A DNA stretch of 59,998 nucleotides, counting the filler, from an uncultured Methanosarcinales archaeon (GTDB lineage Archaea; Nanobdellota; Nanobdellia; Woesearchaeales; CAYSVS01), in NCBI GenBank assembly GCA_964589485.1. It is 4 parts of 4 records of this genome, joined end to end, with 100 filler letters (N's around TTAATTAATTAA, not from the genome) between each part and the next. Parts side by side here need not be neighbours in the genome. Positions count along the whole stretch, not along the records: positions 1 to 24,164 come from CAZPRK010000017.1; 3 more parts are not named here. One strand, 5' to 3'. Below, in pieces: positions 1 to 59,998 of this stretch. The translations under genes were made by a program, and so were the position numbers. Positions within the stretch are counted from its first letter, which is position 1. Every line of letters starts with the position of its first letter. The notes beneath the pieces were generated by a model that saw nothing but the letters and a program-made list of their open reading frames with translations, made no database searches and was not told where the DNA came from.

Positions 1-1543
1 CCATTTCTCCTAATCTTAATCCACCTTCTTTTGCTCTTCCTTCAGTAGGTTGTCTGGTTAATAATTGTATTGGACCACGAGCTCTAGAATGAATTTTATT
101 TGCAACCATATGTTTTAATTTTAAATAATACATGTTCCCTACATAAAGTCTTGCATTATATTGGTTTCCAGTAATTCCGTCATAAACAGTTTCAACTCCA
201 TTTTCTCTAAAACCTAATTCATGTAACTGTTGTCTTAGATCTTCTTCACTATCTGAATCAAATGCACTTCCATCTATGAACTTTCCACCTAATGCACCTA
301 CTTTTCCTCCTATTAGTTCAAGCAAATGACTTACAGTCATTCTTGACGGAACTCCATGAGGCGAAAAAATAAGATCAGGCGTAATTCCAGATGCTGTAAA
401 AGGCATATCATCTTGCGGAACAATTAAAGAAATAACTCCTTTTTGTCCATGTCTAGATGTAAATTTATCTCCTACTTCAGGAATTCTTTGATCTCTTAAT
501 CTAATCTGAACTAATTTATTACCTTCTTCATTTTCACTTAAAAGTATAAAATCAACTACTCCTTCTTCACCATGTTTCATGGAAACACTACTTTCTCTTC
601 TAGTTGCAGTAGTTAAACTATATTCATCTAAACTACTCAAAAATCTAGGAGGACTTGTCTTTCCAATTAAAACATCGTTCTCTTTAACTTTAGCTTCAGG
701 AGAAATCATTCCATCCTCTTCAAGGAACCTATAATCGTGCTCTGTTTTATATCCTTTAACATCTTTATCAGGCATTGCAATTTCATCAACTAGCCCACCA
801 GCATATCTTAATTCTTCAGTTAAAGAAGGTCTATAATATGTACTTCGTGCTAACCCTCTTTCAATACTTCCCTTATTAATAACAATTGCGTCTTCCATGT
901 TATATCCTTCATAACTCATTATTGCTATTACTATATTTTGACCAAAAGGATGTTTTTCATAATCTGATACTTCGTGCATTGCAGTTTGCACCAAAGGTAA
1001 TTGAGGATAATGTAATAAATTAACATCTGTGTCCATTCTTACAGCAAAGTTTGAGGCATAAAACCCAATTGCTTGCTTTTGATTTTTACTTCCTTGAGTA
1101 ACCCTTACTCCATGATTAAAATTTCCAAATGGAACTAAGGATGAACATAATCCTAAAATAGCCATTGGTGTAATTTCAAGATGTGTATGTTCAGTAGTTA
1201 TTTCTTCAGGAATTAATGCCACATAAGAATTTTCTTCTTCCATTGCATCTAAGAATTCAATTACTCCTTGTTTTACTAAATCATTCCAAGATAATTCATC
1301 ATTTTCAATCTGACGAATGTAACCTTCACTTAATAATGTTTGACCGTCTTTAACAACAATTAAAGGTCGTCTTGCTCTTCCTTTAGATGATTGTAATCTA
1401 ATTTCATCTAACTCCTTATCATGTAAAATATTTAAATTTTGATTAATAGAGTTTCTTCTACGTTCTTGCCTTACTTGCTCTACAAACTCTTGAGCATTAT
1501 CAACATTTCCAACAAATTTATGATTTAAATATATGTCTGTCAA
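1..1543 (-). CDS. rpoB1: RNA polymerase subunit B' (Rpo2C), 3' end runs off the window
   Basis: Not in the ORF track. TTG start at 1543 behind a GGTGA SD that overlaps the rpoB'' stop. Translation includes GYNMEDAIVIN, GDKFTSRHGQKG, LKHMVANKIHSRARGP and GGLRLGEM. Confidence 0.95.
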   Translation of the reverse strand, partial: MTDIYLNHKFVGNVDNAQEFVEQVRQERRRNSINQNLNILHDKELDEIRLQSSKGRARRPLIVVKDGQTLLSEGYIRQIENDELSWNDLVKQGVIEFLDAMEEENSYVALIPEEITTEHTHLEITPMAILGLCSSLVPFGNFNHGVRVTQGSKNQKQAIGFYASNFAVRMDTDVNLLHYPQLPLVQTAMHEVSDYEKHPFGQNIVIAIMSYEGYNMEDAIVINKGSIERGLARSTYYRPSLTEELRYAGGLVDEIAMPDKDVKGYKTEHDYRFLEEDGMISPEAKVKENDVLIGKTSPPRFLSSLDEYSLTTATRRESSVSMKHGEEGVVDFILLSENEEGNKLVQIRLRDQRIPEVGDKFTSRHGQKGVISLIVPQDDMPFTASGITPDLIFSPHGVPSRMTVSHLLELIGGKVGALGGKFIDGSAFDSDSEEDLRQQLHELGFRENGVETVYDGITGNQYNARLYVGNMYYLKLKHMVANKIHSRARGPIQLLTRQPTEGRAKEGGLRLGEM

Positions 1544-1549
1544 TCTTAG

Positions 1550-3037
1550 TCACCTTACCGAATTCAACCCTAAATTTTTAAGTACCTTTAAAACTTCATC
1601 ATCCGGGTTTTCTGATGTAATACTACATAACATAGCTAAATTTTTTCTTAGTCCAATATTAGTTCCTTCTGGAGTTTCAGTTGGACACAATCTTCCAAAA
1701 TGAGTAGCGTGTAATTCTCTAGCTTCAAAATTTTCTTGTGTTGTAGATAACGGACTTACAACTCTTTGTAAATGACTCATAGTTTCCAAATAGTTTTGTC
1801 TTTGAATCCTTTGACTAATTCCTTTTCTTCCACCAACCCAATTACCTGTAGCCATACTTGAATATATCCTAGAAGTTAATAATTTCTCTCTAATTATAAC
1901 TTTTATTGAAGGAAACTTTCCTCTCTTTACAATTCTTTGAAAATTATATAATAAATCTCCAATCAAAACTTTCAAATTTACTCTGATTAAGTCAGCTAAT
2001 AAGTCTCCACTTTGTTTTAATCTTTTATTCATATAATGATCTTTATCATCTATCGGAATTTCTTCGTTAGCAGTCCTAATAAATTTATTCAAATATTTAC
2101 ATAAATTTTGACCTTTGTATAATCTATCTTCTGTTTCTATTCCAAGATGTGGTAAGAAATACTTATCAAGAATTTCTTTCATTCTCTCAATTCTAATTTC
2201 TTTTGATTGAGTTATTCCAATTTTCTTTGCAATATAATCTAAAGCTTCTTCTTCTGTTTTAATATCAACAAACTCAAACAAATTAATAAAAACATCATCG
2301 TATTGTTTCTTAGATGAAACTGCTTGCATTATTTCTTCATCTTTTAACATACCCAGAGCTTTAAGTAAAACAACAACTGGCAGCCTTCTTACTCTTGTGA
2401 AAGTAATATAAAAAATACCATCTTTCATTTTTTCCAAAGTATGAGGAATTTTAAATGAACCTCTTTCAGAAAATAATTTACCTATATACTCACTAACACC
2501 AAGAGTTGCTTTCTCCATTAAAAATTTATTAGACGCTAAATCTTCAACATTAATAATAACCTTCTCAGTTCCATTAACAATAAAATATCCACCTAAATCG
2601 TCAGGGTCTTCACCATTCTCAATTAATTCATCCTTAGATGCACCAATTAAATGACAATACTTACTTTTTAACATTACAGGAATATTTCCTATCTGAGTTG
2701 TAAAAGATTCTCTTTGTACTCCATTAATATGTGCAGAAATTTCTATAAAACAAGGAGCAGCATATGTAATATGACGTAATCTTGCTTCTACAGGATATAT
2801 TGGCCTTTTACTACCATCTGCTTCAGTGATTTCAGGTTTAGTAACCCAAATTTTATCAAATCTTATTTTAAATTCATCAATATCATGGGGAATAATAGTA
2901 GGTTCAATTTCTTTGTTTTCTTCAACAATTTGTTGTAACTCTTCATCAATTAAATGATTGAAAGACTCAATAGAACTCTCAACAAAACCTTTTTCCTCAA
3001 AAAATTTTTTAATAACTAATTTTCCTGCCTTAAACAT
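1550..3037 (-). CDS. rpoB2: RNA polymerase subunit B'' (Rpo2N)
   Basis: Motifs GGYFIVNGTEKV, DDKDHYMNKRL and GRLCPTETPEG; lies in the rpoH-rpoB''-rpoB' operon. Confidence 0.96.
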   Translation of the reverse strand: MFKAGKLVIKKFFEEKGFVESSIESFNHLIDEELQQIVEENKEIEPTIIPHDIDEFKIRFDKIWVTKPEITEADGSKRPIYPVEARLRHITYAAPCFIEISAHINGVQRESFTTQIGNIPVMLKSKYCHLIGASKDELIENGEDPDDLGGYFIVNGTEKVIINVEDLASNKFLMEKATLGVSEYIGKLFSERGSFKIPHTLEKMKDGIFYITFTRVRRLPVVVLLKALGMLKDEEIMQAVSSKKQYDDVFINLFEFVDIKTEEEALDYIAKKIGITQSKEIRIERMKEILDKYFLPHLGIETEDRLYKGQNLCKYLNKFIRTANEEIPIDDKDHYMNKRLKQSGDLLADLIRVNLKVLIGDLLYNFQRIVKRGKFPSIKVIIREKLLTSRIYSSMATGNWVGGRKGISQRIQRQNYLETMSHLQRVVSPLSTTQENFEARELHATHFGRLCPTETPEGTNIGLRKNLAMLCSITSENPDDEVLKVLKNLGLNSVR

Positions 3038-3272
3038 TGGTAACCCCTCTGTAATATATACTCACTCCGGCAGTTCTTATTCGCCTAGTAATTTTAACAA
3101 CATCTCCATTGGCTAAACCTAATTTACTAATTCCAGGATCAGTAATATGAATTTTTGGTAGCTCCTTAAAAGAAATACTATTCTCAGAGAATAACTCTTT
3201 TTTTTCTTTCTCAGATAACTTCTGATGTTTTGGTATCAATACATGATCAGGAACTTCTATTTTTTTAGCCAT
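3030..3272 (-). CDS. rpoH: RNA polymerase subunit H (Rpo5)
   Basis: HVLIPKH, LPKI..TDP, GDVVKITR and YYRGV motifs; directly upstream of rpoB''. Confidence 0.95.
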   Translation of the reverse strand: MAKKIEVPDHVLIPKHQKLSEKEKKELFSENSISFKELPKIHITDPGISKLGLANGDVVKITRRIRTAGVSIYYRGVTNV

Positions 3273-3295
3273 TTATTTTCCCCCTTGATTAAAAA

Positions 3296-3406
3296 TAGGT
3301 CGTACGGGACTTTCTGCGTAAGCTTTCGAACCCGCGACCACTCGATTAAAAGTCGAGTGCTCTATTGCCCCATGACAAAAATATGTCCAGGCTGAGCTAA
3401 CGACCT
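3296..3406 (-). tRNA. tRNA-Lys(UUU) with two non-canonical introns (D-loop 3365-3386; T-loop 3310-3324)
   Basis: Acceptor stem AGGTCGT/ACGACCT and anticodon arm CTCGA-CTTTTAA-TCGAG. Removing the 22-nt and 15-nt inserts at BHB-like sites restores AGCCTGGTAGAGC and TTCGAAT. Confidence 0.9.
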
Positions 3407-3411
3407 ATAAG

Positions 3412-3484
3412 CGCCCTGGCCGGGAGTCGAACCCGAGTCGGAGCCTCGACAGGGCTCCATGATAGGCCACTACACTACCAGGGC
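3412..3484 (-). tRNA. tRNA-Asp(GUC)
   Basis: Acceptor stem GCCCTGG/CCAGGGC, anticodon arm GAGCC-CTGTCGA-GGCTC, T-loop TTCGACT. Confidence 0.95.
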
Positions 3485-3830
3485 AAAAGAGCATTCTGCT
3501 ATCTATAACCTAATTTAAACTCTAAAAATAAGCCCGATTAGACTATAGAAAAGTTTTATGCCCATTTTTCCATGGAATTTACTTCTCTTTATAAATGTAA
3601 TGGTTTTGTATTAAAATAAATGAAGAAATTATAATATAACGGCTTCAATATAGAAAATAAAACAAAAATATATAGACGAAGTACGTAATTAAACTACTAA
3701 AACGCATTCTAAAACATAAAAAATTTTATATATTAGTTATTATCTTTGAATAATAAAAATCCAGACTAAGGATTTTTAAACTTTGTTCATTAAATTCACA
3801 AAGTAATAAAAATTATGAGGTATTAATAAA

Positions 3831-6277
<2,447 letters not shown>

Positions 6278-8731
6278 CTAAAAAACAACTCTACTTATAT
6301 GATTAACCTTATTAATTCGAATAACTTCCTCTACAAAAGATTCAATTTTGTTCTCATGACTTACAATAATAACTTGAGTTATTCCAATATCTTCCAATAC
6401 ATTTCTAATTTTATCTAGTTGCTCATTTGAAAAGCCATCAGTAGGTTCATCAAGTATTATCAAGTTTTTTGTTTTTATACTGCTATTAATTTCATTAATT
6501 ACCTTATTTAAGGCAAGCCTATAAGCTAATGCACAAGATGTTTTTTCACCTCCTGATAAATTTTCAAAAGATGTCTCGTAACCATTTTGTTCTACAATTA
6601 CAGAAAAATCTTCAGCCAAAGAAACAGCCATATTTTCTTCTTCCATAAGCAAATTAAACCATTTTTGAAAATAAGCGTTAAATTCATAATAAGCTTTTAA
6701 CAATATTTGTTTCTCAATAGCTGACATTAATTCACAAAAATATTTATCAACCCAGTTTTGTAATTGCATAAAATAATATAACTGATTCTTTTTAAATTCT
6801 TTTTCAAAAATTTCTCGCGTTAACATTATTAAGTTATCATCAATACTATCAAATTTACTATTATAAACAGTTATTTTAGTTTCCAATTGATTACTTTTAG
6901 TTTGTAAATCTTTTATTTTAGTTAATAAAACATCATGATTCTTTTCAACCTCAGAAAGAGAAAGTATTTTACTATTTAACTCCAATTCTTTATCTCCCAA
7001 TAGTTTTAATTTTTCTATAAAATTATTATTTTCAGTTTCTATTTCATTTAATCGTTTATCTTTATATGAAATTAATTCTTCTATATTTTTTTGCTCAGAT
7101 AATACAAATTCGTTATTTTGAATTTTTTTAAATAATTCCTTATGAACTAAAATATTTTTTCTTAAAGAATCTATATCCTTTATATCAGATAATTCTTTTG
7201 AAATTTTTTCTTTTGATTTATTCAATTCATCTAAAATGTTCTTTTTTTCTTGTATATTTTTTAAAGAATCATCATAATGTATTTTTTTAAGTTTTAAAAC
7301 TTCTAATTTTTTTTCTTTTAAGTTTAAATCTTCCATTTTATTTTTCAAATAAACTATTTTTTGATTTATCTCAATTTCATCTTGTTTTATTTTATTTAAA
7401 GTAAATTGAGCAACCTTAATTTTTTCTGATTCTTTTTCTAGAATTATATTTTTATATTCATTACTCACAATTTGTAAACAAGTTGGACAATTACTTAATT
7501 CAGATATTTTTGATATTTCAGTTGAATTTTTTATATCATAAGAATGTTTATGTCTAGATTCAGTTAATTTACCAATACTATCTAAATGCTCATCTAAATA
7601 TTTTGATAATTGTTCTTTACTTAGTAATTCTTTATTTAGACTAATTATTTCTTCAGAAAAAGTATCTTTTAATTCAGTATTAACATCTTTAGAAATTAAT
7701 TGTATTTTTTCTTCACAAGTTTTTAACTTAACTCGTAATTCTGCATTTAATTTATTAGTTTCTAAAAAAAGGGCTTCATCCCTTTCTATTCTTTCTTCAA
7801 CTTCAGTTTTTTCAATTTTTGGAATATCAAGCAAAATAAGATTTTTTTTTCTATCTGATAAATTATTTAATTGTTTAACAACAATATTTTTTTCATCTAA
7901 AAGCTTTTTATTTCCTTCTTTTAAATAAAGTATATTTTCATCAATTAATTTTTTGTCAGTTTTTAAATTAATTAATATTTTTAAATCAGTCTCAACTTGT
8001 TTTAAAGATAAATTTTCAAGTTCAATTTTTTTTCTTAAATCAAATAACTCTTGTTTATAAATTTTAGATTCTTCTTCTAATTTATTTCTTTCAGTTTGAA
8101 GTACATTTTTTTGTTCCTTTTTCTCATTTAAATCAGAAATAAATCCAGAAATAACATTACATTCCTGCTTAAGTTTAGCCAATAACAAATTAGAATTTTC
8201 AATAATAAGTTTATATTTATCCACATCAAAAACTTTTCTTAGAGTATTTAACCTATATATTGAATCTTCAGTAAGAATATTTTTCATCTCTTCTTGCGGA
8301 GTATAAACAGTATAACGATAAATTATATCTTTAGATTTAGTTAACAAATCTTTAGGGTAATTTAAAAGGTCTATAATTTTAGCTTTTAATTCAACCGGAG
8401 TTAAATCACTTTTAACTCCATCTATTATTATATACCCTTCTATCTGTTTTACTTCTGATTTCTGACGTTTTAAAGTTCGCTTTATTAATATCTCTTTCTC
8501 TTCTATAATTAATTTCAAAGTAACACTTGCTGTATTCTCGCCATGTCTTAATAAAGTATTACCTGAAAGAGATTTTCTACGAATACCAAAAAGTGCAAAT
8601 TCTATTGCCTGAAGAATTGAACTTTTTCCGCTTCCAATATCTCCACTTAACATAACAGACGAGTTAGGAAAGTTTATTGTTTCATTTTTATAACTTCTAA
8701 TATTATCTAAAACTAATTGTTGAATTTGCAT
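6278..8731 (-). CDS. rad50: Rad50/SbcC-like SMC ATPase
   Basis: Walker A GDIGSGKSS, long coiled coil with central CPTC zinc hook, LSGGE signature, ILDEPT Walker B, VSHE. Confidence 0.88.
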   Translation of the reverse strand: MQIQQLVLDNIRSYKNETINFPNSSVMLSGDIGSGKSSILQAIEFALFGIRRKSLSGNTLLRHGENTASVTLKLIIEEKEILIKRTLKRQKSEVKQIEGYIIIDGVKSDLTPVELKAKIIDLLNYPKDLLTKSKDIIYRYTVYTPQEEMKNILTEDSIYRLNTLRKVFDVDKYKLIIENSNLLLAKLKQECNVISGFISDLNEKKEQKNVLQTERNKLEEESKIYKQELFDLRKKIELENLSLKQVETDLKILINLKTDKKLIDENILYLKEGNKKLLDEKNIVVKQLNNLSDRKKNLILLDIPKIEKTEVEERIERDEALFLETNKLNAELRVKLKTCEEKIQLISKDVNTELKDTFSEEIISLNKELLSKEQLSKYLDEHLDSIGKLTESRHKHSYDIKNSTEISKISELSNCPTCLQIVSNEYKNIILEKESEKIKVAQFTLNKIKQDEIEINQKIVYLKNKMEDLNLKEKKLEVLKLKKIHYDDSLKNIQEKKNILDELNKSKEKISKELSDIKDIDSLRKNILVHKELFKKIQNNEFVLSEQKNIEELISYKDKRLNEIETENNNFIEKLKLLGDKELELNSKILSLSEVEKNHDVLLTKIKDLQTKSNQLETKITVYNSKFDSIDDNLIMLTREIFEKEFKKNQLYYFMQLQNWVDKYFCELMSAIEKQILLKAYYEFNAYFQKWFNLLMEEENMAVSLAEDFSVIVEQNGYETSFENLSGGEKTSCALAYRLALNKVINEINSSIKTKNLIILDEPTDGFSNEQLDKIRNVLEDIGITQVIIVSHENKIESFVEEVIRINKVNHISRVVF

Positions 8732-8779
8732 AAAATTTGGAAAGTATTACATTTTAAAAATATTAGTATAGTAGAAAAT

Positions 8780-9655
8780 TTATTTCTTTTTAGACATAGC
8801 ATATATTGCAGCACCTAAAGCTGCACTGTCTGTAACTTTACTTTTAGTAATTTTTAAATTCCTAGCAGTAACTGTTGAAACATGTTTTTTAATAGTTTGA
8901 TTTAAAGTTGATTTAAAATATTGAAAACTTTTACTTACACTTCCTCCTAAAACAATTAAATCAGGATCAAAAGTATTTGCTAATACGGATAAAGCAATTC
9001 CAAGATTATTACCATATTCTTTAAATACATTTTTTGCAAAACCTTTATTTTTTTTAGCCATTTCAGCTAATTTTACAGGAGACATTGTTAAACCTTGATA
9101 AGTTGATAATCTTTTTAAAGCAGGTCCTGCTCCAAACTCTTCTAAAGTAATACCTTTAAAAGGAATTATTCCTATTTCTCCTGCTGAACAAGTACTTCCA
9201 GTATATAATTCTCCATCAATAGTGATTCCTGCACCTAACCTATTTCCAACTAAAACTCCAATTACAGCTTTCTTTTTCTTTCCTTCACCCAACTTTGTTT
9301 CCGATAATACAAAACAATTTGCATCATTGTTAACGAAAGTTTTTACTTTAAATACAGTTTCAAGAAAAAGTTTTAAATTCATATTTTCAAATTCAGGTAA
9401 AGTTCTAGTAAATTTAACTATTCCCTTTTCTAAATCAACAGGAGCAGGAAAACCAACACCAATAGAAACAACATCTTTGTGCCATACTTCTTTAATAGCA
9501 TTGATTAAATTTTCTTTTACAGTTTTTAATCCTTTATTAATTTCAGTTAGAAATACAATTTTATTTTTTATATCGAAATTACTGTTTACTAACACTGCTT
9601 TTATTTTTGTTGCTCCAATATCAACACCAACATAGTACTTAGGCATATTTATCAT
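8780..9655 (-). CDS. ROK family sugar kinase (glucokinase-like)
   Basis: GVDIGATKI, NDANCFVLSE, AGEIG and DPDLIVLGGSV motifs. Confidence 0.9.
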   Translation of the reverse strand: MINMPKYYVGVDIGATKIKAVLVNSNFDIKNKIVFLTEINKGLKTVKENLINAIKEVWHKDVVSIGVGFPAPVDLEKGIVKFTRTLPEFENMNLKLFLETVFKVKTFVNNDANCFVLSETKLGEGKKKKAVIGVLVGNRLGAGITIDGELYTGSTCSAGEIGIIPFKGITLEEFGAGPALKRLSTYQGLTMSPVKLAEMAKKNKGFAKNVFKEYGNNLGIALSVLANTFDPDLIVLGGSVSKSFQYFKSTLNQTIKKHVSTVTARNLKITKSKVTDSAALGAAIYAMSKKK

Positions 9656-9727
9656 TGCATGATAACTACTATAAAAGATTTTTGTTGTTCTAGTTAATAG
9701 ATTTAAGAGGAGATTTGATAGAAAAAG

Positions 9728-12166
9728 TTATCTTAATTTCTTTTCTTCTTCCAAAATCTTCAATGTAGTTTTTAAAACAGTATCTGCGTTCAATGAAATA
9801 CTATCAATACCTTGACTTACTAAAAATTGAGCAAAATCTGGAAAATCACTTGGACCTTGGCCACAAATTCCAATTTTTCTTTTATTTTTCTTAGCTTTTG
9901 CAATAACTAAAGCTATCATTTTCTTAACTGCTAAATTTCTTTCATCATAAACGTGAGCAACTAATTCACTATCTCTATCAACACCTAATGTTAACTGAGT
10001 TAAATCATTACTTCCAATTGAAAATCCATCAAAAATTTTACTAAATTCATCAGCTAAAATAACATTACTTGGTACTTCTGCCATCACATATAATTGTAAT
10101 TTATTCTTTCCACGAACTAAACCATATTTTGCCATTTCTTTTTGAACTAATATACCTTCAGTTATAGTTCGACAAAAAGGTATCATTAACTTAACATTTG
10201 TTAAACCCATTTCATTTCTAACTTTTTTCATAGCTTTACATTCTAAACCAAAAGCTTCCTTGTAATTTTCGCTATAATATCTAGATGCACCTCTCCAACC
10301 AATCATAGGATTATCTTCAATTGGTTCAAATTCTTTTCCACCAATTAGATTAGCATATTCATTTGACTTGAAATCAGACATCCTTACAATTACATCCTTA
10401 GGATAAAATGCAGCAGCAATTTTAGCAATACCTTGCGCTAACTTATCAATAAAAAATTGTTTTTTATCATCATAACCAAAAGTTAATTCTCGTATTTGTT
10501 TTTTAACTCTTTCATCTTTTAAAGAATTAAAATAAATTAAAGCCTTAGGATGAATTTTAATATATTCATTTATTACAAATTCCATTCTAGCTAACCCTAC
10601 ACCATCATTCGGAATAAAACTAGATTCAAAAGCAGATTCTGGGTTTGCTAAATTCATCATCACTTTAGTTTTTGGTTTTTTTAAGTTTTTTATATTATGT
10701 TTATTTATTTGAAATTTTAATTTGCCTTCATAAACAAAACCATCTTCACCTTCAGCACAAGAAACTGTAACTTCTTGATTATTTTTTACCGACTCTGTTC
10801 CATTTTCAGTTCCAACAACACAAGGAATTCCTAATTCTCTACTTATAATCGATGCATGACACGTTCTTCCACCCCTATTAGTTACAATAGCAGATGCAAT
10901 TTTCATTATAGGTTCCCAATCGGGATCAGTCATATCTGTTACTAGAACTTGTCCTTTCTTAAATTTATGAATATTGGCAGCTTCAGTAATAATATTAACT
11001 TTTCCACTTCCTATCTTAGCACCAACACTTTTTCCTGTTATTAAAATTTTTCCTTTATTTTTTAAAACAAAATCTTCAATTACATTATTATCTCTTTGAC
11101 TCATTACAGTTTCAGGTCTTGCTTGGACAATGTATAATTTATTTGTAATTCCATCCTTAGCCCATTCCATATCCATTGGAGTATATTTATTTCTTTTTTT
11201 TGTATAATGTTCTTCTATAATTACTGCCCATTTTGCTAAAATTAAAACTTCTTTATCCGAAATGACACATTTTCTTTGATCTTTTTTTAATACAGGAACA
11301 TTCTTTACAGGTTTATTTCCTTGGTTATCATAAACCATTTTAATACCTTTCCTGCCAATAGTTTTTTCAATTATAGAATTAAAACCTTGCTTTAATGTAG
11401 GCTTGTGAACATAAAATTCGTCAGGGTTTACTGCTCCTTGAACTACATTTTCACCTAACCCATAAGCTCCAGTTATAAAAACAGCATCTTTAAAACCGCT
11501 TTCTGTGTCAATACTAAACATTACTCCAGCTGAAGCTTTATCACTTCTAACCATTTTTTGTACTCCAATAGATAATGCAATCGAAAAATGATCAAAATTT
11601 TTATCAACCCTATAACTAATCGCTCTATTTGTAAATAAAGAAGCAAAGCATTTTTTACAAGAATCAAGTAATTGATAATCTCCTTTAATGTTAAGATAAG
11701 TTTCCTGTTGTCCTGCAAAACTTGCATCTGGCAAATCTTCAGCAGTTGCACTACTTCTTACAGCAACGTCAGTATTAGTCCCATAAAGTTTACACATTTC
11801 TTTATATGCTTTTGATATTTCATTTTTTAATTCTAAAGGAAATTCAGCATTTAAAATTTCTTGTCTTACTTTATGCCCTCTTTCTTGTAAATTTCTTATA
11901 TTAGAAGTGTCTAAGTCACTTAAAATTAATTTGATATTATTTTTTATACCTGTTTGTTCAAGAAAATCTCTATATGAAAAAGCAGTTACTGCAAAACCAT
12001 TTGGAATAGCAACACCTTTCTTGGTTAACTCTCTATACATTTCACCTAAACTTGCATTTTTCCCGCCAACAAAAGGAACATCTTCAATACCAAGTTCTTT
12101 AAACCAAAGAATTCTTTTTTTGGCCTTTGGATTAGATTTAGAATATGATTTAGCATAAGCTTTCAT
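9728..12166 (-). CDS. ppsA: phosphoenolpyruvate synthase
   Basis: VGGKNASLGEM, AVRSSATAEDLPDASFAGQQET, GGRTCHA phospho-His and FSIGSNDLTQ; GAGGTG SD. Confidence 0.97.
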   Translation of the reverse strand: MKAYAKSYSKSNPKAKKRILWFKELGIEDVPFVGGKNASLGEMYRELTKKGVAIPNGFAVTAFSYRDFLEQTGIKNNIKLILSDLDTSNIRNLQERGHKVRQEILNAEFPLELKNEISKAYKEMCKLYGTNTDVAVRSSATAEDLPDASFAGQQETYLNIKGDYQLLDSCKKCFASLFTNRAISYRVDKNFDHFSIALSIGVQKMVRSDKASAGVMFSIDTESGFKDAVFITGAYGLGENVVQGAVNPDEFYVHKPTLKQGFNSIIEKTIGRKGIKMVYDNQGNKPVKNVPVLKKDQRKCVISDKEVLILAKWAVIIEEHYTKKRNKYTPMDMEWAKDGITNKLYIVQARPETVMSQRDNNVIEDFVLKNKGKILITGKSVGAKIGSGKVNIITEAANIHKFKKGQVLVTDMTDPDWEPIMKIASAIVTNRGGRTCHASIISRELGIPCVVGTENGTESVKNNQEVTVSCAEGEDGFVYEGKLKFQINKHNIKNLKKPKTKVMMNLANPESAFESSFIPNDGVGLARMEFVINEYIKIHPKALIYFNSLKDERVKKQIRELTFGYDDKKQFFIDKLAQGIAKIAAAFYPKDVIVRMSDFKSNEYANLIGGKEFEPIEDNPMIGWRGASRYYSENYKEAFGLECKAMKKVRNEMGLTNVKLMIPFCRTITEGILVQKEMAKYGLVRGKNKLQLYVMAEVPSNVILADEFSKIFDGFSIGSNDLTQLTLGVDRDSELVAHVYDERNLAVKKMIALVIAKAKKNKRKIGICGQGPSDFPDFAQFLVSQGIDSISLNADTVLKTTLKILEEEKKLR

Positions 12167-12217
12167 AATACACCTCTTTTTAAGAAATAAAGAATTGATA
12201 TTATTTAAAGGTTAGGA

Positions 12218-13147
12218 TTAATTACTTTTTTTTTTAACCTTCTTAATATCTTTATCTAAATTAAGTTTTTCTAATAATTCCTTATACCTATTCCTTATAG
12301 TAACTTCGGTTACCCCTGCTACATCAGCAACTTCTCTTTGAGTTCTTTTTTCTCCATGGATTAACGCCGCTACATATAATGCAGCTGCTGCAATTCCAGT
12401 TGGTCCCCTTCCAGAAGTTAATTCTGCTTTTTGAGATTTTTCTAATATTTCAACAGATTTACTTTGAGTTTCTGGGCTTAATTTCAATGCTGAACTAAAT
12501 CTTGCAATATAGTCAGCAGGATTACTTGGTAAGATAGTAATTTGTAATTCTCTTGTTACAAACCTGTAAGTTCTTCCAATTTCTTTTTTTTCAATTCCAG
12601 AAGCTTCAGATAATTCATCTAAAGTTCTAGGAACATCATGTCTTCTACATGCAGCATATAATGCTCCCGCAACTACACTTTCCATACTTCTTCCACGAAC
12701 TAATCCTCGTTGAACAGCTAAAGTGTATATTCTAGCTGCTTCTTCTTCGACTGATTTTGGTAATTTTAAATATGAACTAACTCTTTTTAATTCAGCTAAA
12801 GCTAACTTTAAGTTCCTTTCAATAGCTGTAGATATTCTATATTGCCACTTTCTTAATCTAAAAAATCTATTTCTATCCTTGCCACCTAATTTATATAAAT
12901 CTGACTTTTCACCAACCTCTGTACCTAATCCTTGATCATACTGAGTATATGTCATAGGTGCACCAGTTCTTCTTTTTTTTGCATCAGAATCAGAATTAAA
13001 GTCACGCCATTCTTGGCCAAAATCGATCATTTTATCTTCTACTACAAGACTACAATCTTTACAAATAACTTCTCCTTTTTCTCTATTTACGAATAAGTTA
13101 ATCCCATTACATTCAGGACACTTCTTAATCATTGTCATAATAAACAC
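12218..13147 (-). CDS. tfb: transcription initiation factor IIB
   Basis: CPEC..CKDC zinc ribbon, EWRDF, two cyclin repeats, VTIRNRYKEL. Confidence 0.97.
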   Translation of the reverse strand: MFIMTMIKKCPECNGINLFVNREKGEVICKDCSLVVEDKMIDFGQEWRDFNSDSDAKKRRTGAPMTYTQYDQGLGTEVGEKSDLYKLGGKDRNRFFRLRKWQYRISTAIERNLKLALAELKRVSSYLKLPKSVEEEAARIYTLAVQRGLVRGRSMESVVAGALYAACRRHDVPRTLDELSEASGIEKKEIGRTYRFVTRELQITILPSNPADYIARFSSALKLSPETQSKSVEILEKSQKAELTSGRGPTGIAAAALYVAALIHGEKRTQREVADVAGVTEVTIRNRYKELLEKLNLDKDIKKVKKKSN

Positions 13148-13219
13148 CTCGCGTGCGTAGCTAGAACTAACTACCCACCCCCTACTCTTAAATACTAGTT
13201 TTACTCATCTTATTTAAAA

Positions 13220-13828
13220 CTATCTATTAATGTAATTAGCTCTTCCCTTTTTTACAATAATATCCGCTATTTTTACAGGTAAATTGGCAAAGTCACCTTC
13301 TTCAAATGGACCAAATAATTCTAAATTCTCACCATAAAATATAGGAACAGGTAATTTAAAATAAATTAATTGATGTTTGTTTTTTGGGAGTTCTTCTACT
13401 TTAGTAACTACAACATTTGGTTTTTTATGGTCTAAAAGTTTAGTTAAAACTAAACCTCTATATTTATTCAATACTGAAAACAAATCATTATAAAAAACTA
13501 TTTCCTCAGCAAGCAAGTTACTATTTTCACTTAAATTTGAATTAGTTCTACTATTAACCAAAGCTAAATCAAATATTTTTTTTTCACGACGTTCATATAA
13601 ATCTTTAACTAATTTTCTTATATTTTGCATTTGAACTATTGTTTTTTGTTTCTCACTGACACTAAATAAATCAGAACCAGAATCTTTATCTATGATTTTT
13701 TGTTTTTCTTCCATATAAGATAATAAATCATTAAAAAAAGTATCATCTATTTTTTGAATTTCATGCCTTACTTTTTCATTTCTAAGTAATTCGAATAAAA
13801 TTTCATATGTAATAAGTTTTCCTACCAT
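13220..13828 (-). CDS. GINS subunit (Gins51-like)
   Basis: Helical A-domain (LYERREKKI) and C-terminal B-domain (FGPFEEGDFANLP..IA.II..KG.A). Confidence 0.8.
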   Translation of the reverse strand: MVGKLITYEILFELLRNEKVRHEIQKIDDTFFNDLLSYMEEKQKIIDKDSGSDLFSVSEKQKTIVQMQNIRKLVKDLYERREKKIFDLALVNSRTNSNLSENSNLLAEEIVFYNDLFSVLNKYRGLVLTKLLDHKKPNVVVTKVEELPKNKHQLIYFKLPVPIFYGENLELFGPFEEGDFANLPVKIADIIVKKGRANYINR

Positions 13829-13914
13829 TCCCTAATAAAAATTTTGCTCGCTATTATTTAAAGATTTATATGTAATAGGATAAGTTTTTTAAATATACAA
13901 ATATAAGAGACTAA

Positions 13915-15108
13915 ATGGAATTTCAAGACTTAAAATTTAAAGAAGAAAATGACTTAGTTGTAACTTTATACGAATTATTTGAATTTGTAATTCCTAAAGA
14001 AGAATTAAATAAAATAGGTAAATATGAACTTACTGACCATAGCTTTAAAGGAAATGAGAAAAAATTTGGATTCTTAATTTCAAAATATATAACAAATTTG
14101 AAACATAAACAAACTAAAAAAAATGCACTTTATATTCATTCGCATAGTGAAATTCCTTTAATTGGAAGTAATTACTTTGGGTTAGTAGACAGAAATACCA
14201 ATTTAATCGAAATTAAACCATTAACTAGTTGTAATTTAAGTTGTACTTTTTGCTCAGTAGACGAAGGTCCAACTAGTAAAAAAAGAATAGATTTTATTTT
14301 AGAGAAAGATTACATTGTCCAAGAATTCAAAAAATTAATTAAACAAAAAAAATGTAATCAAATTGAAGTTTGTATTAATCCACAAGGCGAACCTTTCCTT
14401 TATTCTAGAATAGTTGAGTTAATCCAAGATATAGCTAAAGTGCCAGAAGTTAAAATAATATCTGTAAATTCAAATGGAACTTTACTTACTAGAAATAAAA
14501 TAGATAAATTAGTTAAAGCAGGATTAACTAGAGTCAATTTTTCTTTAAATGCAATGGGTTCTAAAGCAGCACAAGAATTAGCAGACAGTAAAGCCTATAA
14601 TTTGAATAAAACTCTAGAGATTATTAAATATGCATCTAAAAAATTAAATCTTAATATTGCACCAGTATGGTTAAAAGGAGTTAATGATACTCAAATTGTT
14701 CCTTTAATTAAATTTGTTAAAGAATTGGAAAAAGAAACAGATAAAACTATTTTTCTAGGCATTCAAACACTATTACATTATAGGTTTGGACGAAACCCAG
14801 TTAAAGAAATGCCATTTGAAGAATTTTCAACTAAATTGAAAGAATTAGAAAAAGAATATGATATTAATTTAACATCATCACCTAACTTTAATTTTATCAA
14901 TACTGAAAAACTTCCAAAACCGTTTAAAAAAAATCAAGTAATTAAAGTTAAAATATTTTGTGAAGGAAGAGTAAAAAACGAAATGTTAGGTGTATGTGAA
15001 AATAGAGTTATTTCTATAATAAATTGTTTTGAAAATGTTGGAAAAACAGTAAAAGCTAAAATAATAAAAACTAAACACAATATAATTACTGCTTGCTTAG
15101 CAACTTAA
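13915..15108 (+). CDS. radical SAM protein with C-terminal TRAM-like domain
   Basis: CNLSCTFC CxxxCxxC motif, GEPFLY and NSNG. Confidence 0.88.
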   Translation: MEFQDLKFKEENDLVVTLYELFEFVIPKEELNKIGKYELTDHSFKGNEKKFGFLISKYITNLKHKQTKKNALYIHSHSEIPLIGSNYFGLVDRNTNLIEIKPLTSCNLSCTFCSVDEGPTSKKRIDFILEKDYIVQEFKKLIKQKKCNQIEVCINPQGEPFLYSRIVELIQDIAKVPEVKIISVNSNGTLLTRNKIDKLVKAGLTRVNFSLNAMGSKAAQELADSKAYNLNKTLEIIKYASKKLNLNIAPVWLKGVNDTQIVPLIKFVKELEKETDKTIFLGIQTLLHYRFGRNPVKEMPFEEFSTKLKELEKEYDINLTSSPNFNFINTEKLPKPFKKNQVIKVKIFCEGRVKNEMLGVCENRVISIINCFENVGKTVKAKIIKTKHNIITACLAT

Positions 15109-15631
15109 CATCTTTAATACTTGACCCAGCAATTTCTACCTCGTCACCATCTAAAGAATATAAGTTATTACTTAATACTTTTGAAGCAAGCCTAGTGTCT
15201 GGACCTGTAAATCCAGCAACAATTAATGCAACTTTTCCATTATGTTCATATAATTTAATTTTAGCTTTCCCTTTATAAAACCCATCTCCGCATTGTTTTG
15301 GGTAACCCATAATTGCAGCAGTAACAGAATTAATACATGGTCCTCCAACAGAAATAACGTTATGAGAAAATTCTTTTCCCCTAAGTTCACTTGCCAAAAC
15401 TGCTTCAATTGCATTATGAGTTGGATTTAAACTTTTAGTATCGTAATTTAAACTAGTTGCTATATCTACACTTCCTATAACATCACTAGCTGCCGCATTG
15501 TCACCAACTACAATATAAGCATTAAAATAAATCTTTTCTCCAACACTAACTAAAAACATCTCAGGATAATCAGATAAATCAACAGCAGCTACAGGAACTA
15601 ATAAAAGTAAAAAAATAATTAACCATTTCAT
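15086..15631 (-). CDS. small S-layer-domain secreted protein
   Basis: Signal peptide; VVGDNAAASDV, VGGPCINSV and LIVAGF..DTR motifs resemble the termini of archaeal S-layer proteins. Confidence 0.7.
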   Translation of the reverse strand: MKWLIIFLLLLVPVAAVDLSDYPEMFLVSVGEKIYFNAYIVVGDNAAASDVIGSVDIATSLNYDTKSLNPTHNAIEAVLASELRGKEFSHNVISVGGPCINSVTAAIMGYPKQCGDGFYKGKAKIKLYEHNGKVALIVAGFTGPDTRLASKVLSNNLYSLDGDEVEIAGSSIKDVKLLSKQ

Positions 15632-15714
15632 GATTTAAGATATAATAACCACATATAAAAAGCTTATGATTTAACGATAATTTTAAATATAAACTGCTTT
15701 CTCTTTTTATCAAC

Positions 15715-15817
15715 GGGCCCGTGGTCTAGTGGCTATGACAGCGCCCTTACAAGTAGTAAGGGATTGTCTTACTACAAAGACAGGCGTTGATCCCCGGTTC
15801 GAGTCCGGGCGGGCCCA
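15715..15817 (+). tRNA. tRNA-Val(UAC) with canonical 30-nt intron (15752-15781)
   Basis: GGGCCCG/CGGGCCC acceptor stem; CT-TAC-A followed by an intron hairpin GTAGTAAG/CTTACTAC; T-loop TTCGAGT. Confidence 0.92.
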
Positions 15818-15825
15818 TTTCTTTT

Positions 15826-15897
15826 GCGACGGTAGTATAATGGCTATTATTCGGCCTTGCCAAGGCTGGGACCCGAGTTCAATCCTCGGCCGTCGCA
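15826..15897 (+). tRNA. tRNA-Gly(GCC)
   Basis: GCGACGG/CCGTCGC acceptor stem, CGGCC-TTGCCAA-GGCTG anticodon arm, T-loop TTCAATC. Confidence 0.95.
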
Positions 15898-16002
15898 TTT
15901 TACTTAAAAAAGATATGGTTTAGTTAGTAAGATATGAAGATTTAATGTCTTCTAAAAGTAAACCAAGTAAATGTTTTAATAAAAAAATTAGATAAATATT
16001 AT

Positions 16003-19000
16003 CTACTCTGGTTTAAATGGTTGTATAGAAGCAGAAACTGTTCTATCTCCACACAAAACCCATGCACCTAAGTACAATGGATAATTAACTTTTTCAATAA
16101 AATTTAAAGATATCCAAGTGCCATTATATACCCATGCTTTTCGAAAATCATTCATACATACATCAGAGATAAAACCATCTTCTAAAATACTATCTAAAGA
16201 AACCAAATTCCAACCATTTGTTAAGTTATTGTGAACATAATTAATATGGTGTGATAATTCTACATTACAATTACCATCAGATAAAGCCCACATACCATAA
16301 CCTCTACCAGTTATAGAATTTTTATTCCAAGTTCCATTATAGTTCCAAGTTTTTGCACAATCTATTTGTGTTGGATTATTAATACCTAACAAATGCCAAC
16401 CTTGGGATAAAACAGTATTAAAGTTATTTTGTATTACATTTATATTCCTAAAATCATAAAAACAATCATTATTACAAGCTTGAAGTTCAATTAAATGCTC
16501 TCCTGAATCAAATACTTTAGTAAAGTTTCCATAAAATAATTCACCATCTATTTTCCAAGTTAAATTATAATCTCCAGTTGCTCCTACAGAATAATCTAAT
16601 CCTGAAAATATATTTGACTCCATAACGATATCAGAAGAAAAATCTACATTATTTATATTAATTAACTTATTATAACTAGAACAATCATTTTCTTGATCAC
16701 AAACTTCTAAATTTACAAAATAATTTCCGCTAACATATTCAAAACTTTTTTCTGTGAAAACATCGTTATTAATAGCCCATCTATAAGTAAAAGGACCATT
16801 ACCTACACAATCAACAGAATTACTATTTATTTCACACTTAGGAAATGTATCGTGAGATACAGTAACTTTAAATGTTTCTTCTGAAAAATCTAAATCATTA
16901 TCTGATACAATTAGTTTAGCTAAAAATTCACCAACACCATCATAAATATGTCCAATAAACTTCCCCTCTTTATCGACACTACCATCACCATCAAAATCCC
17001 ATTCATATTTACTTATTGCTCCATCATTATCAATAGCATTACCTTCTAAATTTAATTTATCACCAAAATAAATTTGTTTATCTACTATTTCTGAAACAAT
17101 AGGAAATTCATTATTCTCTTTATCGCCTATAACAATTAATATATCTTTGATAACTTCTTTAATTCCGTCACTAACTAAAAATTTAACAAAATATTCACCT
17201 ACATCATCATATTCAGGAGTCCAAGTAAAAACATTTTTAGTTTGTTTAAACTTTGAAAAATTAGTACTATATGTTAAATCATCTAAATTTTTATCAATTG
17301 CATTTATCTGTATAAATACTTCAGAATATTCACTCGAAATAATATTAGAAACATCAAACTCAGGAGCATAATTATTTTTAGTAACAGTTATATCGATTTT
17401 ATTTTCAACAATATTTATGCCATCGTTTACTAATATTGTAAAGGTATGTTTTCCATGATCTCCTAATACTGTTTGCCATACAAATGTATCATTTATTCTT
17501 ATAAGCCTAGAATCATTAGTAAAAATTATTAACTTATTATTATCGGGATCATTAACTTTAAAACTAATAACTGCTGAAGATTCTTCAATTACATCATTAA
17601 CTTCATATTCAAAAGTAGGTAAACGGTTCTTATTTGTGACATTTATTACCAATAACTTTTTTATTGTATATTCTGCATCTGAAACTGTTATTTGAAAATG
17701 ATAAATACCTTCATCAAAAAATCCAGGAGTCCAAGTAAAAAGATTATTATTAAAATAACTTGAATTCATTGAATAAATTAAATTATCTTCATTTGGATCT
17801 ATAGCAATAATTTCTAAATTAATTAATTCATTTTCTGAAACAACCATATATTTATCTTCCAATATAGGTGCTAGATTATTTTCAATTTCAAAAACCAAAG
17901 AATGTTTCTGTAAAGATTCTCCATCAGAAATACTAAATTCAATTTCATGATTTCCTGAATCAATGAAATTAGTATTCCAAATAAATTTATTATCAGTTTT
18001 TATAAATTTATTACTATTAACTTCAAGGAAAACAGTATCATCATCAGGATCATTATAAGTAATTTCTACTTCAATTGTTTGATTCTCTTTAAAATTATAA
18101 ACACCGTTATTTAACTTACTATTTACAATAATATCATAAGTAGGTTCTCTATTTATATTAAGAATATTTAATGCAAATCTTTTAGTATCACTTAACTCAG
18201 AATCTGAAACAGTAACTGACATTTCATATTCACCTGCATCTTTAAAGTCTGTTTGCAAAATATAAGTATTTTGGCAATCATTACAAATAATATTTCCATT
18301 TAATTTATAATCATAAGTAAGTTTAAAATCATCTGGATCATTTGCATTAGTATTAATAATTAAACTGTCATTTTCTTTTATTGTAACATCTTTAAACTCT
18401 TCTAAGATAGGAGGATCATTAATTATTTCATAAGGAATATTTAAGTCAAATAAATTAATTCTTCCTGTGGATGATGACTCTATAACTAAATCCATTTCGC
18501 AATAACCTTTATCATCAGGTATACAAACATCTAAAAATTCATTTATTTGACTTTCAAAGCCAGTTACTAAAACTTCATCTAAAAGTTCACCATCGTATGA
18601 ATAAATTTGTTTATTATTCGCCCAAATTTTAATATCAGAAGGACGAATCAAATCAAAAAATACAGTCCCTTCTAATCCATTTGAACAAGCTTCAGTATCA
18701 CATAAATATGCTTTATAGTCTTTAGTTAATGTATCTATTTTTAATGAAGCTTGACAAGATTTTCCATTATTCTTTGAAAAAGGAGTTTCGCAAATAAGTT
18801 CACTAACACAAGACAATTCATTTAACCCTTTATCATCACATACGATAAGCTTATAGTTTTCATTATCAATATCTTCACCAGTTGCTTTGATTTCAAATTT
18901 ATGTTCTTCAATTATTGGATTATCTAAAGAAGATCCAGGACCATTGATATATACTACTTCTGTAAATATAGGTGGAGTATTTGCAATAACAACACTATTA

Positions 19001-20469
19001 CTTTTAACTGATTCTTCACTTATTAAAGAGGTAAAGTCTATAGCTTTATAAGAACACTGAATTATTTTACCAAGTCCGCAATCATCTACTGATGAACAAT
19101 CTAATTGATCAATACTTACATCTAATAATTGATTATTTACATACCAAAAGAATCTATTTAAATCAGTTTTATCATTATTTGGGTCAATAATTTCACCAGG
19201 AATACAAGTAATAGTTGAATTAGAATAAAATGTTCCTGAAATCAATGGTGAACTTACTAAAGGAGGTTTTTTTACTTTAATATATTTACTTTTATTCTTA
19301 GAACAGTAATCACTTTCATCACATACAAAAGCATGTAAAGTTAAATTAAGATCAGTTTTAGTAAAATTATATGAACAATCTATAGTATTTTCACTAGAAA
19401 AGTCAGTCGAACATAATGGTTTAACGCATTCATTATCTAATAATTCATTAGTTTCGCATAATAGTAACTTATTCCTAACTGTTTCAATACTACTCCAAGT
19501 TATTGAAACAGTAGATAATTCATTCATTATTATATCTGATGCTTGTATAGATTCTACTTTAGGTGGTTGATGTTGATGTGAACATTTATTTTCATCACAA
19601 TAATCAAATTCACCGCACTCTTTGTATAGAGACCAATCTCCATCTTTTATTTCTCCATTACAAGAACTACTTTGACCTGAACAAAATTGTTTTTGTATAT
19701 TTTGATAAACATCACTATTTAATTTATTTCCATTAGGACAACCATATCTAATTCCTGCGTCATCATTACAAATGTTATTAGAAGTTTTAAAATTCCCTTT
19801 AGAATCACAACATTGACCTGATTCACAATCTTTTATATAATAAGTTATATCTATATGTGGACCAAATATATCCCCGTATCCTATATTGTGAATTGAAATA
19901 TCATCAACACCTGAACTCACACCTCCTTTCATATAAACCGAATAGTATTCATTACTATTAAAAGCATCTTTTACATAGTTAGTTACATCTAAATCTACCC
20001 AAAAGTTTTGAAATATTTTACCATTTTCTTGAGCTTCATCTAAATCTTCATTATATATTTGAGACCCATGGTCAATTTGGCATTTTGAAAAAGCTCTATT
20101 CCAATCCATACAAGTTCTACAGCTATTATCGTTCCTTGTACTATGTTCTATTTTGACGGTTCCAGCGTTCGAAGCGTCTGCTAAATAAATTTTTAACTTC
20201 GCATTTGTTATTACTGCACCTTCAGGTACTTTATCATAGTAGTCACTCGGAAAACCTATTGTTAGTACAGGTCGTCTTTCTGCATCTTTATCATCCCTAT
20301 CATATTTTAAATGAGGAAATGCATATTTTTCACTTAAACTACAAGTATCTTCCCCAGCATATGCCTCATTAGTAATCATGCCAATTAAAGGAACTTTAAC
20401 TATAACTGGATCACCTGCATTGACTATCGGAATCATAAACAAAATTAATAAAAAAATAATTTTTTTCAT
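16003..20469 (-). CDS. large secreted adhesin-like protein with tandem cadherin-like/Ig and PKD-like repeats
   Basis: Signal peptide; repeated DPDxDxLxY..FxWTP..G.Y...F.VSDG units; YEWDFDGDG PKD-type motif; Cys-rich segments. Confidence 0.8.
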   Translation of the reverse strand: MKKIIFLLILFMIPIVNAGDPVIVKVPLIGMITNEAYAGEDTCSLSEKYAFPHLKYDRDDKDAERRPVLTIGFPSDYYDKVPEGAVITNAKLKIYLADASNAGTVKIEHSTRNDNSCRTCMDWNRAFSKCQIDHGSQIYNEDLDEAQENGKIFQNFWVDLDVTNYVKDAFNSNEYYSVYMKGGVSSGVDDISIHNIGYGDIFGPHIDITYYIKDCESGQCCDSKGNFKTSNNICNDDAGIRYGCPNGNKLNSDVYQNIQKQFCSGQSSSCNGEIKDGDWSLYKECGEFDYCDENKCSHQHQPPKVESIQASDIIMNELSTVSITWSSIETVRNKLLLCETNELLDNECVKPLCSTDFSSENTIDCSYNFTKTDLNLTLHAFVCDESDYCSKNKSKYIKVKKPPLVSSPLISGTFYSNSTITCIPGEIIDPNNDKTDLNRFFWYVNNQLLDVSIDQLDCSSVDDCGLGKIIQCSYKAIDFTSLISEESVKSNSVVIANTPPIFTEVVYINGPGSSLDNPIIEEHKFEIKATGEDIDNENYKLIVCDDKGLNELSCVSELICETPFSKNNGKSCQASLKIDTLTKDYKAYLCDTEACSNGLEGTVFFDLIRPSDIKIWANNKQIYSYDGELLDEVLVTGFESQINEFLDVCIPDDKGYCEMDLVIESSSTGRINLFDLNIPYEIINDPPILEEFKDVTIKENDSLIINTNANDPDDFKLTYDYKLNGNIICNDCQNTYILQTDFKDAGEYEMSVTVSDSELSDTKRFALNILNINREPTYDIIVNSKLNNGVYNFKENQTIEVEITYNDPDDDTVFLEVNSNKFIKTDNKFIWNTNFIDSGNHEIEFSISDGESLQKHSLVFEIENNLAPILEDKYMVVSENELINLEIIAIDPNEDNLIYSMNSSYFNNNLFTWTPGFFDEGIYHFQITVSDAEYTIKKLLVINVTNKNRLPTFEYEVNDVIEESSAVISFKVNDPDNNKLIIFTNDSRLIRINDTFVWQTVLGDHGKHTFTILVNDGINIVENKIDITVTKNNYAPEFDVSNIISSEYSEVFIQINAIDKNLDDLTYSTNFSKFKQTKNVFTWTPEYDDVGEYFVKFLVSDGIKEVIKDILIVIGDKENNEFPIVSEIVDKQIYFGDKLNLEGNAIDNDGAISKYEWDFDGDGSVDKEGKFIGHIYDGVGEFLAKLIVSDNDLDFSEETFKVTVSHDTFPKCEINSNSVDCVGNGPFTYRWAINNDVFTEKSFEYVSGNYFVNLEVCDQENDCSSYNKLININNVDFSSDIVMESNIFSGLDYSVGATGDYNLTWKIDGELFYGNFTKVFDSGEHLIELQACNNDCFYDFRNINVIQNNFNTVLSQGWHLLGINNPTQIDCAKTWNYNGTWNKNSITGRGYGMWALSDGNCNVELSHHINYVHNNLTNGWNLVSLDSILEDGFISDVCMNDFRKAWVYNGTWISLNFIEKVNYPLYLGAWVLCGDRTVSASIQPFKPE

Positions 20470-22646
20470 GAAGTTCCCCTCATTTTTAATAATGCAAATT
20501 TAGGTTTAGATTTCTTCAATAATTTTAATTTTAAAGTATGATTCCCTTTACCAAAATAAACAAAAGAATTTTCTTTACTTTTATCAGAAAACTCATTTAC
20601 AACATTATTATCATCAATAATCACCTTGAATTCTTTATTATCAGTGTATTTATCATCACTTACATTAACTTTAATATTAAATTCTCCAACGTGATGTTTA
20701 CCAGTTTGCCAATTTAAATTTTCATTAAATGGTTTGCTAATACCATACCTCAAATAATCTCCGTTCAAATCCTCGGCCTTAGGTCTTAATGTTATCTTTT
20801 CACCTTGCTTAATAACTAAATCTTGTATTGGTTTTAAAACTGGAGAAAATTCTTTATCAGTTCTTGCAATAAGAAATACTTTTTCAGAGATATATTTTTG
20901 ATTATCAAAAGTAATAAAAGTTTTTAATTTATAATAACCTGGATTTTTTGTTGTATCAAAAACTATAGGTTTAACTGTTAAAGCTGTGCTTAGTTCTTCA
21001 ATTTGAGAATATCTTGATATTTCAGTATCTTGTGAATCAGTTAGTAACATAGTAATATTTATAGGAAGAGTATTTAAATTATTTTTTAAGATAACATTTG
21101 CAACTAAGTTATTACTTAAATTTAATTTTTCTGGAATTGAAATTTCAAAATTAAGAGGAGAAATATATATGAAAAAATCGCTTCTCGTTTTACTTTCTTC
21201 GTTCTCATAAAACTCTACACTAAGCCTTAATGGACCTGACTTATCAGGAACTTTTATGGATATTGGAATGTCTTTAGTTTCTTGTGCAAAAAGTTCTTGA
21301 TTTACTTGGCCAATTATATTTTCTTCATCTTTAATTACAATTTGTCCAAATACACTTTCAGATTTTATGCTTCTTACTTTTACAAATACTTCAGCATCGC
21401 TATTAGGAGCAAAACTAGGTAAAGAATCTATTGCATCGATAATTACAGGACTATAAGGAATGTAATCTACAAAATATTTTACTTTTTTATATAATCTAAA
21501 TTTTCCTGCTTCACAATCTAAAACGTCAACAGGGATTACATCCACTAAGACTGTTTCACTATCTTCGGTAAAAGAATGAGAATATGAAAAAGATGCATTT
21601 AAAGTGTTTGCAAAACATTCTCTATTTGTAAAGCTACCATTCATCCACGTAGGAATATCTGCAATTATATCTACTGGATCTGCAAATTCAATCAAACTAA
21701 CATTTTGAATAACTGTTTTTAAAGGAAAATCAACAGTAATGATTTGTCGCGGTAAAACCAACAATTCATTAAAATAATTTTGTTCTGCAGTATCTGTTTG
21801 AATTAAATCAAAAGCACCAGTATCATTTATTTTAAAATCATTAATTCTAAAAGTATATGTACTCTTAAAAGCTGAACCTAAATTCATAATGTTATAATTT
21901 AAGCTATAATCTTCTAGATAATTATTACAAAATGATTTTAAACTTTTGTCAGAAAAATCAGAGGGCATATTAACTCCAACATTTGGATCACCATACAAAG
22001 CATACGAGAGCATACTCAAACCAACAAATTCATCTTCAGCATCTACACCCCAATAATAATTATTTCTTGCTTGTCTGAAAGTTTCACCTAAATCTCTAAA
22101 TGTTCTTAAATTACATACAAATGCTCTAACCATTTCTTTACTTGGGTAAGAGTTAGATGCAACCATTATTGAATTTGGAGAAAGTTCTCTAGATATAGAT
22201 CCTTTTCTAGGTAATGATAAACCAGCATGAGATGCATCCAAAACAAATAAAGGAGAAGAATCCCTAAATTTATTTTTTAATTCAGGTATATCAAGTTTAT
22301 TATACCCAAGATTAACACTAATATCATCTTTAACTAAACCATTACCTTCAAAAACAAATAATTCATTAGATTTGAAATTAAATTTGTTTGGATTTAAATC
22401 AAAACCATTACCAAAAATAGAACTAATAATTCCTGATTTTTTATTAAAATGGTAACTTAAACCATTAACATAAGTTGCATGCTTTAAGTCTAAAGTTTCT
22501 TTATCTAATTGTTGTTTCATCTCAGCAGGAGAATTGCCCACAATTCTTGCCACAGATGTAGTTTCGTAATCAGTAGTTAATGAAAATGATATAGGTATAA
22601 TTAGTAAAAATATGCAAAATAACATAATTTTATAATTTAAGTTCAT
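20466..22646 (-). CDS. secreted protein with C-terminal half of a C25/gingipain-like domain, propeptide-like region and Ig/cadherin-like domains
   Basis: Signal peptide; VARIVG, LDASHAG, LGETFRQAR and YALYGDPN motifs; stop overlaps the next start (ATGA). Confidence 0.65.
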   Translation of the reverse strand: MNLNYKIMLFCIFLLIIPISFSLTTDYETTSVARIVGNSPAEMKQQLDKETLDLKHATYVNGLSYHFNKKSGIISSIFGNGFDLNPNKFNFKSNELFVFEGNGLVKDDISVNLGYNKLDIPELKNKFRDSSPLFVLDASHAGLSLPRKGSISRELSPNSIMVASNSYPSKEMVRAFVCNLRTFRDLGETFRQARNNYYWGVDAEDEFVGLSMLSYALYGDPNVGVNMPSDFSDKSLKSFCNNYLEDYSLNYNIMNLGSAFKSTYTFRINDFKINDTGAFDLIQTDTAEQNYFNELLVLPRQIITVDFPLKTVIQNVSLIEFADPVDIIADIPTWMNGSFTNRECFANTLNASFSYSHSFTEDSETVLVDVIPVDVLDCEAGKFRLYKKVKYFVDYIPYSPVIIDAIDSLPSFAPNSDAEVFVKVRSIKSESVFGQIVIKDEENIIGQVNQELFAQETKDIPISIKVPDKSGPLRLSVEFYENEESKTRSDFFIYISPLNFEISIPEKLNLSNNLVANVILKNNLNTLPINITMLLTDSQDTEISRYSQIEELSTALTVKPIVFDTTKNPGYYKLKTFITFDNQKYISEKVFLIARTDKEFSPVLKPIQDLVIKQGEKITLRPKAEDLNGDYLRYGISKPFNENLNWQTGKHHVGEFNIKVNVSDDKYTDNKEFKVIIDDNNVVNEFSDKSKENSFVYFGKGNHTLKLKLLKKSKPKFALLKMRGTS

Positions 22647-23319
22647 CTTTATACCTCTTATGGATATCTTCCAGATCTATTCCAGCAATTAACTTTTTTC
22701 CTTCTAAATATGCATTTTTAAAATAACCCAAATCTGAAGTTAACCTATCTTTATTTACAATATCTCTTAATAATAAAAAAATACAAACCTTAAATGTGGG
22801 TTGATTTTCAACAAACTGTTTTAAATGCAATATTACAAAATCAAGTTTAATAGCAGTTGGTATAAAAGTAACAATATCTCCATGACTAGGCATTACTTTC
22901 TTTGAGCTACCACCACTAATATAATCACAAAAATCTTGATTGGTTGCATAATCTAAATATAAACATGCTTCTAAAAAGTCATTATTTTTTTTCAAAAAAT
23001 GTTTTATTTCATTTTCAGTTATTTTTTTTTCAGACTTAATAAATTCCTTTGCAAATAAATTAGAAAATTTAAAACAAACAAATGGAGCAATCCAAAATTT
23101 AAAAAACACTTCATTATGAAAATCAACATTAGTTTTTCTTAAATATTTTTTAAAATCAGAAACATCAATATCTTTAAATTTATTTATTTGAGTAATATCT
23201 GTATTATGTAAACTTTTAATAATAATAGAATTATAAAAAATTGAAATAAGACTTTTTTTGTGATATACTAATCTATTCAATACATATAAACTTAAATCTA
23301 ATTTAAGAGACATTTGCAA
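22630..23319 (-). CDS. hypothetical protein, candidate immunity protein
   Basis: 229-aa AT-rich ORF without a signal peptide, overlapping the end of the HEXXH ORF; start may be the ATG at 23313. Confidence 0.55.
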   Translation of the reverse strand: MQMSLKLDLSLYVLNRLVYHKKSLISIFYNSIIIKSLHNTDITQINKFKDIDVSDFKKYLRKTNVDFHNEVFFKFWIAPFVCFKFSNLFAKEFIKSEKKITENEIKHFLKKNNDFLEACLYLDYATNQDFCDYISGGSSKKVMPSHGDIVTFIPTAIKLDFVILHLKQFVENQPTFKVCIFLLLRDIVNKDRLTSDLGYFKNAYLEGKKLIAGIDLEDIHKRYKDELKL

Positions 23320-24164
23320 TCACCTTCGATTCAATAACTGAACTAAGTTCAATTACTTTATAAAAAACTGTACTAATTTGTTCAGTTTCTTGTTTCATAA
23401 TATTAGAATTTATATAAAGCACCTCAGAAAGTTGATTTATTTCTTCATAATATGACGCCTTAGCAATTTCTAAGTCTAATAAATTCAAAATATTTTTGTT
23501 GTTCGCTACATTAACACCTTTATCAATTCCTAATTTAGCCAAAGATCTAGCATATGCCAAATAATGTCCTTCTACTAAAGCAGCAGTTCTTTGAGCTTTT
23601 AAACTAGATTCACCTATCTTTATAGCTCTTTGAAAAAAATGTGCATAAACGTTATTAGACCAAGTACTAATACCTTCCTTATTAATTCTACCTTCAAAAG
23701 CAACCTTTACATAATTATCAACGCCGTATTCAGAGAACTTATTTAATGCAGTTATATCTGCGGCAATTTCAAGTAAACCTATTGCACCCCACTCACCACC
23801 ATCTACATAACTAAGTAAAAAAGGATCTTTTTTTAATTTTTGACTTAATACAGTTAAAGACTTTGCATGAGATAATTCATGAGCAATTATTTTTGGACTT
23901 GGAGCAAGTTTTATAGGAAAGGTTATTTTTTTAGAAGTAGGGTTATAAGTCCCTCTTAATTTTGGAGGAAAATCTTCAAATACAATTGATTTAACAGATC
24001 CTTCAGGAATATCAATTTTACGAATCATTTCACCTAAACTTATCAAAAAGTCATCATTTAAATCATTATATGGGATACCTTCAATATTAATACCTAATTT
24101 TCTTAAAAAGTTTAAAGCTTCTGCACCATTTTCGAAATTCTTTGATGTCTTAGCAAAATTTTTA
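23303..24164 (-). CDS. C-terminal 268-aa tip (HEXXH zincin-like) of the giant subtilase protein at 48951-54341
   Basis: Frame is open to the contig edge (KNFAKTSKNFENGAEALN-FLRKLG...ISLGEMIRK); 24110-24164 is identical to 48951-49005; AHELSH motif at ~23867-23884. Confidence 0.8.
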
Positions 24165-24264
24165 NNNNNNNNNNNNNNNNNNNNNNNNNNNNNNNNNNNN
24201 NNNNNNNNTTAATTAATTAANNNNNNNNNNNNNNNNNNNNNNNNNNNNNNNNNNNNNNNNNNNN
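24165..24264. other. artificial contig linker
   Basis: N run + TTAATTAATTAA + N run, 100 nt. Confidence 0.99.
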
Positions 24265-24389
24265 TTATATGTTTGTATTTTGTTAAATGCTTCTTGTACA
24301 TAATTTTCTCCAAATAATAAAATACCTTCTTGATGGGCTTTTTTAATTTCAGATATTTTTCTATTTTTAGATGCAGCTAGAATTCTCAT
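24265..24389 (-). CDS. yggS: YggS/PROSC family PLP-binding protein, 5' fragment
   Basis: MRILAASKNR...FGENYVQEA; ATGA overlap with the PfkB stop; cut by the contig edge. Confidence 0.85.
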
Positions 24390-25360
24390 AGTAAATGTTT
24401 AATGTCTATTTCTTTATTTAATCTTGCTCCAATTTGTTGTACTACTATACTTGCGGCATAACTTCCAATTTCACCACATTTTTCTAATGGGTGCTTGTTA
24501 CTTAATCCGAATAATACTCCTGCGGCATACATATCTCCTGCACCCGTGGTGTCGATAGCATTAACTGTAAAAGAATTTATTTTATGTACATTATCTTTAT
24601 CTTTAATCAAACTTCCTTTTTCTCCAAGTTTAATAATGGCAATGTCTGCAAATTTTGATAATTCTGTTAAAGCTTCTTCATTTTCTTGACCTGTAAATGC
24701 TTTTGCTTCTTCTTCGTTAACAAAAACTATATCTGCATATTTTTTAACAATTTCTTTTAAGTCATCTAAACACCTTTTGATTAAAGAGGGATCTGCTAAA
24801 TCAATAGAAATTTTAACATTATTTTGTTTTGCAATATCGAGCGCATGAAATGTAGCTTTTCTTAAATTAATATCTTCTAATTGATACCCAGTTAAATGTA
24901 AGTATTTACTTTTTTTAATATCATTTTCAAATACTTCTTCTTTTCTTAATTCAATACAAGATCCCAAATGAACTGCAAATGTTCTTTCATTGTCTGGGGT
25001 TATTAAACATATACATTTTCCAGTTACTCCATCAACTTTAACTAATTTAGATTTAACTTTTGACGATTCTAAAGTTTCTTCATAATATGCACCGTGTTCG
25101 TCATTTCCTACTTTACCGCAAAAAATAACATTTCCTCCTAATTTAGCAATTCCAGCTAAAGTATTTGCTGTTGAATCACCTGGTGATATTTTAATATCAT
25201 GATGGTTTATTTTTTTTAACATGGAATGTAGTTCATTTTGAGATAAAGGGTTGAATGTTCCTTTTTCTAAATTAAGGTCCATAATTAAATCGTCATTTAC
25301 TTTAAGAAGAAGGTCAATGAGTGGGTTGCCAATCCCACAAACATCGTGATTATTCTGCAT
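24386..25360 (-). CDS. PfkB family carbohydrate/adenosine kinase
   Basis: GIGNPLID, GKVGNDEHG, NEEEA and DTTGAGDMYAAG motifs. Confidence 0.92.
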   Translation of the reverse strand: MQNNHDVCGIGNPLIDLLLKVNDDLIMDLNLEKGTFNPLSQNELHSMLKKINHHDIKISPGDSTANTLAGIAKLGGNVIFCGKVGNDEHGAYYEETLESSKVKSKLVKVDGVTGKCICLITPDNERTFAVHLGSCIELRKEEVFENDIKKSKYLHLTGYQLEDINLRKATFHALDIAKQNNVKISIDLADPSLIKRCLDDLKEIVKKYADIVFVNEEEAKAFTGQENEEALTELSKFADIAIIKLGEKGSLIKDKDNVHKINSFTVNAIDTTGAGDMYAAGVLFGLSNKHPLEKCGEIGSYAASIVVQQIGARLNKEIDIKHLL

Positions 25361-25919
25361 CGTCTAAAAGTTCTTGTGCAGTTTCTCCTTCAGAATTATT
25401 TTCTTCAGGTGTACTTTCTTCTTCACTTGAATCTGATTCTTCATTATCTTCTGATGCTGATTCATCATTTGATTCTTCTTCAGGTGTAGTTTCTTCTTCA
25501 CTTGAATCAGATTCTTCATTATCTTCTGATGTTGATTCATCGTTTGATTCTTCTTCAGGTGTAGTTTCTTCTTCACTTGAATCTAATTCTTCTTCATCTT
25601 CTGATGTTGATTCATCATTTGATTCTTCTTCACTTGAATCTGACTCTTCATTATCTTCTGATGCAGGTTCGTCGTTTGGTTCTTCTTCATTTGAATCTGA
25701 TTCTGCCTCTGAACTACTTTCATCGCTAGATTCTTCTTCACTTGCATTAGAACTATCTTCATCACTAGATTCTTCTTCAGGTAAGTTTCCTTCTCCGATT
25801 GGATTATCAACATGACCTGTTTCTTCGTGTTGTGACTCTTCTTCTACATTGTTTGTTTCTTCGTTTGCTTCTTGGACTAATTCCTCAGCGCTTTGTTCAT
25901 TTTCTTCCATAATTATCAC
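25350..25919 (-). CDS. extremely acidic low-complexity repeat protein
   Basis: E/S/D/N-rich ORF with GGTGA SD; stop overlaps the PfkB start region. Confidence 0.75.
   Translation of the reverse strand: MIIMEENEQSAEELVQEANEETNNVEEESQHEETGHVDNPIGEGNLPEEESSDEDSSNASEEESSDESSSEAESDSNEEEPNDEPASEDNEESDSSEEESNDESTSEDEEELDSSEEETTPEEESNDESTSEDNEESDSSEEETTPEEESNDESASEDNEESDSSEEESTPEENNSEGETAQELLDDAE
25405..25690. repeat. coding tandem repeat, ~75-nt unit x3 plus a shorter degenerate copy
   Basis: Unit encodes EEESNDES(T/A)SED(N/E)EE(S/L)DSSEEE(T/S)TP; boundaries approximate. Confidence 0.85.
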
Positions 25920-25961
25920 CTATTGCTTGGGATTAACTACCTATATTAATATTTTTTGTTC

Positions 25962-26891
25962 TTACTTGTATATTTTTTTGAAAATTTCTAAGTATTTATT
26001 TGCAATTTCCTTATTTTTTAATATCAATATATTTTCATCATTATTAGTGTCTGCATTTTTGCTTGGGTTAAAACTACCTGTAATTACTGTTTCATTATCA
26101 ATAATAAAGACCTTATTGTGCATATTATACTTGTTATGATCCCATTTTACATCAATATTTTGAAATTTAAGTAAATCGTATTTGTTATATTTACTATTTT
26201 GGCTTTTTTCTAATACTCCTTTAATATTAACACCTTTTTTATGTTGTAAAACTAAACCTTTTGCAATTTTGTTGTGTGTAAAGCTAAATAACATAAAATA
26301 TATTTCTTTTTTTGCTAACATTATTTCATTATAAATTTTATTTCCACAATTATCTTCAGGGCAAAAATAATTTTTGATTTTTACATTATTAAATTCAAGT
26401 TTAGGGTATTTAGTAACCTTTCCTTCTCCAAATTCACCATTCCATAGCTCATTAAATTCATTTTGATAACTATTTGCTAATTTAATTGAAGGAATTACGA
26501 TAAAATTGTTATTATTAAATTCAGAACCTCTTGTAGTTGGATTAAAACTTCCTGTTATTACTTTTTTTCCATCTATAATACAAAATTTATTATGTGTATA
26601 TTGTTTTTTAGTATCAAATTTAATTTTCCCGTTAAATTCAAATTTATTGTTGTTATCTACAATGAGCCTTGAATTTTTATTTTCTAATGCTTTAATTACA
26701 TTTTTTAAGTTTATATCAAAAAATGTACAATCTATATATTTTTTAGATAACTCTATTTCTTTAATCAAATTATTTTCACAGTTATCTGGACAGAAATATA
26801 TTTTAATTTCTTCTTTATTTTTTTCACTATATTCTATTTCAATTGGTGTTGTACATCCTAAAATAAAGAAGAAGATTAATAAAAATCTCAT
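25962..26891 (-). CDS. phospholipase D family protein with two HKD motifs, probable lipoprotein
   Basis: HNKFCIID..ITGSFN and HNKVFIID..ITGSFN; lipobox-like ILGC. Confidence 0.9.
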   Translation of the reverse strand: MRFLLIFFFILGCTTPIEIEYSEKNKEEIKIYFCPDNCENNLIKEIELSKKYIDCTFFDINLKNVIKALENKNSRLIVDNNNKFEFNGKIKFDTKKQYTHNKFCIIDGKKVITGSFNPTTRGSEFNNNNFIVIPSIKLANSYQNEFNELWNGEFGEGKVTKYPKLEFNNVKIKNYFCPEDNCGNKIYNEIMLAKKEIYFMLFSFTHNKIAKGLVLQHKKGVNIKGVLEKSQNSKYNKYDLLKFQNIDVKWDHNKYNMHNKVFIIDNETVITGSFNPSKNADTNNDENILILKNKEIANKYLEIFKKIYK

Positions 26892-27430
26892 TTTTTAAGA
26901 GTTAAATCAATATACCCTTTTAACCCTTCGTGCGGAATCACAATGTCCTTAATTTTTCTCCAGAATTTTAATTTCCAAAATTTAGGAAAAAATGCAGGAA
27001 CTTCTTTCATGTAATCTAAATATTCTTCTCTGAAAATATAAATTAAATACTTTTCTTCATTTCCAATAATTAAATAATACATAACTAATACAACGATGGT
27101 TGATGAAAGAATATTGGAGTCTTTCATAAAAAAAGCTATACTGGGATAAAAACAGAAAATTATTGCTGCATACATAGGGTGTCTTACAAATTCATATACT
27201 CCTTTTCTAGATAAAACCCTTGATCTCTTTTCAAATGGTAAACTTTTTTTTGCATTTTTCCAAATAATAATTCCTAATATGAACAATGCTGTTCCTATAA
27301 AATAAGCTTTAATATTGCTTATTGTTATAGTTACATTTCCGCTTAATGTTTTTACAAGAATAAATATGGCTATTGTGAGGCTTATTCCTAATATACTAAT
27401 TCCGTATTTTTCTTTTAATTTATCTACCAT
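26888..27430 (-). CDS. isoprenylcysteine/phospholipid methyltransferase (ICMT/PEMT) family membrane protein
   Basis: GVYEFVRHPMY and EEKYL...EEYLDYMKEVPAFFP motifs. Confidence 0.88.
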   Translation of the reverse strand: MVDKLKEKYGISILGISLTIAIFILVKTLSGNVTITISNIKAYFIGTALFILGIIIWKNAKKSLPFEKRSRVLSRKGVYEFVRHPMYAAIIFCFYPSIAFFMKDSNILSSTIVVLVMYYLIIGNEEKYLIYIFREEYLDYMKEVPAFFPKFWKLKFWRKIKDIVIPHEGLKGYIDLTLKK

Positions 27431-27843
27431 TTTACTTTTGCAAAGCTATGTTTAGTTCCTTGGTGTTTTTCTTCTAATTTATTTATGAACTTGTCAATAT
27501 CATCTTCCTTTCTTTTAAATTTTCTAGATTTTAATTCTTTTTCAAGGCAAACGTCAAATATATTTGTGTATTTTAAATTTTCATGTTTATTTTCAAAAAA
27601 GAAACGAAGTTTAGAATTTAAGCTATCTTCTAAACAACCGTCTTTTATGATTTTGTTAATTTTATATTTTTTGATAGTATTTCTTCTTATTTTTTGTCTA
27701 TTTATGATCTTAATTTTTGGATCTTTTACTATTTTATTTAGTAATTCATAGGACATTTCACCTATGGCTAATATGTTATCTCCTGGTTTGATTAATTTGT
27801 TAATTCTTATGTTTTTTCTGACCTTTCTTTCTACGTTGTTCAT
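27424..27843 (-). CDS. hypothetical protein resembling a shrunken TtuA/Ctu1 protein
   Basis: VERKVRKNIRINKLIKPGDNIL start and FINKLEEKHQGTK end resemble the family termini; no SGGKDS PP-loop. Confidence 0.5.
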   Translation of the reverse strand: MNNVERKVRKNIRINKLIKPGDNILAIGEMSYELLNKIVKDPKIKIINRQKIRRNTIKKYKINKIIKDGCLEDSLNSKLRFFFENKHENLKYTNIFDVCLEKELKSRKFKRKEDDIDKFINKLEEKHQGTKHSFAKVKW

Positions 27844-28061
27844 TCATGCAATTTTACATTGTTCATTTATAAAAATTGCGAAAAATCGGTTTTACCTACT
27901 ACTAAAAAGTAATCAACTATCCGTAAGATTTAAATAATTCTAATTCTTATTAAATTTTGATATTACTTAGGTCATATAACTAACTATCACCTCTTTTTCC
28001 CCAGGGGAATGTCTTTCGAGGCGTTTCCCAGGGGTTTTAATATTCTGTGTTAATATTAAGA

Positions 28062-29753
28062 TTATTTTTTGTTTCTTTTGAAGAAAATACCGATTATAAA
28101 ACCTAGAATTATTCCAATACCTACAAAAATAACTTCATTTGGTAAGTATAGTCTTATTTCGCTTTCTTTTGGTTTGAAATAGAGCTCTAAGTCACTTAAT
28201 TCTAGCGCATATTCGCCATAAAGAATACTAGAATAAAAATCTCCGTCATCTGCTAATGCTTTAGCATATTCCAAATAACTATACCCCACTATTGGAAAAA
28301 TGTTTTTATTTATTTTTTTTGCAATATTAAGCTCAATTACACTAAATTTATTGGTTATTAATTGAGAAACGTTCCTTACGCCAATGAAATTTAAAATACT
28401 GTTAATTTGAGCTTTTGCTTTAGATCCACGAAATAAACAAAGTTCAAAATTTTCATTTTTTAAATCTTCTTTAGCTTTTTCTAAATCTTTTCTTACATTT
28501 TCAGAATTAGGTAAGAATAAGTTAAGATATTGATATCTTTCTTCAGCCTCAGCAAGTTTTTGTATACAACTTTCATGCAAAACACTTTTTTTAAAATTAA
28601 ATTCCTTTCCTTCATGGGTAAGAAATTTACTCCAAGACTTTGCACTGTAAAGCCTTTCCTTAGCATATGCAAATTCTCTATAGTAACTTACATTTAATTT
28701 CTGTTTTGAAGATGCAAGAAGTAAATTTTCTCTTGCATCATTAATTCTTTCTTTTATTACCATATATGCTTGTAAATCAGTAATTGTTTTGTATCCTTTT
28801 TGTTCTATTAAATCTTCAAATACTTGTATTTCAGATTTCAATTGACTTATGTTTGAATTGTTATTTATTTGTGTAACTAATTCTTGAAATTTAACATTTG
28901 CCCCGAAACAAAAGCTAGCTGAAGAATAAAAATTGGAAGTTTTTTTTGCGTCTAATCCTTTTATTGTTAGATTGTTTGCTTCTTCAAGTTTAGAAAGGTT
29001 AGTATCAAATTTGTTTAATATACTAATATCATATTTAATTATTTCATTTCTCAAATATTTACTTTTATTACATAAACTGTGTGCAAGTGATTCCATTGTT
29101 TTCGAATAACTTTGATCAACTTTTATGATTTCTTCGTTAGGATATTTTATATTGGCAAATTCGAGAATTATTTCATTTAAGTCTTTAACTTCAATAACTT
29201 TAATTCCTAATTCTTCGCCATAATCTATTAGGTTTATGCTTTGATTCTGGTTACTTGTCCCTATTGGAATTAAAACTTTTTTAAGGTTACTTTTAGATGC
29301 AGCTTCAATTTTTTCTTTTATTCCGCTAACTGGTCCAATAAAGCCTCCCGAATTTATAGTCCCAGTTATTGCGACATTAGGATTAAAATTAAGGTCATCT
29401 AATACGATTATTGTTAATGCCGCTATTGCTGCGCTTCCGCTAGGACCTCCTATAATTGAAGAATCTGCTTTAATATTATAAAAAAAATTATATTGGTTAC
29501 AATTTCTGTCTAAAAAGTCACATGCAATTTCTTTTGCAAATCTACTGCTTATTTGAGTATCTATTTTAGAATAAGGGTAAGTATCGATGAAAACCTTTCC
29601 ATTTCCGTTTTCAATTTTTAATTCTAAATCTGCAATACTTCCTTTAAATATTCCATCTTTATCTTCAGATACCGCAAGTAATTTCATTGTAGTTGCTTCT
29701 GAATCCATAGGGATTAATAATAAGAATAAAAGTAGTATTATTGTTTGTTTCAT
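28062..29753 (-). CDS. secreted/membrane-anchored Lon-like S16 serine protease lacking the ATPase domain
   Basis: Signal peptide; IGGPSGSAA, ITGTINSGG.IGPVSGIKEKIEAA (Ser-Lys dyad); C-terminal TM. Confidence 0.85.
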   Translation of the reverse strand: MKQTIILLLFLLLIPMDSEATTMKLLAVSEDKDGIFKGSIADLELKIENGNGKVFIDTYPYSKIDTQISSRFAKEIACDFLDRNCNQYNFFYNIKADSSIIGGPSGSAAIAALTIIVLDDLNFNPNVAITGTINSGGFIGPVSGIKEKIEAASKSNLKKVLIPIGTSNQNQSINLIDYGEELGIKVIEVKDLNEIILEFANIKYPNEEIIKVDQSYSKTMESLAHSLCNKSKYLRNEIIKYDISILNKFDTNLSKLEEANNLTIKGLDAKKTSNFYSSASFCFGANVKFQELVTQINNNSNISQLKSEIQVFEDLIEQKGYKTITDLQAYMVIKERINDARENLLLASSKQKLNVSYYREFAYAKERLYSAKSWSKFLTHEGKEFNFKKSVLHESCIQKLAEAEERYQYLNLFLPNSENVRKDLEKAKEDLKNENFELCLFRGSKAKAQINSILNFIGVRNVSQLITNKFSVIELNIAKKINKNIFPIVGYSYLEYAKALADDGDFYSSILYGEYALELSDLELYFKPKESEIRLYLPNEVIFVGIGIILGFIIGIFFKRNKK

Positions 29754-29836
29754 GATTTAGACTATTTCATTGTAGTATTTAAAATTTAGCTAAAAAAATC
29801 AAAAGTAATTTAAATTATTGATTACATATTTTTTAT

Positions 29837-30379
29837 ATGGCTTTTTTTAATGAATTAATTAATCGATTTGAATTAATTTTAAATGCCCCATTTCAGGATT
29901 TATCAGTTTGGTGGGTTCTTTTTCCAGTAATTCTTTTTTGGATAACATTAGAATTATATTTTGGAAAACATAAATCGGAAGAACTTGGCTGGAATACAGC
30001 ATTAGGAAACGGAATATCATTAACTTGGATAACTTTAACACTTATGAAATTTTTATTTGATAATAGTCTTGAAAGATTTACTTGGCCTAAATTTATTTTA
30101 GTTTTTTTAATCATGGTTTATGGTTTTTTTATAGCATATATTTCGTTTATGCATAAATTTAAATCAAAAGTTACTTTTAAGTTAGCTTCACCATCGCCAG
30201 TATATTATTTAGCTTCTATTGCTATATTATGGAGTTATGGATCATTAATTATAGATTTTTATTTAGTTATAGCATTAATTTTGTTATATTTTATTATTTT
30301 AGGGTTATTAAAATTAATTAAAAAATTAATGCCGACTGCTGAAGAAGCTTATAAAGATACGTTTGGTGATTTAGTTTAA
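29837..30379 (+). CDS. multi-pass membrane protein
   Basis: About five hydrophobic helices; ELGWNTALGN segment. Confidence 0.75.
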   Translation: MAFFNELINRFELILNAPFQDLSVWWVLFPVILFWITLELYFGKHKSEELGWNTALGNGISLTWITLTLMKFLFDNSLERFTWPKFILVFLIMVYGFFIAYISFMHKFKSKVTFKLASPSPVYYLASIAILWSYGSLIIDFYLVIALILLYFIILGLLKLIKKLMPTAEEAYKDTFGDLV

Positions 30380-31327
30380 GATGTATACTTTATCATTTAT
30401 CAAAACTATTTCTACTTTTTGTCCTATTTTTTTATTTGTACTAATCTCGATAGGTTGAAAGGTTTTAGGATGTAATATTTTCGTAGTAGGTTTATCTTGA
30501 ATAATTTCGGTATTAAAAGTATCGTAGTTAATTAATTCATATTTAGTAATTTCAAATTTAACTTTTTTTTGAGATTTTAAATCAATTCCTATTATTTTTT
30601 TTCCTTTTATTGATACAACTTGTAAAATCATATCTTCAACTTGTATGATGTCATTTTTAGTAAAATCGGGTAATTTCACTAATGCATTTACTCTGTAAAG
30701 ATCTTTACTTGTTTGTTTGTTTCTTGAAAAAAGTTGTGCATTTATTTTTAACTCAATTCCAAATTCTTCAAAAGTTTTTCTAGCTAATTCTTGAACATAG
30801 TTTTTATCAGTAAGAAAATAATCAAATCCATTTTTTAATGAAACCATTTTATTGCAAAACACTTTGGTTTGTTTATTTAGTTTATTTATTATGAATTTAT
30901 GTGCTTTTATTCTATTATCAACATTATTACTTCTTATTTGTAATATTCCTTCAAAATATTGAGTTCCTTTTTTCCCACAACTTTTACAAGTTAAACTTTG
31001 ATTTATATATGGAATAACATATTTTTCTGTTTTTTTTTTTGATTCAAATTTCCCTTTAACAGTAATATGAATTTCTTTTTCATGGAGCTTTGCGTTAAAT
31101 TTTTCAATTTTCGCATTTTTGGAGAAAATTATTTTATCTTTGATTATTTTTATAATGTCTGTTTTTAAATATTTCCCGTTATGTTTAAATCTATGACACT
31201 CACTACAAGATTCAATTTTCATTTCTTTAAAAGCTTCTATTAACGAGTTTTCACTACTGTAACACTTTACGCAAATATTTTCTAAAAATTCTTGTGAAGT
31301 TTTTCCACATTTCGGACAATTATGCAT
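30371..31327 (-). CDS. nmd3: Nmd3 family ribosome biogenesis protein
   Basis: Four CxxC pairs and YFEGILQIR; likely start MHNCPKC at 31327. Confidence 0.88.
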   Translation of the reverse strand: MHNCPKCGKTSQEFLENICVKCYSSENSLIEAFKEMKIESCSECHRFKHNGKYLKTDIIKIIKDKIIFSKNAKIEKFNAKLHEKEIHITVKGKFESKKKTEKYVIPYINQSLTCKSCGKKGTQYFEGILQIRSNNVDNRIKAHKFIINKLNKQTKVFCNKMVSLKNGFDYFLTDKNYVQELARKTFEEFGIELKINAQLFSRNKQTSKDLYRVNALVKLPDFTKNDIIQVEDMILQVVSIKGKKIIGIDLKSQKKVKFEITKYELINYDTFNTEIIQDKPTTKILHPKTFQPIEISTNKKIGQKVEIVLINDKVYILN

Positions 31328-31379
31328 ATTTTGGTTAAAAAGCGTAACATTTATAATAATTTTCCTATATAAACAAGAT

Positions 31380-32006
31380 ATGCCTGTAATTGACAAATTA
31401 ATTAAGTTTTGGGATTTTGTTTGGAATGACGATAGTTGGTTAAGTTGGATAGTAAATATTGTTTTAGCTTTTATATTAATTAAGTTTATTGTATATCCTT
31501 TTTTAGGGTTAGTATTTGCTACAGATTTCCCAGTAGTTGCAGTTATAAGTGGAAGTATGGAACATGATGGAACATTTAATGAATGGTGGAATTCAGAAGC
31601 AATATGTGGAGTTAATCAATGTACTCAAAAAGAATATTATTCTGCATTTGGTATAGATAAAAATTCATTTCTTGATTTTTCATATTCTAATGGATTTAAC
31701 ACTGGAGATATAATGATTTTATATGGTACAGAAACGAAAAACCTAAAAGTAGGTGATATATTAGTTTTTAAAACGAATAGACCTGATCCTATTATTCATA
31801 GAATAATTTCAGTAGAAAATCAAGGAGATAAAGTTTTATTTCAAACAAAAGGAGATCATAACGTGAAATCTATCAAAAATAGAGAATTAGATGAAGTAGA
31901 AATTAGTGAAAATCAAATTATAGGTAAGGCAATTTTTCGTGTTCCTTATTTGGGGTATGTAAAAATTTTATTTGTTGAATTATTGAATCTTATTTGGAGG
32001 GTTTAA
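31380..32006 (+). CDS. sec11: archaeal signal peptidase I (Sec11/S26B)
   Basis: ISGSMEH, GDI, IIHRII and TKGDHN motifs. Confidence 0.92.
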   Translation: MPVIDKLIKFWDFVWNDDSWLSWIVNIVLAFILIKFIVYPFLGLVFATDFPVVAVISGSMEHDGTFNEWWNSEAICGVNQCTQKEYYSAFGIDKNSFLDFSYSNGFNTGDIMILYGTETKNLKVGDILVFKTNRPDPIIHRIISVENQGDKVLFQTKGDHNVKSIKNRELDEVEISENQIIGKAIFRVPYLGYVKILFVELLNLIWRV

Positions 32007-32008
32007 GA

Positions 32009-32332
32009 ATGGAATTTTGTGGTGAATGCGGGAGTATAATGTTGCTCAAAGGGGACGGTAAAAAAAAATATTTAGCTTGTGCTAGATGTAAATTTAAGAA
32101 AAAAGAAGTAACTGAATTTAAGTTATCTGAAGAAGTCAAAGTTAATGATGATTCTGAAGTAGAAGTAGTTGAGGGGAATGTTGAAACTCATCCTAAAGTT
32201 AAAAAAAACTGTTCTAAATGTAAATCCACTGAAGCTTATTTTTGGGCGATTCAAACCAGAGCAGGAGATGAACCTGAGACTGAATTTTATAAATGCGTAG
32301 AATGTAAACATCAATGGCGAGAGAATAATTAG
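32009..32332 (+). CDS. tfs: transcription factor S
   Basis: FCGECG, CSKC and QTRAGDEPETEFYKC..C; ATG at 32009 behind GGAGG. Confidence 0.94.
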   Translation: MEFCGECGSIMLLKGDGKKKYLACARCKFKKKEVTEFKLSEEVKVNDDSEVEVVEGNVETHPKVKKNCSKCKSTEAYFWAIQTRAGDEPETEFYKCVECKHQWRENN

Positions 32333-32913
32333 ATATTATAAATATTTGATAAATAATTAATTGATTCTGATTTATTGCATTTTTCAATTAACATAAGTAT
32401 TGAATCTTTAGCTGTGTAATTAATTTGAGTGTCTGAAATTGCAGATAAAGAAAAATATGATGTTGGTGCTAAACCAATTAATATAGGAATGAATGATTGA
32501 GTTATCAATCCTATGGTACTAAAAGTAGCAAAAGAACTTGCAGCTAAAATTGTTTTTTTAATAGAAGTTTTAACTAATTGTTCCATGCAATTTTTTAAAT
32601 CTGCATATTGAAATCCTTCTTCTTCACCATAAACATCAGGCAATCCAAATGAAACTTTATAACCTTCATCAGTAAACTCATATCCTTTTCTCCAACTAAT
32701 TATTAATTTACTATCTTCATCATGTATTATTTCTTCAACACCTGTTAAATTTCCGCTATGTGTTTCTTTTTTCCAAATTCTTTTTTTATTTTTTAATGTT
32801 TCTTCTATTTTTTCTAGTTTTAAATGGTGATAGCTACTATTATTACTAAAACATAACATTTTTATGCCGGACCTTAATTGGTGAAAATGGTTCGAAATAA
32901 TTGCCAACATCAC
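32329..32913 (-). CDS. hypothetical membrane protein
   Basis: 194-aa ORF with a C-terminal hydrophobic hairpin; start uncertain. Confidence 0.5.
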   Translation of the reverse strand: MMLAIISNHFHQLRSGIKMLCFSNNSSYHHLKLEKIEETLKNKKRIWKKETHSGNLTGVEEIIHDEDSKLIISWRKGYEFTDEGYKVSFGLPDVYGEEEGFQYADLKNCMEQLVKTSIKKTILAASSFATFSTIGLITQSFIPILIGLAPTSYFSLSAISDTQINYTAKDSILMLIEKCNKSESINYLSNIYNI

Positions 32914-32989
32914 TTATTCCACGATATACTTTATCTTTTAATTTTTCTTCAAGTTCCATATTTTTATTATTTAAAGAATTAATATAAAT

Positions 32990-34798
32990 TTAACTCAGTT
33001 TTTTTAATATTTCAACAATCTTCTTCCCATCTGCTTTTCCTTTTAATTTACTCATTACTTTTCCAATTAAAGCATTAAAAGGAATGTCTTTATTTTCATT
33101 AACAATTAACTTAATTTCTTTTTCTAAATCTGAATCAGACATTGATTTATAATTTTCAATAGAAATAAATTTATCTTTACAAATATCTAACAATATTTCT
33201 TGTATTGAATCTTTAGTTATTTTATCATTGTTTAAAGCATTAAATATTTCTTCAAAATAAATATCAGTTAACTTATTAATTTCAATATTAAATTTTCGTT
33301 TAATTTCTCTTGGAGTGCTTAACATAGTTTCTGCAATAAATGCAGGTTTTACATTTTTAAATTTTGCAACAAATTTTTCAAATACACTTACTTTTTCACT
33401 TTTTGCTGTTAATATAGCTAAATCTTTTCCCATTATTTTTTCAAATCTTTTAATTTTATTTTCTATTAGTTCAGGTAGTTTAATTTCTTTAATGTTGATT
33501 TTTTCAATCTTAACATCTGTTTCCGGGTACATTCTTGCTGCTCCTGGCATTGGTCTCATATATGTTGAAGTTCCATCTACGTTAGCTTTTCGTACTTCTT
33601 TAGGAATTCCTTTTAATAATCCTTTAATTCTTGGTTGTAATGATAATTGAACCATTTCATTTATTCTATTTTCATTTCCAATAATTAAAATAAATGCATC
33701 TTTTTCCTCAACATCTAATTTTTTATTTATTTCGCTAATTTCTTTCTCGGTAAATTCATATTTTTTTAATTTTTCATCAGAATGAATTATGCCTCCAAAA
33801 CCAAAAACTTTAGCATAACCTGCTAATTCTGTTCCTAGTCTGTGGTTTGGCATAAGTTCTATTCCAAGTAAACCAGAAAAATTATTAAGTTTAAATCCAA
33901 TAATATTTTCATTATTACTTATTGCTTTTTTTATAAATTTACAATTAGTATTTTCAAATGTTTTAGTTAAATTGCTTATTTTTAAATCATTTATTTTTTT
34001 TACTTTTTTCTTTATTTCAATTAAATTAGCTTGCCTTTTTACTTCATTTTCTACTAATAATGGAATCGTTTTAAGATCTTGTGCTCCTTTAATTTCAACT
34101 CTTGCTCCTTCTTTAATACTAACATTTACATCTTGTCTTATGGTTCCAAGTCCACGTTTAACTTTATTAGTACTTCGTAAAATCATTCCAAGTTTTTCTG
34201 CACTTATTTTTGCTTCTTCAGGAGTTCTTATATCCGGTTTTGTTGCAATTTCAACTAAAGGAATTCCAAGTCTATCTAAATTATAATTTGTAGAATTTTC
34301 TCCTTTATTAATTATTTTACAAGAATCTTCTTCAATACAAATAGTATCTATTCCGATTATTTTATTTCCTATTTGCATTTTTCCATCTCTTGCAACTAAA
34401 GAAGTTCTTTGAAATCCGGAAGTATTACTTCCATCAATAACAGTTTTTCGCATCACTTGTATAAATTCTGAAATATTTGCTTTTAGGATTAAACTACATT
34501 GTATTGCTACATTCAATGCATTTTTATTTATATCATGAGGGGGTTCCTCATCTAATTCAACTAAACAGTTAGTGTCATGATATCCTTGGTAAACGAAATA
34601 TTTTTCTTTTTTATTTTCATGTTTCGCAGCAATATCAATTTCGCCAGTTTCTCCTGCGGATGCTCTTAAATATCTTTTTATTTCAAAGTTAGGTTTATCT
34701 TCTCTAATTAAAGTAGGGCAGTTACAAAATAATTTATTACCTTCTAATTGTTGATGAATTTCCAGTCCAGCAATCAATCCAAGTTTTTCATAATTCAT
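32990..34798 (-). CDS. gatE: Glu-tRNA(Gln) amidotransferase subunit E
   Basis: GLEIHQQL, DGSNTSGFQRT, LDRLGIPLVEI, GLGTIRQDVN and RPMPGAARMYPETD motifs. Confidence 0.97.
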   Translation of the reverse strand: MNYEKLGLIAGLEIHQQLEGNKLFCNCPTLIREDKPNFEIKRYLRASAGETGEIDIAAKHENKKEKYFVYQGYHDTNCLVELDEEPPHDINKNALNVAIQCSLILKANISEFIQVMRKTVIDGSNTSGFQRTSLVARDGKMQIGNKIIGIDTICIEEDSCKIINKGENSTNYNLDRLGIPLVEIATKPDIRTPEEAKISAEKLGMILRSTNKVKRGLGTIRQDVNVSIKEGARVEIKGAQDLKTIPLLVENEVKRQANLIEIKKKVKKINDLKISNLTKTFENTNCKFIKKAISNNENIIGFKLNNFSGLLGIELMPNHRLGTELAGYAKVFGFGGIIHSDEKLKKYEFTEKEISEINKKLDVEEKDAFILIIGNENRINEMVQLSLQPRIKGLLKGIPKEVRKANVDGTSTYMRPMPGAARMYPETDVKIEKINIKEIKLPELIENKIKRFEKIMGKDLAILTAKSEKVSVFEKFVAKFKNVKPAFIAETMLSTPREIKRKFNIEINKLTDIYFEEIFNALNNDKITKDSIQEILLDICKDKFISIENYKSMSDSDLEKEIKLIVNENKDIPFNALIGKVMSKLKGKADGKKIVEILKKLS

Positions 34799-36051
34799 AA
34801 ATAATCTTCCTCGAACTCAGTTCTTTCACTTAGTTCTCCTCTTAAATCTTTTAGAATTAAATCTTTAGTTTCTTTTTTATGGTTACTTAATAACCATGCT
34901 AATTTAATGAATGTAGTTTCGGTTGTCATATTATTTTTATGCCCCAAAATTCCAATTTCTTGTTCTTTTCTAGCATTTTCGTATACATTTAAATTAAGTC
35001 TACCAAATATTGTTTGAGGAGATAAAACAATTACATTTTTCATTTTTTCTAAAGTTTTGAATATTTTATTACTTTCTCCTTTTCCACTTATTGGTAAGTT
35101 ACCAAGTCCAGTACTTTCAATAACTAACCCTTCATGATTTTTGAAATATAAAAAATCTTCAGCATACATATTTGTATATTGTCTTAATATTCCAACTTTA
35201 ATTTTTTCATTTAATAGTTTTAATGATAATTTTCTTTTTTTATCTATGTTATATTTTTCATTTAACTTTTTAATCTTTTCTCCTTTAAAATCAACTAAAG
35301 CAAAATTTTTTGAATTAATTGCTTTGAAAGCATCTCTTCTGCTAGTATGCATTTTTCTTATATTTGTGGCAGGAAGAATTGCGCAAAAATCATCATTAGT
35401 TGAATTATGCATACATACTCCGACATCTGCAAAGTTAGAATTTGCGATAAAATAGGCAGCATTTATTAGATTTAAGCCAGCATCACTACTTCCTCTATCT
35501 GAACTTCTTTGACTTCCTACAACTAATACTGGAATGTTAATATTTTCTAAAATAAATGCTAAAGCAGCAGAAGTATAATGTAATGTATCTGTTCCTTGAG
35601 TAACAATAATTCCATCTACTCCTTTTTTAATTTCTTTTTCTATTTCTTTTGCTATTAAATTATAATCAGAAAATCTCATATCTTGACTCCACATGTTTCC
35701 GATTAACCTTGAATTTAAATTCGCTATTTTATGTAATTCAGGAAACATAGATATTAATTCTTCTGGTTCAAATTTTGAACTAACTGCCCCAGTAGAATAA
35801 TCAACTTTACTTGCAATGGTTCCACCAGTATGAAGAATTGAAATTGTAGGTAATTTTTTATTTTTTTTAATATTTTCTTTCTTTTGTTTATTTTCTTTTT
35901 TATTTCCAATACTTTTAATATTTTTAATTTTATCTTTCTTAATTACTAAATTATATCCACTATCTAATTTTACTATAACTAAATCATCATTTTTAATTAA
36001 AGTTCCTTCAATAGTTTCATCAGTGATAACTTTTACTCTATCTCCAATCAT
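34795..36051 (-). CDS. gatD: Glu-tRNA(Gln) amidotransferase subunit D
   Basis: KLDSGYN, TGGTIASKVDY, GTDTLHY, SQRSSDRGSSD and KMHTSRRDAF motifs. Confidence 0.96.
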   Translation of the reverse strand: MIGDRVKVITDETIEGTLIKNDDLVIVKLDSGYNLVIKKDKIKNIKSIGNKKENKQKKENIKKNKKLPTISILHTGGTIASKVDYSTGAVSSKFEPEELISMFPELHKIANLNSRLIGNMWSQDMRFSDYNLIAKEIEKEIKKGVDGIIVTQGTDTLHYTSAALAFILENINIPVLVVGSQRSSDRGSSDAGLNLINAAYFIANSNFADVGVCMHNSTNDDFCAILPATNIRKMHTSRRDAFKAINSKNFALVDFKGEKIKKLNEKYNIDKKRKLSLKLLNEKIKVGILRQYTNMYAEDFLYFKNHEGLVIESTGLGNLPISGKGESNKIFKTLEKMKNVIVLSPQTIFGRLNLNVYENARKEQEIGILGHKNNMTTETTFIKLAWLLSNHKKETKDLILKDLRGELSERTEFEEDYL

Positions 36052-36092
36052 AGTAACTAGAAGTTAATTGTTATTTATATAGTTTTGTGATT

Positions 36093-36502
36093 CTATTTAT
36101 TTAAATTTTTAATAACATTTCCTAATTTATCTAAGTTATTGCCAAAAGAAGCCCAATCTCCTTTTTTCATTGAATTTTCTAATAGATCATAATACTTTTG
36201 TGCATCTTCAATAAGGTTAGTTTTTGGTTTATTTTCTTTATTAATAACTACAGGTTTAGATTTACCAAATAAAGCTTCTAAAGCTAATTTTAAGTTTTCT
36301 TCCATTACTACACTTTCTCCATCTGAAACTAATACTCTTTTTAATTCGGGCAATTGGCCAGTTTCAGCTTGTATATATAACGGTTCAATGTAAAGTATAC
36401 TATCATCTATTGGAATGATTAATAAATTTCCTCTAGTTACTCTACTTCCTTGTTGACTCCAAAGTGTAAGTTGTTTTGAAATTTCAGAATCTTGATCAAT
36501 TT
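36093..36502 (-). CDS. UPF0182 family membrane protein, 3' fragment
   Basis: Frame open to the contig edge: IDQDSEISKQLTLWSQQGSRVTRGNLLIIP...YIEPLYIQA...LPELKRV. Confidence 0.85.
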
Positions 36503-36602
36503 NNNNNNNNNNNNNNNNNNNNNNNNNNNNNNNNNNNNNNNNNNNNTTAATTAATTAANNNNNNNNNNNNNNNNNNNNNNNNNNNNNNNNNNNNNNNNNN
36601 NN
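36503..36602. other. artificial contig linker
   Basis: N run + TTAATTAATTAA + N run. Confidence 0.99.
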
Positions 36603-37528
36603 AGTTTACTGATGTCGAATCAAATATTCCTAAATTTATTGAAGTAATGAATGCTATTGAATACAACGATATTCCAATTGGACAACATTGTAATAAACCA
36701 TACGAATGTCCTCTAAAAAAAGAATGTTGGGGAACTCTTCCAGAAAACAATGTTTTACAACTAACCAACTGGAGAATTTATTGGAAACTATTCAACGAAG
36801 GAATACAAGATATCAAAGATATTCCAGAAGGAACTAAACTTGCAGCAAAAGATGAAGTATTGATTGAATCATTAGAACATAATCCCTATGTATCAAAAGA
36901 ACATATCAAACACTTCTTGAGTTCATTGAATTATCCGTTATATCATTTTGATTATGAAACCTTTGACACAGCAGTTCCAATATTTGACAAATCAAAGCCA
37001 TACCAAAAGATTGCATTCCAATACTCATTACACATAGAGCAAGAAGATGGTTCAGTAGAACATAAAGAGTTTCTAGCAGAAGGAGGAGAAGATCCAAGAC
37101 CTGCAATGTTAGAACAAATGAAAACAGACCTAGAAGGAACTGGAGATATTGTAGCATTTAACAAATCATTTGAGATTAGTGTAATGAATAAATTAGCAGA
37201 GGACTTTCCAGAACATAAAGACTGGCTATTAACTGCAATTAATAGAGTGGTAGATCTTGCAGATCCATTCAGAGCATTTTACTATTATAACAAATCACAA
37301 AAAGGATCATACTCCATAAAGAAAGTTCTTCCAGCAATTACAGGAAAGAGTTATTCTGAACTTGAAATTAACAATGGTGGAGATGCAAGTATGTTGTATT
37401 TCTATAGCCACATCAAACCAAAGCTAGACAACAAAGAAGAGATTAGAGAGAACTTGTTGAAATATTGTGGGTTAGACACTGAAGGAATGATTTGGATTAT
37501 TCAGAAGTTAAAGGAGTTAGTGAAATGA
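36603..37528 (+). CDS. DUF2779-domain protein (RNase H-like/exonuclease fold, Cys cluster), 5' truncated
   Basis: GQHC..PYECP...C, FDYETF, PYQKIAFQYSLH, FNKSFE, GSYSIKKVLP and YCGLDT motifs. Confidence 0.8.
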
Positions 37529-38181
37529 ATATCAAAAAAGCAATAGATAGTTTTGTTCAAGGAAAACAAAAGAATAAAGGTAAACAACCGAATGAAAGGT
37601 ATGCTTCCTTTGATTATTGCTATAATTATTTTTATGGATTTTATGAAAAGAACAAACTTGACCAATTAGCATCCAAAGAAAGACTTCATGAAAGCTGTCT
37701 TCAGATAGGATTTTATCTTGCTAGTTGGGGGATGATGCGAGGATCATCATTTCTTCTCGAAAAAAGTGCAAGAAATTTCAAACCACTGATAGTTGCAATT
37801 AGTAAAATGGATAGAAAATTATGGGAAATCGATGTTGATTCATATAATGATGAAAATATTCAACTTTTAATTAAATGTAAAGAAGAAATAATAAATGCAT
37901 TAGGAAAAGAAAACAACCCAAGCGATACACTAATCACAAAAATAATGTTGGGAGTATTTGGAACTGTTCCTGCATACGACCAATACTTTAGAAAAAGCTT
38001 CAAAGTATACAAATTTAATAAAAAATCATTAATAAAAATTAAACAATTCTATGAAGACAATAAAGAGATCTTTGATTCGTATGATCTTAGAACTTTTGAC
38101 TTTATTACTGGCGAAGAAACTAAACACAAATACTCTATTGCTAAATTAGTAGACATGTGCGGTTTTATGGATGGTCAATAA
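37525..38181 (+). CDS. conserved hypothetical protein (YLASWGM motif), possibly glycosylase-like
   Basis: RYASFDYCYNYF, FYLASWGMMRGSSFL and TLITKIMLGVFGTVPAYD; ATGA-coupled to the DUF2779 gene. Confidence 0.6.
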   Translation: MNIKKAIDSFVQGKQKNKGKQPNERYASFDYCYNYFYGFYEKNKLDQLASKERLHESCLQIGFYLASWGMMRGSSFLLEKSARNFKPLIVAISKMDRKLWEIDVDSYNDENIQLLIKCKEEIINALGKENNPSDTLITKIMLGVFGTVPAYDQYFRKSFKVYKFNKKSLIKIKQFYEDNKEIFDSYDLRTFDFITGEETKHKYSIAKLVDMCGFMDGQ

Positions 38182-38989
38182 CTGCAACTGGTTGCAATAA
38201 TTGAAGTTTCTCTTGATATTCTTCTTTTGTGATTTCTCCTCTGACCATTTGCATTTGAAGGAACTCAACAGGTGATTGTCCTTGTTGAGGATATGCTATT
38301 CTTTTCACTTCTTCATGTGGAATTACTTGTTGCCGTAACTGTGTACTAAATGCTTCATTCACAGCTTTTCTTTTTTGAGTGCTTGCTATCTTTGCATAAA
38401 CAAGAGTTGTGTCATATCGCACATGACCCATTAATTCTTTGATGTCTTCCAAAGCAACACCTTTATTACGAAGATAAGTTCCATAAGAATGTCGAAGTGT
38501 ATGGAAATTATATCTATGGCGAGTCATAGTCTTGTATTCTTTTTTCCCTTTGACTGTTACTTCTCGACGAATATCCTCTTCCGGAATTTCAAGATCCGCA
38601 TTTTTTAAAACCAATCTATATTGCTCATACAAACTTTTCTTTCGTAAAGGATCGTCTGGGGATTTATCAGAAGGAAATAACCATTGACCACCTTGTATCA
38701 AATTAATCCATTTCTTCAATGGGCTAATCATTTGATCTGGAATTGGAATGTATCTGTCTTTACCATAATTATTTGTTTTTCTCAAAGCATATTTGCTATC
38801 AACCACTTTGAGTTTTTTATCAAAGAAATTGACATTATTGATTTTCAGATTACAAACTTCAGAAATACGAAGACCACAAAAGAATGCTAAAGCTGAAGCC
38901 ATAGCAACTTTTACATTAGTCATTACATCAAAAAGCCTAATCAACTGATCCGGATCAAATGCATTTGGCAGTTTATTTTTATTTCCCAT
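38165..38989 (-). CDS. tyrosine recombinase/integrase with C-terminal SHOCT-like tail
   Basis: GLRISE, FHTLRHSYGT and MGH....TLVY catalytic residues; tail RGEITKEEYQEKL. Confidence 0.93.
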   Translation of the reverse strand: MGNKNKLPNAFDPDQLIRLFDVMTNVKVAMASALAFFCGLRISEVCNLKINNVNFFDKKLKVVDSKYALRKTNNYGKDRYIPIPDQMISPLKKWINLIQGGQWLFPSDKSPDDPLRKKSLYEQYRLVLKNADLEIPEEDIRREVTVKGKKEYKTMTRHRYNFHTLRHSYGTYLRNKGVALEDIKELMGHVRYDTTLVYAKIASTQKRKAVNEAFSTQLRQQVIPHEEVKRIAYPQQGQSPVEFLQMQMVRGEITKEEYQEKLQLLQPVAVIDHP

Positions 38990-38990
38990 T

Positions 38991-39458
38991 TTATAGCCCC
39001 CTCATAACTAACCTGAGTTCATCAAGAATATCAACAGATTTGGAGTTATATTCAGCTCTCCGTCTATTAGCACTGATTTCCATAGCCTTTCTGAAGCTAT
39101 ATTGCCCCTTTGCAAGCTTTTCTTTAACATCTGAGGGTAATCTAGTGGCTATGAACCAACGATAGGTTGTGGAAGCATTCAGCCCATTCTTGAGCATATA
39201 TTCATACAGAATACGTTCATTAGCAGTTAGATCTCGATATCCTTTCCACCCCCTTCTACCAAGAGGAACGCCCTTTCGTTTATGCGCCAGAAAAGTCCTA
39301 ATTTTACTCAACATTCGTATCAGCCTATCGCCTTCAACTTCTGGTAAAATTGTTTTAATGTCACGCTTTATCTCATTAACCTTGTCAAAAATATTTCTTT
39401 TCTTGCCATTTTCTCGAACATTTACATTTCCTATCCTATCATAGCTCATCTTTTCCAT
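38991..39458 (-). CDS. basic hypothetical protein co-transcribed with the integrase (putative DNA-binding)
   Basis: R/K-rich; HTH-like LNASTTYRW segment; stop lies 1 nt before the integrase start. Confidence 0.65.
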   Translation of the reverse strand: MEKMSYDRIGNVNVRENGKKRNIFDKVNEIKRDIKTILPEVEGDRLIRMLSKIRTFLAHKRKGVPLGRRGWKGYRDLTANERILYEYMLKNGLNASTTYRWFIATRLPSDVKEKLAKGQYSFRKAMEISANRRRAEYNSKSVDILDELRLVMRGL

Positions 39459-39545
39459 ACCTCACATTAATTCAAGACAATATTTAAGTCTTGTAAAGTG
39501 ACGGTAAAGTAAAGAGGTAGAATGAGAAATCAACCGAAGATTCGG

Positions 39546-39617
39546 TCAATCTAAGCCTGTGATAATTCCTGCAAATATTCCTAAAATTAATGCAATAATT
39601 AGTTCAATAAATAGCAT
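39546..39617 (-). pseudogene. truncated N-terminus of a TctA/DUF112 family membrane protein
   Basis: MLFIELIIALILGIFAGIITGL-D-stop. The family normally continues ..PG.H.N; the stop falls at the element boundary. Confidence 0.65.
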
Positions 39618-39668
39618 GGTTGAATTATAACTTTAAGTTATATATAGTTTATCTTGATAAATATAAAT

Positions 39669-40004
39669 TCATCTTTTAATTTCCTCTGCAATTATTTGTA
39701 ATTTCCCGTTATATTCTTCAACTGAACCAATAACTTCCACATAATCATTCTGTTTAAGATCAAATTTTGAATCTTTAAACACAACAACATTCATTGTATT
39801 TGGTTGAGATATTTCCAAAAATGTAACTTTTTCTCTTTCATCTAGTTTAGTAATTACTCCTTTTATTTTAATATCATTGTCAGCATATGTAATTTTATTT
39901 ATTTCGGTTTCATTAAGTGAAATATTTTCAACCGATATATATAATATAATTATTCCAATAATTGAAGAAATTAATGCTAATTTTATTAAAGTAACTTCTT
40001 TCAT
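39669..40004 (-). CDS. membrane-anchored OB-fold protein
   Basis: N-terminal TM, then IKIKGVI..VVVF..DYVEVIGSVEEYNGKLQIIA. Confidence 0.8.
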   Translation of the reverse strand: MKEVTLIKLALISSIIGIIILYISVENISLNETEINKITYADNDIKIKGVITKLDEREKVTFLEISQPNTMNVVVFKDSKFDLKQNDYVEVIGSVEEYNGKLQIIAEEIKR

Positions 40005-40771
40005 CTACATTCTATAACTAATTTGGCAGAGTTATCCATAATTGTTGCATGATCATCATTTGGATAGAAATATACTTCACTTCCTTCTACATTATTATTT
40101 TGTATATCTAAAGGATTACAAAACATTTTGAACCAACCACATCTTTTTCTTAAAGAAGAGTCGGTTATAGTTTTATGGTGAACAACTCTGAAGTTATTTG
40201 GTTTATTTTCCCATTTGTTAAATCCAAGGCCAATTTCTTTTCCAAAACCTATTGTATCTCCTATAAATATTTCTCCTACGTGATATCCGTTAATAGGTGA
40301 AGCTAAAGTATGTAATTCAACTATTCCATCATATTTTAATTTGTTCATTGAGTTAACAGCAATTATTCCGCCTGCACTTTCTGCTAATATTACTATTTCT
40401 TCTACATCTTTATTGTAAGTATTAAACTGATTTATAAAATCATTACTTATTTGATCCATTGTTAACATTTCATCGTAATCAAAGTCAAGAATGAACTTTA
40501 CTTTTGGATCTTTGGCAATTAATTTTCTTTCAAATTCAAATTGTTCAGGTCCATGGGAACCATATCCATGAATATACACATATCCTCTTGATTTTACAGA
40601 ATTATCATTTTTACAAGAAAATTCATCATAAGAAATATTTCCTTTTTCTAAAAAAATAATGCCAAAGAAAACAATTAAAGAAATTGTTAAAGCAATAAGA
40701 GTTTTTTTAAAGTTATTTTTAACTCTTTTTTTATGTTTTATTTTTCTTTTAACTGTTTTCTTTTTAGACAT
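40001..40771 (-). CDS. membrane-anchored alpha/beta hydrolase-fold protein
   Basis: YIHGYG, AESAGG nucleophile elbow, TLASPING, late DDH. Confidence 0.7.
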   Translation of the reverse strand: MSKKKTVKRKIKHKKRVKNNFKKTLIALTISLIVFFGIIFLEKGNISYDEFSCKNDNSVKSRGYVYIHGYGSHGPEQFEFERKLIAKDPKVKFILDFDYDEMLTMDQISNDFINQFNTYNKDVEEIVILAESAGGIIAVNSMNKLKYDGIVELHTLASPINGYHVGEIFIGDTIGFGKEIGLGFNKWENKPNNFRVVHHKTITDSSLRKRCGWFKMFCNPLDIQNNNVEGSEVYFYPNDDHATIMDNSAKLVIECR

Positions 40772-40772
40772 T

Positions 40773-40919
40773 TTAATTATTTAAATGCATTAATCCCCAT
40801 GCTAAAACTAAAACAGCCCACAGGTAATTTAAACTCGGGTTCCAACTTAATGCTTGATTTAAAGCAATCAATACACCTACTAAAATAGCTCCATAAGACA
40901 TTTGTTCTTTTGATAACAT
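40773..40919 (-). CDS. 48-aa two-helix membrane microprotein
   Basis: Not in the ORF track; GAGGTGA SD; MLSKEQMSYGAILVGVLIAL...YLWAVLVLAWGLMHLNN. Confidence 0.75.
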   Translation of the reverse strand: MLSKEQMSYGAILVGVLIALNQALSWNPSLNYLWAVLVLAWGLMHLNN

Positions 40920-40955
40920 AGTATCACCTCAAGTGATTTAATGTATAAATGATTA

Positions 40956-41933
40956 TTAAATGTTTCTGTTTTCTTTATATCTTTGAACTACTTTTTGTTG
41001 ATTTTTCCAAAGCCAAAAAATATCTTTAAGAATATCTAATTTACTTTTTTTAATACATTTATTTAACTCAGTTCTAATTACTTTTCTTTTACTAAATATA
41101 TTATTATCTATTATTACTATTTTATTTAATGAAAAGTTTTTAGTTTTTTCTGTTGTAAATATATTATTACTAAAATTAAAAATAACATTTCCTGTTTTGG
41201 TTTTAATTATTCCTTTTGCTCTTAGAAACTTTTTTTTAATTAAATATTTTTCTATTTTTTTGATATGAACTATTCCATGCCTTTCGTATGTATATGCATT
41301 AATATCTTCATGTTGTTCATTCTTTGATTTTAATCCTAAATTATTTTTAATCCTCCAAAATATATAAGGTATGTATTTATTTTTTATTTTGTCTTTAAGC
41401 ATAATTTTGTTAGTATATAATTTATTAACATCTATATTGGAATTAATTGTTCCATAAACGTTTTTATTAAAATGTTTTAATTTTTTAATTAATTCTTTTG
41501 AATTATTTACTAAATCAATTTTATTTAGAATTATTGATGAACTATTTTCTAAATTTTCTAATGTATTTGAACTTAATTTTTCACATTTATCAAATTTAAC
41601 TGCATCTATTACAGAAATAACATAGGGTTTAATCTTTTTTTCATTTAAAGCAATGATGACGTTATTTAATTTACTTGCTCCGGATGTTTCAATAATTAAA
41701 GTTTCATTATTTAATCTATTTAATGCTTTTTTCAATAAACCTAAATTAATGTTTGATATGCTTCCTCCATTTATTTCTATAACATTACAATTTGTAAGTT
41801 TACTGTCTATATTATAATCTCCTATTTCGTTTTCTATACAAAGTACATTTTTTTCTTTAAGAATGATTCTTTTTACTAATTCTGTTTTTCCACTTCCCAA
41901 AAACCCAGAAACTATTATTGCTTTCATAACCAA
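40956..41933 (-). CDS. COG0523/CobW-like GTPase
   Basis: GFLGSGKT, ENEIG, IETSG, LNKIDL and FLRAKG motifs; no CxCC. Confidence 0.85.
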   Translation of the reverse strand: MVMKAIIVSGFLGSGKTELVKRIILKEKNVLCIENEIGDYNIDSKLTNCNVIEINGGSISNINLGLLKKALNRLNNETLIIETSGASKLNNVIIALNEKKIKPYVISVIDAVKFDKCEKLSSNTLENLENSSSIILNKIDLVNNSKELIKKLKHFNKNVYGTINSNIDVNKLYTNKIMLKDKIKNKYIPYIFWRIKNNLGLKSKNEQHEDINAYTYERHGIVHIKKIEKYLIKKKFLRAKGIIKTKTGNVIFNFSNNIFTTEKTKNFSLNKIVIIDNNIFSKRKVIRTELNKCIKKSKLDILKDIFWLWKNQQKVVQRYKENRNI

Positions 41934-42193
41934 CTCACTAGAAACTTTTGACCTAAATAAAAGCCAACTATTATACTAAATAAATTCCAAGAATATCCAA
42001 GTGTAAAAAGTGCAACATAAACTCCAGAAACAATATCTAATATGCTTGCTATGTCTCCTGAAAATGCGAATAATCCTCCTTTTAGAATTAAATAGCTTGC
42101 AGCATAGAATAACCATTTGAGTGGAACAAAGGGAGCAAACAACATTACAAGAACAACTAAAAAATCACCAAGTCCTAAGACTTTAGTTATCAT
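41924..42193 (-). CDS. small membrane protein
   Basis: 89-aa hydrophobic ORF in an operon with overlapping genes. Confidence 0.7.
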   Translation of the reverse strand: MITKVLGLGDFLVVLVMLFAPFVPLKWLFYAASYLILKGGLFAFSGDIASILDIVSGVYVALFTLGYSWNLFSIIVGFYLGQKFLVSWL

Positions 42194-42537
42194 ACAAAGA
42201 CACCAAGTAAAATTATAGTTAAAATCATACTTGTCATAGAAGCAACTAAGCCTTTTATTTTATTATTTACAACATTTTCATTGTGTCTTTTAACAAAATA
42301 TAATAATGAATAAACGCTAATTAAGGCTATAAAAAATATACCTGAAATTTCTATAAATGATGGTAAGTATTCTTCTGAGGCAAATTTAATAAAAAACATT
42401 ATAATTACTAAAAACATAGCATTAATTATAAATCCTTTCTTATGTTGTTGAATAAATGGATCTCTTTCTGAAGTTTGAAACATCATTAATAATGCAACTT
42501 CTGGTTGAATCATTTGCCCATACCATTTTTTAGTCAT
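42190..42537 (-). CDS. small membrane protein
   Basis: Three hydrophobic helices; GAGGT SD. Confidence 0.7.
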   Translation of the reverse strand: MTKKWYGQMIQPEVALLMMFQTSERDPFIQQHKKGFIINAMFLVIIMFFIKFASEEYLPSFIEISGIFFIALISVYSLLYFVKRHNENVVNNKIKGLVASMTSMILTIILLGVFV

Positions 42538-42585
42538 TTTGCTGGATACCTCATCCAGCAGAAAACTATTTATAGTATATAAGCT

Positions 42586-43164
42586 TTGCTTTTTTTAATG
42601 TATATTGAAGATAAAGAATATGAAAAAATTAATGCTATTAGGGTTTTAATAAAAATTTCTATTGTTAACAGTAGAGCTGAAATTGCAGAAAAATTAAACC
42701 TTGGTGAAGGTGTTACAAGGAGAATATTAGAATTATTAAAAAGCAAAGGGTTTATTATTTCAACTAATAAGGGGCATAAATATACTGAAAGTGGTAAATT
42801 ACTTATTAAGAAAATTAAAAAAAATTTATATTTAACTAAAAATATTACTACAAAATTATATTCTGGATATAAAAATACAGCTATTTTAGTAAAAGATTAT
42901 AATAAGAAAAAATTAGATTATAAATTACGTGATGTTGCCATTAGAAATGGAGCTCAAAGTGCAATAATATTTTGTTGTAAAAATAAAAGCCTTAAATTAC
43001 CTGATTGTTCTTACAATAATGAAGAATTTAAGAAAATTCAAAAAAATTTCATTTTAACAGAGAATGATGTACTAATTATCACTTTTGCAAAAGAGCAAGT
43101 AGTTTCTGATATTAGTTGTTTGTTTGCTGCTTATGAGGTAAGTTCTTGTTTGAAAGTATTTTAA
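42586..43164 (+). CDS. winged-HTH protein with DUF4443-like C-terminal domain
   Basis: SRAEIAEKLNLGEGVTRRIL..KGH; LRDVAIRNGA. Confidence 0.75.
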   Translation: MLFLMYIEDKEYEKINAIRVLIKISIVNSRAEIAEKLNLGEGVTRRILELLKSKGFIISTNKGHKYTESGKLLIKKIKKNLYLTKNITTKLYSGYKNTAILVKDYNKKKLDYKLRDVAIRNGAQSAIIFCCKNKSLKLPDCSYNNEEFKKIQKNFILTENDVLIITFAKEQVVSDISCLFAAYEVSSCLKVF

Positions 43165-43388
43165 CGGTTCTTTGTTTCAAGTCTATTAAGAACTTTTTTT
43201 GGTAGCTTAGCTTTTGGAGGTCTATTAAATCTCATGAATCTGTCAATATTGTTCTCATTATCCATTTTGAAGTCATTTTGATCAGGAACTTGAATATTAG
43301 ATATGTTTTTTAATCTCTCCTCAACTTTACTTTTATCCTTAACTTTTTTTACCTTATCTTTTTTCTTTTTCTTACTCATTATACTCAC
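43161..43388 (-). CDS. small basic hypothetical protein
   Basis: 75-aa ORF with a GGTGAG SD-like sequence at its 5' end. Confidence 0.55.
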   Translation of the reverse strand: MSIMSKKKKKDKVKKVKDKSKVEERLKNISNIQVPDQNDFKMDNENNIDRFMRFNRPPKAKLPKKVLNRLETKNR

Positions 43389-43469
43389 CTATATTAACAG
43401 AAAACTCTTTTATTTTTAAATTTTACTTATTGGTCTATGATATATTTTAAATAATATAAAAATTATAGT

Positions 43470-45398
43470 TTGATTATGAGCATTTTTTCAGATTGGTTTG
43501 GACATACTCCTAATTTAGAACCGTTTAAAGGAATTAGTATGGATATTACTGATTCTATTAAAAACTTAAAATCAATTGTAGATAATTACCATCAGAAAGT
43601 TGCTCTTTTATCGTATTTTGTTAAAAATTGGGATAAAGGAGATTTAGATAAATTAATTGATTTAATGCGTAAATTAAAAAAAATATGCAAATTTGATGTT
43701 TCGTATGAAAATGGAGAAGAAAAGTATATTTTAAGAGCTATTTCTAAAATAAATAAAATTATTGATAGAAATAAAACATCTCATAAGTTAGCTCAATCTA
43801 CTTTAGATGATTTAAAGTCATTTAAGACACAATTACATCCACTTTCTAAGATTTTATTGGCTCAGTTTGATTTTTTTGAAAAATATGATGATAAATTAAT
43901 GTTAGAAAATAAAAATATAGATCAATTATCTAAGTTAGTAAAACAAGAAGGAATTTTATTATTTGACATTAAAATATCAGATGAATGGCTGCCTATAGAT
44001 TATTTGAGACATATTAGGCTTAGAGTAAATTCTGAAATTTCAAATTCAGAAAATTTGTTTATGGATAACATTGGGCCTGAAGATGCAAGTGTAGCTAAAG
44101 GGTTAATCTTTCAAGAAAAAAATGCAAGGGTGGCATATAGTTTATTTTTACAATATAGTAGAAAAAAAATATTAAATTTGAGGACTCTTAATAATAAAGA
44201 CATAGCATTCAAACTTTATAATGAAGTTTATTTTAAAACTCTTCTTCAAATTATAAAAGATGAATTAATTTTGAAACAAATAAGTCGTGAAAAGCTAATA
44301 GGTTGGTTAAATTTCATTATAACAACTTGTATGGATATTGAATTAAACGGTGAGAATGCACAAAATATACTTTTCGAAAGTTCAAATTTGTTAATTAAAT
44401 TAGACTCTCAAAATTATAATAATTTTATTAGTAAAGCTAAATTTATTTTAAATACTAACCAAGTAGTAACTAATTATGACGATGCGATTAAAGACTTAGA
44501 ATATGCCAGACAATTATTTCCACAAAATAATGTAGAACTCTTAAAATTAAAATCTAGGTTAATGGCAAGAAAAGTTAATCATAATGAATTGTATAGTAAT
44601 GTTGAACCTACAGAAAAAGAAAAAAATTGGAGAAAAATAGGTAATATTAATTCAGCGGAAGCTGCTTATTCTAAAATATTAAATCTTTTATCAAATTTAG
44701 ATTTAAAACATAATAGAGAAATTTTAGCAGATGCTTTTAGAACTGCTGGATATGAAAAAATAATAGAAGCTGACTTCCAAGGAGCAAAGTTAACTAAACT
44801 CGACAGAAAAGAACTTGAGAAAATTTATGGAGTTAAAATTTATCCTATTACTTTGGTGGTTAGTACAGATAAATGGCAATTTTTAAAAGGTAAAAATTTA
44901 GATGGAATGTATAAAAAACTCAATTTAGAGGGTTGGATTGGTGGGGTAAATATATCTTCTAAAAAATTTGCTTATCCTTTTAATCAACTTGGTGGAATTA
45001 GAATTTTGTCTGAAAGTCATTACGATCCTCATGAAGATTTACATGGAACTTTTGACATTTATCAATTATCGACTCATCCAATAATAAATGAAATTTTTGC
45101 ATATAGGACAAATGTAAGGGATGGAACTAGAACTTGGAGAGGTGTAAGCTCTACTTTAATTGATAGGTATGTTTCTTATTTTTATCCAAAAATTAATAAT
45201 AAAGAAAGAAAACAACTTAAAAAAGAAATAAAACAAGCATGTAAATTAATGTTTTTAATGCAATCTTTATGGGATGAAAAAAAGATATCTAGCATTTTGC
45301 TGAAATGTAATAATTTAGAAGATTTACTTAAATATAAGGATGACTTAAATAAAGGTAAAAAAATAAAAAATTTATTTAATTTATTATGGAATTATTAA
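43470..45398 (+). CDS. large helical/TPR-like hypothetical protein with a C-terminal HEXXH motif
   Basis: YDDAIKDLEYARQLFPQN TPR-like segment; HEDLH...NEIFAY. Confidence 0.6.
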   Translation: MIMSIFSDWFGHTPNLEPFKGISMDITDSIKNLKSIVDNYHQKVALLSYFVKNWDKGDLDKLIDLMRKLKKICKFDVSYENGEEKYILRAISKINKIIDRNKTSHKLAQSTLDDLKSFKTQLHPLSKILLAQFDFFEKYDDKLMLENKNIDQLSKLVKQEGILLFDIKISDEWLPIDYLRHIRLRVNSEISNSENLFMDNIGPEDASVAKGLIFQEKNARVAYSLFLQYSRKKILNLRTLNNKDIAFKLYNEVYFKTLLQIIKDELILKQISREKLIGWLNFIITTCMDIELNGENAQNILFESSNLLIKLDSQNYNNFISKAKFILNTNQVVTNYDDAIKDLEYARQLFPQNNVELLKLKSRLMARKVNHNELYSNVEPTEKEKNWRKIGNINSAEAAYSKILNLLSNLDLKHNREILADAFRTAGYEKIIEADFQGAKLTKLDRKELEKIYGVKIYPITLVVSTDKWQFLKGKNLDGMYKKLNLEGWIGGVNISSKKFAYPFNQLGGIRILSESHYDPHEDLHGTFDIYQLSTHPIINEIFAYRTNVRDGTRTWRGVSSTLIDRYVSYFYPKINNKERKQLKKEIKQACKLMFLMQSLWDEKKISSILLKCNNLEDLLKYKDDLNKGKKIKNLFNLLWNY

Positions 45399-45486
45399 TG
45401 AGCCTACGAGGATTCGAACCCCGATCAATCGGTTTCATCATAAATGTTCCGAAGCCGACCGCACTAATCCATTATGCTATAGGCCC
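45399..45486 (-). tRNA. tRNA-Arg(UCG) with 15-nt canonical intron (45434-45448)
   Basis: GGGCCTA/TAGGCTC acceptor stem, GTCGG-CT-TCG-G[intron]A-CCGAT, T-loop TTCGAAT. Confidence 0.9.
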
Positions 45487-45524
45487 AATTATAATTAAAG
45501 ATCTTATTTAACCTATAAAAGTTT

Positions 45525-45812
45525 CTATTTTCGGTTAAGTATAATTTCAATTGTAGAAACTCTAACTTGTTTTCCTTCTTTGTTTTCAAATTCTTCAGAA
45601 TTAATATTTATTTCTTTAACTTCGACTTGTTCATCTAAAAACCTTTTGGTGGCAACTTCAGCTATGTCGACTGCTCTAGAAATAAACTTTCCTCTTGCTT
45701 TAATTTTAATTTCTTGTGCATTTTTTGTTGTAAATTGCATTACAACTCCGGTTACATAATTCATAAAAGGTTTTCCGCCAACAAAAATAGAATTGTCTTT
45801 GAAATCTTCCAT
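45525..45812 (-). CDS. albA: chromatin protein Alba
   Basis: [24 protein letters not shown] and VSTIEI motifs. Confidence 0.95.
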
Positions 45813-45823
45813 TTAATTCACCT

Positions 45824-46018
45824 TTAAAATTCTTTTTTGATTTTTACTAATCTAGTTATGTAACCAGTTACTATGTTTTTTAATTTATTTGATGAAATAT
45901 CTAAATATTTTGTAACTAATTCTTTATTTTCTTTAAAATCTTCTTTGAATTCTGGACCGTGGTTTTTATATAAATTCACAGTCGTTCTCTTTATTAATTT
46001 AGTCTTAATTCTTCCCAT
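45824..46018 (-). CDS. rps17e: ribosomal protein eS17
   Basis: MGRIKTKLIKR...FKENK...KNIVTGYITR; true start at 46018. Confidence 0.93.
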   Translation of the reverse strand: MGRIKTKLIKRTTVNLYKNHGPEFKEDFKENKELVTKYLDISSNKLKNIVTGYITRLVKIKKEF

Positions 46019-46058
46019 GATGCTAGGATTTTTTAGTTGGTATATAAATCTTACGCAA

Positions 46059-47825
46059 TCAACCCCTTCCTCTTTGCATTTCATATAGTTCTTTTACATA
46101 ACTCAATTCACTAGGATTATTTTTATCTTCTCTTAATCTAATTACTCTTGGAAAACGTAATGCAAACCCTGAAGAATAATTAGTTGATTTTTGAATTTCT
46201 TCAAATTGAACTTCAATTATTATCTTAGGTTTAACTTTAATTTCTCTTCCATCTTCTTGTAAAATTAAAGGTTTTAATAATTTAGTCATTTCATCAAAAC
46301 TTAAACCTTCTCCTATTTCTTTAAAACCTGTTCCAACTTTACCAATTTCTAAAAAATCATCTCCTTTTTGACATGCTAATGAAAAACTACTTAACCAATT
46401 TGCTCTTTTTCCGGTTCCCCATTCTGCTCCAATTATAACTAAATCTAAAGTTTCCATTACTGGTTTTATTTTAAGTCCATAGCCAACTCTTGCACCTGGT
46501 TTGTATATGGCATCTAACTTTTTTGCCATTACGCCTTCCTCACCTAAATCTAAAGCTTTTTGATAAAATTGTTTAGCGTCTTCAACATTATCGGTAACTA
46601 ATTGTTCAGCTAAAACAATCTTACCTTTTTGTTCTGAAATTATTTTTTTAATTAACTTTCTTCTTTCAGAAAATGGCATATTTAATGTACTTTGACTAGC
46701 GAAAGCTAAAATATCAAAAACATTTACTATGATTGGAAACTTTTTTGCAATTTCTTCAATGTCGTATTTTCGTTTAATTCTTTGACTTATTTCTTGGAAA
46801 GGTAAATACTTATTATCTTTAAACCCTACAACTTCGCAATCTAAAATGAAATTATCTCCTGAAACATATTTGTCAATGTAAGAAACAACATCTGGGAATT
46901 GTTCGGTAACATCTTCTAAACTTCTTGTAAATAATTTTACAGTTTCTTTTTTGTGTACATTTAACCTAAACCCGTCGTACTTAAATTCTAATGCCATAGG
47001 TTTACCAAGTTTTTCAAAAGCATCTTCGATATTTTTTGCTTTAGGGTATAACATTGCTTTAACTGGTTTCATTACTTTTATTTTTATTTTATGTAATTCA
47101 TTATTTTTAGCAGCTATTGCAATTTCAACTAAATCTGAAACATCTAATGCCTCTTGTAATTTATTTATAATTTTATTATATTCTTCTCTTTCAAATTCAA
47201 TTTTTTCTAGTTTTTCTTCACATTCTATACATTTTTTTTCTATTGGGACTATATTTTTACATTTGGAACATTCAACTAAAAATTTAGTGTCAAGAAAAGC
47301 CCATGCTATTGCGTCTCTTATAGAACTTTCACCTACGCCAATTCTCATATCTTCTAAAATAAACCTTGTAATATACTTTGCTTCAATTGGCGAAGCGCAA
47401 GAATACAATTCTGAAATTAATTTAATTTTTTGGTCAACACTTTTATTTCCGGATATTGTACTTAATTTTACAATATTATCATATACTTTTTTAATTGTTA
47501 AATTTTGAGAAAATAAAGTTGATTGTTTTTTATTTGAAATTAATTTTTGAGCAACTTCACCTAGATCTCCTATTTTTTTCCATTCTTTTTCAATGTTAGC
47601 ATATCCTGTAGCTAAATTTAATGCTTTTATAACATATTTTGTACTTACTCCTAATTTTCTTTCATCCCATATATGAAACACACTTCCTTGCATCATAGGA
47701 ATAACTATATTAAAATCAGATTGTTTACATTTTTTAAGAAGTTGAGATACATAAAGTGTTTTAGCCAACCTTTTATTTTTAGCTTGAATTTTCTCATAAA
47801 ATTCAACTATGTCTGTGTACTGCAT
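46059..47825 (-). CDS. lig: ATP-dependent DNA ligase
   Basis: EFKYDGFR, LDCEVV, EEGVMAK, GKVGTG and ALRFPR motifs. Confidence 0.96.
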   Translation of the reverse strand: MQYTDIVEFYEKIQAKNKRLAKTLYVSQLLKKCKQSDFNIVIPMMQGSVFHIWDERKLGVSTKYVIKALNLATGYANIEKEWKKIGDLGEVAQKLISNKKQSTLFSQNLTIKKVYDNIVKLSTISGNKSVDQKIKLISELYSCASPIEAKYITRFILEDMRIGVGESSIRDAIAWAFLDTKFLVECSKCKNIVPIEKKCIECEEKLEKIEFEREEYNKIINKLQEALDVSDLVEIAIAAKNNELHKIKIKVMKPVKAMLYPKAKNIEDAFEKLGKPMALEFKYDGFRLNVHKKETVKLFTRSLEDVTEQFPDVVSYIDKYVSGDNFILDCEVVGFKDNKYLPFQEISQRIKRKYDIEEIAKKFPIIVNVFDILAFASQSTLNMPFSERRKLIKKIISEQKGKIVLAEQLVTDNVEDAKQFYQKALDLGEEGVMAKKLDAIYKPGARVGYGLKIKPVMETLDLVIIGAEWGTGKRANWLSSFSLACQKGDDFLEIGKVGTGFKEIGEGLSFDEMTKLLKPLILQEDGREIKVKPKIIIEVQFEEIQKSTNYSSGFALRFPRVIRLREDKNNPSELSYVKELYEMQRGRG

Positions 47826-47859
47826 AAAGTTTAAATATTATGACTCATTTAAATAGATT

Positions 47860-48531
47860 ATGGATACAATTGAGTGTATAAGAACAAGGAGAACAATTCG
47901 TAAATTTATGGATGTTCCAATTGCGTTTGATATTGTGTCTAACATTGTCGATTGTGGAAGATTAGCTCCAACTTGCGGCAATATTATGAATTTTAAATTT
48001 ATAGTTGTTTTAGAACCAGGAAAAAGAAGAGCTATAGCTGATGCTTGCTTACAACAACATTGGATGGCTTTAGCTCCTGCAATAATTATTATTGTTGCAG
48101 AACCAGTTGTTGCAAAAAGGTATTATGGAATAAGGGGAGAAAGGCTTTACACTGTACAAAATTGTGCAGCTGCAGCTCAAAATATTTTGTTGGCAGCAAA
48201 TCATTATGGGTTAGGTGCAGCATGGGTAAGTGGTTTTGATGAAAATATGGTTAAACGTATTTGTGGAATTCCTGATGAACACAGACCTCAAATTATTATT
48301 CCTGTTGGTTATCCTGATGAAAAAGTTCCAATGCCTCCAAAATATCCGTTAGAAAATGTTTTTTATTTTAATTCATGGAGAGCAAAAATAAAAGACGTTG
48401 TAGCATATTTTGGATGGACTTCTTTAAAGGTTCAAGAAGCTCTAGAAAATATGAAAGATAAATTTGGAGAAATCTCTGATAAAGTTTCTAAAAAAGTTGA
48501 TCAAATTAAAGAAGAGATTAAGAAAAAGTGA
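47860..48531 (+). CDS. nitroreductase family protein
   Basis: IRTRRTIRKF, AAAQNILLAA..GLGAAWV and IPVGYP motifs. Confidence 0.92.
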   Translation: MDTIECIRTRRTIRKFMDVPIAFDIVSNIVDCGRLAPTCGNIMNFKFIVVLEPGKRRAIADACLQQHWMALAPAIIIIVAEPVVAKRYYGIRGERLYTVQNCAAAAQNILLAANHYGLGAAWVSGFDENMVKRICGIPDEHRPQIIIPVGYPDEKVPMPPKYPLENVFYFNSWRAKIKDVVAYFGWTSLKVQEALENMKDKFGEISDKVSKKVDQIKEEIKKK

Positions 48532-48737
48532 AGTTGGGTATTTATCAACATTATAAAGGTAAGAAATATAGAGTTATTGCTTTTGCAAGACATAGCGAAA
48601 CATTAGAAGAAATGGTTGTATATCAAGCTTTATATACTTCTGAAGAATTTGGTGAAAATGCTGTTTGGGTCAGGCCTCAAAAGATGTTTTTCGAAGAAGT
48701 TAAAGGAGTTCCTAGGTTTAAGTTTATTGGGGGTTAA
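48528..48737 (+). CDS. DUF1653 family protein
   Basis: YQHYKG..Y.V...A.HSETLEEMVVYQALY..WVRP..MF...PRF. Confidence 0.92.
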   Translation: MKLGIYQHYKGKKYRVIAFARHSETLEEMVVYQALYTSEEFGENAVWVRPQKMFFEEVKGVPRFKFIGG

Positions 48738-48795
48738 TTGAATAATTCTCTCCCAACCCATCCCAATAAACCCAAAAACAAAGGGTAAATTATAA

Positions 48796-48895
48796 NNNNN
48801 NNNNNNNNNNNNNNNNNNNNNNNNNNNNNNNNNNNNNNNTTAATTAATTAANNNNNNNNNNNNNNNNNNNNNNNNNNNNNNNNNNNNNNNNNNNN
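48796..48895. other. artificial contig linker
   Basis: N run + TTAATTAATTAA + N run. Confidence 0.99.
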
Positions 48896-48932
48896 TGTCA
48901 TAACCTAAAACAAACTTAGGACACTTTTCTAT

Positions 48933-51900
48933 TTAACTGTCAAACTTGGGGTTTAAAGCTTCTGCACCATTTTCGAAATTCTTTGATGTCTTAGCAAAAT
49001 TTTTAATAACATCATCATCAGCACCTCCTAAATATGCAAAAAAAGCTTTACTGTTTTCAGCACCTTTACTAAATACAGAAATACTTCCCTTAACAATTTC
49101 AACCAATTTCCCAGGAGATCTTGCAATCAACTTCACACTACCTATCATCAACTGAGGTACACTAAGAATAGTATCTGCAGCATCTTTAACTGCCTTCGTA
49201 CCAATAGTTTTTGCCATTTCTGGTAAATTATTCTTCAAAAATACTTTCACAGTAGCAATACTTCCATCAAAAACTTCTCCAGCAAGTCCAGTTCCTCCTG
49301 CAGTAGCAATAGCTGCACCCCAAGTCGCATAATCATATGCAGTAGCTGCATGAGTTATTCCACAAATTAATCCTTCTACTGGATCATTGTCAATAATTTG
49401 CAAATAAAAAGGATTTACTGGAAGATACTCTTTACATTTCCAACTGTCTCTTGCATCTACTATTAATTCAACAACAGGAATCATGTTACAAGTTATTTCC
49501 TCAGCAGTTGGATGTTTTGCGCCTTCAAACTTTCCATCCCATAAACAAGCAACAACTGAATCAGAAAAATCCCAACTTGAATTTGGACCTTTAGTGATAA
49601 TGTTTTTCATAGCAAGAATATTATCATAAATTTCATCATCAGAACGCAATACCAATGCATAATGCTCAGTGTCCCAAACATTTTTTTGTATAGACATTGA
49701 ACTTTTTTCTTTACTTACAAAAGGAAGACATGCTATTGCATTATTATCTTTTTCTGTTCCAACTAAAACTAAAGTATGTTCATCTAATTTTGAATGAGAA
49801 TTACATCCTACTTGTGAAGATTCTAATACAGAAATAGTTCCAGCATCTTCATAACGATCATCAATAACATCTTGTAATTTATTTATTTCTTCAAGTAAAT
49901 TATTTCCAGGATTATCTGGAACAACAAAAATAATATCCTGCTCTACAAAAAGTTCATCAGTATCTTTAAATGCTTTAGATGTTTGTTGTATGTAGGGATA
50001 ATCTGAATAAATTGTTTTTATTTCACTTGCATCGGAAACTCTACCTAACAAAGGCCAATTTATACCTTTCATCAAAGAAACATCTCTTCGATAATGTGGA
50101 ACTACAAAATCATCTCCAATAATTAATAATTTTCCTAAGTCACATGAATTTTTACATTTATTCTTAATAAAATCTGCAACTTTAAGAGAATATACATTAT
50201 TAATATAAGAATAATCATAATCTTCTTTATAATCATTAAAACTTTGCCAAGGTCTTTCACCGATTTGTTCATAATACAAGTCATAAACTATGCCGTTATT
50301 CCTTTCAGCATTTTTGTATGCAGATTCAATTAAATCTACAACTTCTACTTCAGCAGTAAAAGGAAATTCTTGATCTAAAGCTTGACTATCGGTTAAAATA
50401 ATAAAACTAGGATCATTTATTATTTCAATTTTAAATACATATTTTCCTGAAATAATTGAGTAAGTTCCAATTGCATTTTGATCAATAGCTAATTTAAATT
50501 TATTAGGGCCCTTAACAACACTCAATTTATTATCATTATATTCACCATTTAAAAGCATAAAATCATTTGGAAGATCTAAGCTGATTTTTTGAATGTCAAC
50601 AGAATCAATAGTAAGAGTTAACAAATCATTTGGTTGCTTAAAAATAGTAATATCGCTTTTAGCATTACCATCTACTTTCATAGAATAACCAAATTGACGA
50701 ATACATTCACCTGAGACACAACCAAACTCACATTTCTCTAATAATGTTCTTGATGAATCATAACTACATGATGATGAAACTGTTCCAGGATTATTACAAA
50801 CTCCACTGCCTGAAGTAATATACAAATCTCCACCTGAACAAAACGGTCTATCTACAAAATAAGAATTACTACAATCATTATTATTGTTACAAGAAATATC
50901 TAAACAAACTCCATTAGAACATTTACTTCCCGGATTACATTGTTGTACAGTTCTAATTTCCGTAGTACAATCTATTTTTCGGTAAACTTTTTGAACATTT
51001 TGTTCATCTGAACAAAAATTAGTTCCAATAAATCCTTCTTTACAAGAAGTAGCTAAATCAAAAGTAACTAATGCCTGGTCATAATTTAATCCGTCTGAAA
51101 CTAAAACCCTTACACTCCTATCTCCTGCCTCAGGGTCTTCAATTATAAAATCACTTTCAGCATTTGTATTTTCATCACAGTTATCACAATCTCCTTGACA
51201 ACTATCCCAATTCCAACCACCTAAAAAAATACCAGATTGAGAATTATCATTCCAATAATCAAAACATGTAAATTTAATATCTCCTATGTGATTATTATTG
51301 TTAACACCAATAATTCCTCCACTTGAAACACACCGATTACTTTCAACATTATTTGTACATCTAGGACTTGAAAGAACTGCTTTAAAAGGAACACATGCTC
51401 CATTCTGACAAATATTATTATCTTTACAAGTTTCTTGAGGATATTCTACTTCATTACACCTATAATCTATATTTTTTACATAAATACTATTCCCATTACA
51501 ATAAGGATCAGAAGTTTTAGGTTCACAAAACTCATTAGTTATACATTGGCCAACTTCACACACTTTTTCGCCACATTCTTCTATTAAAACAAAATCTTCT
51601 TTTTCACAGTTCAAAATAAATTTTCTATAAACATCATTATCTCGGCAAACTTTAGCCAACGCTTGTTTAGGGGTAGGGCATTCTGCATCAGGATCATAAT
51701 CGCATGTATAAATTCTATCAAAACCTACTGCTTTTTGATAACCTTTAGCATCTTTATGATAATAATCTCCATTACAATCATTTGTACACTTTACATCCGG
51801 TATATAATCGTATTGAATCGCACCTAATTTAATACTTTTATCACACCAATCTTCCGGAATATTTTCAGTAGTAAGATATTTTTCAATATTCAAATTTTGT

Positions 51901-54341
51901 CCTAGTTTGTAAGGTGCTCCTTTATTATATATAAAATCAGTAATATGTCTTGTTGTACCATCATAGTCCCAAAATAAACTTACTTTTATTCCTGAAGCTG
52001 CCCTAGTCATTTTATAAAAAGTATTAGTTAATATTGATGTAATCGGATTAAGAATTCCTCCAAAAGTTGCATCTCCTATAATATAATTAGTACTAATCCT
52101 TTCAGATTGATTATATTCACAAACTTCATTCAATTCTGTGTATTTTACTGTTTTATTATAAGTTTCAATACAAGAACAAGAATTAGTATCTAATTCAAAA
52201 TCTTTATAATTTTTCAACAATGAGAATTTTCTACTATTAGAACAAACTTTACCAAAATTATCATACCAACCATCTAACTTATCACAAGATGATTCGTCTT
52301 TCAAACAATAGTTAAAACCAAAACTTAATTTTCCAGATACTTGCAACTCTTCAGATTTATAAATTTCATCACTTCCATAAAAACATACCTTAATTTCATC
52401 ATTTTTAATAGAACAAGTAGTTTCTAAATCAAAACTAACGTTATTTGTTATAAACTTCTCCAAAATATTAACTGAACATGAGTTAACAGTATCATTAAAA
52501 AAAGTAAAACTTTGGCAAAGATGACTTCTAGAATTGAGCTTAGTTGTAAAATAAAATCCATCATCGTACCATAAACGCCCCGTCTTATCGGCATTTAAGT
52601 TTTGAAATGGAAACATTTCTAAAACTTCAAAATTAAAAGATTCAGTATTAACAATATCTTTATTTTTACTATTTAAAATAATTTCATAATCTCCAGGAAT
52701 TATAGTTTCATTAAATATAATTGAATTTGAATTTTCTGTTACAACTTTCTTATTTGGCATAACAATTTCAATTCGTGAATCATAGTCTGTATCAAAGGAT
52801 ACTTTATTTACTTCTCCAACAATTAAATATTTTTCAAAATTTACATTTTTAATAATAGGAAAGTCATAATCATCATATATTGCAATTGGGATTTTGAAGT
52901 TATTTACTGAGTTTATAGTTAAATTACCAATTCCTTCAAAATCATCAAAGATTTTAGATTCGAAAGGAGATAAAATAAATTGATCTAATATATTAGAACC
53001 TAATAATAAAGTTACTTCTACTTCTTGAAGACCATAATAAGTAAGTTCAAGTTTAGAATCTTTTAATATTTTATTAATATTAGATTTAATTTTACCCCTA
53101 AATACATCATGAATATTTAATAAACCTGAACCAAACTTTATCAAATCACCTTTTTCTTGAGCTGTATTCTTAAACAAATCTTTAACTTGATAATGATCTA
53201 AGCTTTTTTTTTCCAAAACCAAAGCAGTCATACCTGTAACAAAAGCCGTAGATAAACTTGTCCCTGATTTTTGTACATAACCATTTACATTTGATGTAAT
53301 AATATCAACTCCAGGAGCAACAACATCTGGTTTTATGTAATCACTTTCATACCCACCTGAAAAATCAGCATAATTTCCTAATTTATCTACTGCACCTACA
53401 GTAATTGCATTTTCCATATTTCCTGGAGTTGTAACTCCAACAAAACCTCCGCATTTAGGATTATTATTGAACGGCCCACAATTACCAGCACTAATAATTA
53501 CTTTTATGCCTCTATCAATAGCAGATTGAATTGCCATTAGTAAAGGAGAATCTTTATTCTCAATATAAGTTCCACCGAAACTCATTGATATAATATCAAC
53601 CTTTTTTTCAATAGCATAATTTATACCTGCAATTATATCACTAGTAACTCCATTTCCTTCATCATTTAGAACTTTAACATTATATAATTGAATGTTAGGG
53701 GAAATTCCATTAAAACCTTCACCATTATCTGATTTGCTTCCTGCAATAATTCCAGCCATCATAGTACCATGACCATTTTTATCAATAGGATTATTCTCAA
53801 GAGTAAAATCAATAGAATCAATAATTTTATTTCTTAAAATTGGATGATTACTAATTCCTGTATCCAATATAGCTACTTTTATTCCTTTTCCACTAAAATT
53901 ATTTTCAATATTTTTAGAAAAACCAATAAGTGGTTTACTTTCTTCAACCATAGTAAAATACTTTCTCTCTGGAGAAGCTTTTACTATAAATTCAGACTGA
54001 GCAATAACTTCTAAACTTTCAGAAGGAATATCTGCAACAATCACCCCAGATTCAAATGAATTTTCAACATATCCATCATTTTCTTTAATTTGTCTTTTAA
54101 CTTTATCAAAATCATTAGGTTTTACAGTAAATAAAGCTTTTACATTGGAATTATTTCTAGCTTCCTCAATTAAACTTTTATCAATTACAGCACCTTTTAA
54201 TTCATAAGAAACGAAACCAATGGGTTTAAAATCAATATTAGGTTCATCAACAAAATAGAAAATTGTTCCATATAAAAAAAACAGAATAGTAAAAAAGAGT
54301 AATACGTTCTTCCACCTAACTTTCAACCACAATCCCCCCAA
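48933..54341 (-). CDS. giant surface protein: TM anchor, S8 subtilase, Cys-rich repeats, C25-like N-half, pre-toxin-like segment; continues into 24109-23303
   Basis: Catalytic triad motifs VAILDTGI, HGTMMAG and SGTSLS; LLIIGDDFVVP..SDYPY; IPVVELIVDARD and a Gly/Ala-rich helix; 55-nt overlap with the end of contig 1. Confidence 0.85.
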   Translation of the reverse strand: MGGLWLKVRWKNVLLFFTILFFLYGTIFYFVDEPNIDFKPIGFVSYELKGAVIDKSLIEEARNNSNVKALFTVKPNDFDKVKRQIKENDGYVENSFESGVIVADIPSESLEVIAQSEFIVKASPERKYFTMVEESKPLIGFSKNIENNFSGKGIKVAILDTGISNHPILRNKIIDSIDFTLENNPIDKNGHGTMMAGIIAGSKSDNGEGFNGISPNIQLYNVKVLNDEGNGVTSDIIAGINYAIEKKVDIISMSFGGTYIENKDSPLLMAIQSAIDRGIKVIISAGNCGPFNNNPKCGGFVGVTTPGNMENAITVGAVDKLGNYADFSGGYESDYIKPDVVAPGVDIITSNVNGYVQKSGTSLSTAFVTGMTALVLEKKSLDHYQVKDLFKNTAQEKGDLIKFGSGLLNIHDVFRGKIKSNINKILKDSKLELTYYGLQEVEVTLLLGSNILDQFILSPFESKIFDDFEGIGNLTINSVNNFKIPIAIYDDYDFPIIKNVNFEKYLIVGEVNKVSFDTDYDSRIEIVMPNKKVVTENSNSIIFNETIIPGDYEIILNSKNKDIVNTESFNFEVLEMFPFQNLNADKTGRLWYDDGFYFTTKLNSRSHLCQSFTFFNDTVNSCSVNILEKFITNNVSFDLETTCSIKNDEIKVCFYGSDEIYKSEELQVSGKLSFGFNYCLKDESSCDKLDGWYDNFGKVCSNSRKFSLLKNYKDFELDTNSCSCIETYNKTVKYTELNEVCEYNQSERISTNYIIGDATFGGILNPITSILTNTFYKMTRAASGIKVSLFWDYDGTTRHITDFIYNKGAPYKLGQNLNIEKYLTTENIPEDWCDKSIKLGAIQYDYIPDVKCTNDCNGDYYHKDAKGYQKAVGFDRIYTCDYDPDAECPTPKQALAKVCRDNDVYRKFILNCEKEDFVLIEECGEKVCEVGQCITNEFCEPKTSDPYCNGNSIYVKNIDYRCNEVEYPQETCKDNNICQNGACVPFKAVLSSPRCTNNVESNRCVSSGGIIGVNNNNHIGDIKFTCFDYWNDNSQSGIFLGGWNWDSCQGDCDNCDENTNAESDFIIEDPEAGDRSVRVLVSDGLNYDQALVTFDLATSCKEGFIGTNFCSDEQNVQKVYRKIDCTTEIRTVQQCNPGSKCSNGVCLDISCNNNNDCSNSYFVDRPFCSGGDLYITSGSGVCNNPGTVSSSCSYDSSRTLLEKCEFGCVSGECIRQFGYSMKVDGNAKSDITIFKQPNDLLTLTIDSVDIQKISLDLPNDFMLLNGEYNDNKLSVVKGPNKFKLAIDQNAIGTYSIISGKYVFKIEIINDPSFIILTDSQALDQEFPFTAEVEVVDLIESAYKNAERNNGIVYDLYYEQIGERPWQSFNDYKEDYDYSYINNVYSLKVADFIKNKCKNSCDLGKLLIIGDDFVVPHYRRDVSLMKGINWPLLGRVSDASEIKTIYSDYPYIQQTSKAFKDTDELFVEQDIIFVVPDNPGNNLLEEINKLQDVIDDRYEDAGTISVLESSQVGCNSHSKLDEHTLVLVGTEKDNNAIACLPFVSKEKSSMSIQKNVWDTEHYALVLRSDDEIYDNILAMKNIITKGPNSSWDFSDSVVACLWDGKFEGAKHPTAEEITCNMIPVVELIVDARDSWKCKEYLPVNPFYLQIIDNDPVEGLICGITHAATAYDYATWGAAIATAGGTGLAGEVFDGSIATVKVFLKNNLPEMAKTIGTKAVKDAADTILSVPQLMIGSVKLIARSPGKLVEIVKGSISVFSKGAENSKAFFAYLGGADDDVIKNFAKTSKNFENGAEALNPKFDS

Positions 54342-54384
54342 TTACGTGATTTAAATAAGGTAATGATATGCAAACTTATAAACA

Positions 54385-54909
54385 TTACTTCTCAAATAAC
54401 AACTTCTTCTTAATTGGATACATTTTCTGCATTTGAATAAATTGATCTTCATCTAAACTTAAAGGACTTACTATATAATTAAACTCCGCTTTAATATCAG
54501 CACATACTTGTTTAATTTCCGGCTGATATAACTCTTCACCTAGTAAAATAACATTAGCACTATTTTTTTCTTCTTTACCTTGAATATAAATTTTCTTTAA
54601 ATTTGGTAAATTTTTAATTTTAGTAACAAAAACTTGTAATGCTTGTTTTTCCTTTTTGACTATTTGGCCAAGAAACCTACTTTGTTCATTATCATCTAAA
54701 ACATATACTTTGAATTTAGATAACTTAACTTCCTTAATTATATTATAATCAACCAACTTTCTAACTATTCTAAAAGTTGAAGCTAAAGGTACTTTGGACA
54801 ATTTAGATAATTCCCTAATGTAAAACTCTTTATTATCATGTTGAAAAAATTGTCTAAGTACGGCTAAGATTTTAGCATCAAATAATTTTTCAAGTATATC
54901 GTTCCCCAT
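54385..54909 (-). CDS. winged-HTH regulator fused to a degenerate nucleotidyltransferase-like domain
   Basis: EFYIRELSKLSKVPLASTFRIVRKL HTH; KKIYIQG...ANVILLG lacks the GS..DxD motif; likely start MGNDIL. Confidence 0.72.
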   Translation of the reverse strand: MGNDILEKLFDAKILAVLRQFFQHDNKEFYIRELSKLSKVPLASTFRIVRKLVDYNIIKEVKLSKFKVYVLDDNEQSRFLGQIVKKEKQALQVFVTKIKNLPNLKKIYIQGKEEKNSANVILLGEELYQPEIKQVCADIKAEFNYIVSPLSLDEDQFIQMQKMYPIKKKLLFEK

Positions 54910-54951
54910 TAAATTATTAATATATAAGCTCATATTTAATGTTTTCTTTTT

Positions 54952-54966
54952 TGGAACATTGTTCCA
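54952..54966. promoter_or_regulatory. palindromic operator-like site TGGAACA-T-TGTTCCA
   Basis: Perfect 7-bp inverted repeat just upstream of the BRE/TATA-like element of the HTH gene. Confidence 0.6.
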
Positions 54967-55067
54967 TAAATGAAAATAACCTTGTTTTCCTGTGGAAAAT
55001 AGAACATTAGTGTAGAAAATACTAAACTAAGAGAAAGTTTTTATACTCAACAACAATCACTAAAACT

Positions 55068-55634
55068 ATGATTCAAAAAATTAAAGATCTTATGAAAATC
55101 AATGAACTAATTACAGAATTAAGCAATAAAGTAAACGAACAAAACAAAGCAATAACAGAACAAAACAACACAATAAATGAAACTAAACAAGAAATAAAAA
55201 ATTGCAGAAATATTATGCTTGAAGATCAAAAAAAATCAGTTAAAGAGCTAATATCAGAAATAAATGAAATCAAATCATTAAAAGAAGAATTTTCAAAGGA
55301 AATTAACGATTTTAAGCTTCAAAAAACCCAAGTAATGAAAAAGTTCATGGAACATAAAAATAATGAATTTAAAGAAGAAATAGATCGAATTAAGATAGAT
55401 GTAAACAAATATAATGAAATTAAAACTAATTTTAGCTCATTATCTCAAAATATAGATAATTTAATGTTAGAAATAAATAAATTCAAACAAATTAGCACAA
55501 ACATAAAAGAAGCTGATTTTGAGCTAGTTAAACATGCAAATAAGCTTAATGCTTCAGATAAAGAGAAATTACAACTAATGGCTAAAATAGACTCTTTACA
55601 AAGACTAATAAGCAAAGAAAGAAGAAAGCATTAA
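55068..55634 (+). CDS. coiled-coil hypothetical protein
   Basis: 188-aa heptad-rich ORF. Confidence 0.75.
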   Translation: MIQKIKDLMKINELITELSNKVNEQNKAITEQNNTINETKQEIKNCRNIMLEDQKKSVKELISEINEIKSLKEEFSKEINDFKLQKTQVMKKFMEHKNNEFKEEIDRIKIDVNKYNEIKTNFSSLSQNIDNLMLEINKFKQISTNIKEADFELVKHANKLNASDKEKLQLMAKIDSLQRLISKERRKH

Positions 55635-55768
55635 AGTTCTTCTAATGCGTGCTTTTTTTTATCAACTGTACCTTCCTTTGAACAATAAGGACATCTATTA
55701 GGAAGAGTAGTTGCGTCTTTATTTCTTGGTTCAAATTCATATTTACAAGCAGTACACCTAAGTCTCAT
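55631..55768 (-). CDS. 45-aa zinc-ribbon microprotein
   Basis: Not in the ORF track; MRLRCTACKYEF...PNRCPYCSKEG; TATA-like TTTATATA about 25 nt upstream suggests a leaderless mRNA. Confidence 0.8.
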   Translation of the reverse strand: MRLRCTACKYEFEPRNKDATTLPNRCPYCSKEGTVDKKKHALEEL

Positions 55769-55810
55769 AGAAGATATGTAAGCGTATAATATATATAAAA
55801 TGTTCTTTAA

Positions 55811-55826
55811 TTAAGTAGCTACTTAA
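55811..55826. promoter_or_regulatory. perfect 16-bp palindrome TTAAGTAGCTACTTAA between divergent TATA boxes
   Basis: Exact inverted repeat seen in the sequence. Confidence 0.55.
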
Positions 55827-55935
55827 CAGTGATAAAATATAGAAAAGTTTAAATACTAAATACACATAACTAAAAATATTAAACCTTAGAGGTTTAGACA
55901 CCCCTCTTTTTCCTCAAGGGTTTAAATTTTTTAAA

Positions 55936-56163
55936 ATGGAAGATATAATCGAAGACAAAGAAGAAATGGAAATTTCTATAGATGCTAAAACTAATAGCGA
56001 AAAGCCTATTAAAAAAAACAATGAAAAACAATATCAAGATCCTTTTACTTTAGAATATTGTACTAAAGAAAATAATAAATGCGGAAATATTGTTATAAAA
56101 CCAAGTGAATTTATTATTACAGAAAAATTTGAAGAAATAAAAGAAATTGAGCCTACAAATTAA
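55936..56163 (+). CDS. small acidic hypothetical protein
   Basis: 75-aa ORF downstream of a BRE/TATA (GAAAAGTTTAAATA). Confidence 0.55.
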   Translation: MEDIIEDKEEMEISIDAKTNSEKPIKKNNEKQYQDPFTLEYCTKENNKCGNIVIKPSEFIITEKFEEIKEIEPTN

Positions 56164-56729
56164 GCTCTTCTTCTAACATTAGCTCTTCTACTAGGTCTTA
56201 ACTTTTCAGCTCCCTTACCTTTGTTAAGTAATCCACGTGATTTTCTTCCTGAAGCAGTTAATCCACGCTGAACTCTATTTTTATGACCAGTAATCCATTT
56301 AATATCTTTATCCTTCTTAATTACAGGATGAGCTGTGTCAATTAACAATACTTCATACCAATGATATTTCCCATCAGAAGCAACCCAATAACTGTTAAGA
56401 ACTTCGCAATTAACATACTTACTAGCTGCCCTTTCTTCAGCAATTGTTTGATATGATTTATCTAAATCTAACCTTTTTGATTGTCTTTTAGGTCGTCTTC
56501 TTCCAAAAGATTCTCTTACGTGACCACCACGAATTAATCTTTGTCTTACTATTAAAAAACCTTGTTTAGCTTTATAACCTAAACTTCTAGCTCTATCGAT
56601 TCTTGTTGGTTTTGCCAATCTTACTGTAACTGGTTCTTTTCTCCAAGCAATTAACCTTTCTTTCCATAAATCTTTAAGATTTTCTTTAGGCTTTGTCCAT
56701 AACTTTTGTATATATTTATACATTCCCAT
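56160..56729 (-). CDS. rpl15e: ribosomal protein eL15
   Basis: PTRIDRARSLGYKAKQG, VLNSYWV and RGLTASGRKSRGL; start MGMYKY behind a GGTGA SD. Confidence 0.96.
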   Translation of the reverse strand: MGMYKYIQKLWTKPKENLKDLWKERLIAWRKEPVTVRLAKPTRIDRARSLGYKAKQGFLIVRQRLIRGGHVRESFGRRRPKRQSKRLDLDKSYQTIAEERAASKYVNCEVLNSYWVASDGKYHWYEVLLIDTAHPVIKKDKDIKWITGHKNRVQRGLTASGRKSRGLLNKGKGAEKLRPSRRANVRRRA

Positions 56730-56839
56730 TTTTAATTCACCTTTACTGAGATTCAGGCTTGCCAAATCACCCACATTTCTCTTTTTGTCCAGAAATTGTA
56801 AATTATTTATAAAGGTGTTGGTTATAAAATAAAAAAAAG

Positions 56840-56965
56840 TTAATAAGCAATATCCTCATCAACTTCTCCTTCATTATTAACAACTTTTTCTCTAATTATT
56901 TCTACTTCGGCGTCTTTCAGTTCAAAAACAAATCTTTCCCACTCTAAATTAGGTTTCTTATACAT
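56840..56965 (-). CDS. 41-aa acidic microprotein
   Basis: Not in the ORF track; GGGGGTG SD with TATA-like sequence upstream; MYKKPNLEWERFVFELKD... Confidence 0.6.
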   Translation of the reverse strand: MYKKPNLEWERFVFELKDAEVEIIREKVVNNEGEVDEDIAY

Positions 56966-57004
56966 AATAAACACCCCCCTATAAATATATAGACATCAAG
57001 ATAT

Positions 57005-57391
57005 TTAAATGTTTGGATGATAAGGAATAAAATAATGTTCTCGTCCCCGAATAAACACAGTTTCTTCAGCACCAGTATTATAGAAATAAATTATATCATT
57101 GACACCTAAGTTTTTTTGGTTCATATTAGTTAATAAATCAGAAAGTTCTAAGGTTGCATGCACAGCAGGCAAAGTTTCATAATCAAAAGTAGCACAAATA
57201 CGATTCATTTCTATAGAATTTTGACTTCCTTCAAAAAAATCTAAAGTTCTTAAAGTGGCTTTAATTGCATCATATCTACTCGTAAAATTATTTACAATAG
57301 AAGGTTTAATCCCTCTTATGAATTCTAAAGAAGGTATAAATAAAGGATTTGAAACAACCAGTAATTTTGACATAAATAAAATATTATTCAC
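57005..57391 (-). CDS. hypothetical protein
   Basis: 128-aa ORF overlapping the dph5 stop. Confidence 0.55.
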   Translation of the reverse strand: MNNILFMSKLLVVSNPLFIPSLEFIRGIKPSIVNNFTSRYDAIKATLRTLDFFEGSQNSIEMNRICATFDYETLPAVHATLELSDLLTNMNQKNLGVNDIIYFYNTGAEETVFIRGREHYFIPYHPNI

Positions 57392-58173
57392 AATCTATAT
57401 AAATCTAACATTTCTTGTTCCATGAAATGTAACTTTCCTGGAATAATTAAACAGTGTAAAGGCGAACCAAAATCTTCTTTTAGTAAATCTTTTGCCTTAC
57501 CATATTTAATTATATTATCGCTTCCAATCCTTGCACAACCAATACAATAAGTATCTTCTGTGAATATATTTTTTTTTCTTTTTTCTTCTATAATTAATAA
57601 AGTTTTAATAGCTTCATTTACAGTCATATAATGAGAAGGTTGAGGTTTATTAGTATTATTCTTTAATTCACTTTTAGAAGGTTCTTTAACTTTTATATCC
57701 AATAATAACAAAGTGTGCAAATCATTATTGTTTTTAATCGTATCATAAGGTGTTTCAGGAAGCCAATTATCTTCAGAAAAAACTATACTCGAAGTTTTCC
57801 CAAATTTATATAATTGTAAACCAGTTACACCTATTGCAGTTAAAATTGAAGAATTATGAATAATTTCTACACCTAATCCTTTTACTTTCGCTCTTTGAAT
57901 TAAATCAATATGGGTTGTAGCAGAAATTGCATCACCTATAACTAAAAAAGCCACATTATCTTTTAAAATTTCATCAGAGTTATTTTCAACCATATTCCTA
58001 TCAGCCAAAATAACTTTTTTTCCATATAAGCCTTCTAATTTTTCAAAAGGAACACTTAATTTACTAGTATAATTTTCTAAATAAACAGTATCACAAGCTT
58101 TAATTGCCTCTAAACCCTTCAAAGTAATATCTTTCTCATCATTTAGTCCAATTCCTATTATAAAAAAAGCCAT
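57388..58173 (-). CDS. dph5: diphthine synthase
   Basis: IGIGL...DIT.KGL, LENYTS, ATTH, TGLQLYKFGKT, HTLLLLDI and PLHCLIIPG motifs. Confidence 0.95.
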   Translation of the reverse strand: MAFFIIGIGLNDEKDITLKGLEAIKACDTVYLENYTSKLSVPFEKLEGLYGKKVILADRNMVENNSDEILKDNVAFLVIGDAISATTHIDLIQRAKVKGLGVEIIHNSSILTAIGVTGLQLYKFGKTSSIVFSEDNWLPETPYDTIKNNNDLHTLLLLDIKVKEPSKSELKNNTNKPQPSHYMTVNEAIKTLLIIEEKRKKNIFTEDTYCIGCARIGSDNIIKYGKAKDLLKEDFGSPLHCLIIPGKLHFMEQEMLDLYRL

Positions 58174-58619
58174 ATTAAGTTATCAACATCAAGATATATA
58201 AAAAGATTCTTCATATTTTCAAAATAAAGTTAATTAAATCAAAAACAACAAATGTAACCAGTATACTAAAAAGCACATTGTTTGTATGTTTAAAATTTAG
58301 GGGTTACAGAGCTTCTAAAGCGTTTACTACCAATGAGTACTTTTATTTAGAACCAAAATATTTATATATTAGTTAGAATATCTTATTTTTATAAAAAAAG
58401 ATGAGTTTTTGGCGAAAAACTCAATCAACACACACAGAAACCTTTTTTTGACGAAAAAGGTTGTTTAAAGGTTCGTAGGCACAAACCAACAACAAACAGC
58501 TGCTTTTTGACGAAAGCAAACCATCGTTTCTAAGATAGAGTATTTAATTAATAATATATAAAGATTGTTATACTCTAGTATACAAATACCAAATAACCTA
58601 AAAAGGGGGAGAGAAAAAA

Positions 58620-59693
58620 ATGGATTTTATAATTGAAAACGCAATGAAAACATCTGACGAAATGAACGTAGAAGAACTTCAAGTAGGTCAGGCAAATATT
58701 AAAGTAATAGGAGTTGGAGGAGCTGGTAATAATATGGTTGGCTGGCTTTACAAAAAAGGAATTAAAGGTGCAGAAATTATTGCATGTAATACTGACCAAC
58801 AACACCTAAATATCACAGGAAGTGATAGAAAGTTCTTAATTGGTAAAGATACTACTAGAGGATTAGGTTGTGGTGGATTTCCTGAAAAAGGAGCAGAATC
58901 CGCAAAAGAAAGTATGTCTGAAGTAAAAGATTCTCTAAAAACAGCAGACATGGTATTTGTATGTGCTGGAATGGGAGGAGGAACAGGTACAGGAGCTGCA
59001 CCAGTAGTTGCACAAGTTGCTAAAGATGCAGGAAGTATTGTAATTGGAACTGTAACCATGCCATTCAAAATTGAAAGAGCTAGAGTTGATAAAGCTGAAT
59101 TTGGTTTACAACAATTAAGACAAGTTTCAGATACAGTTATAGTTATTGATAATAATAGATTAGTTCAAATTGCAGGAAACTTACCTATTCAGCAAGCGTT
59201 TGCTGTAGCAAATGAATTAATCTCAACAATGATTAAAGGAATAGTTGAAACTATTGCAGTTCCATCATTAGTTAACTTAGATTATGCTGACGTTAAAGCA
59301 ATCATGACTAACGGAGGAGTAGCTGCAATCGGAGTAGGAAGTTCTGATACTAATAACAGAGTAGAAGAAGCAGTTAAAGGAGCATTAAGTAACCCTTTAC
59401 TCGACATCAACTACGAAGGAGCAACTGGTGCATTAATCCACATTTCAGGTGGTCCAGATATGACTTTAGATGAAGTTAGTAAAATCGGTGAATTAGTTAC
59501 CGAAACTTTAGATGAAGATGCAAACGTAATCTGGGGAGCAAGAGTAGCTGAAGACATGAAAGGAAAATTAACCGTAATGACTATAATCACTGGTGTAAAG
59601 TCACCATGGATATTAGGAAAAGTTGATTCCAAACACATGGAAAAAGAAACTCAACAACTTAGCGATGAACTAGGTATTGAGATAGTTAGATAA
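58620..59693 (+). CDS. ftsZ: cell division protein FtsZ
   Basis: GVGGAGNN, GMGGGTGTG tubulin signature, NLDYADV and VIWGA motifs. Confidence 0.98.
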   Translation: MDFIIENAMKTSDEMNVEELQVGQANIKVIGVGGAGNNMVGWLYKKGIKGAEIIACNTDQQHLNITGSDRKFLIGKDTTRGLGCGGFPEKGAESAKESMSEVKDSLKTADMVFVCAGMGGGTGTGAAPVVAQVAKDAGSIVIGTVTMPFKIERARVDKAEFGLQQLRQVSDTVIVIDNNRLVQIAGNLPIQQAFAVANELISTMIKGIVETIAVPSLVNLDYADVKAIMTNGGVAAIGVGSSDTNNRVEEAVKGALSNPLLDINYEGATGALIHISGGPDMTLDEVSKIGELVTETLDEDANVIWGARVAEDMKGKLTVMTIITGVKSPWILGKVDSKHMEKETQQLSDELGIEIVR

Positions 59694-59703
59694 AACTCGT
59701 GAT

Positions 59704-59757
59704 GTGTGCCTTCAGTTGATTCTATAATCACACCCCCAAAAAGGAGGCACACTTTTT
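59704..59757 (+). terminator. long-loop hairpin plus T-run after ftsZ
   Basis: GTGTGCCTTC...GGAGGCACAC (10 bp, one G-U) followed by TTTTT. Confidence 0.5.
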
Positions 59758-59765
59758 ATTTTAAA

Positions 59766-59998
59766 ATGAATTTTGTTCATATTTTTTTTATTGGAGTAAT
59801 TATTTTAGTTGGAGCTATTGTGATTAATTTAATAGTTGGTTATTTTGGAATTTCTACATGGTTCGTATTTAGTGAAAGTATAAAACAAATTGGATTTGTT
59901 TCTGCAATTAAAAAAGAGAGTTTTGTTTCTTTATTGTTTTTATTTATAATTTACCCTTTGTTTTTGGGTTTATTGGGATGGGTTGGGAGAGAATTATT
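59766..59998 (+). CDS. small membrane protein (79 aa when completed through the overlap with 48741-48795)
   Basis: MNFVHIFFIGVIILVGAI...FIIYPLFLGLLGWVGREL; the reverse strand of 48734-48740 supplies F-N-stop. Confidence 0.75.
   Translation, partial: MNFVHIFFIGVIILVGAIVINLIVGYFGISTWFVFSESIKQIGFVSAIKKESFVSLLFLFIIYPLFLGLLGWVGREL

Follow-up and report, generated by a model that had tools for sequence, protein, structure and literature searches.

A split gene of a DPANN archaeon encodes a 2065-aa candidate polymorphic toxin with an exchangeable C-terminal tip

Two contig pieces within a 59,998-nt stretch of archaeal DNA, hereafter the window, are parts of a single gene whose 2065-aa product probably belongs to a family of polymorphic toxins or effectors, with an exchangeable C-terminal tip, a likely immunity gene and constant partners. 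The family as a whole gives good support to the polymorphic-toxin reading; the window locus supports it only in part.

Results

Two contig pieces form one gene

The window comprises four contigs (positions 1-24164, 24265-36502, 36603-48795 and 48896-59998) with N44-TTAATTAATTAA-N44 spacers between them. The features at the junction are as follows.

24110..24164, no strand assigned: end of contig 1, an assembly-graph overlap equal to 48951-49005 that codes aa 1779-1797
48896..48950, no strand assigned: alternative path after the shared 55-mer, the first 55 nt of contig 4, with ORF end PKFDS*
48951..54341, minus strand: N-terminal part (1797 codons) of the 2065-aa protein, on contig 4; its product equals residues 1-1797 of database protein P0003
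23303..24109, minus strand: variable tip, the C-terminal 268 codons and stop (contig 1), with HELSH at 23867-23881

Comparison of sequences within the window showed that the repeat at 24110-24164 and 48951-49005, which an earlier sequence-only reading had reported, is exact over 55 nt. In contig 1 the shared 55-mer is terminal, and in contig 4 it is set back from the end by 55 nt. Because there is a second 55-nt overlap, in which the end of contig 3 is the reverse complement of the end of contig 4, we attribute both to k=55 assembly-graph overlaps and not to chance. The reading frame carries over the join unchanged, giving 1797 + 268 = 2065 aa. This in-frame join, also predicted in the earlier reading, is matched exactly by P0003, a database protein of 2065 aa encoded on a 78-kb contig, which is identical to the contig-4 ORF at 1797/1797 residues and to the contig-1 piece at 286/286.

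In the assembly, contig 4 continues from the shared 55-mer along another 55-nt path, and its ORF stops 5 codons later. If that were the true end of the gene, the join would be an assembly artefact; we consider this extremely improbable, given that P0003 fits the join exactly, that the homologue P0004 aligns across the junction (P0003 aa 1226 to 2009), and that the alternative path has exactly the length of one k-mer, none of its 15-mers occurring elsewhere in the window. We conclude that the two contig pieces are one gene encoding a 2065-aa protein, and that the join is real.

Architecture of the 2065-aa protein

The contig-4 part holds a transmembrane (TM) anchor, an S8 subtilase domain, a Cys-rich region, a conserved core and a pre-tip linker, in this order (all on the minus strand). 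Residue numbers are those of P0003, whose database cluster has five members.

54246..54314, minus strand: signal anchor, a single TM-grade hydrophobic segment, aa 10-32 (Kyte-Doolittle scan, maximum 2.37)
53124..53891, minus strand: S8 peptidase (subtilase) domain at aa 151-406, matched by Pfam PF00082 over its whole profile (1-288/288) at E 1.6e-51
50667..52544, minus strand: variable middle region rich in Cys (46 residues, 7.3%), aa 600-1225
49542..50666, minus strand: core conserved in the family, aa 1226-1600, with 33 invariant columns in alignment A1
48951..49541, minus strand: pre-tip linker, aa 1601-1797, with the IPVVELIVDARDSWKC motif and a Gly/Ala-rich segment

The anchor is the only TM-grade segment found by the Kyte-Doolittle scan, and the protein would be exported and displayed at the cell surface. 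The S8 domain retains the Asp-His-Ser triad (D160, H191, S362) and the oxyanion residue N287. Anchor, intact subtilase and Cys-rich region had all been recognised from the sequence, and our analysis agrees. MopE-type Cys motifs occur in the middle region of relatives; the Cys-rich region of the window copy (aa 600-1225) had no Pfam match.

The core combines an Ig-like beta-sandwich with an alpha/beta domain and carries the motifs GDDFVVPHYRR, CNS and NNAxxCxPFV. We had taken GDDFVVPHYRR and CNS to be the mark of a caspase- or C25-like releasing peptidase. That assignment is not supported, because Foldseek comparison of the AF2 model (pLDDT 77.9) with the PDB matched the Ig-like part alone, at TM 0.28 or less; neither a delivery fold nor a peptidase fold was recognisable in this comparison.

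The linker contains a D-x-R-D...C motif as well as the Gly/Ala-rich segment, and its similarity to the nearest relatives stops at about aa 1746-1785. We take IPVVELIVDARD to resemble PT-TG. A Pfam search of aa 1500-1802 at E up to 10 detected none of the known pre-toxin domains PT-TG, PT-VENN and PT-HINT; of the pre-toxin-like segment proposed earlier, the motif and the Gly/Ala-rich stretch are present and the match to a Pfam pre-toxin domain is not.

The tip is a putative zinc peptidase

A search of 1.84 billion representatives yielded three relatives of the tip (P0013-P0015). Residues H95, E96, L97, H99, G129, E132, A135 and D136 of the tip alignment (A2) are invariant, such that HELxH and G..E..AD are kept in 4/4 tip sequences at 23-31% identity; the HEXXH motif of the sequence-only reading is therefore present, as HELSH. 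An AF2 model of the tip, which is poor (pLDDT 58), places strands, the HExxH helix and a further helix in a zincin-compatible order. Foldseek, one of the checks suggested earlier, gave no usable fold match for this model (E 0.2 or worse), and the tip sequence had no match in Pfam (E up to 10), the PDB (phmmer and profile searches), NCBIfam or the ESM Atlas. On the conserved motifs, we regard the tip as a putative HExxH...E zinc peptidase, and it may be toxic.

A conserved scaffold carries exchangeable tips

Approximately 30 relatives share the 375-aa core. All of their records are labelled DPANN or other archaea, and the family extends across genomes labelled Woesearchaeota, Nanoarchaeia and Micrarchaeota. 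The core-sharing sets analysed were 10 relatives, 12 relatives and 15 genomic loci (alignment A1). As the sequence-only reading had anticipated, homologues combine a conserved scaffold with different tips and different downstream genes: 29 tails fell into 14 groups, in many pairs the tails agree over their first 70-200 aa and the tips do not, and the small ORFs that follow vary. P0004 and P0005, whose scaffolds are the closest, show 50-72% identity to the window protein at aa 1586-1745 and about 20% after aa 1746; the higher identity extends through 1745 in P0004, falls to 25% in 1706-1745 in P0005, and each has one lower window, 1626-1665. Conversely, P0013 is 20-35% identical at aa 1586-1745, yet 32-40% identical in the tip.

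Several relatives end in domains of toxin type. In L003/P0010 (E 2.3e-5) and L011 (E 7.7e-6), the very C-terminus matched the Pfam Scabin-like domain, with scores just below the Pfam cut-off (24.7 and 26.3 versus 27 bits), and a profile of the ADP-ribosyltransferase-type tip group matched the toxin TreX in the PDB (E 2.2e-5). The tips of L003/P0010, L011, P0018 and P0021 match Scabin (PF22596) or TreX (PDB 8s2m, as described in part in PMC11606950) over nearly the whole domain; this likeness concerns tips of relatives and not the window tip, and has near-threshold scores. HExxH motifs recur in divergent tips (P0004/L009, P0005, P0006 and L010). Tree tests were merely suggestive: monophyly of the ADP-ribosyltransferase tips was not rejected (p-AU 0.067), and monophyly of the window-type tip was rejected marginally (p-AU 0.027).

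The S8 domain is missing from at least five complete relatives (L004, L005, L009, L010 and L012), in which core and tips are kept. Release of the tip by the subtilase, as the sequence-only reading had it, is therefore not supported as a general mechanism.

Downstream genes and flanks

Genes downstream of the tip, and the flanking features, are listed below.

22630..23319, minus strand: 229-aa ORF in the immunity-gene position, overlapping both neighbours by 17 nt and lacking a TM segment
20466..22646, minus strand: 726-aa secreted protein, conserved partner of the big gene, with homologues in related loci (alignment A3)
16003..20469, minus strand: 1488-aa secreted Ig-repeat protein with Pfam Big_9, PKD, He_PIG and cadherin-like domains
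15825..15898, plus strand: tRNA-Gly(GCC), just past the end of the gene row
54385..54933, minus strand: upstream ORF of 182 aa and weak candidate for an HTH protein (Pfam HTH_IclR, TrmB and MarR, E 0.012-0.19, sub-threshold)

The 229-, 726- and 1488-aa ORFs overlap by 17, 17 and 4 nt, and the row ends beside tRNA-Gly; overlapping genes and the tRNA-Gly end had been described previously. The HTH regulator that had been placed upstream fared less well: the 182-aa ORF gave the sub-threshold Pfam matches listed above, had no match in related loci, the PDB or NCBIfam, and is not conserved.

No homologue of the 229-aa ORF was found in the 15 related loci, no family in Pfam or NCBIfam, and none of 186 candidates from a word-based search of 5.8 billion clusters reached E <= 0.01. 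From the position of its gene, the 229-aa protein is likely to be the cognate immunity protein. The earlier proposal of an adjacent immunity gene thus stands as to position, and drew no support from homologues or from co-variation. Since this ORF has no homologue, the co-variation of tip and small gene described below is known from the tip classes of relatives alone.

In 10/10 related loci that include both the end of the big gene and a 726-aa homologue, a plus-strand ORF of 76-309 aa lies directly after the big gene. These small ORFs are homologous in 3/75 locus pairs (L002-L005, L003-L011 and L006-L007), which are exactly the pairs with the same tip, and in 0/72 of the others. L003/L011 and L002/L005 are not nearest neighbours by core; the third co-varying pair, L006-L007, is simply close kin (77% core identity). 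L009 and L010, the HExxH tips of which are distantly similar, have unrelated small ORFs. Two orphan cassettes occur in locus L004: the C-termini of two extra ORFs match the tip of L002 (E 6e-44 and 3e-13), and a homologue of the small ORF of L002 comes after each. There are no such cassettes in the window locus, where the 229-aa ORF is the only one between the tip and the 726-aa gene. Among 14 small or neighbouring ORFs of related loci, none matched a known immunity family significantly; the best match, to colicin/pyocin immunity in L004, was sub-threshold (E 0.0073).

Homologues of the 726-aa protein occur downstream of the big gene in 11/15 loci (E 1e-59 to 1e-121), and in 11/11 of those with enough downstream DNA. 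The sequence-only reading had listed this secreted gene and had missed that it is the big gene's conserved partner. The N-terminal 600 aa of the protein matched no family in Pfam or the PDB. Its neighbours in the ESM Atlas are C25 clusters (score 0.81), which is a lead at most. We rejected assignment to Peptidase C25 (gingipain-like): Pfam C25 was detected in 0/12 family members, a PDB profile search matched Ig/cadherin parts alone, and the candidate His in LDASHAG is not kept, the consensus residue in alignment A3 being Y. Large proteins related to the 1488-aa protein come after the 726-aa homologue in L001 and L003.

Discussion

We propose that the 2065-aa protein is membrane-anchored and outward-facing. 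Its constant part (signal anchor, often S8, Cys-rich stalk, 375-aa core and pre-tip linker) would carry an exchangeable C-terminal tip, here a putative HExxH...E zinc peptidase and in relatives an ADP-ribosyltransferase or one of several other domains. The tip would be released and enter a target cell, either a rival cell or the host archaeon, and the product of the 229-aa gene would neutralise it. The 726-aa and Ig-repeat proteins would act as constant partners, probably in display, attachment or delivery. The polymorphic toxin layout that the sequence-only reading had put forward holds at the level of the family, where it is seen in the scaffold, the 14 tail groups, the ADP-ribosyltransferase tips, the small ORF that tracks the tip and the L004 cassettes; for the window tip and the 229-aa ORF themselves, the support consists of the conserved HELxH...E motif and of gene position, respectively.

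An alternative is that these genes encode an ordinary surface protease/adhesin complex for host attachment or feeding, with no toxin and no immunity, in which the C-terminus evolves fast, the HExxH motif belongs to a peptidase used in processing or nutrition, and the small ORFs are unrelated genes that also evolve fast. The S8, Ig-like, PKD and cadherin-like domains and an S-layer-type neighbour would fit such a role at the cell surface, the window tip and 229-aa ORF lack a toxin or immunity match, and SPEARE (PMC6642349) is a known case of giant DPANN surface proteins that have protease and adhesion domains. However, fast drift does not explain why similarity falls sharply at a single boundary, or why ADP-ribosyltransferase toxin domains occupy the same position in relatives. 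Nor does it account for a tip and small ORF common to loci with non-neighbouring cores, or for the orphan cassettes of the two in L004. Taken together, we regard an adhesin complex as unlikely. It is also conceivable that the HExxH domain serves for release or maturation, as a peptidase similar to the PVC-metallopeptidases, with the effector elsewhere, for example in the Gly/Ala-rich segment or the partner proteins. HExxH PVC-metallopeptidases are mostly releasing, even when C-terminal, according to the relevant section of Zhang et al. 2012 (PMC3482391), and HExxH is found in several divergent tips of the family. Against this, the extreme C-terminal slot is that of the ADP-ribosyltransferase domains of relatives, a private small ORF comes directly after it, and neither DUF4157 nor PVC-peptidase was matched in the tip by Pfam at E up to 10. 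We judge a releasing role to be distinctly improbable, and return to the polymorphic-toxin reading.

Bacterial polymorphic toxins (Rhs, CdiA, LXG and Sec-dependent) are described in the sections of PMC3482391 used here as large secreted multi-domain proteins, constant in their N-terminal and central parts, with exchangeable C-terminal toxins and an immunity gene directly downstream; orphan tip/immunity cassettes, subtilisin among the processing proteases, and both HExxH and ADP-ribosyltransferase tips are described there too. The archaeal family has in common with them, on that description, the conserved scaffold, exchangeable tips, small downstream gene and orphan cassettes. Unlike in the bacterial systems, RHS, filamentous haemagglutinin, PAAR, LXG, HINT and known pre-toxin domains were not detected here, and no known immunity family was matched in the archaeal loci; the archaeal family instead has a core with no PDB fold match and the conserved 726-aa partner, and was found in DPANN-labelled or other archaeal genomes only. 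The HExxH tips Tox-MPTase1-5 and Tox-HopH1 are C-terminal on polymorphic toxins, and the table in PMC3482391 lists no immunity protein for them. The likeness of the window tip to Tox-MPTase1-5 and Tox-HopH1 is at the level of the motif alone, with no sequence or fold match to described zincin families.

Two archaeal systems also invite comparison. The first is the SPEARE group of Nanohaloarchaeota (Hamm et al. 2019, PMC6642349), giant DPANN surface proteins that are anchored in the membrane and for which a role in host interaction has been proposed. Like the window protein, they combine a membrane anchor and giant size with a serine protease; SPEARE also have adhesion domains and a toxin-like part. 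They measure 3300-8500 aa and are best conserved in a cytoplasmic restriction-endonuclease region. The portions of that account used here describe no polymorphic tip or immunity gene, and the two families are set apart on this description. By Pfam, the C-terminal cytoplasmic type III restriction-enzyme region and the laminin-G domains of SPEARE are absent from P0001, P0002 and P0003. The hypervariable Ig-domain module of Thermococcales pairs a large archaeal surface protein with variable downstream genes and has been likened to polymorphic toxins (PMC8416519, in part); compared by description, it belongs to another lineage and has another architecture than the window family.

A broader possibility, which we advance tentatively, is that the family represents a polymorphic effector apparatus specific to DPANN lineages, in which swappable payloads and private immunity genes are directed against host archaea or rival symbionts. 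Such an apparatus would consist of the new core domain, the obligatory 726-aa partner and the Ig-repeat protein, would be unrelated to the Rhs, CDI, T6SS and T7SS scaffolds, and would deliver ADP-ribosyltransferases, zinc peptidases and other domains as payloads. The assembly-graph branch at the tip boundary may then record tip variation in the sampled population.

Classical polymorphic toxin systems are rare in archaea, as stated in the relevant part of Zhang et al. 2012 (PMC3482391), and a full-text search, which left aside the archaeal toxin survey of Makarova et al. 2019 (mBio), found no paper on a DPANN polymorphic toxin family. In short-read MAGs, the boundary between scaffold and tip is where such genes are systematically broken, and members of the family are therefore easily missed. 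The family bears on two little-understood matters: the means by which DPANN archaea attack, hold or exploit hosts, and their competition with one another. With a scaffold and a partner gene that are both conserved, and with at least 14 types of tail, it supplies concrete, testable candidates for study: the tip/immunity pairs, the core domain and the 726-aa partner.

Results

The large gene spans two contigs

The window consists of four contigs (1-24164, 24265-36502, 36603-48795 and 48896-59998; G+C 26-29%) separated by spacers of the form N44-TTAATTAATTAA-N44, and is thus not one stretch of the genome. Two open reading frames on different contigs are the pieces of the large gene:

48933-54341, minus strand: P0002, the contig-4 ORF, 1802 aa
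23303-24163, minus strand: P0001, the contig-1 ORF, open-ended, 286 aa

Positions 24110-24164, the very end of contig 1, are identical over 55 nt to positions 48951-49005, set back 55 nt from the edge of contig 4. A further match involves contigs 3 and 4: the last bases of contig 3 (48741-48795) are the exact reverse complement, again over 55 nt, of the end of contig 4 (59944-59998). Given this second identity, we conclude that both are overlaps from a k=55 assembly graph rather than repeats arising by chance; contigs 3 and 4 are probably head-to-head neighbours in the genome. At the first overlap, P0002 and P0001 are read in one codon phase, giving 1797 + 268 = 2065 aa. A 2065-aa database protein from a 78-kb contig, P0003, is identical to P0002 over 1797/1797 residues and to P0001 over 286/286, and the alignment of a database relative, P0004, runs straight across the junction, from aa 1226 to 2009 of P0003. 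The 55-nt identity, the frame and the identity of P0003 to both pieces bear out the join of contigs 1 and 4 proposed in the sequence-only reading.

As assembled, contig 4 departs from the shared 55-mer by another 55-nt path (48896-48950), on which the ORF ends in PKFDS-stop; on the gene strand this is followed by about 30 nt and ATGACA. No 15-mer of this path occurs elsewhere in the window. That the path is exactly one k-mer long points to a graph edge leading elsewhere in the genome, or into a strain variant at the tip boundary. The branch (aa 1779-1797) falls at the boundary between scaffold and tip.

A conserved core carries variable tips

The joined protein has a single TM-grade segment (aa 10-32), an S8 subtilase domain matched over its full length (aa 151-406; Pfam E 1.6e-51; D160, H191, N287 and S362 present), a Cys-rich region (aa 600-1225, 46 Cys), a core (aa 1226-1600), a linker comprising IPVVELIVDARDSWKC and a Gly/Ala-rich non-TM segment, and a tip, the last ~270 aa, containing HELSH. 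The anchor, the S8 domain with its triad motifs, the Cys-rich part and the HEXXH tip noted earlier are all found in the sequence or by Pfam. Throughout the family the core is conserved (alignment A1: 10 sequences, 33 invariant columns, GDDFVVPHYRR among them), and its AF2 model is decent (pLDDT 77.9), with an Ig-like sandwich and an alpha/beta domain. Foldseek against the PDB matched the Ig-like part alone (TM <=0.28); the core therefore lacks a known fold counterpart and has no recognisable peptidase fold.

The C-terminal 500 aa as query found 10 proteins at E of 0.001 or better (7999 candidates scored), and a core profile found 12 (7998 scored). Scanning one genome per GTDB species produced 84 pattern matches, 16 of them confirmed, in 15 distinct loci (L001-L015). 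All 15 are from archaeal MAGs or SAGs, with titles naming Woesearchaeota, Nanoarchaeia, Nanoarchaeota and Micrarchaeota and one plain 'archaeon'. L002, L006, L007, L013 and L014 are titled 'uncultured Methanosarcinales archaeon' and the remaining loci are DPANN-labelled; either these titles are generic, or the family extends beyond DPANN. The S8 domain is present in 16 family members; at least five complete ORFs with both core and tail lack it (L004, L005, L009, which is P0004, L010 and L012). We conclude that the constant element of the family is the core, not the subtilase; release of the tip by the subtilase, as had been suggested, finds no support as a general mechanism.

Tails, the post-core sequences of 29 proteins, fell into 14 groups by single linkage when similarity was required to reach the last 200 aa, so conserved scaffolds with different tips, which the sequence-only reading had suggested looking for, do occur. 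Many tail pairs are alike over the first 70-200 aa and no further; those of L004 and L010 share 47% identity for 200 aa, beyond which they are unrelated. By sliding identity, the 2065-aa protein matches P0004 and P0005 at 50-72% over aa 1586-1745 and at ~20% from aa 1746, the higher range holding to aa 1745 for P0004 and dropping to 25% in 1706-1745 for P0005, with one lower-identity window each at 1626-1665. Relative P0013 is only 20-35% identical in the linker, yet 32-40% in the tip. Such a profile is that of a mosaic. In a tree of 26 cores (L008, L014, L015, P0014 and P0015 were left out because their cores are partial or absent), ADP-ribosyltransferase (ART) tips occur at three positions and the window-type tip at two. 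AU tests of this distribution are only suggestive (ART tips as one clade, p = 0.067; P0003 with P0013, p = 0.027).

The ART tips match the Pfam Scabin-like domain at the extreme C-terminus of L003 (P0010; E 2.3e-5) and L011 (E 7.7e-6), covering nearly the full profile and scoring 24.7 and 26.3 bits where the cut-off is 27. The best PDB match of the group profile, A4, is TreX (8s2m; E 2.2e-5, chain residues 15-136 of 140), described as a secreted interbacterial ADP-ribosyltransferase toxin (PMC11606950).

Among 1.84 billion representatives, the window's tip has only three relatives at E of 0.001 or better: P0013 (1762 aa), P0014 (393 aa) and P0015 (706 aa). Invariant in their alignment are H95, E96, L97, H99, G129, E132, A135 and D136, which make up an HExxH motif with a Glu further on, as in gluzincins. 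HExxH also occurs in other divergent tips of the family (P0004/L009, P0005, P0006 and L010). The structure model of the window's tip is poor (pLDDT 58), and the tip has no match in Pfam, PDB, NCBIfam or the Atlas, or by Foldseek. P0014 stands alone and starts exactly at the Gly/Ala-rich pre-tip segment, and so could represent either an orphan cassette or a fragmentary gene.

Neighbours of the large gene

A homologue of the 726-aa partner lies downstream of the large gene in 11 of the 15 loci (E 1e-59 to 1e-121). In the other four (L005, L011, L013 and L014) the DNA stops <=860 nt after the large gene or inside it; hence no locus with enough DNA lacks the partner. Across loci, the large gene and the 726-aa/Ig-repeat family are all that is shared, with no conserved regulator or ATPase. 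The HTH regulator previously placed ahead of the row is weak (Pfam E 0.012-0.19), lacking conservation, PDB or NCBIfam support. For the 726-aa protein itself (window 20466-22646, minus strand), the ESM Atlas places archaeal Peptidase_C25 clusters nearest (score 0.81), an assignment that neither Pfam nor PDB confirmed; conservation is lacking at the candidate catalytic His.

In each of the 10 loci where both the end of the large gene and the 726-aa homologue are available, a plus-strand ORF of 76-309 aa comes directly after the large gene. Small ORFs were compared over 13 loci (12 plus the window) in 75 of 78 pairs, those among L005, L007 and L011 being left out. Three pairs were homologous at E < 1e-3 (L002-L005, 1e-47; L003-L011, 3e-20; L006-L007, 6e-25), and these are exactly the three same-tip pairs among the 75; L003-L008 gave a borderline match (E 0.002). 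By our own arithmetic, which ignores relatedness, such a coincidence has a chance of 1 in 67,525. L006 and L007 are close relatives (77% core identity). L003/L011 and L002/L005 are not nearest neighbours by core, and the nearer cores, L004 and L010, bear different tips and different small ORFs.

Between its large gene and 726-aa homologue, L004 carries an array (5094-9343) of a 187-aa ORF, two tip-like ORFs, two homologous small ORFs and a 363-aa membrane protein, which includes:

5647-6336: extra ORF, C-terminus matching the L002 tip (E 6e-44)
6338-6907: homologue of the L002 small ORF, after the first extra ORF
6904-7638: extra ORF, C-terminus matching the L002 tip (E 3e-13)
7641-8216: homologue of the L002 small ORF, after the second extra ORF

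The arrangement corresponds to the orphan-cassette pattern of polymorphic toxin loci. The tip-like ORFs have signal-peptide-like N-termini similar to that of the 726-aa homologue, and the 187-aa ORF has a sub-threshold match to colicin/pyocin immunity protein (E 0.0073; 16.8 against a 21.2-bit cut-off).

At the window locus, the 229-aa ORF overlaps each neighbour by 17 nt, has no TM segment, and has no homologue in the loci or, by word-based search, among 5.8 billion clusters, which agrees with its earlier description as an overlapping orphan. Since an open frame of this length would arise by chance at 27% G+C with a probability of about 1e-9 (own arithmetic), it is probably a real gene. Its position and the family pattern are what make its product a putative immunity protein.

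Other features of the window

The window is archaeal by its split RpoB, TFB, GINS51, L15e, GatD/GatE, NMD3, ATP-dependent ligase and FtsZ. The stretches 2-3037 and 4343-6238 (both minus strand) hold the RNA polymerase B subunit, split into two ORFs as is an archaeal trait, and a gene for DNA gyrase B. Rfam found two more tRNAs missed by ARAGORN, probably intron-bearing archaeal tRNAs: 15715-15817 (plus strand, 103 nt), just upstream of tRNA-Gly, and 45399-45486 (minus strand, 88 nt). Just past the tRNAs that end the gene row lies a 181-aa secreted protein (15086-15631, minus strand) with an S_layer_C domain (E 2e-12). Contig 3 encodes a tyrosine recombinase (Phage_integrase, E 7e-24; 38165-38989, minus strand) and a DUF2779 protein (36647-37528, plus strand), perhaps the remnant of a mobile element.

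Discussion

The reading we consider most likely, with moderate confidence, is that the window locus encodes a polymorphic effector system in a DPANN archaeon. The polymorphic toxin layout first proposed holds for the scaffold/tip mosaic, the ART tips and the tip-matched small ORFs of relatives; none of the known trafficking, repeat and pre-toxin domains is present here. The layout agrees with bacterial polymorphic toxin systems, for which Zhang et al. 2012 place subtilisin among the processing proteases and list HExxH and ADP-ribosyltransferase tips, while describing classical systems and immunity families as scarce in archaea (PMC3482391). Unlike those systems, the family has a core without a fold match and a 726-aa partner specific to it. 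In concept, the closest DPANN analogue is the SPEARE proteins of Nanohaloarchaeota, whose architecture differs (PMC6642349). A full-text search that did not cover the survey of Makarova et al. 2019 found no published account of such a DPANN family, and a prior description may exist.

In the proposed system, a membrane-anchored, outward-facing scaffold would bear an exchangeable C-terminal payload, at this locus a putative zinc peptidase, with a private immunity gene directly downstream. The constant 726-aa partner and the Ig-repeat protein would probably have a part in display, attachment or delivery. That immunity-like genes are present argues for exposure of sister cells, or of the producer itself, to the payload, which might be aimed at rival cells or at the host archaeon.
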